Assembly: GCA_036478295.1 (NCBI GenBank)
Contig: JAZGDW010000139.1
Coordinates: forward strand, 1-62,132
From: Candidatus Krumholzibacteriia bacterium
Lineage (GTDB): Bacteria > Krumholzibacteriota > Krumholzibacteriia > WVZY01
Reading direction: 5' to 3'
Length of the DNA stretch: 62,132 nt
Made by a program: the position numbers and the translations under genes
Shown: piece after piece, positions 1-62,132 of the stretch
Numbering within the stretch: the stretch's first letter is position 1
Layout: each line of letters starts with the position of its first letter
The notes under the pieces: generated by a model
What the model was told of the DNA's origin: nothing
Database searches by the model: none
Seen by the model: the letters and a program-made list of their open reading frames with translations, nothing else

Positions 1-54
1 CCTCAGCTTGAAACATCGGGATACCAGACCCAGTTGCACGCGGAGGAATGAAGA

Positions 55-2820
55 ATGCACGCATCTCCCTTCGATTACACCGGCCCGCGGGCGGAACGGG
101 CGCTGAGCCGCAGAGCCCGGATCATCCTCGCCGTTCTTTTTCTGATCGGCGTCCTGATCGCGCTCGCCATCCCGAAATCCGCCGCGGCAACCACCGAGGC
201 AGGTTGGCGCGCGCTGTGGAACAACCAGCTCGTCGCCGCCCGGAAGCATTTCGAACAGGTTCTCCAGAATAACAAGCAAGACATCTCCGCCCAGCGCGGT
301 CTCGTCATTGCCCTCTTCAGCCGGGGCAACGAGCGCGCCGCGATCGAAGCATTGGGGAAGCTCTCGGAGATGAAACAGGCGGAAACCATCGACTTCCTCC
401 TGGCCATGTGGGTCTACCAGCTCGCCGTCACCTCTGGGGCGGACGACAAGGATTTTCGCGAGATGTGCAAGCGGTTTGCCGAGCGTGATGCGATCGATGC
501 ACTCGACCGGAGACCGATCTACGCAGCTACGATCAACTTCGCCCTGAGCACGGGCGATTGGAAACATGCCAGGTCGCTCTCGGAGAAACTCAACCGGATC
601 GACAAATGGTCGATCCTCGGCCCCTTCGACAACACATCCGGCAGCGGACACGCCAGGACGCACATAGATGAAGCGGGCATGCGCAACCCGCAACGCCGCT
701 TTCGCGGCAAGGCCGGCCAGGAGTTCGAGTGGCTCCATCCCAAGGTCCTCGACAGGGGGCGCACGATCAACTTCAGCAACCATTTCGCACGATCGACGGC
801 TATCACCGCGTACGCCGGCTGCACCATAACGACCAAGAAGGCGGGCGTGTATGTGCTAAGCCTCACGACGGACGGGGCGGTGTCGGTGTTGCTCGACGGC
901 GACGAGATTCTGAACGACGACGTGGTCAGCGGCCACGGGGAGTTTCACCACTTTGAAGTCGGGCTAAACGCCGGCCGGCACAACCTGCTCGTCAAGGTGT
1001 CGGGGAATGCGCAGATTGAACCCAGTGTTGCTGCCTCTCTGAGTGCGCTCGACGGAAGGGAGGCAAAGGACGTTCGCTACGCGCCCCTCATCCCCATCGG
1101 AATTGCCACCGGCGTAACGCAGATTCGTCGCCGGCCGCTTCCGGTCACTCAGAAAACCGCGTCGATGGTCGCGGCCGACACGCTGGATGCACAGGCGGCA
1201 TACTGGCGACTGCTCCACCTCTGGGGCTTCGATCAGCGGGTGGAGCTCAGGAAGTTCGCTTCGGAGGTAAAGAAGCGTTTCCCCCAATCTGCCTTGCTTC
1301 GTTACACCGCCGGCCGGGCGCTGATGGAGACGGGCGATCGCACGCGGTCCCGACAGTTGATGCGAAAAGCCGCCGACCTCGATCCGACGCTCGCACAGGC
1401 GCTGACCTGGCGCGCTGCGGACAAGATGCAGCGCCGCATGTTCACGCAGTCGGACTCACTGTTGTTGGCGGCCACGCGGGCCGCCCCCGGGTTCATAACA
1501 GCGAGGCTTATGCTGCTGAATTCCTACTGGGAGCGCCAGCTGCAAGACAAGGCCATTCCCATGGCGGAGCGGCTCGACAAGGAGTATCCGGAGTTCGCGG
1601 TGCCGAAGGAGATCCTCGGGAACTACTACGAGTCGCGCGGCGAAAAGGGCCGAGCCAAACGTTACCGCCGCGAGGAGCTGCGTGTGATGGCGAAGGGCGC
1701 GAACGCCCTGGCAAAGGTCCTCCGCGCTTTTGAAAAAGACGACCCGGGCGAGGCGGCCAAGCAGTTTGAGGTGCTTCACAAGATTTTCCCCGACTCGCCT
1801 TTATTTCTCGTCTACCTGGCGTCGTCGAAACTTCGCGACGGCGACGCGCAGAAGGCGATCGAACTCTCCAACCGTGCGGCGGATGAGTTTCCGTACTCCT
1901 ACGACGCGCTGCTCATGAAGGCGTTCATCGAGGATCAACTCTCGGCCTTCGAGGGGAAGCATAAGCCAACGGCCATCGAATATTACGAGCGCTCGCTCGC
2001 CGTGAATCCCGGTGATTTCGAAACCCGGGACAAGCTTCGCGAACTAAAGGGGTTGCGGCCGGTCAGCGAGATCCTTCCGCCTCCGAATCTCGAGGCGGCC
2101 CGCCAGCACGAGCTATCTGCGGCAGACTACCCCGGAGAGAATGCCTGCGTGCTTCTCGACGACAACCGCCGCATCGTCTTCGCCGACGGTACGACATACG
2201 TCGAGCACGCGATCATCGCAAAGGTCTTCAACGACGCCGGTGTCGAGCAGTTCTCGTCGCTCAATACGGGCTTGAACCCGCTCTTCACCGAATTGGTGAT
2301 CAAGTCCGCACGTACGATCAAGCCGAGCGGAGAGGAATTTGAAGCGCGGTCGATGCTCGGCGAGATCGCCTTTCAGTCGCTGGCGCCCGGGGACGTGGTT
2401 GAGCTGCATTACGGCGGCAGTTCGTGGGGCGTGGGCAAGCTCAATCAAGAGTTCTGGACTTCCCATATGTTCCAGTGGTCGGTGCCGTGCCGCAAGTCGA
2501 CGTACACGCTGCTGGTACCGAAGGGCACTGATTTCGACGCGTTCATTCACAACCATTCGGCAGTGATCAAGGACCCGGTGTACACGCATGGTGGGTTCGA
2601 AAGCCACACCTGGGTGATGAAAGACGTACCCGGCAGAAGAAGAGAGCTATACGCCCCGTCGGCGCAGGATGTTTCGCCCTGGCTCGACGTGTCGTCGGTC
2701 AAGCACTGGAGCGACATCGTCGAGTGGTACAGTGACCTCTCGGAGATGCCGTCGAAGGCGGACCCGGTGGTCGATGCCAAGGCGCAAGGAGATTATCCGG
2801 GTCGCGAAGACCCAGCGTGA
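55..2820 (+). CDS. N-terminal part of a large membrane-anchored TPR / beta-sandwich / DUF3857-like protein; the reading continues in another frame near 2786 (see next feature)
   Basis: 921-aa ORF. N-terminal hydrophobic anchor IILAVLFLIGVLIALAI and TPR-like helical repeats. The last third resembles the DUF3857 region that normally precedes a transglutaminase core. The ORF stops only ~35 nt after the homologous reading resumes in a second frame. Confidence 0.7.
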   Translation: MHASPFDYTGPRAERALSRRARIILAVLFLIGVLIALAIPKSAAATTEAGWRALWNNQLVAARKHFEQVLQNNKQDISAQRGLVIALFSRGNERAAIEALGKLSEMKQAETIDFLLAMWVYQLAVTSGADDKDFREMCKRFAERDAIDALDRRPIYAATINFALSTGDWKHARSLSEKLNRIDKWSILGPFDNTSGSGHARTHIDEAGMRNPQRRFRGKAGQEFEWLHPKVLDRGRTINFSNHFARSTAITAYAGCTITTKKAGVYVLSLTTDGAVSVLLDGDEILNDDVVSGHGEFHHFEVGLNAGRHNLLVKVSGNAQIEPSVAASLSALDGREAKDVRYAPLIPIGIATGVTQIRRRPLPVTQKTASMVAADTLDAQAAYWRLLHLWGFDQRVELRKFASEVKKRFPQSALLRYTAGRALMETGDRTRSRQLMRKAADLDPTLAQALTWRAADKMQRRMFTQSDSLLLAATRAAPGFITARLMLLNSYWERQLQDKAIPMAERLDKEYPEFAVPKEILGNYYESRGEKGRAKRYRREELRVMAKGANALAKVLRAFEKDDPGEAAKQFEVLHKIFPDSPLFLVYLASSKLRDGDAQKAIELSNRAADEFPYSYDALLMKAFIEDQLSAFEGKHKPTAIEYYERSLAVNPGDFETRDKLRELKGLRPVSEILPPPNLEAARQHELSAADYPGENACVLLDDNRRIVFADGTTYVEHAIIAKVFNDAGVEQFSSLNTGLNPLFTELVIKSARTIKPSGEEFEARSMLGEIAFQSLAPGDVVELHYGGSSWGVGKLNQEFWTSHMFQWSVPCRKSTYTLLVPKGTDFDAFIHNHSAVIKDPVYTHGGFESHTWVMKDVPGRRRELYAPSAQDVSPWLDVSSVKHWSDIVEWYSDLSEMPSKADPVVDAKAQGDYPGREDPA

Positions 2821-3886
2821 GCGGATCCGCCGGCTCTACGATTACGTCGCGAATCAGATCACCTACGAAAACCTTAGCTTTCAGTACAGTGCCTACATCC
2901 CGGAAGCCGCCGAGGACGTGCTGCAGGCGCTCTACGGCGACTGCAAAGATAAAGTGTGCCTCCTGCGCTCGATGCTCAAGGGTGCGGGGGTCGAGTCATA
3001 CTTCGTGCTGGTATCACCGGTGACCGACGGCCTCTCGTCGATCCTGCCGTCTGCGCGTTTCAACCACGCGATCCTTGCCATCCCACAGGATGATGGACTC
3101 TGGTTCGTCGATCCGACGGCGAAGGGCATGGACGCAGATCGTTTGCCCGAGAGCCTGAGGGGTGCGAGGGCGCTGGTCATCAAACCGGGAACGAACAATC
3201 TCTCCGTGCTGCCGCTCGCCGACTCGCGGGAGGATAAGACGATAATCAAGACGGACATCTCCGTCAGCGGAGACGACGCGCGCAAGCTCGTCGTCAAGAG
3301 ACGGGAGTGCGTGCGCTCAGGGGACAAGGTCGCGGAACTCCGCAGCAGGCTCAAGGATGAGAACCAGGAGCAGCGCCAGACATACCTCGCGACGAATCTG
3401 GGCACCAAGATCGTCGGACTCAAGCTGCTCGACGCCGAATGGACAGGGCTTACACCCGGAACGGATTCGGTGACGGTGACGTATTCCCTGGAAATCGAGA
3501 ACGCGCTCGCACCGAGCGGCAACCTGAGTATCGCCAGGATTCCGTGGCGCAGCGACATCGACCGTTTCTTCGGCTCGCTCGTCACGTCGAGCACGCGCCG
3601 CGAACCACTATTGCTCTATGGGCTCCAGGTGCAGGAGTCGGAGACGGTGCGCTTCACCCTGCCCGAGGGGTGGAAACTGGTGAGCCCGCCCGAATCGAAG
3701 GAACTGTCATGCCCCTACGGGTCGTGCACGTTCAACTACGCCTACGCAGACGGGGCGTTGCAGGTGACACGCGAGCTTTCCATTCGAGGTCTACAGGTGC
3801 CGCCGGACAAGTACCGGTCGTTCAAGGAATTTCTCGAAAGCGTGATCAGAGAGCACGAGGCGGTGCTTGTGCTACAACAGTCGTAG
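2786..3886 (+). CDS. Transglutaminase-like cysteine-protease core plus DUF3858-like C-terminal region; frame-shifted continuation of 55..2820
   Basis: Cys-His-Asp core motifs YGDCKDKVCLL, FNHAILAI and WFVDPT. The sensible sequence starts at KEIIRVAKTQRERIRRLYDYV (2786). The track start at 2669 lies in an Arg-rich out-of-frame overlap with no RBS. Confidence 0.65.
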   Translation, partial: KEIIRVAKTQRERIRRLYDYVANQITYENLSFQYSAYIPEAAEDVLQALYGDCKDKVCLLRSMLKGAGVESYFVLVSPVTDGLSSILPSARFNHAILAIPQDDGLWFVDPTAKGMDADRLPESLRGARALVIKPGTNNLSVLPLADSREDKTIIKTDISVSGDDARKLVVKRRECVRSGDKVAELRSRLKDENQEQRQTYLATNLGTKIVGLKLLDAEWTGLTPGTDSVTVTYSLEIENALAPSGNLSIARIPWRSDIDRFFGSLVTSSTRREPLLLYGLQVQESETVRFTLPEGWKLVSPPESKELSCPYGSCTFNYAYADGALQVTRELSIRGLQVPPDKYRSFKEFLESVIREHEAVLVLQQS

Positions 3887-3912
3887 CGGAATCGCCCCCG
3901 AGCGCACACTAT

Positions 3913-3953
3913 GAAGCTGATCAAGGTTGAACCTTGGAGCACCGCCTCAGTGC
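3913..3953 (+). repeat. Conserved 41-nt intergenic motif, copy A (GAAGCTGATCAAGGTTGAACCTTGGAGCACCGCCTCAGTGC)
   Basis: 36/41 identical to 11659..11699. Both copies start 17-26 nt after a TAG stop of a + strand gene. Contains two small hairpins (AGGTT-GA-ACCT and GCAC-N7-GTGC). Confidence 0.6.
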
Positions 3954-3973
3954 CGCCTCCCGAGCGCTCGCGT

Positions 3974-3987
3974 TGTCAATATTGACA
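3974..3987. promoter_or_regulatory. Perfect 14-bp palindrome TGTCAATATTGACA, candidate operator
   Basis: Read directly from the sequence. Lies in the 420-bp intergenic region upstream of the giant protease gene. Confidence 0.3.
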
Positions 3988-4307
3988 TAGATCAAGTGGT
4001 ATCCTAAGCGTCTTTCCTGTAGAATACTGCCGAAGCATCCAGGATCGGAAGGATCTCTGAGGCGGCGTGGAAACGCGGCTGTTGAGGTCGCGCCGTGATG
4101 CCTGGCTTCTTTGAATCCGCAGCAACGGACAGACACCGTAGGATGTCACATCCGGCCGGACGATCTCCCCCCACAGGTTCCCCTTCTGAACCTTCTCTTT
4201 TCCTACTTATAGATTCATATCTGTATTGCGAAGTTGTGGCAACGCGACATCGAGTTGTCAGTTTCATTCGGCCAGGGTTCATAACTCAGGACTAATCAGG
4301 AGGAGTA

Positions 4308-7300
4308 ATGAGACGCCTATTCTCCGTCATGCGGGTGGTTGGCATTCTGTCGCTGATGTTTGTGGTCGGGAAGGACACTCATTCCCAGCGGCTTTCCGAC
4401 TATGCCTTGAATCAGATTATTATAAAATTGCAGGCGGGAATCCCATCCAGCGAGAAATCCCTGGTCTTGAGTGACCTCGGTGCCACGGTCATCCGGCAGT
4501 TTTCCCTGATCGACGCCGAGCTGTGGGAGATCTCGGGCATCACGGTCGAACAGGCGATCCTGCGATTTGGAGACGATCCCCGGGTCGAATACGTCGAGCC
4601 GAACTACATCGTTCGTGCTACACAGGTTTTTCCGAACGACCCGGACTTCGATAAGTTATGGGGGCTTCACAATACCGGGCAGACCGGAGGTACCCCGGAC
4701 GCGGATGTCGACGGTCCAGAAGCCTGGCAGGTTGGAACCGGAGACACGGTCGTCGTGGGTGTTATCGACACGGGCGTCGATTGGACTCACGAAGACCTGG
4801 CCGCCAACATCTGGACCAATCCCGGCGAGGTTCCGGGCAACGGCATTGACGATGACGGTAACGGTTTCGTAGATGACGTCAGAGGCTGGGACTTCGCAAA
4901 CAACGATAACAACCCCATGGACGACAACCGCCACGGCACGCACGTGGCGGGAACCATTGCGGCCGTGGGAAACAACGGGGTCGGCGTGGTTGGAGTGAGC
5001 TGGTCCGCTCGCATCATGCCCTTGAAGTTCCTGCATGCAAACGGGAGCGGATTCTCAGGGGATGCCATTGCGGCCCTCGAGTACGCGACCCTGATGGGCG
5101 CCCATCTGACCAACAACAGCTGGGGCGGCGGGGGCTTTTCCACGGCGCTTCGGGACGCAATCGACGCCTCGGGCCAGGTGAGGATGCTTTTTATCGCGGC
5201 GGCGGGAAACAAGGGCCAGGATGCCGATCTCTCCCCTCATTACCCAGCGGCTTATGACCTCGACAATATCATTTCTGTGGCCTGGACAAACCACAATGAC
5301 AACCTCGCCACCAACTCCAACTTCGGTGCCGTATCCGTCGATTTGGGTGCACCGGGCAACGGTATCTACAGTACGATGCCGGGCAATACGTATGGACATC
5401 TTAGCGGAACGTCCATGGCGGCTCCTCACGTATCGGGTACGGCGAGCCTGTTCTGGTCCAAGCATCCCGAATTCACCGCCCTGCAGGTCAAAACGCAGAT
5501 CCTCAGATCGGTAGACCCGGTTCCGGCGCTCGCCGGCAAGACCGTCACCGGGGGCAGGCTGAACACGTTTACGACAATGCTGGAACCCGAAACCATCCCG
5601 CCGGCGGCGGTGACAGATCTGGCCACGGCCGGTCCAACGTCCAATTCGATAACCCTCACGTGGACGGCTACGGGCAACGACAGTCTCACGGGAATAGCGG
5701 CCGGGTACGATATCCGCTACTCGCTCTCGCCGATCGATGCGACCAATTTCGATTCGGCCACCGAAGTGGCGGGAGAGCCGTTACCGCAGCCGTCGGGTAC
5801 GCCCGAGTCTTTCACCGTGGACGGGTTGGATTTTAGCACCACGTATCACTTCGCGATGAAGGTTCTCGATTTCTGGGCGAATACGTCGAGCGTATCCAAT
5901 TCTCCCTCGGGGACTACGTTGGGACCACCGGATATTTCGGTGAGCCCGGCCTCGCTAACCGCCAGCTTGTTGACCGGGGAAATTGCGACGCAGGAGCTTA
6001 CGGTACGAAACGTCGGCGAAGGGACGCTCGATTTCAGCTTGAGTGGCCCGCCGTGGCTGAGCACGGACCCCGCGTCCGGCAGGGTGTGGACCGGAGACAG
6101 TGCGACCGTTGACGTTACGTTCGATGCGACCGGCCTGGCCGGTGGCGATTACAATGCCGGGTTGGTTGTGGCAAGCAACGATCCGGATGAGCCGGTGGTG
6201 GCGGTGCCGGTGCACCTTCACGTCACGGAGGCGCCCACCATAGCGATATCAGAGAGCGTCCTCGATTTCGGGTTGGTGCCCATCGGGTTGACAGCGGGTA
6301 ACACGCTCGTGATCTCCAACATTGGCACGGCCCTGTTGGCGGTAAGTGAGGTGACGCTGGATGATCCGACGTTTGGTGTGGATACGGCCGGTTTCATCCT
6401 GGCCCCGGGCGCGAGCCGCGAACTACCGGTGACGTTTGCCCCCGCCGCTTCAGGGGTGTTCGTCGGAACATTGACTATAGTGAGCAATGACCCATTCGTG
6501 CCGGCACTCGCCGTGACCCTCCAGGGCAAGGGAGTGACGCCGCCCACCATAGCGGTGTCCCCGGAATCGTTGAGCGAAACCCTGACGTCGGGGTCGACGT
6601 CTACGCTGACCCTGGATGTCTCCAACATCAACAGCCTGGGTCTGGATCTGGTGTTCAACATCGTGGAGGGTACGGCGGGTGTTTCGATCAGCGAGGTCAG
6701 CCAGGCACCGTCGCGTGCCCATGCCAAGCACCGAACGCGTCCCGCGAATCCAATCCGCCCTTCGCAAGGTCACTCCCGCCCGCGTGCGGACTCCGATCCC
6801 TGGACGGCGGTGGGGCGCTCGGCTCCCGGACCGGATGTTCGATCTCTGGCGAGTTCCGTAAGCGATGCCAATGTACCGGCTCGGGAGCGTGCTGACGCCG
6901 GGTCCACCGCCAGGACGAGGGGGGATACACACATCTTCAGGGCAGAGGGCACCGCCAACGGCCCCGGCCTGCGCATTCTCCTGCTGCACAGCGGCGCCGA
7001 TGTGACGATGATCCAGGATTCGTTGCTGGCCTATCCGGATGTCTCCGCCGTGGATGCGTTTGATGGCGTGTCTGTGACGCCGGTACTGGATGACCTGTTA
7101 CCGTTTCATGCCGTGGTCGTCGTCGTCAACGTGCCCTTTGACGAGCCGGTCGTCATTGGCGACCTGCTCGCCGACTACGTCGATGCGGGGGGTGGTGTGA
7201 TTCTCAGCGAGGGATCCTTTTTGGTAGGTCTTGGAATTGATTTCGCGGTCCATGGGAGGTTCGAGACCGGAGGTTACACACCGTTTGAAATCGGCAGTTC

Positions 7301-10300
7301 TTTCTCCGGCAGCGCGCGTTTGGGCACTTTTGACGGCCAGCATTCCATAATGAACTGTGCGACGGATGCGCGGACCAGCATCATTACTCACACGCAATTG
7401 ATTAGTGGAGCGATTCGGGTTGCCAGTTGGCAGAACGGCCAACCGTTCATCGCCACAAAGGGAAGCAAGGTCGTGGGTTTCAACGCGTTCCTCGAATCGA
7501 AGGATGAGGGTCTGACACACTGGGCGGAGGATATCCCGTTGATCCTCCATAACGCCGTCCTTTGGACGACCGGGGTCGAGGGTAGTTGCTGGGCATCGGC
7601 CTGCCCCACCACCGGCATCGTGCCGGCGGACAGCACCATGTTTGTCACCGTTACCTTTGCAGCCGATGCCCAGTGTGTAACAGGTGGCGACCACTTCGAT
7701 ACCCTCCTCGTAGTTAGCAACGATCCATTCACGCCCGAGGTGAGGGTACCGATACACCTGAATGTAATTCCGATACCAGATATTGCCGTATCCGACGGCA
7801 TTCTGGACTTCCGCTCCGTTGTTATCGGATTCAGCGGGCGCGATACGCTGGTGGTGTCGAACGAAGGGACCGAAGTGCTCGTGGTGAACGAGGTGACACT
7901 GGATAATCCGGTGTTTGATGCGGACACAACCGGGTTTGTGTTGGGACCGGGTGAGCACCGGAACCTGGCTGTGACCTTTTCCCCGAGCAATGCCGTGGTA
8001 TCTACCGGAATTATGACCATCCTGAGCAACGACCCGGATGAGCCGGAGGTGATCGTGTTGCTCCAGGGCGAGGGACTGCTACCGCCGGACATATCGGTCT
8101 TTCCACTGGAGCTGAATGTCAGCCTTTTCACCGACGAGACCTCAGCCTTCACCGTGACCATCGAGAATCACGGCGAGGGTGATCTGCTGTTTAACGTGTT
8201 CGAAGGGGCAGAGGTCCTCGCGGTCACCACGGCCCCGACGGTCTCTACGCGAGGTTCACGAGCGAGTGGTGCCGGACAGGGCGCCGCGCGAGCACGCCCG
8301 AGCAAGGAGCCCCCCTCCGACGCCGGCGGGGACATCCGGCGCCTGGCAGACCTCGTAAAAGCAGGAGAAGCATCGAGCACGCCCCAGGCCGTCCCCGCAT
8401 ACCGGTTTGACACTGGCATTCTTGCGACCGCCACGACAGGAGAACAACGACGGATCCTCATCCTGCACAGCGCCAGCCGTCCTTCCCTGATCCAGAGTCT
8501 GCTACTAGCATTCCCTGATGTTTCCACGGTGGACGTGTATAACGGGCGTTTTATACCGCCTACGGCAGAGAGCCTGCTGCAGTACCACTGCGTGATTGCA
8601 ATGAACGATGTTCCCTTTGATGATCCCGTGGCGATCGGCGATGTCCTCGCAGACTACGTCGACTTCGGCGGCGGGGTGATTCTGACCATAGGTACGTTTT
8701 TCACTGTCTTCGGGGTCGACTATGCGATCCACGGACGGTTCATGGACGAAGGATACTCGCCGTTTGAAATAGGCAGCTGGTTTCCTGGGATCGGACGACT
8801 GGGCAGTTTTGACGCGAGTCATCCCATCATGAGAGATGTCACCGAAGCGTATACCTCGCTGGTGACCGAGACGCACACGACTCCCGGGGCAAGTCTCTTG
8901 GCCAGTTTCACAAACCTGCAGCGGTTTATCGCAACAAAGGGGGTTGACGTTGTTGCCGTCAATGGGTACCTGGAGTCGCCGGCCGGTGGTTTCGCATTTT
9001 GGGGCGGTGATTTTCCGGAGATCCTCCATAACGCGGCGCTCTGGACCAGTGGGGAGAGGTTGTGTTGGGTATCTCCGGACCCGGTGTACGACAGAGTCCC
9101 ACCGGACAGTACGACGTACGTGACAATTGAGTTCAACGCGGACCTCGCATGTGCAGGCGCGGGGGATTTCCGTGACACGCTTGTCGTCAGAAGCAACGAC
9201 CCGGATGAGCCGGTGATCCCTATTCCCGTCCATCTGATCGTCACGCCGCGGCGGACGATCCCCCTGTCGGCGGATTGGAACCTGGTCAGCTGGAGCCTCG
9301 ATTCCGAACCGGATTCAACAACGTCACTTCTCTCGGGCGTGATGAGCGATCTGACGGTCGCGCTCGGTTTTGACGGCGGCGGGTTGACGTTTTCGCCCAG
9401 TATTCCTCCACAATTCAACACGCTGAATACAATGGACCACCTGCACGGGTACTGGCTCAAAATGACTCAGGCCCAAACCCTGCACATCTTGGGCGACCCC
9501 GTATCCCCGCAAACTCCCATTCCCCTCGCGACGGGCTGGAACCTGGTGAGCTATTTGCCCGATGTACCGGATTCCACCGCCCACGCGCTCGGCGGCGTGC
9601 TCGCGAGTACGGTGGTCGTTCTCGGCTTCGACGGCGCGGGGCTGATGTTCGATCCCGCGATTCCTCCCGAGTTCAACACCCTGCAGGTCATGGAACCGGG
9701 ACGCGGTTACTGGATCAAAACCACGGGGCCCGTCACGCTCGTTTATCCGGAAACGTCCGTACACCCGGCCGGCTCGGCCGCCGCGGCGCAGACGGTGGCG
9801 GGTGGCGCTTCGGTGGTGACACCGACGACCGAGTGGATAGGTATCTGGGGTAGCGGCGTGAAGATGGACGGCGTGCCGCTCGCCGCCGGTACGATGGTGA
9901 GGGCCGTGGACAGGGACAACGTCGTCTGCGGGGAGTTCACGGTGAAGTCGGAGGGGAAGATCGGACTGATGGCTGTTTATAAAGATGATCCAGGCACCCC
10001 GACCGATGAAGGCGTCGGCGCCGGAGAACAGATCGCACTCTACGTCGGAGATGTCAAGATCTCGTCAGGCATTACATGGACCGGAATGGGTGACGTTATC
10101 GATATCAGTGACGTGGTAACGGCGATCGACATAGATCTGCCGACATTGCCCACCCAGTACGCGCTCCTCCAGAACTATCCCAACCCTTTCAATCCAACGA
10201 CCAACATCCGGTACGAGCTGCCGCAGCGCTCGGCCGTTCGCCTCGTGATATACAACGTCAAGGGGCAGGTCGTCCGCGAACTGGTGAACGAGAGCCAGCC

Positions 10301-10430
10301 GGCCGGGCGTTACGTCGCCAGGTGGGATGGACGGAATGCGTCTGGGTATGCCGTATCGAGTGGCGTGTACTTTTACAAGATCAAAGCAGGTACATTTGTG
10401 ACGACGAAAAAGATGGTGTTTCTCAAATAA
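4308..10430 (+). CDS. Giant secreted subtilisin-like (S8) serine protease with FN3/Ig-like domains, duplicated ~500-aa modules and a T9SS C-terminal sorting domain
   Basis: 2040-aa ORF with a strong RBS (AGGAGGAGTAATG), a signal peptide and an I9-like propeptide. Catalytic motifs: VIDTGVD (Asp ~4767), HGTHVAG (His ~4932), SGTSMAAPH (Ser ~5412). C-terminal NYPNPFNP...YFYKIKAG...KKMVFLK at 10155-10427. Confidence 0.9.
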   Translation: MRRLFSVMRVVGILSLMFVVGKDTHSQRLSDYALNQIIIKLQAGIPSSEKSLVLSDLGATVIRQFSLIDAELWEISGITVEQAILRFGDDPRVEYVEPNYIVRATQVFPNDPDFDKLWGLHNTGQTGGTPDADVDGPEAWQVGTGDTVVVGVIDTGVDWTHEDLAANIWTNPGEVPGNGIDDDGNGFVDDVRGWDFANNDNNPMDDNRHGTHVAGTIAAVGNNGVGVVGVSWSARIMPLKFLHANGSGFSGDAIAALEYATLMGAHLTNNSWGGGGFSTALRDAIDASGQVRMLFIAAAGNKGQDADLSPHYPAAYDLDNIISVAWTNHNDNLATNSNFGAVSVDLGAPGNGIYSTMPGNTYGHLSGTSMAAPHVSGTASLFWSKHPEFTALQVKTQILRSVDPVPALAGKTVTGGRLNTFTTMLEPETIPPAAVTDLATAGPTSNSITLTWTATGNDSLTGIAAGYDIRYSLSPIDATNFDSATEVAGEPLPQPSGTPESFTVDGLDFSTTYHFAMKVLDFWANTSSVSNSPSGTTLGPPDISVSPASLTASLLTGEIATQELTVRNVGEGTLDFSLSGPPWLSTDPASGRVWTGDSATVDVTFDATGLAGGDYNAGLVVASNDPDEPVVAVPVHLHVTEAPTIAISESVLDFGLVPIGLTAGNTLVISNIGTALLAVSEVTLDDPTFGVDTAGFILAPGASRELPVTFAPAASGVFVGTLTIVSNDPFVPALAVTLQGKGVTPPTIAVSPESLSETLTSGSTSTLTLDVSNINSLGLDLVFNIVEGTAGVSISEVSQAPSRAHAKHRTRPANPIRPSQGHSRPRADSDPWTAVGRSAPGPDVRSLASSVSDANVPARERADAGSTARTRGDTHIFRAEGTANGPGLRILLLHSGADVTMIQDSLLAYPDVSAVDAFDGVSVTPVLDDLLPFHAVVVVVNVPFDEPVVIGDLLADYVDAGGGVILSEGSFLVGLGIDFAVHGRFETGGYTPFEIGSSFSGSARLGTFDGQHSIMNCATDARTSIITHTQLISGAIRVASWQNGQPFIATKGSKVVGFNAFLESKDEGLTHWAEDIPLILHNAVLWTTGVEGSCWASACPTTGIVPADSTMFVTVTFAADAQCVTGGDHFDTLLVVSNDPFTPEVRVPIHLNVIPIPDIAVSDGILDFRSVVIGFSGRDTLVVSNEGTEVLVVNEVTLDNPVFDADTTGFVLGPGEHRNLAVTFSPSNAVVSTGIMTILSNDPDEPEVIVLLQGEGLLPPDISVFPLELNVSLFTDETSAFTVTIENHGEGDLLFNVFEGAEVLAVTTAPTVSTRGSRASGAGQGAARARPSKEPPSDAGGDIRRLADLVKAGEASSTPQAVPAYRFDTGILATATTGEQRRILILHSASRPSLIQSLLLAFPDVSTVDVYNGRFIPPTAESLLQYHCVIAMNDVPFDDPVAIGDVLADYVDFGGGVILTIGTFFTVFGVDYAIHGRFMDEGYSPFEIGSWFPGIGRLGSFDASHPIMRDVTEAYTSLVTETHTTPGASLLASFTNLQRFIATKGVDVVAVNGYLESPAGGFAFWGGDFPEILHNAALWTSGERLCWVSPDPVYDRVPPDSTTYVTIEFNADLACAGAGDFRDTLVVRSNDPDEPVIPIPVHLIVTPRRTIPLSADWNLVSWSLDSEPDSTTSLLSGVMSDLTVALGFDGGGLTFSPSIPPQFNTLNTMDHLHGYWLKMTQAQTLHILGDPVSPQTPIPLATGWNLVSYLPDVPDSTAHALGGVLASTVVVLGFDGAGLMFDPAIPPEFNTLQVMEPGRGYWIKTTGPVTLVYPETSVHPAGSAAAAQTVAGGASVVTPTTEWIGIWGSGVKMDGVPLAAGTMVRAVDRDNVVCGEFTVKSEGKIGLMAVYKDDPGTPTDEGVGAGEQIALYVGDVKISSGITWTGMGDVIDISDVVTAIDIDLPTLPTQYALLQNYPNPFNPTTNIRYELPQRSAVRLVIYNVKGQVVRELVNESQPAGRYVARWDGRNASGYAVSSGVYFYKIKAGTFVTTKKMVFLK
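6231..9248 (+). repeat. Intragenic tandem duplication: module 1 (6231-7772, aa 642-1155) and module 2 (7773-9248, aa 1156-1647) of the protease
   Basis: The modules align along their whole length, e.g. APTIAISESVLDFG / IPDIAVSDGILDFR, RILLLHSGADV / RILILHSASRP, GDLLADYVDAGGGVIL / GDVLADYVDFGGGVIL, VSNDPFTPEVRVPIHLNVIP / RSNDPDEPVIPIPVHLIVTP. Confidence 0.85.
9258..9752 (+). repeat. Two tandem ~80-aa repeats within the protease (IPLSADWNLVSW... / IPLATGWNLVSY...)
   Basis: Repeat 1 is 9258-9518 and repeat 2 is 9519-9752. Shared motifs: GWNLVS, ALGFDGGGL / VLGFDGAGL, PPQFNTL / PPEFNTL, GYWLK / GYWIK. Confidence 0.8.
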
Positions 10431-10540
10431 ACGTGCCCGAGCCGTTTGTGGCTTCGGAGAAAACAAGCACTTGTATGTTTCCTGACATCGATCGCGTGTG
10501 CGACTCGCATCATGCTCGAGACCCTAGGGGGTAGATATCC

Positions 10541-11641
10541 ATGAGAAGGCTGCTGATCATCGCTGTGTTGCTTCTTCCAGTCGCCCTGCAAGCACAGGTT
10601 ATTCCGACCACTGAATGGGTGAGCTTCTGGAGTGATCATTCCGTACTCGATTTCAGCTCCGTGCCCGTCGGTTCGGTGGTGCGGGCATACGATCCACAGG
10701 GCGTGCTGTGCGGCGCATTCACGGCGTCCGCTTCCGGGGCCTACGGACTGATGCCCGTCTACCGGGACGATGTGACGACTGTTGGCATCGACGAAGGCGC
10801 GGAGCCCGGTGATATCATCTCGTTCACCGTTGATGACATACCAGCGATCCCCTTCGGCCCGGACGCCGCAGTCTGGACGGCGAACGGGGACATAAGACGG
10901 GTAAACCTGGCCGCGGGAGTGGCCGATCTCGATATCAAACCGGGATCATGCCCCAACATGTTGAACGCGCTGTTGCCCAACGGTCTCCCCACAGACGCGA
11001 GGTCCATGAGAGGCAGCATTTTACCGGTAGCCATTCTGGGTACGGCGAACCTCGACGTACACGACATCGACGTCGCCTCATTGCGTCTCGAAGGCGTGGA
11101 GCCGGTCCGTCACAGCTATGAGGATGTCACCCAACCGGTCGCTGGCGGTGGGGAGTGTGGCTGCGGGACCGGCGGGTCCGACGGCTTCATCGACCTTACG
11201 CTGAAGTTTCGCAGTACGGAGATCATCGCGGCGCTCGGTGCCTTTTCCGATGGCCAGCAGAGGGTACTGACCGTAAGCGGTGCTCTCGCCGACGGCACAC
11301 CGCTTCGGGCGAGTGACTGTGTGGGAGTGCTGGCGAAGAGTCCCAGGGAACCCGAATTGCCGTCGTTGTCAAGCTCCGGTGGTGTGGTGTTGCAACCGGC
11401 TGCCCCCAACCCTTTCAACCCGGTGACGCGCATTGGTTACATACTATCGAACGAAGCCTATGTCAGGCTCGCCGTGTACGATGTTACCGGGAGAGTGGTG
11501 GATCACCTCGTAGCGCACGTGCAGCCCGCTGGTGAGCACGTAGCCGTGTGGGACGCCGGCACATATCCAAGTGGAATCTACTTCTATCGTCTGGAAGTGG
11601 GGCGTTTCAGCGAGACTCGCAAGCTCATCTTGCTCAAGTAG
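10541..11641 (+). CDS. Secreted T9SS cargo protein of unknown function
   Basis: Signal peptide MRRLLIIAVLLLPVALQA. The N-terminal domain is paralogous to aa 1836-1925 of the upstream protease. A central Cys-containing IKPGSCPN domain is present. C-terminal PNPFNPVTRIGY...IYFYRLEVG...RKLILLK. Confidence 0.8.
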   Translation: MRRLLIIAVLLLPVALQAQVIPTTEWVSFWSDHSVLDFSSVPVGSVVRAYDPQGVLCGAFTASASGAYGLMPVYRDDVTTVGIDEGAEPGDIISFTVDDIPAIPFGPDAAVWTANGDIRRVNLAAGVADLDIKPGSCPNMLNALLPNGLPTDARSMRGSILPVAILGTANLDVHDIDVASLRLEGVEPVRHSYEDVTQPVAGGGECGCGTGGSDGFIDLTLKFRSTEIIAALGAFSDGQQRVLTVSGALADGTPLRASDCVGVLAKSPREPELPSLSSSGGVVLQPAAPNPFNPVTRIGYILSNEAYVRLAVYDVTGRVVDHLVAHVQPAGEHVAVWDAGTYPSGIYFYRLEVGRFSETRKLILLK

Positions 11642-11658
11642 CCGCGATCGCACCCGAA

Positions 11659-11699
11659 GAAGCTGATCGAGGTTGGACCTGGGAGCACGGCCCCAGTGC
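11659..11699 (+). repeat. Conserved 41-nt intergenic motif, copy B (GAAGCTGATCGAGGTTGGACCTGGGAGCACGGCCCCAGTGC)
   Basis: See copy A at 3913..3953. Confidence 0.6.
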
Positions 11700-11879
11700 A
11701 CCCCTGCATTGTGTACTCTCCGTTTCTCGTGTATAATTGTGACTATGGCGACCTGGCCGGCCACATAGTGATCGGCGGTTGGGCCGGCCTGGCAATCCGC
11801 GATTGGAGCTGACCTCGCCCACTCCCCGATCGCTACATCCTTCTCGAACAAGATCGATTGCTAACTGTGGAGAGGCATC

Positions 11880-13313
11880 ATGAGAATCGCTCTCGGTGTA
11901 TTTCTCATCCTTGCCGCGGCGTGCGGCGTCCCAGCGCTCGCGACGGTGGAGATCAGGAACGCCTTCCCGAATATCACGTTCACCCAGCCCGTCGATATTC
12001 AGCACGCCGGTGATGGGACCAACCGGCTCTTCATTGCCGAGTTGAGCGGGCTCATCTGGGTGGTCGAAAACGACTCGACCATCACGCAGCGCAAGCTTTT
12101 TCTGGATATCCAGGGCCCCGTCGGTGGCGGCGAGGGTCTCCTGGGGCTCGCCTTTCATCCCGACTACAGTAGCAACGGTTTCTTTTTCGTCAACTACACG
12201 GCCAGCGCTCCCAACCGTTCCGTCATCGCCCGCTTCGAGGTCAGCGCCACCAATCCGGATTCGGCGGCCGCGGACAGCCTGCGCGTCATCCTGGAGATCC
12301 CGCAGCCCTTCGGCAACCATAACGGCGGTGCCATCGCGTTCGGGCCCGGTGACGGGTACCTCTATGTTCCCATGGGCGACGGCGGCTCGCAGGGCGACCC
12401 GGCGGGAAACGGACAGAACACGACGAACCTCTTCAGCTCGATCATTCGTATCGATGTCGACAGCACGGCGGGCGGTTTGAATTATGTCATTCCAGCCGAC
12501 AACCCGTTCGTCGGCAACATGGCGGGTGTGCGTGAAGAGATCTGGGCGTGGGGATTCCGCAATCCGTGGCGCTGCAGCTTCGATCCGGTCACCGGCCGTT
12601 TCTGGGTCGGCGACGTCGGCCAGGACGCGATCGAGGAGATCGACGTCGTCGAGAAAGGAAAGAACTACGGTTGGAACATTATGGAGGGTGAGAGTTGTTT
12701 CAACCCCCCGGCGGGCTGTGACACGACCGGTCTCACGTTACCGGCATGGCAGTATCTCCACTCCCTCGGCAACTCGGTCACCGGCGGGTACGTTTACCGG
12801 GGTACGATGATCCCTTCCCTCGTTGGTCAGTACGTCTACGCGGACTTCGGGTCCGGGCGCGTCTGGTCACTGGACTATGATGGAATAAGCCCTACGGTCA
12901 ACACGCAGCTGATGGATACTGTCCTGCGGATTACCTCGTTCGGCGTCGACCGTGACGGAGAACTCTACCTCTGTGCGTTCATCCAGGGCGTCATTTACCG
13001 GTTTTTTCCCTGCGCTCCCACCGCGATTCCAGATGGTACGCCCCACCTCGGCGCACCCTCACTCGGCCAGAACTATCCAAACCCGTTCAATCCCGTGACG
13101 CGCATCACCTATTCACTGCCGCAAGCGGGTCACGTCCGGTTGTCGGTGTACGACGTAGCGGGCAGGCTTATCGACGGGCTGGTGGATACCGTGCAGCCGG
13201 TCGGTGAGCACGCCGTCGTCTGGGATGCAGCGGGCCTCCCGAGCGGGATCTATTTCTACCGGTTGCAAGCGGGCGGCGTCACGGAGACACGAAAGATGGT
13301 TTTGTTGAAGTAA
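11880..13313 (+). CDS. PQQ-dependent sugar (glucose/sorbosone-type) dehydrogenase beta-propeller with T9SS sorting domain
   Basis: Motifs GLLGLAFHPDY, NHNGGAIAFGPGDGYLYV, WAWGFRNPWR, GKNYGWN, GGYVYRG. Signal peptide present. C-terminal NYPNPFNPVTRITY...IYFYRLQAG...RKMVLLK. Confidence 0.85.
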   Translation: MRIALGVFLILAAACGVPALATVEIRNAFPNITFTQPVDIQHAGDGTNRLFIAELSGLIWVVENDSTITQRKLFLDIQGPVGGGEGLLGLAFHPDYSSNGFFFVNYTASAPNRSVIARFEVSATNPDSAAADSLRVILEIPQPFGNHNGGAIAFGPGDGYLYVPMGDGGSQGDPAGNGQNTTNLFSSIIRIDVDSTAGGLNYVIPADNPFVGNMAGVREEIWAWGFRNPWRCSFDPVTGRFWVGDVGQDAIEEIDVVEKGKNYGWNIMEGESCFNPPAGCDTTGLTLPAWQYLHSLGNSVTGGYVYRGTMIPSLVGQYVYADFGSGRVWSLDYDGISPTVNTQLMDTVLRITSFGVDRDGELYLCAFIQGVIYRFFPCAPTAIPDGTPHLGAPSLGQNYPNPFNPVTRITYSLPQAGHVRLSVYDVAGRLIDGLVDTVQPVGEHAVVWDAAGLPSGIYFYRLQAGGVTETRKMVLLK

Positions 13314-13482
13314 CCGCCGCGAGTGAAGAGCCGGGGTGAATTTACCCGAAACAAACGCCGCCGAACCACGTATAATCCTTAATACTCGCCCCCTCTGATT
13401 TCCCGCTTACAGTAGTTGAGCCGCGTCCGGTCAGCCGGTCGCTTCAATCGTCTTGCATCATTATAACCATGTGAGGTTTCAT

Positions 13483-14493
13483 ATGTTACGAACAACGTGC
13501 CTGGTTGTTGTCGCTTTGGTGATGGCCGTGTCGGCGGTCGCTTTGGCCCCCGGGGGGGCCGCCGCGTCGGACTTTGCCATGGACCAGATCTACACCATCG
13601 ACGGTATCCACTCCTACGTGGGTTTCAAGATCAAGTATATGGGGTTCGCCAAGGTCCGCGGGCGCTTTCCGGGCTTTTCGGGAACGATCCGGTTCGACGA
13701 GAACGACGTAACCCGGACGTCCGCCACGATGGTGATAGAGGTGGCGAGCCTGGACACCGAGAACGACCGGCGCGACAAGGACCTCAAATCCGATCAATGG
13801 TTGGACGCCGAAGCGTTCCCGACCATGACCTTTCGAAGTAAACGCGCCGTAAAGACAGACGTCGGATTCGACCTGATCGGCGACCTCACGGTTCGCGACG
13901 TCACGCACGAAGTGCGCATCGTGATGGACGAGTTCTCCGGCCTCATGAAGGACATCCGCGACGACACGCAGGTGATTTTCGTCGGCCATACCGAAATCAG
14001 CCGCAAGGCGTTCGGTGTCAAAGGCGATCGCTGGAGCAAGATCAAGGCCGGGATTACCGGCGTCGGAGATAAGGTCGAGATCGAGCTCACTGTTCTCGCC
14101 AAACAGATCAACGAGGGCAATTTCAAGAACTGGGTGCGGAATGTCGAAAGACCGCAGGGCAAGATCTATCACACCATCGCCGAAGGTACGGTCAAAGACG
14201 GCCTGACGGAATTCGACGCGATGCTCGGCCAGGCGGACAGCAAGATCAGCCTCGGTGTTCTAAACACGGTGGGCTACATGCTGCTCAAGGAAGGCAGGGT
14301 CGACGACGCGATCGACGTGTTTCGCCATAACCTCCTTGCATTTCCCGATGAGGGAGGACTGTACGATTCACTCGGAGAGGCATATGCGGTCAAAGGCGAG
14401 TGGGGCGAAGCGATCAAGCAATACAAGATCGCTCTCGAAAAGGACCCGCAAAACGCAAACGCCATCGAGATCTTGCGTCACATGGAGAATTAA
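13483..14493 (+). CDS. YceI-like (polyisoprenoid-binding) domain fused to C-terminal TPR repeats, secreted
   Basis: Start chosen at MLRTTCLVVVALVMA (RBS GTGAGG). YceI motif HSYVGFKIKYMGFAKVRGRF. TPR-like tail ending KQYKIALEKDPQNANAIEILRHMEN. Confidence 0.75.
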   Translation: MLRTTCLVVVALVMAVSAVALAPGGAAASDFAMDQIYTIDGIHSYVGFKIKYMGFAKVRGRFPGFSGTIRFDENDVTRTSATMVIEVASLDTENDRRDKDLKSDQWLDAEAFPTMTFRSKRAVKTDVGFDLIGDLTVRDVTHEVRIVMDEFSGLMKDIRDDTQVIFVGHTEISRKAFGVKGDRWSKIKAGITGVGDKVEIELTVLAKQINEGNFKNWVRNVERPQGKIYHTIAEGTVKDGLTEFDAMLGQADSKISLGVLNTVGYMLLKEGRVDDAIDVFRHNLLAFPDEGGLYDSLGEAYAVKGEWGEAIKQYKIALEKDPQNANAIEILRHMEN

Positions 14494-14581
14494 CGCCTGT
14501 GGTGGACGGTGGCGCCGGGAGCGTGCCCCGGTACCGTCGGCCGCGATCAGGCTTGAGGCTGCGGGCCCGCGGCGCGGACGC

Positions 14582-16330
14582 TCATTTCAAAAGTACCATC
14601 TTGCGGGTCTCGCTAACGCCTGCTGCTTGCAGGCGGTAGAAGTAGACGCCGGTCGCCACCTGCCTGTCGCCGTCGTCGCGGCCGTCCCACACGACCGCGT
14701 ACCCGCCGTTCCGCGGGACCTGGTCCGCGTCCACCAACGTTCGCACAAGCGCACCGGCAACCGAGTACACACGAAGATCCACATGCGACGGCGAAGCAAT
14801 CGAGTACTGGATCGTCGTGCTCGGGTTGAACGGGTTGGGATGATTCTGGTGAAGCGCGGTCGGTTGCGGCGTGTCCCCGATCCCCGTTGGTATCTCGGAT
14901 ATGCGCTTGACGCGCACATTGTCAAAGAGCGGTGAATGGCTGTGACACGGGTCGAGGTGGAAGCGCCGGTCTTCACACCGGAACGCAATCTGGATATTTG
15001 TCGCCGCGGGGTCGATCCACGTTGAGATATCGACGATGTTTTGTACCCAGTCCTTCTCGGTGCCAACCATGTCGCTGGTCCTCCGCCACGGCGTCGGGCA
15101 TCCATCCACGAAGGAGCGCGCGCGCAGCGTGTAGCGCACACCCGTCGCTGACACGATGTCGCGGTAGACGTCGAACTCGACGAAAGTCGGCGCACTCGGA
15201 CTCATCGGCGTTCCGTTCTCGTCCAGCAGGAGGCTGATGACGGGCGACCAGATTTCGTTGATAAGAAACTTTTCCGTCTGGAAATTCAGGTCGTTCGTTG
15301 GTTGCTGCCTGGGAACGGCGAGTTGTGCCGCAAAACCGCCGCACCCGTAGTTGTCCGGTGAGTTTTCGAAAAACCCCCAGAAATTCGTATTATTGACGAT
15401 CACGCCTTCTTGCAAGACGCTCAGGCCGTTAAAGAGCGCGCTGTGGTCCCCGAACACACCCGGCACACCGGCGGCCCAGTCGCCGTCGGTGGTCTGGGTG
15501 GCGCCCACGGCTTCCGATTCGAAATCCTGCGTGTCGACAACACCGGAACCGTCGCCTACGACCAGGTCGTCCACGACCAGGGCGCCGTCCGAGTTGCCGA
15601 TGCCGATGAAGTTGTCCTCGTCGGACACGGCGCCATCCGAGCTGAAATAGAAACGGAACTGGATTGTGCCCGAATGGTTCGCCGCGGGGATGGCGAACGA
15701 TTCGGTGGCGCTTCCCGTTCCGTCGTAGCCGCCGGGGACCCCGCCGTTGACCGGCAAGTTGGTCCAGCCACCCCCACCGGAGCGGTATTGAAAAAAGGTG
15801 AAGTCGTAGCTTGCCTCACTGTCCCAACGAACCAGGTAGTCGACGGAGACATCGCCGGTCACGGGAAAATCGACGGATTTGAGTTCCTGCCTCCAACCGT
15901 TTCCGTAACCCGGCGCAGCCACCCAGTTACAAAGCGGTGGGCTGGCCGACGGGCGCACGCCGAGCCACATCGACTGGCTGCCCGCGAGCGGGGAATACGG
16001 CGGCAGCATATTAACAAAGTTGTCGACGTGGAAGTACAGCTCCTGGTCTGTCGCATCGCGCGAGACCCATCCCTGTGGATCCGGCCCGCCGCCCGGTGCA
16101 TCGAACGTAAACTCGACGATGGTGAACGTGTCGATAGCGACCGCCGAGAGTCCGGGACCGGACGCGGTGGACTCACCCGACGCGTGGACCGCGGCGGGCG
16201 CCAAGGCTCGGACGACGACAGGCAGCAGCGGTGCTTTCGTTAGCTCTTTTGAAATGGCGAGTGAACCTGCGGCGATACACACAAGAAGGACGAGAAGCGC
16301 AGACGCCTTCATCAGGGGACGATTTGGCAT
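14582..16330 (-). CDS. Secreted T9SS cargo protein of unknown function
   Basis: AGGAG RBS 6 nt before the ATG at 16330. Signal peptide MKASALLVLLVCIAAG. C-terminal HPNPFNPSTTIQY...VYFYRLQAAG...RKMVLLK. Confidence 0.8.
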   Translation of the reverse strand: MPNRPLMKASALLVLLVCIAAGSLAISKELTKAPLLPVVVRALAPAAVHASGESTASGPGLSAVAIDTFTIVEFTFDAPGGGPDPQGWVSRDATDQELYFHVDNFVNMLPPYSPLAGSQSMWLGVRPSASPPLCNWVAAPGYGNGWRQELKSVDFPVTGDVSVDYLVRWDSEASYDFTFFQYRSGGGGWTNLPVNGGVPGGYDGTGSATESFAIPAANHSGTIQFRFYFSSDGAVSDEDNFIGIGNSDGALVVDDLVVGDGSGVVDTQDFESEAVGATQTTDGDWAAGVPGVFGDHSALFNGLSVLQEGVIVNNTNFWGFFENSPDNYGCGGFAAQLAVPRQQPTNDLNFQTEKFLINEIWSPVISLLLDENGTPMSPSAPTFVEFDVYRDIVSATGVRYTLRARSFVDGCPTPWRRTSDMVGTEKDWVQNIVDISTWIDPAATNIQIAFRCEDRRFHLDPCHSHSPLFDNVRVKRISEIPTGIGDTPQPTALHQNHPNPFNPSTTIQYSIASPSHVDLRVYSVAGALVRTLVDADQVPRNGGYAVVWDGRDDGDRQVATGVYFYRLQAAGVSETRKMVLLK

Positions 16331-16709
16331 GGCCACTCCTAGCTGGTCGGCAGGGTTCAACTCGTGGTGGGGCACTGCGGGCGATGGCGGTGAATGGGGA
16401 TTGAGCCGCGCCGCTTCGCGGTGTCGGCTCCAATCGCCATGTCATGTGCTGCGCTTGCATCAGCGTAGTAATGTTATATTATACCACGGCTTCCGCAAGA
16501 CTTCAAGCCTTCAGCCGCATCGCGCGCTCTCGTGCTCCGCAGCGCTTGCTGGGCGTGCACCCCCCCTGACCCACGGCGCTCCATGGGCGCCACAACCGGC
16601 CCGGAATGCCGCCTGTCCTTGGCGTGATCTTTGCTCCTCTCCGGTCCTGAAACCAATTGCGGCCGGCGGCCTGCTCGCCCCGAAACGACCTACAAGCCCT
16701 GAGGTGATT

Positions 16710-17348
16710 ATGATGAAACGATTTCCGAGTCAAATTTTCCTAGTGGCCATTTGCGTCGCCCTCGCCGTGCTGGCCGGGTGCGCCAAGCGCGTCATGGTGC
16801 CACCCCGAGTCGACCTGAGCGCGTACAACGCGATCGGTCTCGTTACGTTCTCCTCCAATTCAGAGGGAAACCTCCAGCAATTCGCCACCCAGAAATTCGT
16901 GGAGACACTGCAGTCTTCCCAGTCCGGCGTGCGGGTTCTCGAATTGGGCACCAAAGAACACGTCCTTAAGTCCGTCAGGCGGGACCAGATGGATCACGAG
17001 TCCATCCGCGCCATCGGCGAGAAGTATCGCGTCGACGCGATTATCGTCGGCCACATGGAAGTGACCGATGTCAAACCGAACGTCAGCTTCTCCGCGTTGA
17101 TTACGACGATGAGTGTGTCGGCGGACGTCGAAGCGTCGCTGACCACGCGGCTCTACGAAACCGACAGTGGCGCGACTGCCTGGACCAGCTCGGTGCGCGG
17201 CAAGGAGAACGTCGCCCACGTGGGCCTGACGTCCAGGGGACCGGTCCATTTCGGCGCCGATGATCCCGAGACGGCCTACGGCAAGCTGGTATACGGCCTG
17301 GTCTATTCGATCACGAGAGACTTCCGCGTCCGCTACGTCAAACAGTAG
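16710..17348 (+). CDS. Lipoprotein of unknown function
   Basis: MMKRFPSQIFLVAICVALAVLAGC lipobox. The upstream part of the 442-aa track ORF is antisense to the previous gene and was discarded. Confidence 0.7.
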   Translation: MMKRFPSQIFLVAICVALAVLAGCAKRVMVPPRVDLSAYNAIGLVTFSSNSEGNLQQFATQKFVETLQSSQSGVRVLELGTKEHVLKSVRRDQMDHESIRAIGEKYRVDAIIVGHMEVTDVKPNVSFSALITTMSVSADVEASLTTRLYETDSGATAWTSSVRGKENVAHVGLTSRGPVHFGADDPETAYGKLVYGLVYSITRDFRVRYVKQ

Positions 17349-17360
17349 CTCGGCCCCCAT

Positions 17361-17506
17361 GCGGGGATGAGTGGCGATGCGTGGGTGGGTTGGTGACGGA
17401 GCCGTTGCGGGAACGAGCGAGGATCACCCGCCGTAGGCAGGTAGCCGAGCGAAGTGGAGCACGGCGACGGAGGCGATCCAACCACGCATCGCCACTCCGA
17501 CCCCGC
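17361..17506 (+). repeat. Palindromic structured element, copy 1 (possible 3'-UTR RNA element or REP-like repeat)
   Basis: Conserved core GACGGAGCCGTTGCGGGAACGAGCGAGGATC - 17-nt hairpin - TAGCCGAGCGAAGTGGAGCACGGCGA, enclosed by the outer stem GAGTGGCGATGCGTGG..GGTTGG / CCAACCACGCATCGCCACTC. Lies between convergent gene ends. Confidence 0.75.
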
Positions 17507-17513
17507 AAAAGGT

Positions 17514-20500
17514 TTACTTGCAGGGCAGAAAGCGGACCGCCGTCCGCATCTCTTCGAGCACGCGATCCAGGGCCGATACCGTTTCGTCGATATCTTTTTC
17601 CGTCGTCTCGTGAGAAAGAGAAAGCCGCACCGCACAGTGGGCCTCCTCTTCGGTCCGTCCCATAGCGATGAGCACGTGGGTGGGCTTGGGCGATCCCGAC
17701 TTGCACGCGGAGCCCGATGAAATCGAAACCCCCTGCTGGTCGAGCGCCACGACTAGTGACTCCCCGCGAATCCCCGGCAGCGTGAGATTCAGCGTGTTGG
17801 GCAGCCGCTTTTCCGGATGCCCGTTCAACCGCGCGCCGGGCACCAGTTTTTTGATCGACCGCTCGAGCCGGTCACGAAGCGCTTTCACTTCATTCCCGTT
17901 CTGTGCCCGTTTCGCTGCCAGCTCCGCCGCCTTGCCCAGGCCGACAATCGCCGGTACGTTTTCCGTGCCCGCACGGACGCCGCCCTCCTGCTCGCCGCCG
18001 TGAACGAACGGCTCTAGCTCGACTCCCTTCTTTGCGAACAAAGCGCCGACGCCTTTTGGGCCGTGAAACTTGTGACCGGAAATCGTCAACATATCCACAC
18101 CGAGATCCTCCACATCGACCTTGATCTTGCCGATCGCCTGCACGGCATCGGTGTGAAACAGGACGTCCCTCTCGTGGGCGACGGCACGCAATTCCTTGAT
18201 GGGCAGGATGCTCCCCACCTCGTTGTTGGCCATCATGATCGAAACGATGATGGTGTCATCGGTAATCGCCTGCCGCAAGACATCGGGGGACAGCCAGCCC
18301 GTCTCGTCCACGTCCAGGTAGGTCACCCGGTAACCGGTTTTTTCGAGGAACTCGCAGGTACTGAGCACGGCGGGATGTTCGATCCGCGTGGTGATGATAT
18401 GATTGCCCTTGTGACGCATCGCGAAGGAGGCACCCTTTAGCGCGAGGTTGTCCGCCTCCGAGCCGCCGCTGGTAAATATGATGCGGCGCGGCCGGCAGTT
18501 GAGAAGCCGGGCGGCACGCCGTCGCGCCGTCTCCACGGCCTCACGGGCGTCCCTACCCATGCCGTGAATGCTGGACGGGTTGCCGTGCACGGTTTCCAGA
18601 AACGGCATCATGGCGTCCCGCACCTGGTCGGACACACGTGTGGACGCGTTGTTATCGAGATAGATTTGAGTGGCGGTTTTTTTTCTGGCCCCGGTGACGG
18701 AGGCCGCACCTCTGCCGCCCGCCACGGCCGCCGCCGGTACCGCGCGCGCGCGCTTATCGAGCGTCACCGTGCGCCGCGCCTTGTCGGTGGCCCCCTCGAC
18801 CTTCTGCACCTCACAGAGAAGCGCCTTGTACACCGGAAAACCGGATATCTCGTCGTAATTGCCGATGTCGGTGAGCTCGTTGACGTTCCATTCGCGCCAC
18901 GCCTTCGGCCCCACGGGCGATCCCCCACCCATGTTGCACTCGACGGCTCCTCGCACGATACGGTCGGTGACGCGTGCGCGAAATCGCACCGACCCGCGCG
19001 GGGAGCTGACCTCGACCAGATCGCCGCTGTCGATGCTCCGGGCTGCGGCATCATCGATGTGCATCTCGACCACCGGTTCGGGGTTCGCCGACACCAGGCC
19101 CTTGACACCGTGATGCTGAGAACGAAAGTCCGTCTGGATACGCGCCCCGGAGTTGAAGACGAGCGGAAATTCCCCGGCGACGGAGGGGCTGTTTCGTGGG
19201 CCCTCTTTGGGCTCGATGTATTTCGGTAGTGGCTCGTAACCGTAGTCTTCGAGTGTCGTCGACCAGATCTCGAACTTGCCCGTGGGGGTCTCGAAACCAG
19301 GCTTGCCGTCTTTGCGCAGGCCTCCCTTCTGCCACTTCTTGAATTCCATCATCGATGTCTCGTTCTGGACCCAGCCGCCTTGCTTGCGGATGTCCTCCAG
19401 CGTGTAGCCGGAACCGTCCAGGGCAAATCGAATCATTTCTTCTTCCGTTTGCGGGTAAAGGTCGCCGTAGCCGAGCCGCCTGGCGAGCTCGGCCATTATG
19501 AGATAGTCGTTGCGCGCTTCGCCCACCGGCTCGATGATTTTCTCGCGTAGGCGAAACACGGGACCGTACACCATGTAGGAATCGATCTCGAACATGGTGG
19601 TGGCGGGCAGGACGATGTCGGCGTACGCCGCGTCCGCCGTCAACTGCCGGTCGACGCACAAGAGAAAGTCGAGCTTCGATAACGTTTCGCGCCACAGCGC
19701 CGTCTGTGGCCACGACGTCAGCAGAGACGCCCCATGGATAATGAGACCGCGGATGGGGTAGGGCTCGCCTGCGCGCACGGCATCGAGCAGTCCGCTGGCG
19801 TGGGATTCGCCGCGGTAATGGCTATAAATCGGAAACCGCTCGCGGGCGACGGCGCGGTCGAGGTCGGGGTTTTCCTGATTGCACGAGCGGTTTATGGGGA
19901 AATGGCTGTCCAGCATGGCGAGGCCGACGCCGCCGGGCACGTCCAGCTGGCCGGCCAGCGCGAAGAGCGTGTGCACCGCGCGGATGGCCTGCACGCCGCT
20001 GTTGGAATACTCGAGACCGGTGTACATCACCGGGCAGGCGCCGATCGCACTGCAGATGCGCCGCGCCATGTCGCGAATGAACTCCGCCGGCACGCCGGTG
20101 ATGCCCTCGACTACCTCCGGCGGGAAGTGCTGAACGTATGTCTTCAACTCGTCGAATCCGTGGCACCAGTTCTCGGTGAAGTCTTCGTCGTAGAGTTCCT
20201 CATCGATCATGACCTCGATCATGCCCAGCGCCAGCGCGCCGTCCGTGCCGGGTCGGATCGGGATCCAGCGCGCGTCCGTCCGTTCCGCGGTCTCCGTGTA
20301 GCGCGGGTCGATGACGACAATCTCCGCGCCGCGCCTGGCGGCCGCCTCCAGCCGGTGCATGTCGAGGGGCGGCGAGTCGGTGGCGGGATTGGTGCCCCAC
20401 ACGACGAGCAGCTCCGCGTTCTCGATGTCGGTAAACATATCGACCAGCATGCGTCCCATCGTCACATGGGGAGAGATCATGGCGAACGACACGTAGCACA

Positions 20501-21032
20501 GCGCACCTACTCCCATGGTATTCGGAGAGCCGAAGGGAAAGAGTATGTTGGAGGCCGAGGACACCGCCACGCCTTTGGGCTGGTACATGTCGCAAAGCGA
20601 TAGCTCGAAGGCGCCGCGGCCCGTGTAGATCGCCGTCGCTTCGGGGCCGGATTCTTTTTTGATCGTGTTGAGATTGTCGGTGATGATGTCGTAGGCCTCA
20701 TCCCACGTGATGCGCTCGAACTCGTGGGTGCCCTTGGGGCCCGCGCGTTTCACGGGATGGGTGAGACGGTGTTTGGAATGGACGATCTCGGGCGCGTGCT
20801 GGCCCCGCCGGCAGATCATCCCCAGGGGATGGCTCGTGTCCGGCTTGATGTCAACGAGCTTGCCGTCGTCCAGCTGCAACTCGACCCAGCAGCCGGCCGG
20901 ACAGATACCGCAAATGCCTTTTTTCCATTTCACGGTCTGGCTACCTCGGTGAGAACACGGGCGATGCCTGACCTTATCACCAAACCCGGACGGTTCAAGG
21001 CTTTTTTGGGGTGGTGGCGGCGAATGCCGCAT
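17514..21032 (-). CDS. Fusion protein: molybdopterin (bis-MGD) oxidoreductase family domain (N-terminal) + NifS/IscS-type class-V cysteine desulfurase (C-terminal)
   Basis: One open frame. MopB part: CGICPAGC...MIC 4Fe-4S motif, ITWDEAYD, GDLVEVSSPRGSVRFRARVTDRI. NifS part (17514-18665): IYLDNNAST, SGHKFHGPKG (PLP Lys), SSGSACKSG (active Cys). The start is uncertain: ATG 21149, ATG 21032 or GTG 20933. Confidence 0.85.
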   Translation of the reverse strand: MRHSPPPPQKSLEPSGFGDKVRHRPCSHRGSQTVKWKKGICGICPAGCWVELQLDDGKLVDIKPDTSHPLGMICRRGQHAPEIVHSKHRLTHPVKRAGPKGTHEFERITWDEAYDIITDNLNTIKKESGPEATAIYTGRGAFELSLCDMYQPKGVAVSSASNILFPFGSPNTMGVGALCYVSFAMISPHVTMGRMLVDMFTDIENAELLVVWGTNPATDSPPLDMHRLEAAARRGAEIVVIDPRYTETAERTDARWIPIRPGTDGALALGMIEVMIDEELYDEDFTENWCHGFDELKTYVQHFPPEVVEGITGVPAEFIRDMARRICSAIGACPVMYTGLEYSNSGVQAIRAVHTLFALAGQLDVPGGVGLAMLDSHFPINRSCNQENPDLDRAVARERFPIYSHYRGESHASGLLDAVRAGEPYPIRGLIIHGASLLTSWPQTALWRETLSKLDFLLCVDRQLTADAAYADIVLPATTMFEIDSYMVYGPVFRLREKIIEPVGEARNDYLIMAELARRLGYGDLYPQTEEEMIRFALDGSGYTLEDIRKQGGWVQNETSMMEFKKWQKGGLRKDGKPGFETPTGKFEIWSTTLEDYGYEPLPKYIEPKEGPRNSPSVAGEFPLVFNSGARIQTDFRSQHHGVKGLVSANPEPVVEMHIDDAAARSIDSGDLVEVSSPRGSVRFRARVTDRIVRGAVECNMGGGSPVGPKAWREWNVNELTDIGNYDEISGFPVYKALLCEVQKVEGATDKARRTVTLDKRARAVPAAAVAGGRGAASVTGARKKTATQIYLDNNASTRVSDQVRDAMMPFLETVHGNPSSIHGMGRDAREAVETARRRAARLLNCRPRRIIFTSGGSEADNLALKGASFAMRHKGNHIITTRIEHPAVLSTCEFLEKTGYRVTYLDVDETGWLSPDVLRQAITDDTIIVSIMMANNEVGSILPIKELRAVAHERDVLFHTDAVQAIGKIKVDVEDLGVDMLTISGHKFHGPKGVGALFAKKGVELEPFVHGGEQEGGVRAGTENVPAIVGLGKAAELAAKRAQNGNEVKALRDRLERSIKKLVPGARLNGHPEKRLPNTLNLTLPGIRGESLVVALDQQGVSISSGSACKSGSPKPTHVLIAMGRTEEEAHCAVRLSLSHETTEKDIDETVSALDRVLEEMRTAVRFLPCK

Positions 21033-21079
21033 GAGACCGGGAACTTGCAGGGCCAGCGCGGGGCGCGGTGCCGCCGGAT

Positions 21080-21424
21080 CTACCGTTGCGAGTCGGCAAG
21101 ATACTCCTCGGGGTGCGCTCGGAGAAGATCCGCGCACGCATCGCTGCACATCGCGTAGCTCTGGTAGCCGATGTTCACGAACGATTCGTAGTTCACGTCC
21201 TCCCGGCAGACGGGGCAGCGCCCCATCTCCGGGTTATCGAACGTGACTTTGAGACTCCTGGCCTTCTTGACCGTGCGCAGGCGGGCGTTCAGTTGTTTCA
21301 CCGGCGCCGACGCGGTCTCCTGGATGGCCACCTGGTTGTGGCTCCAGAGAGAATAGACACCGATCGCGATCAAGAGCAACGCGATCAGGACAACGACGTT
21401 GGCACTGCCGGCTTGTTTTTCCAT
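21080..21424 (-). CDS. Single-pass membrane protein with C-terminal YHS/TRASH-type metal-binding domain
   Basis: Start at MEKQAGSANVVVLIALLLIAIGVY (GGGGAG RBS). C-terminal CPVCREDV...YAMCSDACADLLRAHPEEY matches the Cys pattern of YHS/TRASH domains. Confidence 0.7.
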   Translation of the reverse strand: MEKQAGSANVVVLIALLLIAIGVYSLWSHNQVAIQETASAPVKQLNARLRTVKKARSLKVTFDNPEMGRCPVCREDVNYESFVNIGYQSYAMCSDACADLLRAHPEEYLADSQR

Positions 21425-21578
21425 GACTCCCCGCATAGCACATTTTGCCCGCGTTGCACAATGCAAGCGGACGTATCTCAACGCGAAGTTTGGAAGTGTA
21501 ATCGAACGATGCGCCCCTCGGGGCCACGGCTTCGGGTTGCGGAAAGATAACTGTACTGTTGTCGCCTGTCCGGCACCC

Positions 21579-21731
21579 CTACCTGAGGTGGCCGTTGGCG
21601 TATTCCACGTGCTGTCCGGCCTCCTGGGTGGTGATATCTTCGCTATAGCTCCAGAAGAAATAGACCCCGACCGTGAACATCAGCAGGATGAATAACGCAA
21701 CAACTCTGGCACGTTTGGCTTGCTTGTTCAT
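21579..21731 (-). CDS. Small (50-aa) single-pass membrane protein, truncated paralogue of the YHS protein N-terminus (below the ORF-track length cut-off)
   Basis: AAAGGGAGGGCTC ATG RBS. Sequence MNKQAKRARVVALFILLMFTVGVYFFWSYSEDITTQEAGQHVEYANGHLR aligns with MEKQAGSANVVVLIALLLIAIGVYSLWSHNQVAIQETAS of the next gene. Confidence 0.6.
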   Translation of the reverse strand: MNKQAKRARVVALFILLMFTVGVYFFWSYSEDITTQEAGQHVEYANGHLR

Positions 21732-22080
21732 GAGCCCTCCCTTTAAAGATCGCGTGGCTGGGTGCGCCTTGCGCCCGGAAAGAACTTTTCATTCGAACTC
21801 CGGAAAGCACCTCGCGCCCGCGCTAGGGTGTGCAATAGCATAGATCGGGCCGATGCCCCACCGATGGCGATCCGGCGGTGGTGGTGGCATGGGTAACACG
21901 TTGTCCCCCAGAAAGTTGTGGCCCGGGAGCCGTCTCAGATGCGGGTGGGGTTCGAGGCGGGCATCGAGCCAAAATTGCCGGGGTGACGCGTTGGGGATTG
22001 CAACGCGTACCCGGGCGGGCGGGGACGGGATTGCCCGGCGGGGCAGGCGCGCCACGGCAGCCCGGAACCCGGAGTAACCC

Positions 22081-22137
22081 GCACCAGATACCCCCTGCAC
22101 CAGATACCGGCAAAAGGGCCTTCAGGTGTGGTATACT
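22081..22137 (+). promoter_or_regulatory. Direct repeats GCACCAGATACC x2 (22081-22092, 22097-22108) followed by an extended -10 promoter element TGgTATACT (22129-22137)
   Basis: Read from the sequence; ~40 nt upstream of the ATG at 22179. There is no good -35 hexamer, which is acceptable for extended -10 promoters. Confidence 0.4.
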
Positions 22138-22178
22138 GCCGCGTACCGATACCCTCCACAGCCCTCGAGAAAAGACCC

Positions 22179-23213
22179 ATGCGTCACATGATCTACAGAA
22201 TGTGCTGGAACTCCCGCGGGTGGAGAATGCCGACCCACACCTCGGGTGACGGCGGCTACCCGAGAGAAATGGGTTTCGGCATGGAGGAGTGGAACTTTCA
22301 GCTCGAAGACGCCGTCGACGGCTTCGTCTACGGGTACCTCTACTACAAACCTTCCGCCAAGGTCGTCCGGGAATCCGCGGGACGTTTCAGGATCGGCTTC
22401 TGGAGCATGCACCCCGACACCCGCGCAAAACTCCTGGTGGGCGTTTACAACGACGCCTCCCAGGCGACACCCGAAGACCTGCTGGCGGTGGACAGCACGT
22501 TCGAGAAAAACGGCGTCTACCCGCGGCGGGCGGAGGAACTGTCGTCTGTCGTCCCGTCTATTTCATTCGATGATGCGCTCTCGAAGGTCAGGAATTCCGT
22601 TCATGCGGGACTGCTCAATTTCAAATGCCGCGTCGAAGACTTTCACCTGCCGCCCGAGCCTATTCCTATCGGTGAGATCGTTCGCAACCAGACTATCGGC
22701 GAGCATTTCACCACGCCGACGTTCATTCCGGAGTTGAACCTGCCCGGGGTGCGGCGGCGGCCGGCGACGGCGGGTGCGGCGAGCGTCCTCGCCGAGGATG
22801 CCTACTACCGCGAGAACCCACAGACCTTGAAGCGCATCATTCGGCGCCACAACACGTTGTCCACCCGGTTTGGCCAGTGGTTGAAGCGCTCCGGTTTCTC
22901 GGGCGTCATGCAGGAACGCAACTACGTCGATGTAACCTTCGAGAAAGACGATGCCCACTACCGTGCCGAGCTCAAGACGTGTTACGGCGTGGGCAGCACC
23001 AAGGCGATCCGGGAGGCGCTGGGACAGCTGCTCGAGTACAACCTCTATCCCGGTAAGGGTAGCGCGGACCGCTGGGCGATCATCATCGACGAACGGCCCT
23101 CCAAACACGATATCGAATATCTGCTCGTGCTGCGGCGCCAGCTCAAGCTCCCGCTCTGCCTGGGTTGGAAAGAACGCGACGGTTTTGTCTTTCCAGACGG
23201 GCTGGGTTTGTGA
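22179..23213 (+). CDS. Two-domain protein: unassigned N-terminal beta-rich domain + C-terminal RecB/Cas4-like PD-(D/E)xK nuclease domain
   Basis: Nuclease motifs in order: NYVDVTF (Asp), AELK (Glu-x-Lys), GQLLEY (QxxxY). N-terminal IYRMCWNSRGWRMPT...GFGMEEWNF. No signal peptide. Confidence 0.6.
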   Translation: MRHMIYRMCWNSRGWRMPTHTSGDGGYPREMGFGMEEWNFQLEDAVDGFVYGYLYYKPSAKVVRESAGRFRIGFWSMHPDTRAKLLVGVYNDASQATPEDLLAVDSTFEKNGVYPRRAEELSSVVPSISFDDALSKVRNSVHAGLLNFKCRVEDFHLPPEPIPIGEIVRNQTIGEHFTTPTFIPELNLPGVRRRPATAGAASVLAEDAYYRENPQTLKRIIRRHNTLSTRFGQWLKRSGFSGVMQERNYVDVTFEKDDAHYRAELKTCYGVGSTKAIREALGQLLEYNLYPGKGSADRWAIIIDERPSKHDIEYLLVLRRQLKLPLCLGWKERDGFVFPDGLGL

Positions 23214-23326
23214 AGGCAACGCTTGTCCGGTGTCCCCCGGGGAGGGACCGCTCCCGAGGAAGGGCCGCTCCCGAGGACGGGAGTATTCGGACATGCGCAC
23301 GTGATTGGATGTTGTCTGTGAAGTCG

Positions 23327-24091
23327 CTACAGCCCCTCCAGCAGGTCTGTTTCACGCGGCTCGCCCGGCGTCCATGAGGGAAACACCCGCACGAAGGCTT
23401 CCTGCTCGAACACGCCCGCGTCGTAGAGTTCCTTGAAAGGCGGGCCGTCGCGCTGGGTGTCATGCGCCTGGATGGCCTGCCACTTGATGTCCGCCGTGTC
23501 GCGCGTGTCGATGACGGTCGTGATTTCATCGTCCGGTGAGTAGTAGACCTCGCGCGGCCAGTTCGCACGCTTGATCGCCTCCATCGCCGTGTACTGGTAG
23601 AGTTTCGACGTGCGGTGCGGCGGCAGCGCCCTCAAGTCCGGGTCATTGTACCAATTCTGCCACGCGCTCCCCAGGAACGCGCCGGTGAGCGCCGTCGCGA
23701 TCACGCGGTGGTCGGGATGAAATGAAATGCCCGAGCCATGAAACGTCATTACCATGTCGGGTTTTTCGCGGCGGATGACCTCCACGATTTTTTTCTCGAC
23801 TTCGAGCACGTTGATATTCTGGAGGTCACCGTCGTGCCAGCCGAAAAAACCGAGAAACTCGATACCGAGTACCTCAGCAGCCCTGGCCGTCTCCTCGCGG
23901 CGAAGTTTGCGCAGCTCCGTGTTGTCCTTGGGCCGTTCCTTGTAGAGACGACCGGCGCCGCCGTCGGTGGCCAGCGTGAACGCGACCCTATGACCGGCCG
24001 CGGCGTACTTGGCAAAAGTCCCGCCCGGACCCATGGATTCGTCGTCGGGGTGGGCGAAGACGCCGAGAATGGTTTTTTTCTTACCTGTCAT
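23327..24091 (-). CDS. PIG-L/LmbE family N-acetylglucosaminyl deacetylase
   Basis: GVFAHPDDESMGPGG motif plus downstream His/Asp motifs; 254 aa. Confidence 0.85.
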   Translation of the reverse strand: MTGKKKTILGVFAHPDDESMGPGGTFAKYAAAGHRVAFTLATDGGAGRLYKERPKDNTELRKLRREETARAAEVLGIEFLGFFGWHDGDLQNINVLEVEKKIVEVIRREKPDMVMTFHGSGISFHPDHRVIATALTGAFLGSAWQNWYNDPDLRALPPHRTSKLYQYTAMEAIKRANWPREVYYSPDDEITTVIDTRDTADIKWQAIQAHDTQRDGPPFKELYDAGVFEQEAFVRVFPSWTPGEPRETDLLEGL

Positions 24092-24356
24092 GTTTTCTCA
24101 TTATACGTCATAATGTTACGTCTGTGGATGGCGGTCCGGTACGCACGCCTGGTACGCGAAGTGCCCTTTGTCAGGCGTCCCGCCCACCACCGGCCGGTAC
24201 CTGCCGCACCCCTTCTCTTGACAGCGTTCGCGGGGGAGAAATCGCGCATATGGTAACAAAACCGGAGCGGTTGCCGTACTACTAAAACGTTCCAGGTGCG
24301 CTCATCGGGCGCCGCCTGGAATACAGACAAGCCTACTCAACACTCAGGAGGTCCAT

Positions 24357-26273
24357 ATGTTTTCTATTCCCAGGAAAGCACTCCCATTCGTGATGCTCGC
24401 AACTGCTGCGTGCGTTGCAGCGGCACTGACCCTCGCCCCCACAGCGCGCGCCGGGGAAAAGATCAAGATTACCAAGGTCGACGATCTGCCGCGTCACACG
24501 TATGCGATCAGCGTCAAGGCGTCCGAGCTACTGACCGACGAGCAGGCGTTCGCCGACCTCGCCGCGCGGGTGAAAAAAGATATCGAGGCCGACCTCGAGA
24601 AGTACGAGATCGTGGACAAAAAGACTCTGCAGGGGTACTACCAGGTTCTCCAGGGGATCACATTCTTCGAAGGCGATTACGACACTTCACGGAAATATCT
24701 CGAGAAGACCCGCGCGCTCGAGGACAAAGAGGCGAAGAAATACGTTATCGGCATGATCTTCTACTCTTACCTGGTCGCCCGCAGCGTGGACACAGACGTG
24801 TCATCCGACCGATTCAGGCAAGGGTTCCGGACGGACCTGTCCGCACGCGTGGCGTCGCTGCCGTGGGAAACGGTCCGCGAGATCATCGAGCAGGTGAACG
24901 GCCAAATGCAGATTCTGAGCGAGAACCTCCTGGTCGGACTCATCGAAGGTCAGTTGGACCCCGCAGTCGAGAAAAGCGGGTACCTCAGTGGTGACCAGGC
25001 CAAGCAGATAATCAACTTTCACGGTGCGCTCGCCCTGGTTCTGCCGTTGAAAGAAGATATTAGCGGCGTGCTCGGCGAAGCGATCGCGTCCCACAAAGTC
25101 GAGAAGAAGGATATCTGGGTCGCGCGTAACACCAGCTTCACCGGCAAGGAGGGGTACTCTCCCGTCATGGTCGGCATCTGGGACGCCGGCGTCGATGTGG
25201 AGGTATTCAAGGGCCGGTGTTTTACAAACACCAAGGAAAAATTGGACGGACGCGACACCGACGGCAACGGTTTCGTGGATGACGTGCACGGTATCGCGTA
25301 CGACATGGAACACAACAAGACAACCGATCTGTTACTCCCGTTGGGTGAGAGTGCGTCAATGCGCGCCGAGCTGGAAGGGCGTCTCAAAGGATTCACGGAC
25401 CTCAGCGCTGCAATCGACAGCCCCGAGGCAACCGTAATCAAGAAAACCATGGCGAGCCTCGAGAAGAGCGAGATGAAAGGTTATCTCGAAAACCTGACGC
25501 TCTACAGCCATTACGCGCACGGCACGCACGTGGCGGGCATTGCCCTCGAAGGCAATCCCTACGCGCACATCGTGCCCGCCCGCTTGTCGTTCGATCATCA
25601 CATGGTCCCCATGCCCTACACGATGGAGCTCATCACGCGCTTCGGCAAGGAGTTCAAAGAGGTCGTCGGCTATTTCAAGAACACTGAGGTACGTGTGGTC
25701 AACATGAGCTGGGGGTTGTCCCTCAAAGAGCTCGAACACAGCCTCGAAGCCAACGGCATCGGCGAGAGCGCCGAGGCGCGGGGCAAGATGGCAAGAGAGA
25801 TGTTCGAGATCGCGCGCAGAGACCTACACGATGCGTTCACGAGCGCGCCGGAGATTCTCTTCGTGGGTGCCGCGGGCAATTCGGACAATGACGTCGAGTT
25901 CGACCAGTTCATTCCGTCCGGGTTCAAGATGCCCAACCTCTTGATTACGGGTGCGGTCGACCAGGCCGGCGAACCCACGGTCTTTACGAGTTCCGGCAAG
26001 ACGGTGGCGGTGTACTCGAACGGTTTCGAGGTCGACAGCTACGTACCGGGTGGCAACCGCATGAAGCTCTCCGGCACGTCGATGGCGTCTCCCAACGTTG
26101 TCAACCTGGCAGCGAAGCTGCTGGCCATGGACCCGTCCCTGACACCGGCCCAGGTGGTCATGCTCATCAAGGAAGGGTCGGACGATTTCGGCAAGAAAGA
26201 GCCGATGCTGGTTATTTCGCCGAAGCGCTCCGTCGAGCTCCTCCAGGAGCGGCTGGGCAAGAAATCGGGATAA
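24357..26273 (+). CDS. Secreted S8 family serine peptidase with ~250-aa helical N-terminal region
   Basis: AGGAGG RBS and signal peptide. Triad motifs GIWDAGVD, HGTHVAGIA, SGTSMASPNVV. Confidence 0.85.
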   Translation: MFSIPRKALPFVMLATAACVAAALTLAPTARAGEKIKITKVDDLPRHTYAISVKASELLTDEQAFADLAARVKKDIEADLEKYEIVDKKTLQGYYQVLQGITFFEGDYDTSRKYLEKTRALEDKEAKKYVIGMIFYSYLVARSVDTDVSSDRFRQGFRTDLSARVASLPWETVREIIEQVNGQMQILSENLLVGLIEGQLDPAVEKSGYLSGDQAKQIINFHGALALVLPLKEDISGVLGEAIASHKVEKKDIWVARNTSFTGKEGYSPVMVGIWDAGVDVEVFKGRCFTNTKEKLDGRDTDGNGFVDDVHGIAYDMEHNKTTDLLLPLGESASMRAELEGRLKGFTDLSAAIDSPEATVIKKTMASLEKSEMKGYLENLTLYSHYAHGTHVAGIALEGNPYAHIVPARLSFDHHMVPMPYTMELITRFGKEFKEVVGYFKNTEVRVVNMSWGLSLKELEHSLEANGIGESAEARGKMAREMFEIARRDLHDAFTSAPEILFVGAAGNSDNDVEFDQFIPSGFKMPNLLITGAVDQAGEPTVFTSSGKTVAVYSNGFEVDSYVPGGNRMKLSGTSMASPNVVNLAAKLLAMDPSLTPAQVVMLIKEGSDDFGKKEPMLVISPKRSVELLQERLGKKSG

Positions 26274-26372
26274 GGAGAAAATGTCACGGCGCGCGGCCCT
26301 GCGAGCTCTTCGCACGCCGCGCGCCGGGGGGCCGGCTGACGAAATAGAACCGGCGGCGTGCGTGCCGCCGTG

Positions 26373-27056
26373 TCAGGCGGATGGTGCGGAGGTGGCCTCG
26401 GGCACGAGCTCACTCAACGTTTCGAAGCAGTACCCCTCGGACAACAGCTCGTCGGTGATGCGGTCGACAGCCGCGATGGTCTGACTGCGGTCCGAGTGGA
26501 TCCAGCGGCCGCCGTCATGCAGGATGATAATCGCCCCCGGTTCGATGCGGCGCCGGATGCGTTCTATGATGACGCGAACGCCGGGTTTGCGGGAATCCAA
26601 CGGATGGACGCTGCCGACAACCGGGTGGTAACCCATGCACCTGGCGATGGCCAACACCTTGTTGTTGAACCAGCCCATGGGTGGACGTAGAAACCTCGGG
26701 CGCCCACCGGTTACTTCCATGATGAGTTCTTCGGCGACGGCGATCTCCCTGCGAATCAGCCCGGACGGCAGCAGCGACAACGGTATGTGCCGGTCGCTGT
26801 GATTGCCGATCTCGTGCCCCGCACGGAAGGTGCGCTCGAGCACGTCACGGAACTGCCGCACCCGCCGCCCAACGACAAAAAACGTGGCACGGATTCCCTT
26901 GCGCTCGAGCATATCGAGCAGGTCCAGCGTGTGTTTCGGGTGGGGACCGTCGTCGAACGTCAACGCGAGCCGCTTGTCGCTGGTGGGCACCCGGCACAGA
27001 ATGCGTTTGCTCATGTACGCGCGGAACGCGGGGATGTCGAGCAGACTGGGGCTCAT
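26373..27056 (-). CDS. Polysaccharide deacetylase (NodB homology domain), no signal peptide
   Basis: LTFDDGPHPKHT, HEIGNHSDRH and IILHD motifs. 4-nt overlap with the upstream acyltransferase. Confidence 0.85.
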   Translation of the reverse strand: MSPSLLDIPAFRAYMSKRILCRVPTSDKRLALTFDDGPHPKHTLDLLDMLERKGIRATFFVVGRRVRQFRDVLERTFRAGHEIGNHSDRHIPLSLLPSGLIRREIAVAEELIMEVTGGRPRFLRPPMGWFNNKVLAIARCMGYHPVVGSVHPLDSRKPGVRVIIERIRRRIEPGAIIILHDGGRWIHSDRSQTIAAVDRITDELLSEGYCFETLSELVPEATSAPSA

Positions 27057-28516
27057 CTGTCCGGCCCCTTTTCAGGCTCCTTCGCCGGCCCGCGGCCCGA
27101 CCCGGCCCCCTTCCCAGATCCGGATCCCGTTTGGTGAGACTCCGGTTGCTCATCGCGCGCGCGGAGGTATTCCTCGAGCGCCGTGTCCATTTCATTCATC
27201 AGGCGTTGGCGCTGCTGTCGCAATCTTTGCACGGAATACCCGTGGGTGAGCTCGAGAACGGCCAGGCGCAGCATCTGCCGGCGGCGGCGCATGCGCCGTG
27301 AATAGTCGAGGGCGTAGAATCCCGTCAGCGGTAAAGTGACTGCGAAAATCCCCGCGGTCACGGGTGCAAGCACCCGAAAGGCCAGGTAAATCAATCCCCC
27401 ATAGTAGAGCAGGTAGATAACCGCCCCGCGTGTTAAGTGAAAGTAATGGTACTTCGTCGGGTTCTTGACCATGCGACGCGCGAGCCAGTCGGTGACTTTG
27501 TACGGGAGCCCGTTCCACACTACGCCGTACAACCAGAAGGGAAATCCGATGGCGCCGAAGACGGCGAAACGTGTCGCCTCGCCGGGCACCGTTCTTCCCT
27601 CCTCCTGCCGGATCATCTCGTCCTTGAGGCGAAGTCGCTCCAGCTTGCGGCGGTAGTCCGTCAGAAGGCTCCCCACCTGCCAGATAATCTCCGGATGATA
27701 GCGAAAGAAATAATCGAGGGCGCGTGGGATCTCACGCGACACTTCCTGATCACGTTCGAACCTGGATGAGCCCGCGAAGGGCAGCCCTTCTTTCTCGAGC
27801 AGCTCTCCCTTGTAAACCGATTCGACGTCACGCACCAGTTCTTCGAACTGCGAGCGCTCGATGTTCACCACGCGGCGCCGGATCGCTTCGCCCAGTAGAT
27901 CGGTGAGGTTCCTGACCGCCTCGTAGGGGTCTTCTTCATAGTCGGCCCGGTAGTCGGCGACCACGATCGGTCTGCCGAAGGTGACCAGTACCCGGCTGCG
28001 AAAACGCCGGCCGCTTTCGAAATTGAGTCCCACCGGCACGATGGTGACGCCGAGTTTCCAGTCGTTTTTTTCCTCGCTCTCGAAAGCGATGCGGGCCGTC
28101 CCCGTTTTTAGTTTCTGGACCCGGCGCTCCTCGGCGCTGATGCCCTCGGGAAAGATACCGATGGCCCCGCCCTTCTCGAGCAGCGCGCGACACGCGGAGA
28201 ACATCTCGACATTCTTGTCAGTGGCCTCCGCGACCTCTCTTGACCGGTACACGGGAATGACGCCCGCGTTGCGCAGGAACCACGCCTTAATCGGTGCATC
28301 GAAGATGCCGCTGCGGGCGATGTAGTGCAGCATGCGCCCGGCGGCGCGGCCCAGGACAAAAGCGTCCGTCACCGATTGGGGGTGGTTTGCGGCGAGAATA
28401 ACGGGACCCTTGTCGGGAATGTGGTGCGCGCCGGAGCGCTCGAGCTTGCGAAAATAGACGCCCAGAGCGATGCGCACCAGGACGCGTGTGACCCGATAAA
28501 AGAATGGCGTTCTCAT
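27053..28516 (-). CDS. PlsC-type (lysophospholipid/glycerol-3-phosphate) acyltransferase with helical and C-terminal transmembrane extension
   Basis: HX4D motif in AANHPQSVTDAF, plus GIFPEGIS. Hydrophobic segments near the C-terminus. Confidence 0.8.
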   Translation of the reverse strand: MRTPFFYRVTRVLVRIALGVYFRKLERSGAHHIPDKGPVILAANHPQSVTDAFVLGRAAGRMLHYIARSGIFDAPIKAWFLRNAGVIPVYRSREVAEATDKNVEMFSACRALLEKGGAIGIFPEGISAEERRVQKLKTGTARIAFESEEKNDWKLGVTIVPVGLNFESGRRFRSRVLVTFGRPIVVADYRADYEEDPYEAVRNLTDLLGEAIRRRVVNIERSQFEELVRDVESVYKGELLEKEGLPFAGSSRFERDQEVSREIPRALDYFFRYHPEIIWQVGSLLTDYRRKLERLRLKDEMIRQEEGRTVPGEATRFAVFGAIGFPFWLYGVVWNGLPYKVTDWLARRMVKNPTKYHYFHLTRGAVIYLLYYGGLIYLAFRVLAPVTAGIFAVTLPLTGFYALDYSRRMRRRRQMLRLAVLELTHGYSVQRLRQQRQRLMNEMDTALEEYLRARDEQPESHQTGSGSGKGAGSGRGPAKEPEKGPDR

Positions 28517-28659
28517 ATTCCCCTGTTCTCTGTGACCGGCAGGTTGGTGTACCGATTATGCCACCTGGCCCTCGGGCGAGTCAAATTGCGGTACGAGTCA
28601 AATTGTGATATATTATGCGGGTCGGACCCCCGCCTTTTTTCGCCCAGGGAGGCCCCCTC

Positions 28660-30159
28660 GTGAACACCGCAAGAGCCAATACCGCGCACCGGATGGCCGG
28701 CATCTTCGCCTGCCTCGCCTTATGCGTGTGCCTGGCAGCCACCAGCGGATGCCAGAGGATCACCGAACCATCGGATGCAGTGCCGGGCGGAGCCGCCCAC
28801 AAGATCGATGTGGTTCTGGACGCATTCGGACCCGTACTGACGCTCACCAACGAATACATGGATCCCATCGTCTCCACCGTGCTGAACCCGCCACCGACAA
28901 TCATAACGATACCATCCGGGATACCCCTGGTTTTCTGCTGGACCGCAGAGCCATCGCCCGGCGGTGATCCAGTCGAAGCGTATCGCTACGGGTCGGATAT
29001 CTTCGATCTCAACGACCCCGACTCGTGGGACGTGGGCTGGATACCCTTCGACGGGTCCGAGGTGTGCGCGACCCAGCGCCCGCTCTTTTTCGGGAGCCAC
29101 ACCTTCACGATCGAGGTAAAGGACGCGGGTGACAACCGATCGCATGTAGGTGTGATCATTAACATCGTCCCCGGTCCGCCGTCCTTCGACATTCTTCCCG
29201 GATCGTGCCGCAATCCTTTCAATCCCAGGAGCCGGGGCCTGATCCCCGCCGTCATTCCGGGGACCGTCGCAATGGACGGCCGCGACATCGACGCCTCGAC
29301 CGTGCAGCTGTGGATCGGCACAGAGAGAATCGATCCGGTGAGAACTCGTATCGGAGATATTGCGGCGCCGGTGATCAACGGGGAGTTCTGTGAGTGCAGC
29401 GACGGACCCGACGGCATCGATGACCTGGTACTGATGTTTTCCACACGGCAAATCGCCCATGCGTTGGGTCCGGTCTCCGCCGGCGACGTGATCACGATTT
29501 TTGTCAGGGGAGAGATGATGGACACGGGCTTTCAGTTTGACTTGTTCGACTGCGTCCGTACCGTCGGCAATCCCACACCCGATGAGAATCCACTCAAGCT
29601 GCGCGACGGGGTGCTCACCACTCTGCAGAGTGCATACAATCAGAAGAACTTCGATGCCGCCAGCTCACTGTTCGACGATGACTTCATATTCTTCTTCTCT
29701 CCCACGGATATCGCCAACGGGGACGTTTCGTTTGCCCAGTGGGACAAATCGAGCGAGCTGGCCGCCACGGCGAGCCTGTTCGACGCCGCCGTGCATACCG
29801 GCACTCGAATAGCCGATCCGGATGCGGAGCTATCGCCACGCGGCGCCGCGGTGGAGGACGCCACATGGGGCCGCACCAAGCATCTGTTCTTTACCGCTCC
29901 TCCGGGCGGTTTTACAGGGATCAGTCTATCCCTGCTCTTCCCACCCGGTGAGGGTACCTGGAACCCCGCCATACCCGATCCGGTGGATTATCCGGGGGAG
30001 GTCTGGTATGAAAAAACGGTTGATTACCTGCTCACAGTAGAAACCGGCGGCCTCATCCTGGGGAATTTTCCCCCGACGCGGGCGTCGTTCGTCGTCCGGC
30101 CGGTCGAGGATCGCGGAGAGACCATATGGCAGCTCGTTCGCTGGCGGGATGATATCTAG
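28660..30159 (+). CDS. Lipoprotein with Ig-like and Cys-containing (PGSCRN) domains and a SnoaL/NTF2-like C-terminal region
   Basis: GTG start after a GGGAGG RBS. Lipobox CLAATSGC. The domain at 29185-29568 is paralogous to 10928-11335. Confidence 0.7.
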   Translation: MNTARANTAHRMAGIFACLALCVCLAATSGCQRITEPSDAVPGGAAHKIDVVLDAFGPVLTLTNEYMDPIVSTVLNPPPTIITIPSGIPLVFCWTAEPSPGGDPVEAYRYGSDIFDLNDPDSWDVGWIPFDGSEVCATQRPLFFGSHTFTIEVKDAGDNRSHVGVIINIVPGPPSFDILPGSCRNPFNPRSRGLIPAVIPGTVAMDGRDIDASTVQLWIGTERIDPVRTRIGDIAAPVINGEFCECSDGPDGIDDLVLMFSTRQIAHALGPVSAGDVITIFVRGEMMDTGFQFDLFDCVRTVGNPTPDENPLKLRDGVLTTLQSAYNQKNFDAASSLFDDDFIFFFSPTDIANGDVSFAQWDKSSELAATASLFDAAVHTGTRIADPDAELSPRGAAVEDATWGRTKHLFFTAPPGGFTGISLSLLFPPGEGTWNPAIPDPVDYPGEVWYEKTVDYLLTVETGGLILGNFPPTRASFVVRPVEDRGETIWQLVRWRDDI

Positions 30160-30305
30160 CGAACGTGGCGCAACGAAGCGGCAGCCCGTTGGCTGCCCCT
30201 TTTTCTTGTTGCGGCGGCGGGTCGTGACGCGATACGGGGCCGCCCCGTCCAGGTTCCGGAGAACCCGTAGGAATGCCGCGCCTGTGGCGCGAAGCGGCCA
30301 CCCCG

Positions 30306-30722
30306 TTACTTCGCCTTCAACGTCCTTGCGGCGCGCGCATAGTCCTTCGGTTTGACCCACAGGATCATGCCGTATCGTCCCTTGCCCGCGCACACCGCGT
30401 CCGCCGCGGTGATGTTGATCCTCCTGTCGGCAAGCTTCTGGATGTGACGGTGAGCGGCTCCCAGGGTGTCTTTTCCCTGAATAAGGAATCCCTTCTTGGT
30501 CTTGCCGATACGCCAGCCGTTCTTCTTGGCCACGCGCCGGATGATGGTCAGGTTATCCGCAATAAAATCGAGTTGTGACTTGCCACCCTTGGCGGGAAAT
30601 CCGCTAAACGCCATCAGGTCGACCCCGGCGTCTTTCAACTCGGACAGTACCCTCGCTCCCTGGCCGGGACGGCTCGTGACCATCGTATTGCAATAACTCA
30701 CCCTGCGTACTCGATCTGCCAT
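30306..30722 (-). CDS. Small cytoplasmic protein, possibly tandem ACT-like ligand-binding domains
   Basis: 138 aa. Two similar halves (RPGQGARVLSELKDAGVDL... / GAAHRHIQKLADRRINI...). The assignment is weak. Confidence 0.4.
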   Translation of the reverse strand: MADRVRRVSYCNTMVTSRPGQGARVLSELKDAGVDLMAFSGFPAKGGKSQLDFIADNLTIIRRVAKKNGWRIGKTKKGFLIQGKDTLGAAHRHIQKLADRRINITAADAVCAGKGRYGMILWVKPKDYARAARTLKAK

Positions 30723-31050
30723 GACCAACCTCCTTGTCTTGCCTCGGGGTTATAGTCCTCGCTCGGCGAGTCTACCACGATAGCCGCCCGCAATCAAAAG
30801 TGATAAAAAGCCGCCAGCGCCGCCCTGACGCAGCGGGTGCCCTTGGCGGGCGGTGCCCCACGATCCATTATTTTGTTCACCGGATAATTGTCAAGCAATT
30901 TGGCGCGTGCTAGTGTTGCAGGCACGACATCCGTGTGGTAGAGGTGAAGAAAGAGCGCCAGCAACGGGAGGTACCGGTTTGAAGAGGCTCCGGAAACGCT
31001 GCAGCAGCCCTGCATCGGACGGCGGCAGGCTGCCGTATGTTCCCCGCGGA

Positions 31051-31521
31051 TTGCAGACCACGCTATGGGTCACCATTTGTTGCTTGATCTTGCTCGGCGG
31101 TTGCACCGCGCGGCTAGTGGCCGACTACGACCCGGTTATCGACAAGTCGCTCATCGATCTCAGCATCAAGACCGAGAACTATTTCAACCGCCTGCAGGAG
31201 AACTTCGGCACCGATAAGGCGGACTTTGGTTCCAACCGGCGTTTCTACGACGAGTTCGAGGTCGAGGTAAATACGCTGATCGCCCGCGCGCGCATACACC
31301 CCAGGAACGAGATAACGATCGAACAACTCGAACTCCTGCGGGAGAGCATGGCGGGTTTCGAGGAGCTGCACCGGCAAGACCTCGGCACTATGGAGAGGGA
31401 CGCAGCCCTTGCCACCATCGGCGTGGCCCGGAGCACCATCAAGCAACATTTCGAGGCGATATGGAAGCTGGAATTCGAAAAGAAGAACGTTCGTCGCAAT
31501 CTGAATCGCGATGCACAATGA
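31051..31521 (+). CDS. Helical lipoprotein of unknown function (start uncertain, TTG 31051 proposed)
   Basis: LQTTLWVTICCLILLGGC lipobox. The upstream part of the track ORF is Arg/Cys-rich and implausible. Confidence 0.5.
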   Translation: MQTTLWVTICCLILLGGCTARLVADYDPVIDKSLIDLSIKTENYFNRLQENFGTDKADFGSNRRFYDEFEVEVNTLIARARIHPRNEITIEQLELLRESMAGFEELHRQDLGTMERDAALATIGVARSTIKQHFEAIWKLEFEKKNVRRNLNRDAQ

Positions 31522-31546
31522 CGCCGGGACAACGGGGAGTCAAACG

Positions 31547-31897
31547 ATGCTGACCGTATCCGAACTCTTGAAACAAATGCTCACCGCTGCCAGGGAAACG
31601 CTTAAGAACGAACTCCAGGACGATTTCACCGTCGTGTGGCCGCAGCTGAGGACCTATACACGAACGGAGCTCAAAAAAATAGCTGAAACGGTGGCCATGA
31701 TCGGGCGCTTGCGGGTCGAGGGAAAACTCACCAACCGTCAGGCGAAGATCCTGCTCGATATGCAAAAGCACACCACACGCGCCGTACTCCTGACGGTAAA
31801 GGGCATCGGTCTTCTGGAGGCGGAGACGATGGTAAACAGCGCCCTGGCCGCCGTTAAGCAGGTGGTCAATAAAGCGCTGGGCTTCAAGTTACTGTAG
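31547..31897 (+). CDS. Hypothetical helical protein
   Basis: GGGGAG RBS before ATG 31547; 116 aa; follows the previous gene by 25 nt. Confidence 0.55.
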   Translation: MLTVSELLKQMLTAARETLKNELQDDFTVVWPQLRTYTRTELKKIAETVAMIGRLRVEGKLTNRQAKILLDMQKHTTRAVLLTVKGIGLLEAETMVNSALAAVKQVVNKALGFKLL

Positions 31898-31972
31898 GGC
31901 GCACGGCGCCGGTGGATACAGGGCGTACCAACCGGCGGTACGTGCCGGCAAGCTCCGCAAAGGAGAGCACCC

Positions 31973-32164
31973 ATGGGCATCAAGCTCTATTTGACGATTT
32001 CGGGTGGGGTCTTCGGGCTGGTCGCCGCGGTGCACTTCATCCGGCTCATCAATCGCTGGCCGGTCCAGGTCGCCGGGTTCGACATTCCCCACTGGCTCTC
32101 GTGGCTGGGCATTGGCCTAGCGGGATCTCTATCCGTGTGGGCGTTTCGGCAGGCGGCCAGGTAG
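31973..32164 (+). CDS. Small two-TM membrane protein
   Basis: AAAGGAGAG RBS; 63 aa with two hydrophobic helices. Confidence 0.6.
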   Translation: MGIKLYLTISGGVFGLVAAVHFIRLINRWPVQVAGFDIPHWLSWLGIGLAGSLSVWAFRQAAR

Positions 32165-32228
32165 CGCGTACCGGGCTGGCAGACACCGGGTACCGCGGCG
32201 GTACGCCGGCACGTGACGCCGCGTCGTG

Positions 32229-32936
32229 TCAACCGCTCTTACTCGCCGTCTTGATATAGTGCTCGAGCATCTCGACGAACTTCTGCGCAGCGGGCGGCGT
32301 CTTCAGCTTCCGGCTCTTGATGATTCCCTGCGCGTTCAGTTCGTCGGTACCGTAGAACGATGCATTGGCGTCCTTCTTGATGCTGAGTTTCGCGCCCTCC
32401 AGCGACAGACCCGCGAACAACCCCCGGCTCCTCGAGTACGAATAGATCTCCGCCTTCAGTTTGACGTCGGTGGCCGCCTCCGCCTGTCGTCCGACCGGCC
32501 CGGCAGCGATGGCGGCGTCAGCGCCCAGTGTATATTTCCCCTTCAGAATGCCTTCGATGCTGCGTTCGCTCTTGAGCACCAGGATCACGTCGGTGGACTG
32601 CGCCCCGAACTGAAGGCCGATGCTGCCGCCCGTGATGGTAACGAAAACGGGGCGGCTCCAGCGGCGCTTCTTCTCGCGCACTACCATGATGCCGTGCCCC
32701 CTGCGGCCGCCGATGCCGAAACCGATCTTGAAGACGCCGGGGATCACCACGATCGCGTGTGCTTCCTTGAGGAGCCAGCCAGGGATACCCTTTTCCGGGA
32801 TGCCCATCAGCTCGCTGAGGACGGTCGTTGCCGCCTGCACCCGTTTGGTCTCGTCTTCCGCGGCCGGCGTCGTCGTCCAGGCGGCGGCCGTGAGGACCAC
32901 CACTAACAGTATTGTTGCCATCACCCGCTGGTTCAT
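32229..32936 (-). CDS. SYLF (DUF500/Ysc84-like) lipid-binding domain protein, secreted
   Basis: AGGAGGA RBS before ATG 32936 and a signal peptide. Motifs VVIPGVFKIGFGIGGRRGHGI, TLGADAAIAAGPVGR, YSYSRSRGLFAGLSLEG. Confidence 0.8.
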   Translation of the reverse strand: MNQRVMATILLVVVLTAAAWTTTPAAEDETKRVQAATTVLSELMGIPEKGIPGWLLKEAHAIVVIPGVFKIGFGIGGRRGHGIMVVREKKRRWSRPVFVTITGGSIGLQFGAQSTDVILVLKSERSIEGILKGKYTLGADAAIAAGPVGRQAEAATDVKLKAEIYSYSRSRGLFAGLSLEGAKLSIKKDANASFYGTDELNAQGIIKSRKLKTPPAAQKFVEMLEHYIKTASKSG

Positions 32937-33039
32937 GAATACCACTTCCTCCTGTCCTGTCCGGCCCCCCGGTGGTCACCGGACCGCGTTATCAGAAAAA
33001 ATACACCCCATTCCCGGTGTTCGTCAACACGGGAAGGGA

Positions 33040-33888
33040 TCAGAGAAGTTTCATCACATCTGTGATGGCTTTTCCAACCGGTTTGCAGAAGTCCTTGTCG
33101 GTCCAGTAGGCGGTATGTGACAGGGGATTCCACGACGAAAAAATGCCCCCGACGTTGACCTGCCGGTCACGGGTAACGTTCTTGTTGTACGATGGGCTGG
33201 TCGGCTTGAGCGGATAGCCCATAACGTCGTCGCGGTCGTAGTAGTTGAGCCACTTCGCGACGCGGCGTATCTCGGCCGCCGTCGTACCCGGCGGGAAAAA
33301 TCGTCTCACACCCGGCGGCGGAAAAGCGATACTCACCACCGGGTAGTATGCCATCGAGAACAGCGGCAGCGTGCTACCGAAAGTGATGAGCAGCGCTAGT
33401 GTTTCCATACGCTCCAGCGCCGTTCGGCCGTACAATCTCGGCTTGTACTTCTTCTGCCGATCCCAGATGTAGTCGGACACGATGACACTACCCAACGAAT
33501 GCGCCAGGATGACCAGCGGCAGGTCGGCATTGCCCAGACGCCGGCGCATCTTGCGCAGATGGGCAAGCACGAGATTGTGGATATCCGTGTAGACGCTGCG
33601 TGGGCGGGTCGGCGACTGCTGGTAGGCAACCGCGTCTCCCATCGCGGCGACGACGAACTCACGGATTTTCCTGTACCGAAAGCGCCGGTTCCGGGACAGC
33701 CGCCGCCAGAGCTTCTGCTGCTTGTCGCCCAGAAGCTTCGCCCAGAACACCGGCTCCCAGTAGATGCCGGCGGGATCCACACCACGGGCGGCGATGCACT
33801 TCTCGAGGCCCCTTTTCATGGGCTCGGCAAAGTCCGGCTTCTGCGAACCCATTCCGTGTACGACCAAAACGCCGAGTTTGTACGCCAC
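33040..33888 (-). CDS. Alpha/beta-hydrolase-fold protein (lipase/esterase-like)
   Basis: GTG start after GGAAGGAG. VVHGMGSQ and nucleophile elbow AHSLGS. Confidence 0.65.
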   Translation of the reverse strand: MAYKLGVLVVHGMGSQKPDFAEPMKRGLEKCIAARGVDPAGIYWEPVFWAKLLGDKQQKLWRRLSRNRRFRYRKIREFVVAAMGDAVAYQQSPTRPRSVYTDIHNLVLAHLRKMRRRLGNADLPLVILAHSLGSVIVSDYIWDRQKKYKPRLYGRTALERMETLALLITFGSTLPLFSMAYYPVVSIAFPPPGVRRFFPPGTTAAEIRRVAKWLNYYDRDDVMGYPLKPTSPSYNKNVTRDRQVNVGGIFSSWNPLSHTAYWTDKDFCKPVGKAITDVMKLL

Positions 33889-34361
33889 GTCACTCCTTCC
33901 CCCAGTCGGTTTTGGGCCACTCCGCGTCCAGGCCCTCTTCCAGCATCATCATCGCGAGCAGAAAGTTCGCGCGGCGGCTGAAAATGTGGTTTGGCAGGGT
34001 GCGGTTTGGTGGCACGTTGTGCGGATCGCGCATAGCCATAAACCAACATGTTACCCGAGCACGCCCAAAGGTCAATACCCGATCGGCGCTGCCTGGCCGG
34101 ACCGTGACTGCACCGATTCGCGCCGTCTTAGGGCTGTCCAGAGATTAATAGTCTAGTATAGGATGGACATGTGGGGCCGGCGTGTGTTACGATGCCGCAG
34201 GGTGATCTGTGAGATCCCGCGTCTCCACTTCTGGTTCTGGCCACACTCTCCAGGGATCACCTGCCCGCATAAGCAACCTGCTTTATCCCCGCTTTGTGGC
34301 TTCGGAGCGTCGGATTGAAACACAACTACGTTGCCGGGCACTTTTCCCCCGGGAGGTACCG

Positions 34362-36059
34362 ATGAAAAAACTCTCCACGTTCCTCATTTGTTTGGCGATT
34401 TTCCCGTTGGTTCAATGTTCGGACAATCCTGTTGATGAAGGCACTATAGTAATAATAGACCAGAGCAAAGCGGATTCCATTGCCTCCAACGCTTTCGAGG
34501 CGTTGGGAGATTCGATCCAGGCCCTGGAGGACAAGAGCACGGAAGAGCTGAAGAACACGAGATTCGACGATACCCGGCGGCAATTTCAGAACGCCCTCTC
34601 TTTTGATCCTCGCAACGCTATTGCCCATGTGGGTCTTGCAATTCTGGAAATCGTGGAACTCAATTATGACACTGACATCTGGGCCGTCATCGACAGCATG
34701 GAGCGTTGGACAGACGAAGGGCCCACCCCGCCACCGACGTCTGCACGAGATCGTCATCGGATGCTTATTGGCAGGCAGTTTTCTCTTCTGGTTGAGATCC
34801 CGTTCGCCTTGAATGTCCACGCCGCAGCGAGCTTTCCGTCGAATGTGACCCTGGCCAAGATACAAGCCATCATTCGAGACACTGTGATCCCCGCACTGGA
34901 TAGATCGATCAACCACCTCGAGACAGCCGAAGCCGATATCGATGCGGCCATTCGAATACTCATTGACGATAGCGGAGTTCAGGAATACATCAAGATCGAC
35001 CTGGGAGAGATTTTTCTCTTCGACGCATCGGTGCGTGCCCTGCGGGCGGGTTTTGGCATGGTCATCGCATACGATGCCGACCTTTTTGGCCCGGACGGCA
35101 CATATGACTGGATCGATCACGTTCGCTATCTGGAAGACCACCGGTTTGGCCTGTACTGCGCAAAGGCTGAAGTAATCCCTGGCAGTCCGTTCGACGAATT
35201 GAAGCTGGTTACGGAACACGGCTTCGCGGACGCGCAGATCGATTCCATTCTCCTGCTCGTCCTCTACCACAACCTTGAGAACAGACCCGCTTTCCTCACG
35301 CTCAGGGATTCGGGCAAATCGATGAGGGAGGCTCATCAGAATTTTCTGATGACAGTTAATAAACTCGATGCCTCGGCGAATTTCATTCGTAACGTGCGTC
35401 AGAACGAGAACGAGGAGAACGTGGTCAAGCTCGCCGACCTGACCGACCTCGACTCTGAACTGGATCCGACCGATCCGGATATTCCCAATTTCGCCAAGGA
35501 TTTCAACCGCGTGGAGGACGTTTTGGATTTCGTCCGCGACCTTCTCAACGGACCGGTGGATTTTAGCGAGCAACTGGGCGCAAACGACATTACCTTTTCG
35601 TGGACCATGAACCTGAACGCCTGGTTCACCGCCCCGGTTACGGACTGGAAAGCACTGCTCCCGTACTACCGGTTCGTCATTCCCGCTGGCAATTGGATCG
35701 ACGTCAATCAGACCCTCGTTTTTGAATATGATAACGGGGGCTTCGGTTGGACCGGCTTTGTACTCGTCGATGATTTTTGCACTTATACAACTATTCCAAA
35801 TATCGGAATCGTGAGGCAGTACTCGCGCAGGTACGATGTGGACGATGGCAGCATTTTGGAATTACTCGACGGTCCGGGTGGGAATGTCATTGATGTGAAT
35901 CTTGAGCGCTTTCCCTATTTTCCGGATTATACGTTCAATGGTTTATTCCCCGACATGGACACGCGAGACCGCTGGCTGACGCTGGTGGACATCTTGGATC
36001 CGCCTCCTGCGCCGCCGCCTCCTGCGCCGCCGCCGACCGCGGGGCCGCTTGCGCGGTAA
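34362..36059 (+). CDS. Large lipoprotein of unknown function with acidic post-Cys signal and Pro-rich tail
   Basis: GGGAGG RBS. MKKLSTFLICLAIFPLVQC-SDNPVDE. Ends PPPAPPPPAPPPTAGPLAR. Visibly lower GC than the flanks. Confidence 0.75.
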   Translation: MKKLSTFLICLAIFPLVQCSDNPVDEGTIVIIDQSKADSIASNAFEALGDSIQALEDKSTEELKNTRFDDTRRQFQNALSFDPRNAIAHVGLAILEIVELNYDTDIWAVIDSMERWTDEGPTPPPTSARDRHRMLIGRQFSLLVEIPFALNVHAAASFPSNVTLAKIQAIIRDTVIPALDRSINHLETAEADIDAAIRILIDDSGVQEYIKIDLGEIFLFDASVRALRAGFGMVIAYDADLFGPDGTYDWIDHVRYLEDHRFGLYCAKAEVIPGSPFDELKLVTEHGFADAQIDSILLLVLYHNLENRPAFLTLRDSGKSMREAHQNFLMTVNKLDASANFIRNVRQNENEENVVKLADLTDLDSELDPTDPDIPNFAKDFNRVEDVLDFVRDLLNGPVDFSEQLGANDITFSWTMNLNAWFTAPVTDWKALLPYYRFVIPAGNWIDVNQTLVFEYDNGGFGWTGFVLVDDFCTYTTIPNIGIVRQYSRRYDVDDGSILELLDGPGGNVIDVNLERFPYFPDYTFNGLFPDMDTRDRWLTLVDILDPPPAPPPPAPPPTAGPLAR

Positions 36060-36112
36060 AGGTCGGTTGTTTTCATTGCGGGTCCAAACTCCGGTAAGGT
36101 ACCGGTATCGTC

Positions 36113-37612
36113 ATGATGCGTTCTTTTCTGCTTTTGATGTTTTCGCTTTCGATCCTGGGCGGCGCAAATATCGTCGTCCAGGCGGTTGAACTTCCCCTTG
36201 AGCGGTTCTTCTTAGGGAGTTCCACCGTGTGGCTGATCGAGGAAGAAGCTTTCTATCCCGCTTCCTATGTGAGTTGGCAAGCCCGGTATTGGGATCTCTA
36301 CTATGAGAGAAAATCAGACCAGTTACAGGATTACCACCTGAGTGAACAGAGGCTCAGGAGTATGCGAAGACGCGGGCCGAGCCTCATCGGGTTTGAGCTG
36401 AGCCGGTCTGTCCTAACACTGAAACAAGACAACATCCACACAGACGCAGACCGCTTGCGTGGTACGAGAGATCATTTGGAAGGCAAGATTTATCTCGGGC
36501 GAGTTTTCAAGAAACAACGGTTTGCCGGCGTGGATGAAATCGAGCTTGTCACAGCAACGGGATGGAAGGAGGGTTTTACAGGTGAAATTGAGGCTCGGTT
36601 TGGATGGCAGGATCGCGGATCACTGCTCCTGCGTGCCGAGACTTTTGGCAACAAGCTGGAGCTTACTCAGGATATAAACGGGAGCACGTTCCCTTTCCAT
36701 TTTCCGTTCCGGACCGATCGGTTTCATAGTCGCCTGGAAGTAGTACCGATCACGGGAATCCGCGTTCGAACATGGGGCGGCATTGAGACCAGCAGCGGCA
36801 ACGGTGAGGAAGAGCGTGGTTTTTCGAACCGACTCTGGTTTCAAAGGAAACAGTGGGGTGGTCTGCTGGATTACCGCCTGCAGCCTCAGCGCTACTGGCA
36901 GAAGGTTCCGCGCCTCGGCAAGATCGACAGCCGACTGCCCGGAATGCGTCTTAGTGCGATACACGAGCGAGGAAACGGGGACGTGGGCATGTACTTCGGT
37001 GGTGTACGCTACCTCCACCTTCAGGATTTGAACTCCCGCTCCACAACGTTCCGGCTTGACCTGGTTCCGTTGAGAAACGCATCCATTTTTGGCGGATGGC
37101 ACAGGGTCAGGATAATGCACGATGGAGATTCGTTCTTTGACCCATGGCCGTTTACCGTCTGGGATATGTTTCTCGCAAAACGCTATCGCTTGGATGAGTC
37201 GGAGTTCAGGCTGGATACGTGGTTTGTGGGTCTCGGTAAGATCGTCGAGACCGATCGATTCGAATTGGAGTTGAGTGGTCGGTTCGAGTGGTGGGAGGAT
37301 TCAGGGGAACTCCAGTTACTCGAGCGGGTTGATGTTCTGTTTCCGTTTTTCTTCAAATACGAAAGGAGCGGCGCCAGCCCGAGTATTCCTTTCCGTTACG
37401 CACTGCAGTTGGACCCCTCTGTGCTGTTTCGTGTGACCTCGGGCATCTGGTTGCGGTTTTCGGGGCAAGCCGCATATCCGTTTGGCAAGGAATCCTCTGA
37501 TCCTGTCCTGAGCCCTGATGGGGGTGGTGGGGCGTTGTCGCCTGTGGGGTCCGACGGGAAGTCGACCCACGGCGGACTCACCGGCTATCTGGAAGTCATC
37601 TTTTCGATGTGA
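36113..37612 (+). CDS. Secreted protein, probable outer-membrane beta-barrel
   Basis: Signal peptide MMRSFLLLMFSLSILGGANIVVQA. Alternating hydrophobic/polar stretches rich in R/W/F/Y/G. C-terminal GYLEVIFSM. Lower GC. Confidence 0.6.
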   Translation: MMRSFLLLMFSLSILGGANIVVQAVELPLERFFLGSSTVWLIEEEAFYPASYVSWQARYWDLYYERKSDQLQDYHLSEQRLRSMRRRGPSLIGFELSRSVLTLKQDNIHTDADRLRGTRDHLEGKIYLGRVFKKQRFAGVDEIELVTATGWKEGFTGEIEARFGWQDRGSLLLRAETFGNKLELTQDINGSTFPFHFPFRTDRFHSRLEVVPITGIRVRTWGGIETSSGNGEEERGFSNRLWFQRKQWGGLLDYRLQPQRYWQKVPRLGKIDSRLPGMRLSAIHERGNGDVGMYFGGVRYLHLQDLNSRSTTFRLDLVPLRNASIFGGWHRVRIMHDGDSFFDPWPFTVWDMFLAKRYRLDESEFRLDTWFVGLGKIVETDRFELELSGRFEWWEDSGELQLLERVDVLFPFFFKYERSGASPSIPFRYALQLDPSVLFRVTSGIWLRFSGQAAYPFGKESSDPVLSPDGGGGALSPVGSDGKSTHGGLTGYLEVIFSM

Positions 37613-37638
37613 GGCCGCACTCCACAGAAGAACGCTGA

Positions 37639-38115
37639 TCACTCGAAAACTGCTTTGATGCGTCCCCAGGTCACGGGCTCGACCGGCACCGCGTCCGGAA
37701 AGGTTGACGGTGTGAGCGTTTCGTTTTGCTCGCACAATAACGCCGAGCAATCGAAGAGATAAGGATCGATGGTCATGCGGGTGATTCCCCACGAACCCAT
37801 AAACGTATAGGCCGTCCCTTTGGCAAGACCGAGCTCGATCGACTCTTTGAAGATGTCGCTGGTCAGGGTCTGCTGGTACTCTCCCCCGACGCAGGCTTTG
37901 TGAAGCGGACAGGGGGTGACCCGGAGCGTGGCAAACTCGGTTCCGCCGCACCCTAACGTGGGACTGCATCCCAGGGCCACATCCAGGGTCACGGTTACCC
38001 AGACTGTGTCCGCGTCATCTTTCGATTGTACCGCATTCCACCTGCCCGCCTGTGCGGCGCAGGCAAACGTGAGCAGAGACAACCACGTGATCAAGAACCG
38101 GGTCATGGTACGCAC
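37639..38115 (-). CDS. Small secreted Cys-rich protein
   Basis: Signal peptide ...LLTFACAAQA. Eight Cys in the mature part. Ends VTWGRIKAVFE. Confidence 0.6.
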   Translation of the reverse strand: MRTMTRFLITWLSLLTFACAAQAGRWNAVQSKDDADTVWVTVTLDVALGCSPTLGCGGTEFATLRVTPCPLHKACVGGEYQQTLTSDIFKESIELGLAKGTAYTFMGSWGITRMTIDPYLFDCSALLCEQNETLTPSTFPDAVPVEPVTWGRIKAVFE

Positions 38116-38292
38116 CTTGTCCTGAGTTCCAGTGTTCGCTCGAAGTATACCTCACCAAGGCTCCTTCCGCAATCGCCCCGCGTGTTTTCAGCACACTTAT
38201 TAGGCTTGGTCTTTTCGCCCATCGGATGATAGAATGCTGATGTCCACCGCCTATCAATCCATTCTCGTTACAACTCGATACCAGGAGGCACC

Positions 38293-38928
<636 letters not shown>

Positions 38929-38943
38929 GCTGGCCCTTTAGGG

Positions 38944-39146
38944 GGCGCCTGTTGGGTGTTGACGGAGCCGTCGAATGGCGGTGGCGGGCTGTTGGATTGT
39001 TGACAGAGCCGTTGCGGGAACGAGCGAGGATCACCCCGCGGAGCGGGGTAGCCGAGCGAAGTGGAGCACGGCGAAGGAGACAATTCAACAGCCCGCCCCC
39101 GCCACATCGCGGAGCGCGGCGACAGAAATAATCCAACAGACGCGCC
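38944..39146 (+). repeat. Palindromic structured element, copy 2: a complete inner copy (38977-39104) nested between the arms of a core-less outer copy
   Basis: Inner copy: GGCGGTGGCGGGCTGTTGGATTG-TTGACAGAGCCGTTGCGGGAACGAGCGAGGATC-hairpin-TAGCCGAGCGAAGTGGAGCACGGCGAAGGAGA-CAATTCAACAGCCCGCCCCCGCC. Outer arms: GGCGCCTGTTGGGTGTTGACGGAGCCGT... / ...GGAGCGCGGCGACAGAAATAATCCAACAGACGCGCC. Confidence 0.75.
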
Positions 39147-39734
39147 CTAATGAGCGATCCAGCCGAGCGCCTCTTTGCTGAGTGCCCGGAAGAGCACCGC
39201 CCCCAATTTGGACATACTGTAGGAGTACTTGACGCCCTCGCGCCGCAACGCCCGGTGTTCGGCCTCGGGCACCAGAATACGGAAGGAAACCCCGAGGGCA
39301 TCCATCCGCTGCGCCGATGCGCCCACGGCCGCGATGCGGACGTCCCGCCCCCGGCGGGTCAGCTCGATGTTGACCGGCGCCCCCTGCCGGGAGAACCGGC
39401 TATCGACCCGCTTTTTGACGATGAGAAGTATTTCGTCGCCTTTCCAGGTGTCGATCCGGACCTCACTCCCCGGTACATCCAGGTCGATAACGCCCCCTTC
39501 CTCGAGATCGATCACCATCGTAACACTTTCAACCGCATCGACTTCGGCCTCCGGAGCCTCTCGGCTCTCGACAACCAGCTCGCGAACGGCTTGTTCCCGC
39601 GCCAGCCCGGATGCCGCAGCGCCCCCCGCCGACAGCATCAGAATCAGCGCCCCGGCCACGATGCCGCTAATAAGCTTCAACAGGAACCACAGGTGGCCGT
39701 GCTCGTGGTGGCTCTTAATCGCAGCGTGCTTCAT
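39147..39734 (-). CDS. Membrane-anchored protein of unknown function with His-rich N-terminus
   Basis: MKHAAIKSHHEHGH followed by one TM helix; 195 aa. Confidence 0.55.
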   Translation of the reverse strand: MKHAAIKSHHEHGHLWFLLKLISGIVAGALILMLSAGGAAASGLAREQAVRELVVESREAPEAEVDAVESVTMVIDLEEGGVIDLDVPGSEVRIDTWKGDEILLIVKKRVDSRFSRQGAPVNIELTRRGRDVRIAAVGASAQRMDALGVSFRILVPEAEHRALRREGVKYSYSMSKLGAVLFRALSKEALGWIAH

Positions 39735-40251
39735 GATGGTCTCCTCACCGCGCGCTGGCGCGTAGCAAACCCAACTAACACTGGAAGGACCGTCGAAGGA
39801 GGTGTCGAGGCTGTGGCTGGAATGAACTTTTCCCGGCGGGTGGGGTTCTCTTGTTCAAAGATGGTGTCCATATGAGCGTTCGTCAATATTCCCCCAGGCT
39901 TCATCGCCAAAAAAACCGAAATACTCACACCTTTAGACTGAGGTTCGGGCCGATTGGTTGCATTTTTTCTCGCCGCTTTCAGGAAATCCTCGCGCCGGTG
40001 GTACCGAGGGCTCCGCGGGACCTCCGGAGAACCCCTCTTGCCGAGTGGTTTGACGCTGCCGGACGTTCCTGTTACCATTCCCGATCAGAAAAGGCACCGA
40101 AAAAGGCGTTCTTCTTTTGCCCGCTCTTTCTGTACACACCAGGCACCCGTATATTCACCGCCGGGCGGCGGGACGGGCACAAAACGTCGAGCCTGCAGCG
40201 CGTGAGAGGTCTCGCCGTCAAAGACGCAAAAACCACAGTGAGGAACCTCAC

Positions 40252-40722
40252 ATGCCCAGGCCTCTCCCCTCATTCCAGAAGATGTGGAAGCACTACCCCG
40301 ACGAGAAGGACCCGGTGAAGGTCAAAAAGCTGATCGGCGGCAAAGTGAACTACCCCTGGATTACGAACACCTGCACCATTCGGTTGAGTCGAGCGTTCAA
40401 CTACGCCGGCGATCCTATCCGAAAGGGGTATGCTGGACTGAACGCCGTCTCTGGAGCTGACAGAAAGTGGTACGCGTTCCGTGTTCGCGAGCTGGAAAAA
40501 TACCTGCGCGCGATGTACGGTGATCCCCAGGTTGAGGAGGTGGCTGGCGATGCGAACAAGTTGCGAGCGGCCGTCAAAGGATACCGAGGCGTGATTCAGT
40601 TCAATGTCCGCGGGTGGTCAGACGCGACCGGGCACCTGGATATCTGGGACGGCACGAAGGTGCGGTTCAGTGAGTATTTCAGCCAGGCGGATGGCGTCAA
40701 CCTATGGAGGTTTCCAGGATGA
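40252..40722 (+). CDS. Tae4-family peptidoglycan amidase (T6SS amidase effector 4-like, NlpC/P60-related Cys-His hydrolase)
   Basis: GAGGA RBS; 156 aa; no signal peptide. Aligns by eye with Salmonella/Enterobacter Tae4 along its whole length: PSF..W, IGGKV, NTCTIRLS (Cys41), VSGADRKWYAFRV, GWSDATGHLDIWDG (His128), LWRFP. Confidence 0.8.
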   Translation: MPRPLPSFQKMWKHYPDEKDPVKVKKLIGGKVNYPWITNTCTIRLSRAFNYAGDPIRKGYAGLNAVSGADRKWYAFRVRELEKYLRAMYGDPQVEEVAGDANKLRAAVKGYRGVIQFNVRGWSDATGHLDIWDGTKVRFSEYFSQADGVNLWRFPG

Positions 40723-41162
40723 ACGCGTTCGGCACTTGGCATCGCCTCGGCTGGTTCTGGTTGGTAGCTTCAGTGATAAGCTTCGGCTGCTCGTCGGAAC
40801 CCGACTTGGGCCCACCTATCGAGCTGATCGTCGCGAACGTTGCATCGACAGACATCACCGTGGTCCTGAAGATCACCAAAGTGCGAAAGGTCCGTACGGA
40901 AGGCGTATACTCTACGTGGGAGCTTGGCGCAACGGTCATCAGGCCATTCAAGGGCAGCCTTCTCGCAGGCGAGAGGATCGAGTACCTGCGAACGATGGAG
41001 ACTGGTTTCCCGGCTCCTCCGGTAGGTAGCCGCCACATCGTCAGTTTCGTGCGGGAGGGAAGTCGTCTTGTCATCCCGGACGTCGGCTATCATTTCCAAC
41101 ACTCGCCGAGGCTGGAACAGCGCCTCGCCGCTGAGCTTGCATCCCCACAACACCAACGGTGA
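40719..41162 (+). CDS. Exported lipoprotein-like protein, candidate cognate immunity protein
   Basis: ATGA overlap with the tae4-like stop. Signal sequence WFWLVASVISFGC-SSEPD; 147 aa; no recognisable family. Confidence 0.6.
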   Translation: MNAFGTWHRLGWFWLVASVISFGCSSEPDLGPPIELIVANVASTDITVVLKITKVRKVRTEGVYSTWELGATVIRPFKGSLLAGERIEYLRTMETGFPAPPVGSRHIVSFVREGSRLVIPDVGYHFQHSPRLEQRLAAELASPQHQR

Positions 41163-41166
41163 AGAC

Positions 41167-43029
41167 ATGAAATTTCTTTCCCTATCGCTTTTCTTGCTGT
41201 CGCTCCTCACATCGCTCGCCGGCTGCCGGTCTACAGGTGAATCGGAGCCCCCCCTCGACGAGCACCCCTCCACAATGACTACCCGGGTCACGTATGCCGA
41301 CGAATCGGCCCGGGCCAACGCGTTTTTCGAGGAGGCGTTCGACGACGTGGTCTCGCGCAGTCCCATGTTTCAGAGCCGCCTGGGCATCAAGGATGACTAC
41401 GACAAGTGGGACGACCTGTCGGAAGCGCATGCCAGGGCCAACCTCGAGCGTGCCAAACATCGGCTCGCCGATCTCGAAAGAAAAATCCGCTTCGAGATGC
41501 TCGACGAGCAAACCAAGCTGAGCTACGACCTGTTTGTGAAGGACGTCGAGCGGCAGATCGCCGATTTCGAATATCGCTTCCACACTTATCCCTTGAATCA
41601 GATGCGGGGTTGGCAGTCCGTTGTGCCCGCGTTCCTCATTAACTACCATCGCGTCGACAGCGTTGACGACGCGATGGCCTATATCGAGCGCCTCAAGAAC
41701 GTGGAGCGGCTTTTCGACCAGGTCACCGAAAACCTCAAGGTCCGTGCCGTAAAAGGAATCGTCCCACCGAAGTTCGTATTCCCCTACGTGATAGAAGATG
41801 CGCGAAACGTGATAACCGGCACCCCCTTCGGAGGCTCGCAGGACGACAGCACCATCCTGGCCGATTTCAAGTCCAAGGTACGGGCGCTTGATATTCCCGA
41901 TGAACAAAAACAGCAGTTGATCGATCGTGCGGGAGTCGCGCTGTTGATGTTTGTGCGCCCCGCTTACCAGAAGCTCATCGACTACGTCGTCGAGCTGGAG
42001 AAGACGGCCGACACCCGGGACGGTGTGTGGAAGCTGCCCAGGGGCGATGCTTTCTACAAGCACCGGCTGCAGAGGATGACGACCACCGAGCTGTCTGCCC
42101 GCCGCATTTACGGCATCGGCCTCAGCGAAGTGGCGCGTATTCACGACGAGATGCGCGGCGTTATGATGAAGGTCGGATTCGATGGAACTCTGCAGGAGTT
42201 CTTCACGTTCATGCGCGAGGACAGCCAGTTCTACTACGAGGACACCGAGGCGGGCCGGAAAACGTATCTGGAAGGTGCGACGCGGATCATTGACCGCATG
42301 CGCAACCGTCTCGATGATCTCTTTCTCATTAAGCCCCAGGCGGGCATCGTGGTCAAAGCAGTCGAGCCCTTCCGCGAGAAATCGACGGGCAAAGCGTTCT
42401 ACCAGCGGCCTTCGCCGGACGGCAAGCGTCCCGGTGTTTACTACGCCAATCTCTATCGCATGGCGGATATGCCCACCTACCAAATGGAAGCGCTGGCCTA
42501 CCACGAAGGCATCCCGGGGCACCATATGCAGCTTGCGACGGCGATGGAGCTCGAGGAACTGCCCAGCTTTCGCCGTTACGCGGGTTATACGGCGTATATC
42601 GAGGGATGGGGGTTGTATTCGGAGTATATCCCGAAGGAGATCGGGTTTTACGAGGATCCTTATGCGGACTTCGGGCGGCTGGCGATGGAGTTATGGCGGG
42701 CGTGCCGCCTGGTGGTGGACACGGGGATTCACTCAAAGAGATGGTCACGCCAGCGGGCCATCAATTACCTCGTCCAGAACACGCCCAACCCCCGGGGTGA
42801 CGTGGTGAAGGCCATCGAGCGGTACATCGTCATGCCCGGGCAGGCGACCGCTTACAAGATCGGGATGATGCGGATACTGGAGTTGCGCGAGCACGCTCGT
42901 GAAACACTTGGAGATCGCTTCGACATCCGGGAGTTTCACACACTCGTGTTAAAAAACGGTCCCGTACCCCTGGACACCCTCGAGCAACTGGTGGCGAACT
43001 GGCTCGCCTCGAAGGAAAGCATCCAGTAG
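41167..43029 (+). CDS. DUF885 family (metallopeptidase-like) lipoprotein
   Basis: MKFLSLSLFLLSLLTSLAGC lipobox. C-terminal AYHEGIPGHHMQ motif typical of DUF885. Confidence 0.8.
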   Translation: MKFLSLSLFLLSLLTSLAGCRSTGESEPPLDEHPSTMTTRVTYADESARANAFFEEAFDDVVSRSPMFQSRLGIKDDYDKWDDLSEAHARANLERAKHRLADLERKIRFEMLDEQTKLSYDLFVKDVERQIADFEYRFHTYPLNQMRGWQSVVPAFLINYHRVDSVDDAMAYIERLKNVERLFDQVTENLKVRAVKGIVPPKFVFPYVIEDARNVITGTPFGGSQDDSTILADFKSKVRALDIPDEQKQQLIDRAGVALLMFVRPAYQKLIDYVVELEKTADTRDGVWKLPRGDAFYKHRLQRMTTTELSARRIYGIGLSEVARIHDEMRGVMMKVGFDGTLQEFFTFMREDSQFYYEDTEAGRKTYLEGATRIIDRMRNRLDDLFLIKPQAGIVVKAVEPFREKSTGKAFYQRPSPDGKRPGVYYANLYRMADMPTYQMEALAYHEGIPGHHMQLATAMELEELPSFRRYAGYTAYIEGWGLYSEYIPKEIGFYEDPYADFGRLAMELWRACRLVVDTGIHSKRWSRQRAINYLVQNTPNPRGDVVKAIERYIVMPGQATAYKIGMMRILELREHARETLGDRFDIREFHTLVLKNGPVPLDTLEQLVANWLASKESIQ

Positions 43030-43102
43030 CCCGCCGCGCGGCCACACCGCGCGGAAAAATGTGCCGCGCGCAGCCCGGCCACCCCCACACCCCTCCGCTA
43101 CC

Positions 43103-43118
43103 TGGCATAGAACTGGCT
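43103..43118 (+). promoter_or_regulatory. Possible sigma-54 (-24/-12) promoter TGGCATAGAACTGGCT
   Basis: GG and GC are spaced as in the TGGCAC-N5-TTGC consensus; ~130 nt upstream of the TM2 gene. Single-site match only. Confidence 0.25.
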
Positions 43119-43251
43119 ATTTCATTTGTACAGCGTGCCTGAGCCCTTCTCGGCACTGTATCGGAAACGATGAGGCACGGGAAGGAGCACGCTGAGTCAG
43201 TGGAATATGCATTGTCATAGCCACAACTAAATCCATGTGGAGGTAACTCTG

Positions 43252-43464
43252 ATGAGTCAGAAAAAAATTCTACCCGCTTTTCTACTTTGCTTCTTCGCCG
43301 GACCGTTGGGTATGCACCGGTTCTACACCGGCAAGGTTAAGAGCGGCGTTGTCCAGCTGCTGACCCTCGGTGGGCTCGGCATTTGGTGCCTGATCGATTT
43401 GTTCAAGATCATCGTCGGATCATTCACCGACAGCGAGAACAACAAGATTACCCAGTGGACGTAA
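43252..43464 (+). CDS. TM2 domain-containing small membrane protein
   Basis: GGAGGT RBS. FFAGPLGMHRFYTGK...LGGLGIWCLIDL motif. Confidence 0.8.
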   Translation: MSQKKILPAFLLCFFAGPLGMHRFYTGKVKSGVVQLLTLGGLGIWCLIDLFKIIVGSFTDSENNKITQWT

Positions 43465-43481
43465 TCTGAGTGGTCTTCGGG

Positions 43482-43521
43482 CGGCGCCTGGTTCTTCGAG
43501 AATCCGGCGCCGTTTTTTTTT
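43482..43521 (+). terminator. Rho-independent terminator
   Basis: CGGCGCC (43482-43488) ... GGCGCCG (43506-43512) stem followed by T9 (43513-43521). Confidence 0.7.
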
Positions 43522-43540
43522 GCCACAACTGCGCGGTCCG

Positions 43541-44194
43541 TTACGCGACCCGCGTGATTACTTCGGTCTCGCGGCCGGGCGGCGGCACTTGCAGGTATCT
43601 GAAAACGTATCCCATGGCCAGCGACGTGACCGGGAGCGCCACGAACACACCCACCAGAAGAAAACATAGACCGACGATGATGAGCACCAGCAGCAGGAGA
43701 CTGAACGCAAAGAGCTCCATACGGACGCCCTCGGTCAGGTCGGAGCTCATCTTCAGGGCCTCGATCGGCCCGGCTTCCCGGTCCACGACGAAATACCCGA
43801 AGAAATGAAAGCGAACGGCGAGGTAAACGCCCGGGACGATGAAGAATACCAGCCCGAACAAGATCATGAGCAGATACAGCAGGGCCGCCGCCCCGTAGTT
43901 GAGTAACAGGTGAACCTGGTTGAACACATCGGCGAACTCGGGTCGCGCGCCGTCCACGAGTTTGAGAACGACAACGATGACACCGATCTCGAGCAGGAAG
44001 TTGACGGCGAGGGCGGCGAGGTCCACGAGAACCCCGGGTAGGCCACTCATGCCTTCCCGTTGCGAGACCGTTTCCAGGATACCGGTGGTCAAGGAGATGG
44101 CGACAAATACGCCAATCAGAAAGAACGGGTTCTTCTTGAACGTTTCCCATCCGAAGCGCAGCGACTCACCTATGGGAATGGCCTTGTCGGCCAT
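43541..44194 (-). CDS. Polytopic membrane protein (DUF975/GDPD-membrane-domain-like)
   Basis: 217 aa, five to six hydrophobic helices. N-terminal IGESLRFGWETFKKNPFFLIG. Confidence 0.55.
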   Translation of the reverse strand: MADKAIPIGESLRFGWETFKKNPFFLIGVFVAISLTTGILETVSQREGMSGLPGVLVDLAALAVNFLLEIGVIVVVLKLVDGARPEFADVFNQVHLLLNYGAAALLYLLMILFGLVFFIVPGVYLAVRFHFFGYFVVDREAGPIEALKMSSDLTEGVRMELFAFSLLLLVLIIVGLCFLLVGVFVALPVTSLAMGYVFRYLQVPPPGRETEVITRVA

Positions 44195-44253
44195 CTCCGC
44201 CTCCTTTTTCGCTCATCATCCAGAATTCCCCATCCCGTGTCAATCCGTTCCCG

Positions 44254-45132
44254 TCATTTGCGGCCGACCACCCATACTCCCGAAACAATCAAAACCGTGC
44301 CCGCGACCAGGTTAAAATCCAGGAGCTCTTTCAAAACAACCACACCGAGGGTCACTCCAACAACCGGAATCATATAGGTGACCAGGCTGGTGCGCGTCGG
44401 GCCGACTGTTTGCAGAAGGAAATAGAGAATGTAGGATGCCACCCCGGCACCGAGAACACCGAGCCAGATGAGCGCGATCCACACGACGGGGCGGGACGGC
44501 AGAGCGAGCGAGACGCTGGACAGCGGCAGCGCCAACCACAAGATGGCCGTGGCGATCGCCATCGAGTAAAACGCCACCACCACCGGGGGCACTTCCCGCA
44601 AGTGTCGACGCGCGAAGACCGAGCTGAACGCGTAGAGGATCGCCGCCCCGAGCATCGCACCCTGCCCCAGGAGGCCCGGCGTCATGGCTGCATCCGTCTC
44701 CACGCCGACGGTTCGCCGCGCCAGGACAACGACACCGGAGAACCCGACGAGCAGGCCCAGAATACGGGGGACGCTCATGCGGTCGTCACGGAGCAGAAAA
44801 TGCGCGAGCAGTATCGTGAAGAGGGGAACGGTACCATTGAGCACGGTGGCCAGCGCCGAGTCGATCGACTGCTCCGCCCACGAGATAAGGAGCCACGGGA
44901 GCGCCGTGTTGGTGAAACCCAGGATGACCAGCGCCCGCCAGGTGCGCCGGTCCCGGGGTAACCGCGGTTTCTGAACCGCCAGAATCACGACGAGCCAGGC
45001 CAGGCCAAATACGAGCCGCACGGCGACCAGAGCGTATGGACCGACGTCCTCGACGGCGATCTTGATCCAGAGGAACGACGCCCCCCACACCAGGGTGAGA
45101 AAAAGGAACGCGCCCGCGACCCGGGTGTTCAT
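44254..45132 (-). CDS. EamA/DMT superfamily transporter
   Basis: 292 aa, ten TM helices in two EamA-like halves. Confidence 0.8.
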   Translation of the reverse strand: MNTRVAGAFLFLTLVWGASFLWIKIAVEDVGPYALVAVRLVFGLAWLVVILAVQKPRLPRDRRTWRALVILGFTNTALPWLLISWAEQSIDSALATVLNGTVPLFTILLAHFLLRDDRMSVPRILGLLVGFSGVVVLARRTVGVETDAAMTPGLLGQGAMLGAAILYAFSSVFARRHLREVPPVVVAFYSMAIATAILWLALPLSSVSLALPSRPVVWIALIWLGVLGAGVASYILYFLLQTVGPTRTSLVTYMIPVVGVTLGVVVLKELLDFNLVAGTVLIVSGVWVVGRK

Positions 45133-45254
45133 GCCGCCCGCTCGAGCATCGCTGCGACTCTGTGCGGCAAAGCGTTACTTTCGCGCACGGCTACCCCCTC
45201 CGCGTGTGACTATAAGTCCATTCGCGGACCGGCTCAACTGAAATGGCCGCTGCT

Positions 45255-46739
45255 TTAGAGTTCGAGGTAATGCCCGGCGACCGGTGCAAGGGTGTTCACG
45301 TCGTGAGAAGCAATCACGACGGCACGTCCCGCTTCGAGCGCACCTTCCGTCATGCGGTAGAGAATACGGCGGCCCGCAGCATCGAGGCACGAGGCGGGCT
45401 CGTCCAGGATCAAGAGGCGGGGGTCCAGCGCGGCGGCGATCGCGAATGCCAGGCGCCGCATCTCGCCGAAGCTCAAGCTGAAGGGCAGGCGATTCAGAAA
45501 TTTCTTGGGCTCGAGGCCCGCCCTCGACAGTGCCTCCGCGACACGGTCCGGAATATCGCTCCTGGGGACACCGAGCGATCGCAGCCCGTAGGCGATTTCT
45601 TCGAACACCGTCTCAGCAAAGAAGAGTCGCTCGGGACTCTGAAAGAGGTGAAAGACATCCTGGCGGTTCCGTTCGCGCCGCGGTTTCGAGTCCCGCTCGA
45701 TGGTGCCCCCGGTCGGACGCAGAACGCCGCTCATGAGCGAGAGCAGGGTCGATTTTCCCGAGCCGTTGGGTCCGGTGATACCCACACACTCTCCGGCACG
45801 CACTTCCAGCGAGATGTCCTCGAGTACTTTGGCCGTGTCGTATGCGAACGAGACGTTACGTAGCGACAGCACCCGTTGTGCGTCCGCCCGCCGGGACGTC
45901 GCGCGTTCTTTTTCGCCCGTCGTCCCCACCGGCGGCCCGCCCACCCTAGCGCTCGGCGCCGTCCAGTTCGCCGGCAAGGTACTTTCCCACACCGCGTCAT
46001 CCACCCCGGTACCGGACAACGACCGCCGCTCCGCCTCCGCACGAAAGTCCGCCGTGCTTCCCTCGAACCGCACCTCACCCGCTTCCAGGTACACGACGCG
46101 CGACGACGGCTGGATGTCCTCGCCGCCGGGTGTCGCCCACAAGACGGCAACGCCGGATTGGTTCAATTCCTTTACAAACTCTACGCAGCGTTCTCGCCCC
46201 CGGCGGTCCAGGTAGGAGACAGGCTCATCCAGCAGCAGCACGTCAGGATCGGCCAGCCACACGGTGGCCATCGCGAGCCGCTGCTTCTCGCCGCCGGAGA
46301 GGCGGTGCGGATTGCGGTCGAGAAAGCCGTTGAGGGAAAACCGCTCGGTCGCCTCGCGGATCCTGGCCTGCACGGACTCGTCACCGACATCCACGGGAAC
46401 GCTCAAGAGGAGCTCGCTTCTAACCGAGCTGGCGACAAACTGGTTATCGGGCTCCTGCAGCAGGAGTCCAACTGAGGGGCGTGCGGCAGGTTGGAGCTGC
46501 GTGCGCGCTTCGCAATCGTCCGAGATGGTTCCACCGCATACGGGCAGCAGACCCGCGACCGTTTTTAGCAGAGTTGTCTTGCCCGAACCGTTCGGGCCCA
46601 CCAGCGCAATCCAGTCTCCTTTGGAGACGTGCAGGGAAACGTTCTTTAGAACGAGCGTGCCTGGGTCTTGTCCGGGGGGCAGCGAAACGCTGATGTCTTG
46701 CAGATCGATCATGCCCGTGACGGGTTTTGCATGGCGCAA
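45255..46739 (-). CDS. ABC transporter ATPase with two fused nucleotide-binding domains (ECF/CbiO-like)
   Basis: Domain 1: GPNGSGKTTLLK, LSGGEKQRLAMA, LLLDEP. Domain 2: GPNGSGKSTLL, degenerate signature LSFGEMRRLAFA, LILDEP. Confidence 0.85.
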   Translation of the reverse strand: MRHAKPVTGMIDLQDISVSLPPGQDPGTLVLKNVSLHVSKGDWIALVGPNGSGKTTLLKTVAGLLPVCGGTISDDCEARTQLQPAARPSVGLLLQEPDNQFVASSVRSELLLSVPVDVGDESVQARIREATERFSLNGFLDRNPHRLSGGEKQRLAMATVWLADPDVLLLDEPVSYLDRRGRERCVEFVKELNQSGVAVLWATPGGEDIQPSSRVVYLEAGEVRFEGSTADFRAEAERRSLSGTGVDDAVWESTLPANWTAPSARVGGPPVGTTGEKERATSRRADAQRVLSLRNVSFAYDTAKVLEDISLEVRAGECVGITGPNGSGKSTLLSLMSGVLRPTGGTIERDSKPRRERNRQDVFHLFQSPERLFFAETVFEEIAYGLRSLGVPRSDIPDRVAEALSRAGLEPKKFLNRLPFSLSFGEMRRLAFAIAAALDPRLLILDEPASCLDAAGRRILYRMTEGALEAGRAVVIASHDVNTLAPVAGHYLEL

Positions 46740-46753
46740 CGGGGTGGTTGGGT

Positions 46754-47506
46754 TTATTTCAAGCGGCCGAGCCGTTTGCGTGCTTCGGCGGCCCAGGCAC
46801 TCCGGCTGTCCAGCTCGAGATACCTCTGCCAGGCCGCGACGGCCTTCTTGCGCCGGCCGAGTTTTTCGAGAGACATCGCCAGACTGTACTGCGCTTTCTT
46901 GTGCGAGGCATCCCGCGCGACCACCGCTTCGAACGCGCCGGCGGCGTCATCGTACCGCTCCAGGTGAAAATAGCAATTGCCCAGCGCAAAATGGTAGCGG
47001 GCGCGCTGCGGGCGTTTCCTTACCACGTTCCGCAACTGTTCCAGCGCTCGCTCGTACGATTTCATCTTCTGATAGGTGACGCCGAGGTTGTAGTTCGCAT
47101 CCACAAATCCCGGATCGATGTCGAGCGATTCCTGGAATTTCTGCACGGCGTCCACGAAAGCGCCCTGCTCCGCGAGTATCAATCCCCTGTTGTACGGCCG
47201 GCGTGCTTGCTCCCGGGTGTTCAGGCGGTCCATGTCCGAGGGACTAACCGGCACCCGCAGTACCGTGCCCGGCTCCATTTCGTCCTCGTCCACGTCGTTG
47301 AACTTGCGTATCACGTCGGCGCGCTTGCGGTTGCCGTAATAGTCTTCCGCGATGTCCTCCAGCGTCTCGCCTTCTTCGACCTTGTGTAGGTAGATTTTGC
47401 TATCCGGGGAGGCCGAACGGCCGCCGAACTTTCCGGCGCACCCGGTCAGCGCAAACGCCACAAGAGAAAAGGCCCAGATTATTATCGCCGCTTGGTTTCG
47501 TGTCAT
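46754..47506 (-). CDS. LysM + TPR lipoprotein
   Basis: The start ATG overlaps the larC stop (ATGA). Lipobox FALTGC. LysM YLHKVEEGETLEDIAEDYYG. TPR repeats. Confidence 0.8.
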   Translation of the reverse strand: MTRNQAAIIIWAFSLVAFALTGCAGKFGGRSASPDSKIYLHKVEEGETLEDIAEDYYGNRKRADVIRKFNDVDEDEMEPGTVLRVPVSPSDMDRLNTREQARRPYNRGLILAEQGAFVDAVQKFQESLDIDPGFVDANYNLGVTYQKMKSYERALEQLRNVVRKRPQRARYHFALGNCYFHLERYDDAAGAFEAVVARDASHKKAQYSLAMSLEKLGRRKKAVAAWQRYLELDSRSAWAAEARKRLGRLK

Positions 47507-48684
47507 TGTTCTCCCCGCCGGTCGTGTCTCCAGCAATCGCGGGCCTCATCGTAAACCGTCATGAGATTCACCCCCGCCCGTTCCGCGGCCTGCCTGCAAG
47601 ATTCGTACTCGGGGCTCACGGTTTCTTCACCACCGGGGCGATTCGCCACTTTGACTGCGATGGGGCCGAACTTTGTTTCGACGGTCTCCTTGCGGCGCGC
47701 GAGCTCCAGACGCTCTTCCCGGTGAATGCGGACGCCGAGGGTCGTGGTGGCCGAGAGAACAATATCGCACAGGCGGGTGAGATCCTCTTCCTCTGTGATC
47801 AGCGTGACTTCGACGCCCGGGCGATTTTTCTTCATCATAATCGGGTTGTAGTAGACCTCGAGGGCTCCGTTGGCGAAGAGCTGCTCCATGACGAAACCGT
47901 ACGCCTCGGGGTTCATGTCATCGATGGTGGTAGTGACAATGCATACCCGCTGCGGCCGCTCGTCGACGGTACCCAGAATAGCCCGCAGGACGTTTGGCAG
48001 GCCCTCTCGCTCGCGGCTCCCCGCGCCATAGCCCGTCCGCTCCGGCGTGACGATGGTCGATGGAGACAAGACAGCGCACGTCGAGGCAATGATGGCGGCG
48101 CCGGTGGGTGTCACCAATTCCTCGCCGCGTCCTGAAAACATGGCCGGGTAGCCCGAAAGCAGTTCCACCGTCGCCGGCGCAGGCAGCGGGATATCGCCGT
48201 GCTCGCTCGCCGTGGACCCCGACCCGAGCGTTAGCGGACGGGTAAGACATGCGGGGCCGCCGAGCAGATCGAGCGCCACGTGCGCCCCCACGATATCGAA
48301 AATGGCATCGAGCGCGCCCACTTCGTGAAAGTGCACCTGCTCGATGTCGAAGCCGTGTACCTTGGCCTCTGCCTGCGCGAGCCGGGTGAAGGTATCGATG
48401 GCACCGCGCTTGACCGCATCCTTCAGGTTGGCCTCTTCGATGATGGCCCTTATCGTGGAAAGCGACCGGTGCTCGTTCTCGCGGGGGCACGACACGTTGA
48501 TCCGGACGGCCTGGATCACCCCGCGTGTCACGGTCTCCCGTGTGACGTCCACCCGCGAGAGCGCGGGGATCGACAGCACGGTGTCGCGGAGTGCATCGAA
48601 CGGTACGCCGAGATCGACCAGCGCACCCAGGAACATGTCGCCGCTGATACCGGAGAAGGGGTCGAGCAGCAGGGCTTTCTTCAT
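47503..48684 (-). CDS. larC: LarC, nickel-pincer cofactor biosynthesis nickel insertion protein (DUF111)
   Basis: MKKALLLDPFSGISGDMFLGALVDLGV N-terminal signature. ATGA overlap with the larB stop. Confidence 0.85.
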   Translation of the reverse strand: MKKALLLDPFSGISGDMFLGALVDLGVPFDALRDTVLSIPALSRVDVTRETVTRGVIQAVRINVSCPRENEHRSLSTIRAIIEEANLKDAVKRGAIDTFTRLAQAEAKVHGFDIEQVHFHEVGALDAIFDIVGAHVALDLLGGPACLTRPLTLGSGSTASEHGDIPLPAPATVELLSGYPAMFSGRGEELVTPTGAAIIASTCAVLSPSTIVTPERTGYGAGSREREGLPNVLRAILGTVDERPQRVCIVTTTIDDMNPEAYGFVMEQLFANGALEVYYNPIMMKKNRPGVEVTLITEEEDLTRLCDIVLSATTTLGVRIHREERLELARRKETVETKFGPIAVKVANRPGGEETVSPEYESCRQAAERAGVNLMTVYDEARDCWRHDRRGEQ

Positions 48685-49343
48685 GAAGGATTCCGATCCT
48701 TGCCGGCCAGCTTGTGTGCGCGCGCGCACATCAGCGCGGCCACACAACCGGCTCCAAAGCCGTTATCGATGTTCACTACGCTCACCCCGGTGGCGCAGCT
48801 GTTGAGCATGCCGAGCAGGGCGGTGAGCCCTTCGAAACTGGCTCCGTACCCGACACTGGTCGGCAGCGCCACCACCGGCACGGCCGAAAGGCTGGCGACG
48901 ACACTGGCCAGCGCCCCCTCCATGCCCGCGGCAACGATGACGACGTCCGCTTCCTCGATCATCGAGCGGTATGCGAGCAACCGGTGCACACCGGCCACAC
49001 CCACGTCGTAGATGCGATCGACCCCGCAACCGAATAGCGAGGCCGTGATCGCAGCCTCCTCCGCCACCGGAATGTCCGAAGTGCCCGCGCTGACCACCAG
49101 CACGTAGCCGAATCTCTCCTTCGGTTCGGCTTCGAGCCAGAAGATACGGGCGGTGTCGGAATATTCTCCACGGGGAAAACGCCGCTTCAGTGTCTGGCCG
49201 AGCGCTTCATCGATGCGCGTGACCATGCAGTCGCTGCCCTTTTCCACAATTTTTTCGGCGATGTCCAGGACCTGCGAGTCCGATTTGCCGCTGCCGTAAA
49301 TAACTTCTGGAAAGCCGGTACGGAGCGCACGGTGGTGGTCCAC
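48681..49343 (-). CDS. larB: LarB, pyridinium-3,5-biscarboxylic acid mononucleotide synthase (PurE-like); the true start is probably upstream, near 49460-49466
   Basis: DHHRALRTGFPEVIYGSGK plus a PurE-like fold. The track start (GTG 49343) lies inside the conserved N-terminal region. 44 further in-frame codons are open upstream. Confidence 0.8.
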   Translation of the reverse strand: MDHHRALRTGFPEVIYGSGKSDSQVLDIAEKIVEKGSDCMVTRIDEALGQTLKRRFPRGEYSDTARIFWLEAEPKERFGYVLVVSAGTSDIPVAEEAAITASLFGCGVDRIYDVGVAGVHRLLAYRSMIEEADVVIVAAGMEGALASVVASLSAVPVVALPTSVGYGASFEGLTALLGMLNSCATGVSVVNIDNGFGAGCVAALMCARAHKLAGKDRNPS

Positions 49344-49497
49344 CTTCGCAAAACCTAGGTCTTCGAAAGGAAGCTGACGGAGCCGGTCGAGTACTTCAGA
49401 TTCGTTCGTCCTGCCGTTCTTGAAGTCATCGAGGAGTTTCTTCAGAGTTTTCTCGTCCAGAATGATCCTGCCTGGTTAGTCGGTGTCCCGGAGCCGG

Positions 49498-50679
49498 TTA
49501 GCAGGCGCTGGGGAGCGTCGCTTCTTCGGGGGTTTGCGTGGCCGCAGGGGTGTCACTCTCGTCCAGCTCTCGCAGGTACGTGTCGAGCAGCGCTTCCAGG
49601 GCCTCGATGCGTTCGCACGTCATCAACTGTCCGCGCAGCCCACGCGCGTTCGGCAGCCGCTTCAAATACGCGGCCATTATCTTGCGGAGGACGATGAGAC
49701 CGGTCGGTTCGCCGAGCCGTTGGACGCTGAGCTTCACGTGCGCGAGCAGCCCCTGCACGCGTTCCCGGTGGGTCGGCGGCCGGTAGTCGCGCTGCTCGAT
49801 CGCCGCCTTGATCTCCCCGAAAATCCACGGGTTACCGATGGCGCCGCGGCCGACCATGACGGCGTCGCAGCCGGTCTGCGCCTTCAATTCGAAATATGAT
49901 TCCGGCCCGGTGACGTCGCCGTTGCCGACGACGGGAATGGAAACCGCTTCCTTCATGGTCTTGATCAACAGCCAGTTGGCCTTGCCCTTGAAGGCCTGTT
50001 TCCTGGTTCGCGCATGGATCGCGACCATCGACACACCGGCGTCCTCGATCGCGCGGCCGATGTCCCTCAAGCTTTCCGCCGACGGCTTGTCCCAGCCGGA
50101 GCGGATCTTGGCAGACACGGGCACGCGGCTTCGCTCGACGACCCGCCTGCAGACACGGTTCAGGTGTTTGACGTCGCGCAGCATTGCCGACCCGCCGTTC
50201 TTGCTCACAATCTTGCGGACCGGGCAGCCGAAATTCATGTCGAGGTAGTGCGGCTCGAGCTCGGAGAGAATCGCGGCGGCTTCGCCCATCGTTTCCGGGT
50301 CGCTGCCGAAAATCTGCAGTGACAGCGGCCCGTTCGACATGTCGAGATCGCGTACGGCGCGCACGTGGTGGCTGTTCCGCACCAGTCCCTCGGAGCTGAT
50401 CATTTCCGTTACGGCCATGTCGGCGCCGTGATCGAGGCAGACCTTGCGGAACACCGAGTCGGTGATGCCGCAAAGGGGCGCCAGCATCACGTCTACTCCC
50501 GCGAGTGGATGGCCGTTCTCCGGTCGCCCATCCCGCGGCGCCGCGGGCGTTCCTCCGATGAGGTCGCGGCTGCCCGGAAATGGGGCTGCCGGCGGTAGCG
50601 ACGTGGCGTCTCGTTCGCTGTTTGGGCCTGTAATCTGGGTCGAATCCATGCTAGATGATAATCTGTTCGAGGCACGCAA
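49498..50679 (-). CDS. dus: tRNA-dihydrouridine synthase
   Basis: LAPLCGITDSVFR, MNFGCPV and a TIM-barrel pattern, plus a C-terminal helical domain. Low-complexity N-terminal extension; the start is uncertain. Confidence 0.85.
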   Translation of the reverse strand: MRASNRLSSSMDSTQITGPNSERDATSLPPAAPFPGSRDLIGGTPAAPRDGRPENGHPLAGVDVMLAPLCGITDSVFRKVCLDHGADMAVTEMISSEGLVRNSHHVRAVRDLDMSNGPLSLQIFGSDPETMGEAAAILSELEPHYLDMNFGCPVRKIVSKNGGSAMLRDVKHLNRVCRRVVERSRVPVSAKIRSGWDKPSAESLRDIGRAIEDAGVSMVAIHARTRKQAFKGKANWLLIKTMKEAVSIPVVGNGDVTGPESYFELKAQTGCDAVMVGRGAIGNPWIFGEIKAAIEQRDYRPPTHRERVQGLLAHVKLSVQRLGEPTGLIVLRKIMAAYLKRLPNARGLRGQLMTCERIEALEALLDTYLRELDESDTPAATQTPEEATLPSAC

Positions 50680-50728
50680 GCAAGGGTGAAGGCTTGCGCT
50701 GCAAGAGCGAATTATCTATCGTAAGCCC

Positions 50729-51682
50729 ATGACAGAGAAAGCGGTTCACACGATCGAGGTGCCCACCGGGGACGATTTTCCGGTGTACGGCGACCTCTAC
50801 ATGCCTGCCTCAGGCAGTCCGCTGGGCATCGTAGTTCTTACCCACGGGTTCAAGGGTTACCGGACCTGGGGGTTTTTTCCGTATCTTGCCCGTTCGCTCC
50901 GGGATGCCGGCATGGCTGCCTTCGCCATGGATTTCTCCCACAACGGCAGATCCGCCGGAGGTGGGCCGGCCGAGCGGGAGGCGCAAGAACCCAGCGCCGG
51001 AACGGCGGAGGGACACACGGCGGGCTCCAGCGACCCGACGGCGGCGTCGCCGTATCCCCACCCAGGCCTTTTTTCACGCAATACCATCCGCCGCGAAATC
51101 GACGACCTCGCAGCGGTCATCCGGTACATAGAGGACGGGGGTCTCGGAGACTACTTCGCTTCGCCCCCGCCGATCGGCCTCCATGGGCACAGCCGGGGCG
51201 GCGTCGTGGCGATTCTCAACACGCTCGAGCACCCGGAGGTAAACGCCGTCTGCACCTGGGCGACACCGGACGATCCCGATACCTTCACCACCGCACAAAA
51301 GGAAAAATGGCGACGCAAGGGCGTGTATGACTTTGTCCTCGCGGAGGACGGCATTCCGTTGAGTGTGAGTGTGGCGTACCTCGACGACCTCGAAGGAAAT
51401 CACGCGGCCTATCACGTCGCCGAAAGAGCCAGGGCGCTTCGTGTCCCCCTGCTCGTCGTGCACGGTGAAGCTGACATGGTGGTTCCGGTGGCAGGCGCGC
51501 GCCGGCTCCATGCCGCCCCGGAGTCTCTCGACGACAAGCGCTTGCTCATCCTGCGAACCGGTCACTCCTTTGGCCTGGCGTATCCCTACTCGCCGGCCTC
51601 CACGACATCGCAGGCACTCACGGACGCGGTTGCCGAAACGGTGGACTGGTTCAAGACACATTTCGCGAGCGGAGGACGATAA
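50729..51682 (+). CDS. Alpha/beta hydrolase (dienelactone hydrolase/BAAT-like) with a low-complexity insert
   Basis: HGFKGYRTWGFF, nucleophile GHSRGG, late HGEADMVVP. Confidence 0.7.
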   Translation: MTEKAVHTIEVPTGDDFPVYGDLYMPASGSPLGIVVLTHGFKGYRTWGFFPYLARSLRDAGMAAFAMDFSHNGRSAGGGPAEREAQEPSAGTAEGHTAGSSDPTAASPYPHPGLFSRNTIRREIDDLAAVIRYIEDGGLGDYFASPPPIGLHGHSRGGVVAILNTLEHPEVNAVCTWATPDDPDTFTTAQKEKWRRKGVYDFVLAEDGIPLSVSVAYLDDLEGNHAAYHVAERARALRVPLLVVHGEADMVVPVAGARRLHAAPESLDDKRLLILRTGHSFGLAYPYSPASTTSQALTDAVAETVDWFKTHFASGGR

Positions 51683-52101
51683 TGATCAAGGCCACACGCC
51701 TTGCGGCACTTCTTATCGCAATAGGGATCGCCCTGACGGCCGCCTTCTTCTTTTTGCAGAGCCCCGGCTCAGGAGGTGGGCCGGGCGGACTGCTCGGTGA
51801 TTTTATGGAATGCCTGCCGTCCGATTTGACGGATGCCCAACTCGATGAGATCGAGAGTATTCTGCTCCGCTATGAAGCGACCGTCCTGGAGGGCCGCGTC
51901 CGCCCGCAGGATGGGGCCGAGCTCACGCGCGAATTTCAGCGTCACGTCGACGCCGGCGGTATCGACCGCACCGATCTCAACCAATTGATGGCCAAGGTCA
52001 GTTTCTACATGTACCGCGAGAACCCCGAGTTGAGTCCCCCCGACGGATCGGGGATGCATCCGCTGCTCGAGGAAGAAGCGTCGGACTCCACGCGCCGCTA
52101 G
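51682..52101 (+). CDS. Membrane-anchored hypothetical protein
   Basis: The start overlaps the upstream stop (TAATG). One N-terminal TM helix; 139 aa. Confidence 0.55.
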   Translation: MIKATRLAALLIAIGIALTAAFFFLQSPGSGGGPGGLLGDFMECLPSDLTDAQLDEIESILLRYEATVLEGRVRPQDGAELTREFQRHVDAGGIDRTDLNQLMAKVSFYMYRENPELSPPDGSGMHPLLEEEASDSTRR

Positions 52102-52790
52102 AGTCCGCCGACGCCCTCGCCTTCGTGGAGGGATTCGTTGAGCACGAAACGCTGCACCAACTCGCGCTCGACGTCGCGAAAGTTCTTGAACTCGACGTGG
52201 TCCACGTCGTTGGCCTTGCAGAAATCGAGAAGATCTCCCTTGGCGAAGACCAGCTCCGAGTAGGTACAGGGGCAGCGGTCCGAGAGGCCGTCACCCACGT
52301 AGACGGTGTAGTAGCCCGCCTTCTTGTACCGCTCGAGATGGTGTGTCTTGCAGTTGCCGCAGTCCCGGCAGTCCCGCAGATCGTAGTAGGGAAAGGACAC
52401 GGCGAGCTTCTCGCCGTTGAAGTGAAGTGCGTTCGCGTAGTACTCCAGTTCGCCAAGGCCGGAGCGGATCAGCATCTTTTCAACATAATGATCCAGGCCG
52501 TCGCTGACAATGACGACCTCGATGTGGCGCCGGCGCGCAAAATCTACAAAATCTTTGAAATACGGATCGAGTTTCCGGCGATTGATAAAGCGGTCCAGCT
52601 CTTCGGGCGAAACCTCCGCCAGTGACGCCTCGTGTTCCAGACATTCCCTGGAGGAGATTTCGCCCCTTTTCCACCGCTCGACGACCGGCCCCGTGAGGGC
52701 CTCGTCGGCGAAAGTACTGAAGAGAAGGTGACCGACGTCTTCCCGGGCGACGGTGCCGTCGAAATCACACAGTACGGCGATCCGCCTCAC
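52098..52790 (-). CDS. HAD-IB family phosphatase (MtnX-like) with C-terminal Cys cluster
   Basis: DFDGTV (DxDxT) motif. CRDCGNCKTHH cluster. GDGLSD motif IV. Confidence 0.75.
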   Translation of the reverse strand: MRRIAVLCDFDGTVAREDVGHLLFSTFADEALTGPVVERWKRGEISSRECLEHEASLAEVSPEELDRFINRRKLDPYFKDFVDFARRRHIEVVIVSDGLDHYVEKMLIRSGLGELEYYANALHFNGEKLAVSFPYYDLRDCRDCGNCKTHHLERYKKAGYYTVYVGDGLSDRCPCTYSELVFAKGDLLDFCKANDVDHVEFKNFRDVERELVQRFVLNESLHEGEGVGGL

Positions 52791-54439
52791 TTGAGGCTCG
52801 CCTTTTTTGTGGCGTTCTGCTGTTCGGCATAGTCGTACATGGCCTTCAGCGTCGGTGCCTCTTTGAAAATGCGAAGAACGTGCTGAAACTCCACATCGTG
52901 CTTCAGCATCACGCGATACATGTCCTTGCGACCGAAGTTCTTGGACACGATCTCGCGCGTGATGGCTCGCTTGATATAATCTTCGCTCTCCTTGAACTTC
53001 TCTTCTTCGTACTCGAACTCGCGGTCGGCCAGCAGCTGCTTGAAACTCACCAGCACCTGGGGCGTCACGCGGAAGTCCCGCCCAACCTTGTGGCTGGTCG
53101 AATAATCGATGGCGAAGCTAAAGAACAGCGCATCGCGTTCCAACCGGCGCTCGAGTTCGCCGTACTTTTGCGGCTCGAAGGCGAGATCCGGCGTTATGCC
53201 GCCGCCACCGAACACATCGCGGCCGGCAGCCGTGCGAAACAGCGGCCGTGAGACATCTCCGAGCTCCGCGTTGTCGGCGGTCTGCACCATTGACCGAGTT
53301 CTTGAACTCGTTGTCAGGTCATCGCCGTCATTCCCATCGCCCGTGCCCACCGTGACGTTGCCGGCGGGCTCCGATCGGTGGTCTTTGTGGATACTGCGGC
53401 CGGTCGGCGTGTAGTACTTCGCAGTCGTGAGCTTGACCGCCTGGCTGTCGGACAGGCTGAATACAGTCTGAACCGTGCCTTTGCCGAATGACGTCTGCCC
53501 CACGACCAATCCCGCGTCCCAATCCTGTATCGCCCCGGCGACGATCTCCGACGCGCTGGCGCTGGCGCCGTTGATCATGACCACGATTGGATAGTCTTTG
53601 AACTTCCGCCCCTTGCGGGCATAGTACTTGTGGTTGTTCTGGGAATAGCGACCCTTCGTAAAGACGATGAGCTTGTCCTTGTCGAGGAAAAGTTCGGAAA
53701 CATCCGTCGCCGCCTGCAGCAAGCCGCCGGGGTTCGAGCGGAGGTCGAGCACCAGCCCTTTATTTCCCTCCACCTCGATGTCACGTAACGCCGACCGCAG
53801 CTCATCCCGCGTGTTTCTCGAGAAGCTCGCCAGCTTGACGTAACCATAACCGTCGAACACACCGGAGTAAGTGACGCTTTTGACTTTTATTTCCTCGCGG
53901 ACCAAAATGTATTCGATGCGCTCGCTCAACCCGGGACGGCTGATCTTGAATTGTACGTTGGTATTCGGCTCACCGCGCAGGTAGCGCACCGCCTTTTGCA
54001 CCTGCCAACCCTCGGTCTGCTGCCCCTCGATCTCGACGATCTGGTCACCCGTCTGGATGCCCGCCCGCCAGGCCGGTGTGCCCTCGATGGGTGATATAAC
54101 GGTCGGATAATTGTCACGGAACGATATGTAAATTCCCAGCCCGCCGAATTGCCCCTGCGTGCTGAGCATCAAGTCCTCGAAGTCGAGCCCGGAGAGAAAC
54201 TGGCTGTGGGGGTCGAGTTCCTTGAGCATGTCCTCGATCGCCGTGGTGATGAGCCTGTGGGTATCGACCTCATCCACGTAGAACGATTTCACCTTGTTGA
54301 TAACGTGGGCGAAGACCTCGAGATCATGCAGGACACTCTCTTTGCTCTGCTTGCTTTTCGCCCACGACCCGAGCGCAACACAGGAAAAAATGATGAGCAA
54401 CAAACCTATGGCTGTGCGGCGGTTGGAGAGGAATTTCAT
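52787..54439 (-). CDS. ctpA: S41 carboxy-terminal processing protease with PDZ domain
   Basis: GGAGG RBS before ATG 54439 and a signal anchor. PDZ (GDQIVEIEG). Catalytic GASASASEI ... FGKGTVQ. Confidence 0.85.
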   Translation of the reverse strand: MKFLSNRRTAIGLLLIIFSCVALGSWAKSKQSKESVLHDLEVFAHVINKVKSFYVDEVDTHRLITTAIEDMLKELDPHSQFLSGLDFEDLMLSTQGQFGGLGIYISFRDNYPTVISPIEGTPAWRAGIQTGDQIVEIEGQQTEGWQVQKAVRYLRGEPNTNVQFKISRPGLSERIEYILVREEIKVKSVTYSGVFDGYGYVKLASFSRNTRDELRSALRDIEVEGNKGLVLDLRSNPGGLLQAATDVSELFLDKDKLIVFTKGRYSQNNHKYYARKGRKFKDYPIVVMINGASASASEIVAGAIQDWDAGLVVGQTSFGKGTVQTVFSLSDSQAVKLTTAKYYTPTGRSIHKDHRSEPAGNVTVGTGDGNDGDDLTTSSRTRSMVQTADNAELGDVSRPLFRTAAGRDVFGGGGITPDLAFEPQKYGELERRLERDALFFSFAIDYSTSHKVGRDFRVTPQVLVSFKQLLADREFEYEEEKFKESEDYIKRAITREIVSKNFGRKDMYRVMLKHDVEFQHVLRIFKEAPTLKAMYDYAEQQNATKKASLK

Positions 54440-54527
54440 CGGCCAGGCCTCCATCGATAGGGGATTGTGGGCTTCTCCGAGGCTCCATCTACTTGGTTAG
54501 CTAGCATAAGGTATTCCAAGAGCGAGT

Positions 54528-54545
54528 CTCATAAGACCTTATGAG
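54528..54545. promoter_or_regulatory. Inverted repeat CTCATAAG-AC-CTTATGAG in the AT-richer divergent promoter region
   Basis: Perfect 8-bp arms, between the divergent ctpA-like and tmk genes. Confidence 0.25.
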
Positions 54546-54727
54546 CACGAAAAATATAATCATTCCTCGGCGTACTCGCAATAGCCTTGATACGCGAAAT
54601 TCCCACCAAAAGGCCCAAAATACTTCTCATTTAGGGAATACGCCGATAGTATGGTAGACGGGAGGGCGAACCGGCACCGGGCCGGCATGACGCCCGAAAC
54701 GCTTTATCGTTAAGGAGCTTATCCTGC

Positions 54728-55369
54728 ATGGCGGCTGAAGGCAGGTTCATCGTTCTCGAGGGCATCGACGGCGCCGGCACGACGACTCAGGCGCAAATGC
54801 TCCATGATCACCTCGTTGGCCGCAGCCTCTCCGGCTGGCTGACCCGTGAGCCGACCGATGGACCTCTCGGTGGATTCATCCGGGACGCGCTGTCCGGTGC
54901 GGTCCGCACCGCCGAAGGGGAGCGGTTTGCCCCATCGGAAAGCGCCTTTTGCTTGCTCTTTGCCGCGGATCGCCTCGAGCACTCGCGAGTGATCGAGGAC
55001 ATGCGCGCCCAGGGACGTCACGTCGTTTGCGACCGCTACATTATGTCTTCGATTGCCTACCAGTCGCGCGGTCCGGACATCTCGGCCGAACGTGTCATCG
55101 AAATCAACCACGGATGCGCACGGCCAGACATCACCTTCCTGCTGGGTGTTCGCGTCGAAGAATGTCTGCGGCGCCTGGACGGACGCGGTGACTCGCCGAC
55201 CATCTACGAAAAGAAAGATCTGCTCGAAGCCATAAACCGGAACTACGGGGCGGTGCGCCCCGTCTACGAGAGACATTTCGGACAGCTGATCGAGGTCGAT
55301 GGCATGCAGGCTCCCGAGAAGGTACACGAGGAGATCGCGTCGCTGCTGGCCCGGCACCTGCAACTGTGA
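54728..55369 (+). CDS. tmk: dTMP (thymidylate) kinase
   Basis: AAGGAG RBS. FIVLEGIDGAGTTTQ P-loop and DRY motif. Confidence 0.9.
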   Translation: MAAEGRFIVLEGIDGAGTTTQAQMLHDHLVGRSLSGWLTREPTDGPLGGFIRDALSGAVRTAEGERFAPSESAFCLLFAADRLEHSRVIEDMRAQGRHVVCDRYIMSSIAYQSRGPDISAERVIEINHGCARPDITFLLGVRVEECLRRLDGRGDSPTIYEKKDLLEAINRNYGAVRPVYERHFGQLIEVDGMQAPEKVHEEIASLLARHLQL

Positions 55370-55374
55370 GTGTG

Positions 55375-55980
55375 TCAGGCCTGGTCCCGGGCACTGGTCA
55401 CCCGGTGAGCGTGGCGGATCCGTTGCAGTACCGTGACGACGGTCCCTGCGGCAAGGAGATAGAGAATCAGGGACAGCAGACGGCTGCCCAGAAAGAGCCC
55501 GAACACAACGAGCGCCATGCGTTCGGGCCGCTCCATCAATCCCACGCCGCATGTGAACCCAAGTCCCTCGAGACGCGCGCGGGCGTAACTGATCAAAACC
55601 GAGCCGGAAAGTACGACGCAGATAACCACGATGGTCGAATCGCTGAACCCCTGTGGCCGGGTCGTGTAATAGACGATCAGCGCGCAAAGATAGGCAAGCT
55701 CGGAAATACGGTCGAAGGTTGAATCGATGAAGGCGCCGAACTTGCTCTCCAGGCCCCGGTGCCGCGCAATCGACCCGTCGAGTATATCGAAGACCCCCGA
55801 GAAGAGCAGCCAGAGACCGGCCTCAAAGAGAAACCCCTGGGCCAGGACGTACGCACCGTAGAGCCCAAGTATAAGGCCTACGATAGAAATCACCAGGGGG
55901 GGTATACCGATATGAGACAACCCGGACACAACCGGGTCGAAGATCCGGCGCGCTTTTTCCTTGATTGCCGTTTGGGCCAT
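55375..55980 (-). CDS. CDP-alcohol phosphatidyltransferase family protein
   Basis: DILDGSIARHRGLESKFGAFIDSTFDRISE (DGx2ARx8Gx3Dx3D). Multi-TM protein. Confidence 0.85.
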   Translation of the reverse strand: MAQTAIKEKARRIFDPVVSGLSHIGIPPLVISIVGLILGLYGAYVLAQGFLFEAGLWLLFSGVFDILDGSIARHRGLESKFGAFIDSTFDRISELAYLCALIVYYTTRPQGFSDSTIVVICVVLSGSVLISYARARLEGLGFTCGVGLMERPERMALVVFGLFLGSRLLSLILYLLAAGTVVTVLQRIRHAHRVTSARDQA

Positions 55981-56042
55981 GTTTGAGGTCTGCTCCACAC
56001 GCCAGCGTGGTGCGGGATGTGGTCACGCTATCGCAGCGTCTG

Positions 56043-56088
56043 TTGTCCCGTCAACCTTACTTGTCCCGTCAACCTTACTTGTCCCGTC
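56043..56088. repeat. Tandem 18-bp duplication (TTGTCCCGTCAACCTTAC x2 plus a 10-nt partial) spanning the rsmI stop codon
   Basis: Read from the sequence. On the coding strand: GACGGGACAAGTAAGGTT repeated. Confidence 0.8.
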
Positions 56089-56776
56089 CCCGGATGAGAA
56101 GGACTATCTCGCCGCGAACCCGTCGTTCACCGTAGAACTCGATCAACTCCGCCGCCGTTCCCCGCCGCACTTCTTCGTGAATCTTGGATATTTCCCTGAT
56201 CACCGCCACCTGTCGCTGGGGCAGCTCCTCAGTGATCGCCTGCAGTACTTTGAGGAGCCTGTGCGGCGGTGTAAAGAATATCGCCGTGCGCCGTTCGTCG
56301 GCCAGCTTCTCGAAGCGGCGTCCGAGCTCGCCTTTCTTCCGAGGAAGGAAACCTTCGAACACAAATGCGTCGGTCGGGAATCCCGACATGAGAAGCGCGG
56401 GCAGGATCGCGTTGGCCCCGGGGATCACCCGTACGGGGATGCCTTCCGCAATCGCGGCGCGGAGGAGATAGAACCCCGGGTCCGAGATGCCGGGTGTGCC
56501 GGCATCCGATACCAGGGCAAGGGTGTCTCCGTCCTTTAGCCGCTGGATAATCGCCGGCGTGACCCGTTCCTTGTTGTGGTCGTGATACGCGATGAGCTGC
56601 TTCTTGATGCCGTAGTGATCCAGTAGTTTTCTTGAGTGCCGGGTATCTTCGGCGAGAATGGCCGCCGCGGCTTTGAGTGTTTCGACGCCCCTGAACGTCA
56701 TGTCACCGAGATTACCGATGGGTGTGCTGACCAGCCAGATGGCGCCGTTGGGATTCTCGTCGTGGGGTTCGTTCAT
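56075..56776 (-). CDS. rsmI: 16S rRNA (cytidine1402-2'-O)-methyltransferase
   Basis: LVSTPIGNLGDMTFR and SDAGTPGISDPG motifs. Confidence 0.9.
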   Translation of the reverse strand: MNEPHDENPNGAIWLVSTPIGNLGDMTFRGVETLKAAAAILAEDTRHSRKLLDHYGIKKQLIAYHDHNKERVTPAIIQRLKDGDTLALVSDAGTPGISDPGFYLLRAAIAEGIPVRVIPGANAILPALLMSGFPTDAFVFEGFLPRKKGELGRRFEKLADERRTAIFFTPPHRLLKVLQAITEELPQRQVAVIREISKIHEEVRRGTAAELIEFYGERRVRGEIVLLIRGRDK

Positions 56777-56793
56777 GTCTGATCGTTTCGATT

Positions 56794-57010
56794 GGTTGGC
56801 GGGCGGGCTGTTGGATTGCTTCTCTCGCCGTGCTCCACTTCGCTCGGCTAGCCACGGCCCGATGCGGGTGGCAGCGAACGGGCGCCCGGCCGCGCGCAGC
56901 CTGCGAGCACGGACGGGCTGTTCGCTGACAGGACCCGCCTCGGGCCGCGGCTGATCCTCGCTCGTTCCCGCAACGGCTCCGTCACCAACCCAACAGCCCG
57001 CCCGCCAACC
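56794..57010 (-). repeat. Palindromic structured element, copy 3 (minus orientation) with a 103-nt expanded central hairpin
   Basis: Reverse complement reads GGTTGGCGGGCGGGCTGTTGGGTTG-GTGACGGAGCCGTTGCGGGAACGAGCGAGGATC-[103 nt]-TAGCCGAGCGAAGTGGAGCACGGCGAGAGAAG-CAATCCAACAGCCCGCCCGCCAACC. Confidence 0.75.
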
Positions 57011-57062
57011 AGAACGTCTTCAAACCTGTTCCGCCGCGCGCCGAGAATCTCAACGACGCCAT

Positions 57063-58097
57063 CTACCTGGGTTTCAGGCTGCCCAGCACTTCGGCGACAT
57101 GGTCGATATCACTGCTATCGATGTCCAGATGCGTAACCATGCGAACCAGTAACGGCCCGGAGAGTCCCGCGAGCACGTTTTGCTCGCGCAGGCTCTGTAG
57201 GAACGACTCGAGTGATCCCAGGGACGGATCGACACTGAAGATCACCATGTTGGTTTCCACACTGCGCGCGAGCTCCAACCCTTCTGTCGCCTCGATCACC
57301 CCGGCGAGCTTCACGGCGTTTTCGTGATCGGTCGCGAGCCGCTCCACGTGATGGTCCAGGGCGTAGATCGCCGCGGCGGCGATGACACCCACCTGCCGCA
57401 TACCGCCGCCCAGTTGCTTGCGTTTCTTTCGCGCGGTGTCTATGGTTGCGCCGGTTCCGCCGACGATCGAACCCATTGGGGCCCCGAGACCTTTTGAGAA
57501 GCACATGGACACCGTGTCGGCGCACGCCGTCCAGGTCTCGAAAGAGATTCCCGTCGCCACCACGGCATTGGCCAGCCGGGCGCCGTCCAAGTGTACCTTC
57601 ATATTGTGCGAACCGGCGAGCTCTTTGATCCTCCGCATTTCTTCGAGGGGAAACACCCGGCCTCCGCCGCGATTATGGGTGTTCTCGACCGTGATCACGC
57701 TGCTCACTGGCTGGTGAATATTCAAGGGGCGGATATGGGGAGCAATCTGTTCGGCGGTGATAACGCCGTCGGCGCCGTCGAGCGCATTGAACTGGACTCC
57801 GCACAAAGCGGGAACGGCGGCGACCTCGTTGTTGAAGATGTGAGATTGCCGGTCCAGAATGACTTCGTCACCGGGCCTGGTAATGCTGGCCAGTGCCACG
57901 GTGTTGCCCATGGTCCCGCTGGGCACGAACACGGCGGCCTCGGTGCCCAAAAGCGAAGTCACCCGCTGCTCGAGCTCGAGCACCGTGGGGTCATCCCCGA
58001 ATACGTCGTCTCCGACGACGGCGTCGGCAATCGCCTGGCGCATACCGGCCACGGGACGCGTGACCGTGTCGCTTCGCAGATCCACTACCTTGGGCAT
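57063..58097 (-). CDS. ltaE: Low-specificity L-threonine aldolase
   Basis: DLRSDTVTRP N-terminus. PLP Lys region FSKGLGAP. Confidence 0.85.
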   Translation of the reverse strand: MPKVVDLRSDTVTRPVAGMRQAIADAVVGDDVFGDDPTVLELEQRVTSLLGTEAAVFVPSGTMGNTVALASITRPGDEVILDRQSHIFNNEVAAVPALCGVQFNALDGADGVITAEQIAPHIRPLNIHQPVSSVITVENTHNRGGGRVFPLEEMRRIKELAGSHNMKVHLDGARLANAVVATGISFETWTACADTVSMCFSKGLGAPMGSIVGGTGATIDTARKKRKQLGGGMRQVGVIAAAAIYALDHHVERLATDHENAVKLAGVIEATEGLELARSVETNMVIFSVDPSLGSLESFLQSLREQNVLAGLSGPLLVRMVTHLDIDSSDIDHVAEVLGSLKPR

Positions 58098-58165
58098 GGG
58101 TGTCCTGTCTCGATGTGACCTTGGGGCGGTCCGGGAAGAATCAGCCAGCGATGGAAGAACGCCGG

Positions 58166-58444
58166 CTAAGCGTTGGAGACCATGTCCTTGAGTTCTTTGG
58201 AAACCTTGAACACCGGTACGTTGCGGTCCGGGACAGGCACGGCTTCGCCGGTCCGTGGGTTGCGTGCCATACGGGCTTTTCTCGCCTTCACTTTGAAAGT
58301 ACCGAAGCCACGGATTTCGTAGTGCTTTCCGTCAGCGAGGGCCTTGGAAATCGATTCCAGAAACTGGTCCATTGCCAGGGCCACGTCCTTCTTGGTCAGC
58401 CCTGTTTTACTGGCGATGTCCTCGACGATTTCGGCTTTCGTCAT
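58166..58444 (-). CDS. HU/IHF family DNA-binding protein
   Basis: AAGGAGGG RBS. MTKAEIVEDIASKTGLTKKD...GFGTFKV...RNPRTGE. Confidence 0.9.
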   Translation of the reverse strand: MTKAEIVEDIASKTGLTKKDVALAMDQFLESISKALADGKHYEIRGFGTFKVKARKARMARNPRTGEAVPVPDRNVPVFKVSKELKDMVSNA

Positions 58445-58892
58445 CGTGCTGCCCTCCTTCGTGCACAAACAGAACCAAAGAGATTTTTAGCATTTTTGCC
58501 CATAACTCGTGATAAGTCAAGGCATTTTTGGGATGACCCCTTTCCCCTCATTGATTCTGCGAGGAGCCTCCTCAAATTGCACGTGCCCGAGGCAGGCCGA
58601 TGAATCCTCATCATTCCCTATTCGACATCCTCGGGCGCTCTCCTCGCTGGATCCGCACCGGGCGGTCCCGATGACCATTGCCGGAATGGGGACCCTGAAA
58701 CGCAGAAGAAGACCGTTGGTATGCGGCAAACGGCACTTCCCGTATGCCCCCCAAATTAGTTGGTACACCGCTTGCTGTTTGCCCCATCGCTACGAAGTGG
58801 TCGCCGCTTAAGGAACGACTCTCGACACCGTACCACTTCGCAGCTCAAGCAAGCACGGGCATCAATGCCCAATCATAAGGAGGGCGATCGCA

Positions 58893-59318
58893 ATGAGAGC
58901 CAGAACTTTCGTTACGACGTCGCTGGCGCTGCTCGGCCTTATCATGCTTGTTGGCGGCTGCGGAGATGATACCATTTCACCAGCCGGCAACGAAGCGCCG
59001 TTGCTTCCGCCACAGAACGTCGTTGTAAAACAGGGACCGTCAGGGGCCGTGTTGCTAACATGGGACGCCAACACGCAAAGCAGCCTTAGAGGGTACAACG
59101 TCTACCGCAGGGATACCGGTAGTGCCTCGATCGTCACGCTAACGATCAAACCGATCAAGGAAACCCGGTTTGTCGACAGTCAGGTCGATTGGTCGAGAGA
59201 ATACGAGTATCGCGTCACGTCGGTGAGCGACCGGGGCGGCGAGAGCGGCTCTGTCGCTCTGGTCATCCAGCTCGAAACACCCACGACGAGCGACGGCAAA
59301 CACAGCCGGAGTGAGTAG
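58893..59318 (+). CDS. Small lipoprotein with a fibronectin type III domain
   Basis: AAGGAGGG RBS. Lipobox LVGGC-GDD. PPQNVVV...LTWDAN...GYNVYR FN3 pattern. Confidence 0.7.
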   Translation: MRARTFVTTSLALLGLIMLVGGCGDDTISPAGNEAPLLPPQNVVVKQGPSGAVLLTWDANTQSSLRGYNVYRRDTGSASIVTLTIKPIKETRFVDSQVDWSREYEYRVTSVSDRGGESGSVALVIQLETPTTSDGKHSRSE

Positions 59319-59341
59319 CGCGCGCCGCTCATAGTTCCCCG

Positions 59342-59375
59342 AAAAAGCCCATCTCCCAAGGAGACGGGCTTTTTT
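59342..59375 (+). terminator. Rho-independent (potentially bidirectional) terminator
   Basis: AAAAA-GCCCATCTCC-CAA-GGAGACGGGC-TTTTTT. Confidence 0.75.
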
Positions 59376-59472
59376 GTTGTCCTATGGAATCGATCGCTGG
59401 TTGAGCTGCGGCCGCAGGACCACCGGCGCCAATCGCCGGCCGCCAGGGCGCCGGCAAGTCCGGGTTAGCGAT

Positions 59473-60162
59473 CTACAAAGCTCCGACGGCCAGCTTGACC
59501 ATACTGAAGAGAAATCCCGTCATAACCTGCCACGGCAGCCAGATAATGATCCGGATCACTCCGGTCCACAACAGGGCGATGAGAATGAAAAAGCCGTAGG
59601 GACGCATCGCTGCCAGCATGGCCGCGTAGCGGGACGGGAGGTAGCGGAACAGGATCCAGTGTCCGTCCAGGGGTGGGACGGGAATGAGGTTAAAAATCCC
59701 CAGTACGCAATTGATTTGGATCATGGACTGACACAGCGTTCTGAAAAAGAGAAGCGAGTTGGCACCGCCGCCTGCGGCCAGAAAGGGAACGTGTTTGTAC
59801 ACGAGCAGAACCACGATGTAGAGGACGGTGGCGGCAAGCGCCAGCAGGAAATTGGAAATCGGCCCAGCGGCAGCCACGTACGCGTTGTGAACGACAGGGT
59901 TCTTGAGGTTCGCCGAGTTGACGGGCACCGGCTTCGCCCAGCCGATGAACGGGATACTGCTGACAAAGGCCATGAGCGGGAGAATAATGCTGCCGATCGG
60001 ATCGATGTGCGGCAGGGGATTCATGGTAATGCGGCCGAGGTCGCGCGCCGTGCGGTCGCCGTATCGCTCAGCGGTCAGGCCATGCGCGTTCTCGTGCACG
60101 ATGATTGAAAACACGAAGACCATGAATCCAACCAGCGTTCGAAGTATGTGTTCGGGTGCCAC
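59473..60162 (-). CDS. Site-2 protease (M50) family membrane metalloprotease
   Basis: HENAHG (HExxH) and NPLPHIDPIGS. Multi-TM protein. Confidence 0.8.
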   Translation of the reverse strand: MAPEHILRTLVGFMVFVFSIIVHENAHGLTAERYGDRTARDLGRITMNPLPHIDPIGSIILPLMAFVSSIPFIGWAKPVPVNSANLKNPVVHNAYVAAAGPISNFLLALAATVLYIVVLLVYKHVPFLAAGGGANSLLFFRTLCQSMIQINCVLGIFNLIPVPPLDGHWILFRYLPSRYAAMLAAMRPYGFFILIALLWTGVIRIIIWLPWQVMTGFLFSMVKLAVGAL

Positions 60163-60196
60163 GGACGATGTCCATTCCTGTGCGAGACGTGCCGCG

Positions 60197-61012
60197 CTAG
60201 CGTACTTTCAGGATCCTGTGACACTGTGGAATGACCCGGGCATCGCTCAAGTGCTTCAGCGCAAAGCGCTGGCCCTCTTCCAGCAGCCAGCCGAGGATCT
60301 TTCGAGCTTCGGAGCCTTTTAGACTCTTGAGGTACGTCGTGCTCTCCGGCTGCAGGACCAGCGGTAGATCCCGGTCCACCGAGGCTATCAACCGCACCGC
60401 TTGTTTTATCTCTTCGAGCGGCGTTGGCGCATCGACGATTATCTTGACAAAAGACGCCTTCCCGGGCAAATAGGAGAGGAACTCATGGTGGGCTTTCCAG
60501 TGGTCCTCACCGGTTGCGTGCGGCAGCTTTATGTCCATGGCGATAACGTCTACGTGCGGCCGGACCTTGCGCAGTCCCCAGAACTCAAGCCCGCTGGTCT
60601 CAAGGTAGACACGAAATTTCTTACGGCGCAACCTTTTTGCGATTGCCGCTGTGAACTCCGGCTGTTCGAGCGGCTCGCCGCCGGTTAGGCTCACGGTCCT
60701 CACGGGGCCACGATGCTCGACGAGTGCGAGTGTCTCCTCGACAACGGTTGCGGCACTGATCGGATTGGGCAGCAAGCGTTTCGTATGCCCGTGGACCACA
60801 CACTTGTCTTTCTCTTCTTTGCTCGCCTTCGTATCGCACCAGTAGCAGGTCGCCGTGCAGCCTGCCGTGCGCACGAAGACCTGCCGCTCGCCGACATACA
60901 GACCCTCACCCTGCACCGAGCAGAAGATCTCCGAGACATATCCCACATCCGTCCCGGGGGTATGAATGAGTTCGGGGCCTCGCGAATGTTCCGGAAACAT
61001 GCCCCTGACCAT
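60197..61012 (-). CDS. queE: 7-carboxy-7-deazaguanine synthase (radical SAM)
   Basis: EIFCSVQGEGLYVGERQVFVRTAGCTATCYWCDT. Start chosen at MVRGMF (61012), 11 nt after the upstream stop. Confidence 0.8.
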   Translation of the reverse strand: MVRGMFPEHSRGPELIHTPGTDVGYVSEIFCSVQGEGLYVGERQVFVRTAGCTATCYWCDTKASKEEKDKCVVHGHTKRLLPNPISAATVVEETLALVEHRGPVRTVSLTGGEPLEQPEFTAAIAKRLRRKKFRVYLETSGLEFWGLRKVRPHVDVIAMDIKLPHATGEDHWKAHHEFLSYLPGKASFVKIIVDAPTPLEEIKQAVRLIASVDRDLPLVLQPESTTYLKSLKGSEARKILGWLLEEGQRFALKHLSDARVIPQCHRILKVR

Positions 61013-61023
61013 CGGTTTCACCT

Positions 61024-61575
61024 TCACGATACCGTGCGCACCTTGCCTTCGGCATGGCGGCACGAGGAAAGTTCTTTGTGGTAACGCTCCAACAGTTCTT
61101 CGAGGAGCCAGCGGGGCTCGATGTCCAGTTCTTCCAGCCCGACCGCCGGTACCGGCGCGCCGCGCGGCCGCACATTGATCCCCAGGTGAATAACGTTCGA
61201 TCCCTGGGCCGGCGCGGCGATCGACACGGTGAGTTTGCGGTCGTCGATGTATACGTCGTCACCATCCCGCCGTACCCGGCAACCCCGCTCGATCAGGATC
61301 TCGCACAAGAGCCACACCATGAGCCGCTGGCGGAGCACCGCCGTCCTAAGGCTGCAGCGCCGATGCTCGACGATCACGTGCGCCATCGACTCGCTGCGGA
61401 TGAACGCGCCCGCCTCCCGGTCATCGAGGTCTACCAGATCCTCGGTCTCCACATTGCAAGGACCGACGAACGCGACCGCGGCGTCACCGCGGCAACCCGT
61501 TTGGTCCTCCACCCATTTCGGCCGGAGTTCCTTGCCGGTATAGGGGATTTCCTCTTCGAGAATCCGGTATTCCAT
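61024..61575 (-). CDS. Uncharacterised 183-aa protein embedded in the preQ0 operon (possibly DUF366-like)
   Basis: Start at MEYRILEEEIPYTGKEL, 14 nt after the queC stop. No QueD-type CxxxHGH motif. The family assignment is from memory only. Confidence 0.5.
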   Translation of the reverse strand: MEYRILEEEIPYTGKELRPKWVEDQTGCRGDAAVAFVGPCNVETEDLVDLDDREAGAFIRSESMAHVIVEHRRCSLRTAVLRQRLMVWLLCEILIERGCRVRRDGDDVYIDDRKLTVSIAAPAQGSNVIHLGINVRPRGAPVPAVGLEELDIEPRWLLEELLERYHKELSSCRHAEGKVRTVS

Positions 61576-61589
61576 CTTTGCGTCCCAGG

Positions 61590-62132
61590 CTAGGCTTCGA
61601 ACTCGATACGCGGCCTCTCCTCCTCGGAGAGCAGGGCCAGCGCTCCACGCAGCCGCTTGCACGACGAGCAGACGCCGCACATGCGCGACCGGGCGTCGTA
61701 ACAACTCCAGATGACCGAGAGCGGGGCTCCCAACCGGGCTCCCAGCCTGAGGATCTCGGCCTTGTCGAGGTCCTGCGTGAAACTCACCACGCGGACACCG
61801 CTGCGCGTGGACAACTCGAACGCGGCACTCACGCGCGCCACGTATTCGGCGCTGTTATCCGGAAACTCCACCGCCTCTTCCCGGTTGAATCCCGTCACCA
61901 CCGCATCGCACCCGTAGCTCTCGGCAAACGCCGCCGCAACGTTGAGAAATACCCCATTGCGGTTGGGTATCCAAACGGCATCGAGTGTATTGAGGGGCGG
62001 CTCGCCGTTCACCTTTTCCCGCATGGCACCGGATCCGGCGCTCTTGACCGCCTCACCGTCCGGCTGGGTGGCACCCCCCGTTCCCACCGCCCGCATGCCC
62101 GCCGGGGAAATAGCTCCGAGCCACCCGATGTC
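61590..62132 (-). CDS. queC: 7-cyano-7-deazaguanine synthase, C-terminal part (gene runs off the window)
   Basis: VVTGFNREEAVEFPDNS and WSCYD...CGVCSSCKRL zinc motif. The frame stays open to position 62132. Confidence 0.8.
   Translation of the reverse strand, partial: DIGWLGAISPAGMRAVGTGGATQPDGEAVKSAGSGAMREKVNGEPPLNTLDAVWIPNRNGVFLNVAAAFAESYGCDAVVTGFNREEAVEFPDNSAEYVARVSAAFELSTRSGVRVVSFTQDLDKAEILRLGARLGAPLSVIWSCYDARSRMCGVCSSCKRLRGALALLSEEERPRIEFEA

What the first reader, a model, noticed from the sequence alone, without database searches (positions are those of the whole stretch)
17361..17506. Family of long palindromic elements with a conserved bipartite core and copy-specific but self-complementary stems (three loci)
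Loci 17361-17506 (+), 38977-39104 (+) and 56794-57010 (-) share two conserved blocks: GAC(G/A)GAGCCGTTGCGGGAACGAGCGAGGATC and TAGCCGAGCGAAGTGGAGCACGGCGA. The blocks are separated by a variable hairpin and enclosed by a 20-25-bp outer stem. The outer stems differ between copies yet remain complementary within each copy. Copy 1: GAGTGGCGATGCGTGG..GGTTGG / CCAACCACGCATCGCCACTC. Copy 2: GGCGGTGGCGGGCTGTTGGATTG / CAATTCAACAGCCCGCCCCCGCC. Copy 3: GGTTGGCGGGCGGGCTGTTGGGTTG / CAATCCAACAGCCCGCCCGCCAACC. The central hairpin also changes while keeping its pairing (ACCCGCC-GTAG-GCAGGT versus ACCCCGC-GGA-GCGGGGT). GCCGT in the left block can pair with ACGGC in the right block. Each copy sits immediately 3' of a gene and in that gene's orientation: lipoprotein 16710-17348 (+), peroxiredoxin 38293-38928 (+), ltaE 57063-58097 (-). 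A conserved unpaired core with varying but compensated stems is what structured RNAs look like. A REP/MITE-like DNA element is the alternative. I do not recognise the core as any named RNA family.
Basis: seen in the sequence. Interest (0 to 1): 0.6.

Follow-up and report, generated by a model that had tools for sequence, protein, structure and literature searches.

The report
Nested palindromic DNA repeat of Krumholzibacteria
The three hairpin loci are copies of an undescribed dispersed DNA repeat of uncultured Krumholzibacteria, and at least some of its copy-specific stems come from the genome copying neighbouring sequence backwards, not from RNA-level selection.

Summary
All three loci carry the two identical blocks (0 expected by chance). 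They belong to a family with about 54 loci in this 3.5-Mb draft genome and 0 to about 50 copies in related genomes. An exact-core scan of 185,579 species genomes found it only in six Krumholzibacteriia/"Latescibacterota" MAGs.

Each unit is a long rod. Its roughly 80-nt core alternates Watson-Crick steps with conserved tandem G.A steps, so the purine-rich strand folds better. Covariation is strong, and Rfam has no match.

The RNA reading is not favoured:
- Copies show no sense bias relative to genes (22 sense, 37 antisense, 33 convergent, 5 divergent).
- Copies are present or absent at orthologous sites and patchy among close relatives.
- Copies are stacked, co-oriented, inside one another.

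At contig C310, one arm is the conserved end of a gene and the other arm is its inverted copy, while a sister genome has a clean 4-5-nt empty site. At least some arms are therefore made at the DNA level, probably by fold-back or template-switch copying.

No RAYT, TnpB or DUF559 gene was found, so the mobilising enzyme is unknown.

The scan had already noted this family on another contig of this genome (e1-4440526), and similar repeats in other phyla.

The parts
17369..17497 (+). Copy 1, short form. It has a 25-nt 5' arm (17369-17393), left half of the core, 17-nt apical hairpin (17426-17442), right half of the core, and a 25-nt 3' arm (17473-17497).
   Evidence: Read. Blocks located. Arms paired. 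The fold is a single rod at -78 kcal/mol.
17354..17368 (+). Remnant of the left block of an older, outer copy (CCCCCATGCGGGGAT). Its partner remnant CGACCCCGC (start of the outer apical hairpin) is at 17498-17506.
   Evidence: By comparison with the variant left blocks GACCCCCATGCGGGAGC listed and the nested junctions.
38976..39104 (+). Copy 2, short form (inner copy). Arms are at 38976-39000 and 39080-39104.
38941..38975 (+). 5' half of an older outer copy split by copy 2 (arm GGGGGCGCCTGTTGGGTGT followed by TGACGGAGCCGTCGAA).
   Evidence: Read. It has the same layout as the nested arrays.
39105..39146 (+). 3' half of that outer copy (..GCGGAGCGCGGCGACAGAAAT followed by arm AATCCAACAGACGCGCC). 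It ends against the stop codon of the minus-strand gene 39147-39734.
56794..57010 (-). Copy 3, long form. This is the same shell (22-27-bp arms, left and right blocks) with the X repeat at its apex. The orthologous site in the sister genome G001 is a 31-nt spacer without the element.
56851..56952 (-). X, a separate conserved palindromic repeat (core GGGTCCTGTCAGCGAACAGCCCGTCCGTGCTCGCAGGCTGCGCGCGGCCGGGCGCCCGTTCGCTGCCACCC with its own closing stem) that takes the place of the small apical hairpin.
   Evidence: Stand-alone X copies occur elsewhere in G000. A query spanning copy 3 and its flanking genes gave 47 repeat hits in G001, most over the X part.

Best explanation
The loci are copies of a non-coding, palindromic, dispersed DNA repeat family confined to one family of Krumholzibacteriia. 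It belongs to the same broad class as REP/BIME, ERIC, Correia and RPE elements, and it has unusual anatomy.

Anatomy. The heritable unit is a core of about 80 nt that folds as a rod. Short Watson-Crick steps alternate with conserved tandem G.A/A.G steps (GACGGA against GACGGA, GAGCGA against GAGCGA). A 7-bp hairpin caps the rod. Because both sides of these loops are purine-rich, the purine-rich strand folds better than its complement. Arms of 20-43 bp clamp the core.

Shown here:
- The family spreads or is lost as DNA. There are filled and empty orthologous sites, from 0 to about 50 copies in close relatives, strong enrichment at gene 3' ends, and no divergent-gene sites among 43 in G000 (5 of 97 over all genomes).
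- Copies pile up in one orientation inside one another. The innermost copy is always the intact one, and the unrelated X repeat also sits at the apex.
- The private arms are, at least in part, DNA-level products. At C310 one arm is the conserved last 20 nt of a gene and the other arm is its inverted copy. In G011 the arms share nothing between copies.

Inferred:
- Arms are created, extended and kept perfect by fold-back or template-switch DNA synthesis across the hairpin. This is the known quasipalindrome-correction mechanism.
- The conserved non-Watson-Crick core survives that correction because an unidentified trans-acting protein, a recombinase or nuclease, reads it as a folded single strand. 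That protein would move the core and prefers hairpin tips and gene ends.
- Any effect on mRNA 3' ends would be a by-product.
For: Copy number and range:
- G000 has 54 loci holding two or more family or X motifs, 36 of them with complete cores.
- An exact-core scan of 185,579 species genomes found the core only in six Krumholzibacteriia/'Latescibacterota' MAGs.
- With the G000 copy as query, 10 of 12 genomes of the own family match, 4 of 23 of the sister family, and none in five genomes from five further families of the class.

Filled and empty sites:
- Window copy 3 faces a 31-nt spacer in G001.
- The 238-bp C310 array faces a 4-5-nt spacer in G001.
- G011 has about 45 copies, while its congener G012 has none.

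Nesting:
- 53 of 54 loci are uniform in orientation, with up to six stacked 5' halves.
- The inner copy sits just after ..GAGCGAGG of the outer copy.

Gene context:
- In G000, 19 sites are convergent, 24 tandem and 0 divergent, against 4.6, 33.6 and 4.8 expected (p about 3e-12).
- There is no sense bias.
- In G011, plus- and minus-strand copies are interspersed along the chromosome.

Structure:
- Per-pair counts on 26 gapless G000 copies are, and counts on 72 copies from nine genomes.
- In five copies the second tandem G.A step is replaced by G-C, three of them with A-T at the neighbouring position.
- The top strand is more stable than the bottom strand in 27 of 27 copies, with both RNA and DNA parameters.
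- Outer stems hold 33 G.T/T.G mismatches against 4 A.C/C.A.

Arms:
- A copy's own 5' flank is the best partner of its own 3' flank in 25 of 36 and 23 of 39 copies.
- G011 arms are unrelated between copies.
- The C310 left arm encodes SLTSSF*. That C-terminus is conserved in eight of eleven orthologues of the family, and the right arm is its perfect inverted copy.

Published mechanism: template switching perfects and expands inverted repeats (PMC7202029, PMC8794818, PMC13100816).
Against: - No mobilising enzyme was found. Y1/RAYT gave one borderline hit in 13 genomes, TnpB gave 0 of 13 and DUF559 gave 0 of 13. IS110 genes occur in 6 of 13 genomes but never next to a copy.
- No copy carries an ORF.
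- There are no identical copies in G000. The closest pair is 96% alike, so no recent burst is seen.
- The core at orthologous filled sites is far better conserved than the surrounding intergenic DNA. This could mean a host function.
- Only one locus (C310), with a second weaker case at C54, proves flank-derived arms in G000. Most G000 arms follow a family consensus and look inherited.
- Whether the inverted copy arises at insertion or later is unknown.
- The excess of G.T over A.C is partly due to fixed positions and is inflated by my scoring, which penalised A.C more than G.T.
- Gene calls come from a home-made codon-usage caller.
Confidence: 0.6

Rival explanations
1. The family is a functional structured RNA. 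It would be a 3'-UTR stabiliser or terminator, a protein sponge, or a multicopy small RNA whose purine-rich strand is the active molecule. The genomic copies would be its genes.
For: - The fold covaries strongly.
- The fold is strand-specific, with G.U tolerated and tandem G.A steps conserved.
- The core is almost invariant across genera.
- Copies lie at gene 3' ends.
- The core is kept at orthologous sites while the flanks are scrambled.
Against: - Where orientation can be scored, 37 copies are antisense and 22 sense. Read-through transcripts would therefore mostly carry the weaker strand.
- No promoter-like motif is conserved across genera. TTGAC occurs only in the G000 lineage.
- No U-run follows the rod, and one neighbouring gene has its own terminator upstream of the array.
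- Copy number runs from 0 to about 50 among close relatives.
- The family has no CsrA gene.
- There is no Rfam match.
- Outer-stem 'covariation' is explained at the DNA level at C310.
Confidence: 0.17
2. The family is a domesticated DNA element. The copies would be binding or structural sites for a host protein (nucleoid protein, gyrase-like or repair enzyme), or cruciform-forming punctuation kept by selection and no longer mobile, as proposed for some REP/BIME.
For: - There are no identical copies and no transposase.
- The core is conserved at orthologous sites.
- Placement at gene ends is non-random.
Against: - A double-stranded binding site would not need one strand to fold better, nor conserved G.A steps.
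- Absence from G012 and G003, whose relatives carry dozens of copies, argues against a needed host function.
- Co-oriented nesting and empty sites need a spreading process.
Confidence: 0.13
3. The arms pre-exist. On this view a mobile core seeks the tips of palindromes already present, such as terminators or older repeats, and the private stems are simply the old hairpins.
For: - New copies and X sit at the apex of older copies.
- Copies lie where terminators are expected.
Against: - The C310 site in G001 is a 4-5-nt spacer between two stop codons with no palindrome, and one G000 arm is coding sequence.
- Perfect arms of 20-43 bp are much longer than ordinary terminator stems.
Confidence: 0.07

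Closest known systems
REP / BIME / REPIN elements with RAYT (Y1) transposases, including the GTAG- and CGTC-tagged families (PMC3733652, PMC3116915)
   Same: - Both are intergenic palindromes in many copies, mostly between convergent or co-directional genes.
- Both are often clustered.
- Both are thought to act as a folded single strand.
- Both include imperfect hairpins with conserved unpaired bases.
   Different: - The unit here is 130-220 bp with 20-43-bp arms, against 20-40 bp with 8-9-bp stems.
- Copies are nested in one orientation, not alternating.
- The arms are private to each copy.
- A GTAG at the hairpin/right-block junction is present in G000 but is AAGCC in G011.
- There is no convincing RAYT gene in 13 genomes.
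Bacterial MITEs and structured intergenic repeats (Correia/NEMIS, ERIC/IRU, RUP, and Rickettsia RPEs), from my own knowledge and as named in earlier notes of this scan
   Same: They share the size class (100-200 bp), the long hairpin fold, the lack of coding capacity, the presence/absence differences between relatives, and the siting near gene ends.
   Different: - This family has no shared terminal inverted repeats.
- It has no target-site duplications at the sites I examined.
- It has no parent IS.
- The conserved part is the centre, not the ends.
Quasipalindrome template-switch mutagenesis and inverted-repeat expansion (PMC7202029, PMC8794818, PMC13100816)
   Same: It explains how both arms change together, stay perfect and grow into the flank. 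The C310 arm pair shows exactly this outcome.
   Different: This is a general mutational process, not an element family. It does not explain the conserved non-Watson-Crick core or the dispersal of the core.
Integron attC sites and IS200/IS605 ends (from my own knowledge)
   Same: These are analogies of mechanism only. In both, a recombinase reads one folded DNA strand through structure and unpaired bases, while the stem sequence is free to vary.
   Different: - The copies here are not in cassette arrays.
- The GTTRRRY/RYYYAAC-like words in G000 arms are in the wrong order and are absent in other genera.
- No Y1 transposase or TnpB was found.

Membership tests
REP/REPIN-RAYT | A RAYT (Y1 HUH transposase, PF01797) gene in the genome, typically flanked by the repeats. 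| tested here: not met
   There are 0 hits in G000 (91% complete). One borderline 23-bit hit, in G007, is the only hit among 13 genomes of the family, including the complete G011. The control genomes gave hits.
REP/REPIN-RAYT | A short (20-40 bp) palindrome with a conserved GTAG or CGTC tag at one end. | tested here: not met
   The unit is 130-220 bp. GGGTAGCC occurs in G000 but reads GGGAAGCC in G011. The criteria come from PMC3733652.
MITE (DDE-transposon derived) | Terminal inverted repeats shared by all copies, plus direct target-site duplications. | tested here: not met
   The arms differ between copies: median arm identity is 60% in G000 and the arms are unrelated in G011. No direct repeats flank the six primary sites I read, nor C310.
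MITE / IS200-IS605 PATE | An autonomous partner element with the same ends carrying a transposase or TnpB. | tested here: not met
   In G000, G011 and G008, paired left and right blocks lie at most about 130 nt apart, and none encloses an ORF. TnpB (PF07282) gave 0 of 13. IS110 genes have no repeat motif within 1.5 kb.
Any Rfam 15 RNA family | A score at or above the family's gathering threshold. | tested here: not met
   There are 0 hits on the whole window at gathering thresholds. With E up to 10 there are only chance-level hits, the best at 20.7 bits against an 83-bit threshold.
Intrinsic (Rho-independent) terminator | A GC-rich hairpin followed directly by a U-run on the transcribed strand. 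| tested here: not met
   No T-run follows the rod on either strand in the flanks listed. The gene upstream of the C62 array has its own hairpin and T-run before the array. No terminator-prediction tool was run.
Palindromic repeats bracketing DUF559 nuclease genes (a lead from earlier notes) | A DUF559 (PF04480) gene in the genome, flanked by the repeat. | tested here: not met
   DUF559 gave 0 of 13 genomes.
Structured non-coding RNA (generic) | Copies oriented with transcription, or carrying their own promoter, and a detectable stable transcript. | tested here: inconclusive
   The orientation test went against this: 22 sense and 37 antisense.

The most novel reading that the evidence does not exclude
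The conserved G.A-zipper core may be the handle of an undescribed hairpin-specific mobilisation system with no Y1, TnpB or DUF559 enzyme. In this reading, its insertion or repair step itself writes an inverted copy of the target flank, so every new copy gets a private clamp. Similar 'conserved core in private inverted repeats' families noted by this scan in CPR bacteria, Collinsella and Bacteroidota would then be instances of one general, overlooked class of bacterial mobile DNA.
Probability: 0.2. Interest if true: 0.8.

Novelty: new variant of a known kind. Interest (0 to 1): 0.5.

Why it matters
- It gives a concrete, checkable example in which apparent compensatory evolution of long stems, usually taken as the hallmark of a structured RNA, comes from DNA-level inverted copying of the flank. 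This is a caution for RNA-motif discovery in metagenomes.
- It documents a repeat family that shapes intergenic regions and breaks assemblies in an uncultured phylum. Many copies in this draft lie at contig ends.
- The alternation of Watson-Crick and tandem G.A steps, conserved across genera, points to an unknown protein that reads a folded single strand.
- If the inverted flank copy is written at insertion, that would be an unusual transposition outcome.

Tried and rejected
- RAYT/Y1 transposase partner: rejected.
- TnpB/IS605 partner: rejected.
- DUF559 nuclease partner, a lead from earlier notes: rejected.
- IS110 link: these genes occur in 6 of 13 genomes, but no repeat motif lies within 1.5 kb of six of them. 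Not supported.
- CsrA sponge idea, prompted by five GGA motifs per unit: rejected, because the family has no CsrA gene.
- Known RNA family: none.
- Integron attC: by reading only, the box order is wrong and the words are absent in other genera.
- CRISPR-like array for the stacked 5' halves: rejected, because the 'spacers' are 12-14 nt and related to each other.
- Fold-back copying as the source of whole layers: rejected, because right blocks are not complements of left blocks.
- Target-derived arms in nested copies: not supported in several cases, where the outer hairpin arm follows the inner arm intact.
- Replication-linked orientation: none visible in G011. This was judged by eye, and the origin was not mapped.
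- Strain-level empty sites: the look-up of encoding contigs returned only the same population at 99.98% identity. The metagenome scan gave relatives of at most 60% protein identity. G012 is too far from G011, at about 70% nt identity with broken synteny.
- The 12-mer core hits in G012 and G003 turned out to be chance matches in non-repeat sequence, with no right block nearby.
- C8:7284-7800 motif hits are a coding tandem repeat.

Full report
**1. Observation**

The three loci read as described. The 27-nt left block and the 26-nt right block each occur exactly three times in the window without a mismatch. None of 100 shuffles gave any match.

The element boundaries are:
- Copy 1: 17369-17497 (+)
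- Copy 2: 38976-39104 (+)
- Copy 3: 56794-57010 (-)

Three refinements follow.
- Copy 2 sits between the two halves of an older copy (38941-38975 and 39105-39146).
- Copy 1 sits between remnants of another older copy (17354-17368 and 17498-17506).
- The long middle of copy 3 is not a variable hairpin. It is a second, highly conserved palindromic repeat, called X here, which also occurs alone.

**2. Extent**

The window is contig C45 of a 3.52-Mb draft genome of 316 contigs at 59.8% GC. Motif searches find 54 loci holding two or more family or X motifs, 36 of them with complete cores. Many lie at contig ends.

An exact-core scan of 185,579 species genomes found the core only in six MAGs labelled Krumholzibacteriia or Latescibacterota/Latescibacteria, or left unclassified. 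With the G000 copy as query, 10 of 12 genomes of the own family match, 4 of 23 of the sister family, and none in five genomes from five further families of the class.

Copy number is very uneven:
- Core-motif hits give roughly 45 copies in the complete genome G011 and about 40 in G008.
- G004 has 15 hits.
- G012, the congener of G011, and G003 have none. Their few 12-mer hits are chance matches with no right block nearby.

**3. Anatomy**

Twenty-six G000 copies align without a single gap over 138 nt. Pair counts on them define one long rod. From the outside to the tip it runs:

| Segment | Content |
|---|---|
| P1 | Outer arm of about 23 bp, with many pair types per position |
| Wobble | T.G |
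| G.A step 1 | Tandem G.A/A.G |
| WC step | C-G, G-C |
| G.A step 2 | Tandem G.A/A.G; replaced by G-C in five copies, three of them with A-T alongside |
| P2a | GCCG/CGGC |
| Bulge | One T |
| P2b | YGC/GCR (T-A in 8 copies, C-G in 9, T.G in 8) |
| Loop | GGGA opposite GGA |
| P3 | RC/GY (A-T in 12 copies, G-C in 12) |
| G.A step 3 | Tandem G.A with a bulged A |
| WC step | G-C, C-G |
| G.A step 4 | Tandem G.A |
| WC step | G-C, G-C |
| Single pairs | A.G, then T-A |
| P6 | 7-bp hairpin |

The loops are the same purine-rich word on both sides (GACGGA against GACGGA, GAGCGA against GAGCGA). The complementary strand would therefore carry pyrimidine-pyrimidine mismatches at these places.

Several results follow from this:
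- The purine-rich strand is the more stable one in 27 of 27 copies. The means are -82 against -68 kcal/mol with RNA parameters and -43 against -37 with DNA parameters.
- Outer stems hold 33 G.T/T.G mismatches against 4 A.C/C.A. This count is partly inflated by fixed positions and by my scoring.
- On 72 copies from nine genomes, the core helices are 87.6% paired, with 115 cells changed on both sides. No shuffle out of 500 reached this, and slid controls give 28-37% paired.
- Rfam has nothing at gathering thresholds and only chance-level hits at E up to 10.

**4. Behaviour as DNA**

*Empty sites.* The 286-bp gap that holds copy 3 is a 31-nt gap in the sister genome G001. Other G001/G000 pairs show presence against absence, or different numbers of layers, in otherwise scrambled spacers.

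*Nesting.* 53 of 54 loci are uniform in orientation, with up to six 5' halves stacked before one intact core. The innermost copy is always the intact one. It sits directly after ..GAGCGAGG of the outer copy and before, or in place of, the outer apical hairpin. X occupies the same apical position in the long form.

*Gene context.* In G000, 19 sites are convergent, 24 tandem and 0 divergent, against 4.6, 33.6 and 4.8 expected from gene junctions (p about 3e-12).

*Orientation.*

| Genomes | Sense | Antisense |
|---|---|---|
| G000 | 6 | 18 |
| G011 | 12 | 13 |
| Four other genomes | 4 | 6 |
| Pooled | 22 | 37 |

In G011, plus- and minus-strand copies are interspersed along the 4.3-Mb chromosome. 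Gene calls come from my own codon-usage caller. I checked it on the window against ORF listing.

*Ends.* No target-site duplications appear at the sites I read. The closest intragenomic pair is 96% identical, so no recent burst is seen.

**5. Where the private stems come from**

Each copy's 5' flank pairs best with its own 3' flank in 25 of 36 copies in G000 and 23 of 39 in other genomes. Mean energies are -64 against -43 kcal/mol for self and non-self pairs.

In G000 most arms follow a family consensus (GGCGGTGCG..GTTGGGTTG) and group into subfamilies. In G011 the arms are 14-43 bp (mostly 20-29 bp), almost perfect within a copy and unrelated between copies. The cores look nearly identical by eye. 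The G011 arms therefore cannot have travelled with the core.

- At G000 C310, the outermost perfect 20-bp inverted repeat is GCCTGACGTCATCGTTCTGA and TCAGAACGATGACGTCAGGC.
- The left arm encodes the last six codons and the stop (SLTSSF*) of an M1-peptidase/Omp85 gene.
- The same C-terminus..YRYV(L/F)SLxxxF*, ends eight of the eleven orthologues found in the family. G004 and G009 carry short extensions and G010 was misread. The left arm is therefore ancestral coding DNA and the right arm is an inverted copy of it.
- In G001 the two convergent genes are 4-5 nt apart (TGA GCAC CTA). G000 holds 238 bp of nested repeats there.
- The inverted copy even supplies the last codon and stop of the convergent aminotransferase, still reading Ala-stop.

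There are two weaker cases.
- At C54:3663-3952, a perfect 23-bp outer repeat does not resemble the family consensus.
- At the copy-3 site, G001 reads GGTCCGCCCGCAAATA where G000 has the distal 3' arm CCCGCCCGCCAACCA.

Template switching across quasipalindromes is an established process. It makes both arms change together and lengthens inverted repeats (PMC7202029, PMC8794818, PMC13100816). It would also erase the G.A loops unless something keeps them. The invariant core therefore looks like the constrained, functional part of the element.

**6. Partner enzyme**

None was found.

| Family searched | Result |
|---|---|
| Y1/RAYT (PF01797) | 0 in G000; one borderline hit in 13 genomes |
| TnpB (PF07282) | 0 of 13 |
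| DUF559 (PF04480) | 0 of 13 |
| CsrA (PF02599) | 0 of 13 |
| IS110 (PF01548) | 6 of 13; no repeat motif within 1.5 kb of six genes |

In G000, G011 and G008, paired left and right blocks lie at most about 130 nt apart, and none encloses an ORF.

**7. Reading**

The best explanation is a selfish or mobile palindromic DNA repeat. An unknown protein reads its folded purine-rich core, and DNA-level fold-back copying makes and maintains its arms (confidence 0.6).

A functional RNA remains possible (0.17). The fold is strand-specific, and the core is conserved at orthologous sites while the flanks are scrambled. Orientation, patchiness and the origin of the arms argue against it.

A domesticated DNA site (0.13) and insertion into pre-existing palindromes (0.07) are the remaining rivals.

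**8. Comparison and novelty**

The family belongs to the broad class of bacterial intergenic palindromic repeats. It fails the defining tests of REP/RAYT, MITEs, IS200/IS605 derivatives, attC sites and every Rfam family.

Three features look new:
- the regular alternation of Watson-Crick and tandem G.A steps, conserved across genera;
- the co-oriented, Russian-doll stacking at the apex;
- direct evidence that private arms are inverted copies of the flank.

Earlier notes of this scan describe similar repeats, a conserved core in private inverted repeats, in other phyla. I did not test those. I rate this a new variant of a known kind, of moderate interest.

Noticed in passing
window 56851-56952 (-); G000 C81:2344-2597, C226:71-324, C230:1-254, C310:36018-36271: X is a second palindromic repeat family of about 80-110 nt with a highly conserved core. 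It occurs alone or at the apex of the main repeat. The copy-3 query gave 47 repeat hits in G001, most over the X part, including a tandem run at G001:C112:3445-3659. It has no Rfam match.
   Followed up: partly
G000 C310:21580-21599: The inverted copy of the end of the M1-Omp85 gene overlaps the last codon and stop of the convergent aminotransferase gene. That end reads GCC TGA (Ala-stop) in G000 and GCG TAG (Ala-stop) in G001. The repeat has therefore rewritten a gene end without changing the protein.
   Followed up: partly
G000 C62:about 10610-10660 and G001 L050 (C109): The gene upstream of this repeat array has its own canonical hairpin-plus-T-run terminator before the array in both genomes. 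G000 carries four layers where G001 has one.
   Followed up: partly
L081 (G011:C1:1473700-1477900), about 2010-2201: This is a tandem duplication of core plus 3' arm (arm5-core-arm3-core-arm3), a different way for arrays to grow.
   Followed up: no
G000 C8:7284-7800: This is a tandem repeat that reads through as coding sequence (..IAERSKIFEK.., period about 48-51 nt). It shares the word GCCGAGCG with the repeat by chance and is unrelated to the family.
   Followed up: no
L110-L115 (G007, G008, G001, G002, G011, G010): IS110-family transposase genes occur in 6 of 13 genomes of the family, all of them repeat-bearing. None were found in G000, G003, G004 or G012. None lies next to a repeat copy.
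   Followed up: partly
window 39130-39149: The 3' arm of the outer shell around copy 2 runs right up to the stop codon (CTA, 39147-39149) of the minus-strand gene 39147-39734. The repeats fill this convergent gap almost completely.
   Followed up: no

Follow-up and report, generated by a model that had tools for sequence, protein, structure and literature searches.

A metallopterin enzyme and a cysteine desulfurase joined in one reading frame

The minus strand of the window (the whole stretch of 62,132 nucleotides that was analyzed) carries an uninterrupted open reading frame (ORF) at 17514..21149, which comprises 1,211 codons when read from its first GTG. The first-pass annotation held that this frame joins two enzymes, a molybdenum- or tungsten-dependent bis-molybdopterin guanine dinucleotide (bis-MGD) enzyme and a NifS/IscS-type cysteine desulfurase, and this description stands: the frame is without a break, and a Pfam search identified the N-terminal part as a MopB module, with Molybdop_Fe4S4, Molybdopterin, and Molydop_binding domains that are followed, in order, by Aminotran_5. 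All motifs quoted in support of the fusion are present in the translation (CGICPAGC...MIC, ITWDEAYD, GVGALCYVS, GDLVEVSSPRGSVRFRARVTDRI, IYLDNNAST, SGHKFHGPKG, and SSGSACKSG). Alignment to CaMES, a characterized protein of the same architecture that is discussed below, likewise bore out the proposed metal-ligand cysteine, pyridoxal phosphate (PLP) lysine, and persulfide cysteine. The features of the gene are as follows, with residues numbered along the likely product and conservation given for 77 relatives.

17514..20933, minus strand: most likely coding sequence of the fusion protein (MES, see below); 1,139 amino acids, GTG start, stop codon at 17514-17516, full-length homologs
20934..21149, minus strand: in-frame upstream extension with alternative starts ATG 21032 and GTG 21149; probably 5' untranslated
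20775-20930, minus strand: Molybdop_Fe4S4 domain (Pfam, E = 1.3e-8)
20910-20912, 20901-20903, 20889-20891, and 20811-20813, minus strand: codons of the FeS cluster cysteines Cys8, Cys11, Cys15, and Cys41, equivalent to Cys14, Cys17, Cys21, and Cys48 of CaMES; invariant (77/77)
19479-20768, minus strand: Molybdopterin domain, bis-MGD binding (Pfam, E = 6.7e-45)
20496-20498, minus strand: Cys146 in GVGALCYVS, predicted metal ligand, equivalent to Cys153 of CaMES and Cys141 of acetylene hydratase (alignment to 2e7z); 77/77
18822-19142, minus strand: Molydop_binding domain, the C-terminal beta-barrel of the metallopterin module (Pfam, E = 4.2e-21)
18666-18797, minus strand: interdomain linker of 44 amino acids, variable, basic, and Ala/Arg/Gly-rich; mean conservation 0.2 versus 0.65 to 0.9 elsewhere
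17586-18665, minus strand: class-V PLP cysteine desulfurase module, NifS/IscS-like (Aminotran_5, Pfam, E = 3.3e-83)
18069..18071, minus strand: Lys955 in SGHKFHGPKG, PLP lysine, equivalent to Lys952 of CaMES; 77/77
17703..17705, minus strand: Cys1077, persulfide cysteine, equivalent to Cys1074 of CaMES; 77/77
17634..17636, minus strand: Cys1100, equivalent to Cys1097 of CaMES; 73/77
17520..17522, minus strand: Cys1138, penultimate relay cysteine in the ...RFLPCK tail, equivalent to Cys1135 of CaMES; 76/77

The linker thus lies where it had been placed (~45 amino acids at about 18666-18800), and the LPCK tail is found in 110 of the 120 homologs listed. The start codon is a different matter. The starts at ATG 21032 and GTG 21149, which underlay the earlier estimate of 1,172 to 1,211 codons, are probably ~100 to 216 nucleotides too far upstream, because the homology of the relatives with the window protein begins at ~20945, with none upstream; because a conserved upstream ORF (21080-21481) ends at 21080 and so overlaps the N-terminal extension of the frame; because the relatives are 1,130 to 1,157 amino acids long; and because a GAGG lies 10 nucleotides 5' of GTG 20933. 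Translation therefore likely starts at GTG 20933 and yields a product of 1,139 amino acids. No Shine-Dalgarno-like sequence was found ahead of ATG 21032, and a scan for promoters and terminators flanking the gene gave nothing above chance.

The translation lacks a twin-arginine leader, and the adjacent genes encode neither an FeS subunit nor a membrane anchor or chaperone, in support of the earlier view that this is a stand-alone cytoplasmic gene. Among the neighboring genes, which encode secreted proteins with type IX secretion system (T9SS) tails, a PIG-L deacetylase, S8 and S41 peptidases, LarC, and Dus, among others, none with an ergothioneine-related function was found.

Probable membership in the MES family

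The first-pass annotation did not recognize a covalent desulfurase-MopB fusion as previously described. Such fusions have, however, been known since 2022, when Beliaeva and Seebeck reported the discovery, naming, and characterization of metallopterin-dependent ergothioneine synthase (MES) in JACS Au (PMC9516567); with >100 loci, the architecture is both common and functionally characterized. MES transfers the sulfur of cysteine to C2 of trimethylhistidine (TMH), giving ergothioneine, and four members (CaMES from Caldithrix abyssi, hvMES from a hydrothermal-vent metagenome, EaMES, and AbMES) were shown to make ergothioneine from TMH in Escherichia coli (PMC9516567). In CaMES, Lys952, Cys1074, Cys1135, and Cys153 are essential, with ergothioneine production abolished in K952A, whereas mutation of Cys1097 merely halves the activity; the sulfur transfer is intramolecular, and sulfur is exchanged reversibly between ergothioneine and TMH (PMC9516567).

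The window protein is 60.5% identical to CaMES over 1,137 residues (1,449 bits), the reference being a clean sequence from a C. abyssi metagenome-assembled genome whose numbering is that of the paper. Identity to hvMES over the full length is at least 64% (BLASTP) or at least 67% (global alignment), both values being minimum estimates, since the reference sequence of hvMES was text obtained by optical character recognition from the supplement. For comparison, CaMES and hvMES share only 59% identity, and both are active (PMC9516567). The window protein falls within the hvMES-type cluster, and it retains all the family-defining residues of Table S1 of the MES study (Cys153, Lys952, Cys1074, Cys1097, and Cys1135 in CaMES numbering) together with the four FeS cysteines. 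It also shares with CaMES and hvMES the domain order, a similar length (1,139 versus 1,136 amino acids), and the C-terminal ...RF[LI]PC[KR] tail. It differs in having no neighboring gene for EgtD, the histidine N-alpha-methyltransferase that makes TMH, in its somewhat longer linker (44 amino acids versus about 33 to 35), and in its host, which appears from synteny with the closest relative (L005) to be a Krumholzibacteriia-like bacterium of the FCB group, a phylum absent from the list in the MES paper. The family is nonetheless linked to TMH synthesis by gene order: EgtD is the immediate neighbor of MES at 55 of the 107 related loci, three of which (L007, L010, and L011) encode relatives 74 to 76% identical to the window protein. 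On this evidence, the window protein is very probably a member of the MES family that would synthesize ergothioneine by the mechanism proposed below. Given that the family was described in 2022, the gene would then be an ordinary new member rather than a new kind of enzyme.

Comparison with acetylene hydratase and cysteine desulfurases

The solved structure closest to the N-terminal module is the tungsten enzyme acetylene hydratase of Pelobacter (Syntrophotalea) acetylenicus (2e7z, E = 4e-74). Like the window protein, it is a cytoplasmic, single-subunit enzyme with bis-MGD, a 4Fe-4S cluster, and an aligned cysteine metal ligand (...YMCIG...). Unlike MES, which has a proline after the second cluster cysteine (CGICP), acetylene hydratase has its catalytic Asp13 at this position (CQSCD); moreover, it is without a desulfurase domain and hydrates acetylene, with no sulfur transfer. 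An identity of the window protein as an acetylene hydratase was rejected, the position of Asp13 being occupied by proline.

Cysteine desulfurases in the PDB match the C-terminal module along its whole length (E = 1e-90 to 1e-109). Among the NCBIfam models, the broad IscS subfamily NF002806 passes (322 bits versus a cut-off of 304), whereas the NifS and IscS equivalogs TIGR03402 (514 versus 530.75 bits), NF010611 (390 versus 548), and TIGR02006 (382 versus 643) remain below their cut-offs. These affinities agree with the nearest structures named in the MES paper, acetylene hydratase for the N-terminal and NifS/IscS for the C-terminal module (PMC9516567). The window module and the housekeeping NifS/IscS enzymes (Archaeoglobus fulgidus IscS2, 4eb5; Helicobacter pylori NifS, 5wt2; E. 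coli IscS, 1p3w) have in common the PLP lysine and the cysteine of the persulfide loop, but the window module is joined covalently to the acceptor of its sulfur and possesses an extra C-terminal relay cysteine. An AlphaFold2 model computed from 34 homologs was too poor for use (mean pLDDT 50.2, pTM 0.39) because all admissible homologs were at least 73% identical.

Delivery of sulfur to the molybdenum cofactor by a NifS-type desulfurase is familiar from the eukaryotic cofactor sulfurase ABA3/MOCOS and from the bacterial IscS-FdhD system. The resemblance to MES lies in a NifS-type desulfurase that sulfurates a molybdenum cofactor; in those systems, however, sulfuration occurs a single time, during maturation and ahead of insertion of the cofactor into another enzyme. 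The sulfido ligand of MES, in contrast, is consumed and renewed in each turnover (PMC9516567). ABA3 further differs in combining an N-terminal NifS-like domain with a C-terminal MOSC domain, whereas the window protein has the opposite arrangement, with a full MopB module as the partner of the desulfurase. An ABA3-type cofactor sulfurase was rejected on these grounds, since no MOSC domain was detected with Pfam and the domain order is reversed.

Proposed mechanism

In the proposed mechanism, the C-terminal PLP desulfurase would convert L-cysteine to alanine and retain its sulfur on Cys1077 in persulfide form. The sulfur would then travel intramolecularly, through the penultimate Cys1138 of the tail, to a reduced Mo(IV) or W(IV) bis-MGD center in the acetylene hydratase-like N-terminal module, where the metal would be held by Cys146 with the 4Fe-4S cluster nearby, and a metal(VI)=S sulfido group would be regenerated. 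The imidazole C2 of N-alpha-trimethylhistidine (hercynine, TMH) would attack this sulfido group, such that ergothioneine leaves and the metal is reduced again. The MES authors put forward the cycle at the metal as a proposal; it is not an established mechanism (PMC9516567). By homology, we infer that the window protein follows this chemistry and that its host supplies TMH.

Supply of the sulfur acceptor

The supply of TMH bears on one alternative, namely, that the window protein is a MES-type transferase whose acceptor is not self-made TMH but scavenged TMH or another nucleophilic heterocycle. This would apply to the genomes of the hvMES-type clade that have no nearby EgtD (Krumholzibacteriia-like, Gemmatimonadota, Latescibacterota, and KSB1). 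In its favor, and against the main reading above, no EgtD homolog was found in the 62-kb window, where tblastn returned nothing and a profile HMM search with filters disabled gave a best E-value of 5.5. A nearby EgtD is present in only 24 of 58 hvMES-type loci with adequate flanks versus 19 to 20 of 20 to 23 CaMES-type loci. In the closest relative (L005, 84% identical), the 8 to 10 kb around the gene likewise yielded no EgtD, and the same held for the loci from Gemmatimonadota, Latescibacterota, and KSB1 and for most of those from Gammaproteobacteria. In addition, betaine-type ABC transporters adjoin EgtD and MES in some relatives, and the MES authors speculate that related molybdenum enzymes may sulfurize other heterocycles (PMC9516567).

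Nevertheless, we consider this alternative unlikely. The characterized hvMES, which belongs to the same cluster as the window protein, turns TMH into ergothioneine (PMC9516567), and homologs with adjacent and with distant EgtD interleave at 74 to 78% identity. Furthermore, Table S1 of the MES study lists ~80 genomes with histidine-specific methyltransferases, of which just 55 co-encode them with MES (PMC9516567); because the table includes Gemmatimonadetes and Gammaproteobacteria, an unlinked EgtD is normal. The window itself, at 62 kb, is a small fraction of a genome. Searches for unlinked EgtD with an EgtD profile, the C. abyssi EgtD, and an FCB-group EgtD profile returned mostly Proteobacteria, cyanobacteria, and short metagenome contigs, none from the same assembly as an EgtD-less locus, so that the returned sets were uninformative. 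If the acceptor did prove to be other than self-made TMH, the protein would represent a broader Mo/W-dependent enzyme that forms C-S bonds rather than strictly an ergothioneine synthase.

Catalytic versus maturational role of the desulfurase

It is less probable still that the protein is a conventional redox Mo/W enzyme, akin to polysulfide or thiosulfate reductase or to formate dehydrogenase, in which the desulfurase only matures the cofactor or the persulfide serves as the substrate. Cofactor sulfuration by IscS/FdhD and ABA3 is established, and the protein resembles the polysulfide reductase PsrA (2vpw, E = 7e-62). The Fdh-alpha and PhsA models of NCBIfam match as well, but all redox models score far below their cut-offs (Fdh-alpha, 292 versus 666; PhsA, 263 versus 694), and no genes for electron-transfer partners lie nearby. 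Respiratory Fdh-alpha, PhsA/PsrA, DmsA, and NasC were each rejected as identities on the combination of such scores, missing partner genes, and the absence of a Tat leader. In the desulfurase-dead CaMES K952A, moreover, the metallopterin site still shuttles sulfur between ergothioneine and TMH (PMC9516567), showing that the desulfurase is needed for turnover and not for maturation. The initial suggestion of a self-sulfurating enzyme is thus correct insofar as the desulfurase of MES sulfurates the Mo/W center, which it does in every catalytic cycle, but self-maturation of an oxidoreductase is not the role of this family (PMC9516567). The companion idea, turnover of a persulfide- or selenide-type substrate, does not fit MES, where the metal-bound sulfur instead goes to TMH, which creates the C-S bond of ergothioneine (PMC9516567).

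The fusion is genuine and widespread

All 120 homologs listed, from a total of >120 proteins, cover 98 to 100% of the query and possess the same Pfam domains. Relatives of the window protein are encoded by at least 354 GTDB species representatives, and in the 80 of these 354 that were retained the gene is likewise continuous, save for a few clipped by contig ends. Altogether, the continuous architecture is maintained at >100 independent loci across many phyla, although variants that lack the desulfurase were seen at other loci, and the linkers of the relatives are always in frame, with 30 to 53 amino acids and a commonest length of 35. The fusion is genuine and not an assembly artifact. Although the linker is of low complexity and poorly conserved, the chance that a sequencing or assembly error there artificially joined two separate genes is negligible, given the continuous ORF with in-frame linkers in >100 independent assemblies and the requirement of the fusion for CaMES function (PMC9516567).

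Implications

Proteins of this family are annotated in public databases merely as "IscS subfamily cysteine desulfurase" or "cysteine desulfurase NifS," labels that hide the capacity for ergothioneine synthesis in metagenome surveys. The family extends far beyond the ~80 genomes first listed (PMC9516567), and the window adds one ortholog from a poorly studied lineage of the FCB group. MES provides an oxygen-independent route to ergothioneine, and no other bis-MGD enzyme of molybdenum or tungsten is known to make C-S bonds.

Gene architecture and start

The fusion gene lies in an open reading frame (ORF) that runs without interruption from 21149 to 17514 on the minus strand (1,211 codons counted from the first GTG). 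All motifs quoted in the first-pass annotation were found in the translation, and its observation that two enzymes are fused in one gene was correct, as seen from the single ORF, the order of the Pfam domains, and the position of the linker:

ORF residues 74-125 (numbered here from the first GTG), minus strand: Molybdop_Fe4S4 (Pfam)
ORF residues 128-557, minus strand: Molybdopterin (Pfam, E = 6.7e-45)
ORF residues 670-776, minus strand: Molydop_binding (Pfam, E = 4.2e-21)
ORF residues 829-1188, minus strand: Aminotran_5 (Pfam, E = 3.3e-83)
18666-18797, minus strand: interdomain linker of 44 residues (conservation profile)

The linker is the sole poorly conserved part of the protein (mean conservation of 0.2 versus 0.65 to 0.9 elsewhere). 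Among the NCBIfam models, the protein fell slightly short of the NifS equivalog cutoff (514 versus 530.75 bits) and passed the broad IscS subfamily model NF002806 (322 versus 304); matches to Fdh-alpha, PhsA, DmsA, and other redox MopB models were far under the cutoffs. An AlphaFold2 model (mean pLDDT, 50.2) was too poor to add anything.

In homologs, only 5 to 30 residues precede the W-K-K-G-I-C-G-I-C motif, similarity to L005, a syntenic Krumholzibacteriia contig, starts in tblastx at ∼20945, the upstream ORF ends at 21080, and a GAGG is located 10 nt upstream of GTG 20933, with nothing comparable at ATG 21032. Therefore, GTG 20933 is favored as the start, yielding a 1,139-aa product, and the originally annotated start at 21032 is less probable. 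The upstream ORF is as follows:

21080-21481, minus strand: 133-aa ORF directly upstream of the fusion gene, with a TAG stop at 21080

Among the first 84 related loci, this ORF is conserved in L005 only (63% identity). It had no Pfam match. One membrane helix is predicted in its product, which also contains a CPVC...C...C cysteine motif that is reminiscent of YHS/TRASH metal-binding domains.

Orthology to metallopterin-dependent ergothioneine synthases

Among solved structures, the N-module is closest to tungsten acetylene hydratase 2e7z (E = 4.4e-74), with Thermus PsrA 2vpw ranking second. The catalytic Asp13 of acetylene hydratase is replaced by Pro (CGICP) in the window protein and in all four characterized metallopterin-dependent ergothioneine synthases (MES; SI alignment, PMC9516567), and the similarity of the N-module to acetylene hydratase is therefore limited to the fold. 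Beliaeva and Seebeck (JACS Au 2022; PMC9516567) described an enzyme in which an acetylene-hydratase-related N-module is joined to a C-terminal cysteine desulfurase that is functional and showed that four homologs, namely, CaMES (from Caldithrix abyssi), AbMES, EaMES, and hvMES (from a hydrothermal-vent metagenome), produce ergothioneine from N-alpha-trimethylhistidine (TMH) in E. coli. Thus, the fusion, which was not recognized as a described one in the first-pass annotation, had its architecture, function, and homolog list published in 2022 (PMC9516567); the finding is already known, and the window copy is one further ortholog. No later structural study of MES was found in the literature library that was searched.

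A clean CaMES sequence (1,136 aa), with numbering that matches PMC9516567 exactly, was taken from locus L227 of a C. abyssi metagenome-assembled genome (MAG). The window protein shares 60.5% identity with CaMES over 1,137 aligned positions (1,449 bits) and at least 64% (BLASTP) or at least 67% (global) with hvMES, these being lower bounds because the hvMES sequence is OCR text of the supplement. CaMES and hvMES share just 59% identity, and when 108 full-length locus proteins were clustered by average linkage, the window protein fell in the hvMES-type cluster. Ergothioneine production is abolished by each of the substitutions K952A, C1074S, C1135S, and C153S and merely halved by C1097S; conservation of these five residues is the homolog criterion of Table S1 (PMC9516567). 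Cys153, Lys952, Cys1074, Cys1097, and Cys1135 of CaMES correspond to Cys146, Lys955, Cys1077, Cys1100, and Cys1138 of the window protein, and FeS cysteines 14, 17, 21, and 48 correspond to 8, 11, 15, and 41. The mapped positions are invariant in 77 relatives, except for Cys1100 (73/77) and Cys1138 (76/77), and 110 of 120 homologs among the matches listed end in a ...RFLPCK tail, in which the penultimate residue is cysteine. Given the full-length orthology and the complete conservation of experimentally essential residues, the window protein is very probably a functional MES that makes ergothioneine from TMH, the chemistry itself having been shown for its relatives.

Linkage to the histidine methyltransferase

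EgtD, the methyltransferase that makes TMH, was not detected in the 62-kb window by tblastn with the M. smegmatis or C. abyssi protein or by a profile HMM with filters off (best E = 5.5). An MES enzyme that uses scavenged TMH or another acceptor is nevertheless an unlikely reading: unlinked arrangements of EgtD and MES are to be expected because the ∼80 genomes of Table S1, which include Gemmatimonadetes and Gammaproteobacteria, encode histidine-specific methyltransferases but co-encode them with MES in just 55 cases (PMC9516567). Outside the window, EgtD is strongly linked to the MES family. It adjoins MES in 31 of the first 84 loci, mostly less than 200 bp away, is present at 35 CaMES-proximal loci, and is nearby in 55 of all 107 full-length loci. 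The MES family divides into hvMES-type and CaMES-type clusters that are ∼60% identical to each other and that differ sharply in EgtD linkage: among loci with adequate flanks, EgtD is nearby in 24 of 58 in the former and in 19 to 20 of 20 to 23 in the latter. Relatives of the window protein with an adjacent EgtD (L007, 76% identity; L010 and L011, 75% each) interleave with those distant from EgtD (L005, 84%; L061, 78%; L079, 77%). In the C. abyssi MAG HyVt-577, MES begins 34 nt from a contig end (L227, DRQG01000086.1) and EgtD is ∼600 nt from another (L165, DRQG01000130.1); the two may be neighbors parted only by an assembly gap.

Sulfur delivery and integrity of the fusion

The C-module alone turns cysteine into alanine (PMC9516567). 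Coexpression of K952A and C153S does not rescue activity, so that sulfur transfer is intramolecular (PMC9516567). As proposed by these authors, the imidazole ring would attack an Mo/W(VI)=S sulfido, ergothioneine would then be released from the metal center, and a protein persulfide would resulfurate the reduced metal (PMC9516567). The K952A variant retains the ability to exchange 34S between ergothioneine and TMH (PMC9516567); therefore, the desulfurase serves turnover, not maturation. At the family level, this exchange contradicts a self-maturing redox enzyme, which is very improbable here.

A search of a 5.8-billion-protein collection yielded, among the matches listed, at least 120 homologs (73 to 84% identity, 98 to 100% coverage, 1,103 to 1,202 aa) with the same Pfam domains, from MAGs labeled Krumholzibacteriia, Calditrichaeota, Gemmatimonadales, Gammaproteobacteria, Latescibacterota, Deferribacteres, and others. 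In GTDB species genomes, 354 stretches that encode a relative were located by a scan, and the 80 that were kept carry a continuous fused gene, bar a few ended by contig edges, with linkers of 30 to 53 aa (most commonly 35) that are in frame every time. An indel or missed stop in this assembly is untenable given the same continuous in-frame architecture throughout the relatives, and the chance of an artefactual fusion is negligible.

Genomic neighborhood

Neither sulfur nor cofactor metabolism is represented among the genes around MES. The window is collinear with the Krumholzibacteriia MAG contig JBHHVD010000049.1 over ∼21100-30700, and secreted proteins bearing T9SS C-terminal sorting tails or FlgD-Ig tails are clustered at 4308-16375. 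The collinearity and the many T9SS sorting domains are both indicative of a host in the FCB group. Members of the cluster and other features of the window include:

4308-16375, cluster members: a 2,040-aa S8 peptidase with Ig repeats; a glucose/sorbosone dehydrogenase; an unnamed protein (10541-11641); a 597-aa protein
22128-23213, plus strand: 361-aa ORF, no Pfam match
38293-38928, plus strand: 1-Cys peroxiredoxin
40117-40722, plus strand: Tae4 domain protein (T6SS amidase effector family)
47503-48747, minus strand: LarC-type nickel insertion protein

The 361-aa ORF has a syntenic counterpart in L005 (79% identity) and none in the remaining 83 of the first 84 related loci.

Variants, transporters, and spread of the family

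Natural metallopterin modules without a desulfurase (725 to 764 aa, 53 to 65% identity to that of the window) were identified in six loci from Leptospirales, Methanophagales (two MAGs), "Ca. Sulfobium" (two MAGs), and Caldilineales:

L259:9923-12217
L261:7099-9285
L263:7564-9762
L264:1535-3712
L265:3123-5312
L275:6771-8978

These ORFs end directly after the ...FPVYKALLC.V terminus of the module, and no NifS-like segment was found throughout the six loci. EgtD is directly downstream in L259, L261, L263, L264, and L265 and was not found in L275. Intramolecular sulfur delivery is obligatory in CaMES, and stand-alone modules are not mentioned in PMC9516567; the desulfurase-less variants must therefore obtain sulfur otherwise.

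In a Gemmatimonadota genome (CP070758.1; L290:7701-14418), an ABC ATPase, an OpuAC-permease fusion, EgtD, and MES follow one another in an operon-like row. The OpuAC-permease fusion, which would belong to an EgtU-like betaine ABC transporter and whose architecture probably resembles that of the EgtUV ergothioneine importer, recurs (54 to 65% identity) by EgtD/MES in loci of Calditrichaceae, Scalindua, and Planctomycetes (L228, L230, L232, L233, L035, and L055), and none is present in the window. This arrangement suggests that the pathway is coupled to transport of TMH or ergothioneine.

Public names of MES homologs are just "IscS subfamily cysteine desulfurase," "cysteine desulfurase NifS," or "aminotransferase class V-fold PLP-dependent enzyme." The enzymes were said to occur exclusively in anaerobes (PMC9516567); hosts also include Gemmatimonadales, Vicinamibacterales, Thiobacillus, "Ca. 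Thiodiazotropha," and Bdellovibrionales, for which a strictly anaerobic lifestyle is not obvious. At least 354 GTDB species representatives were matched with hvMES-type patterns alone, and the MES family is much larger and taxonomically wider than the ∼80 genomes listed in 2022 (PMC9516567).
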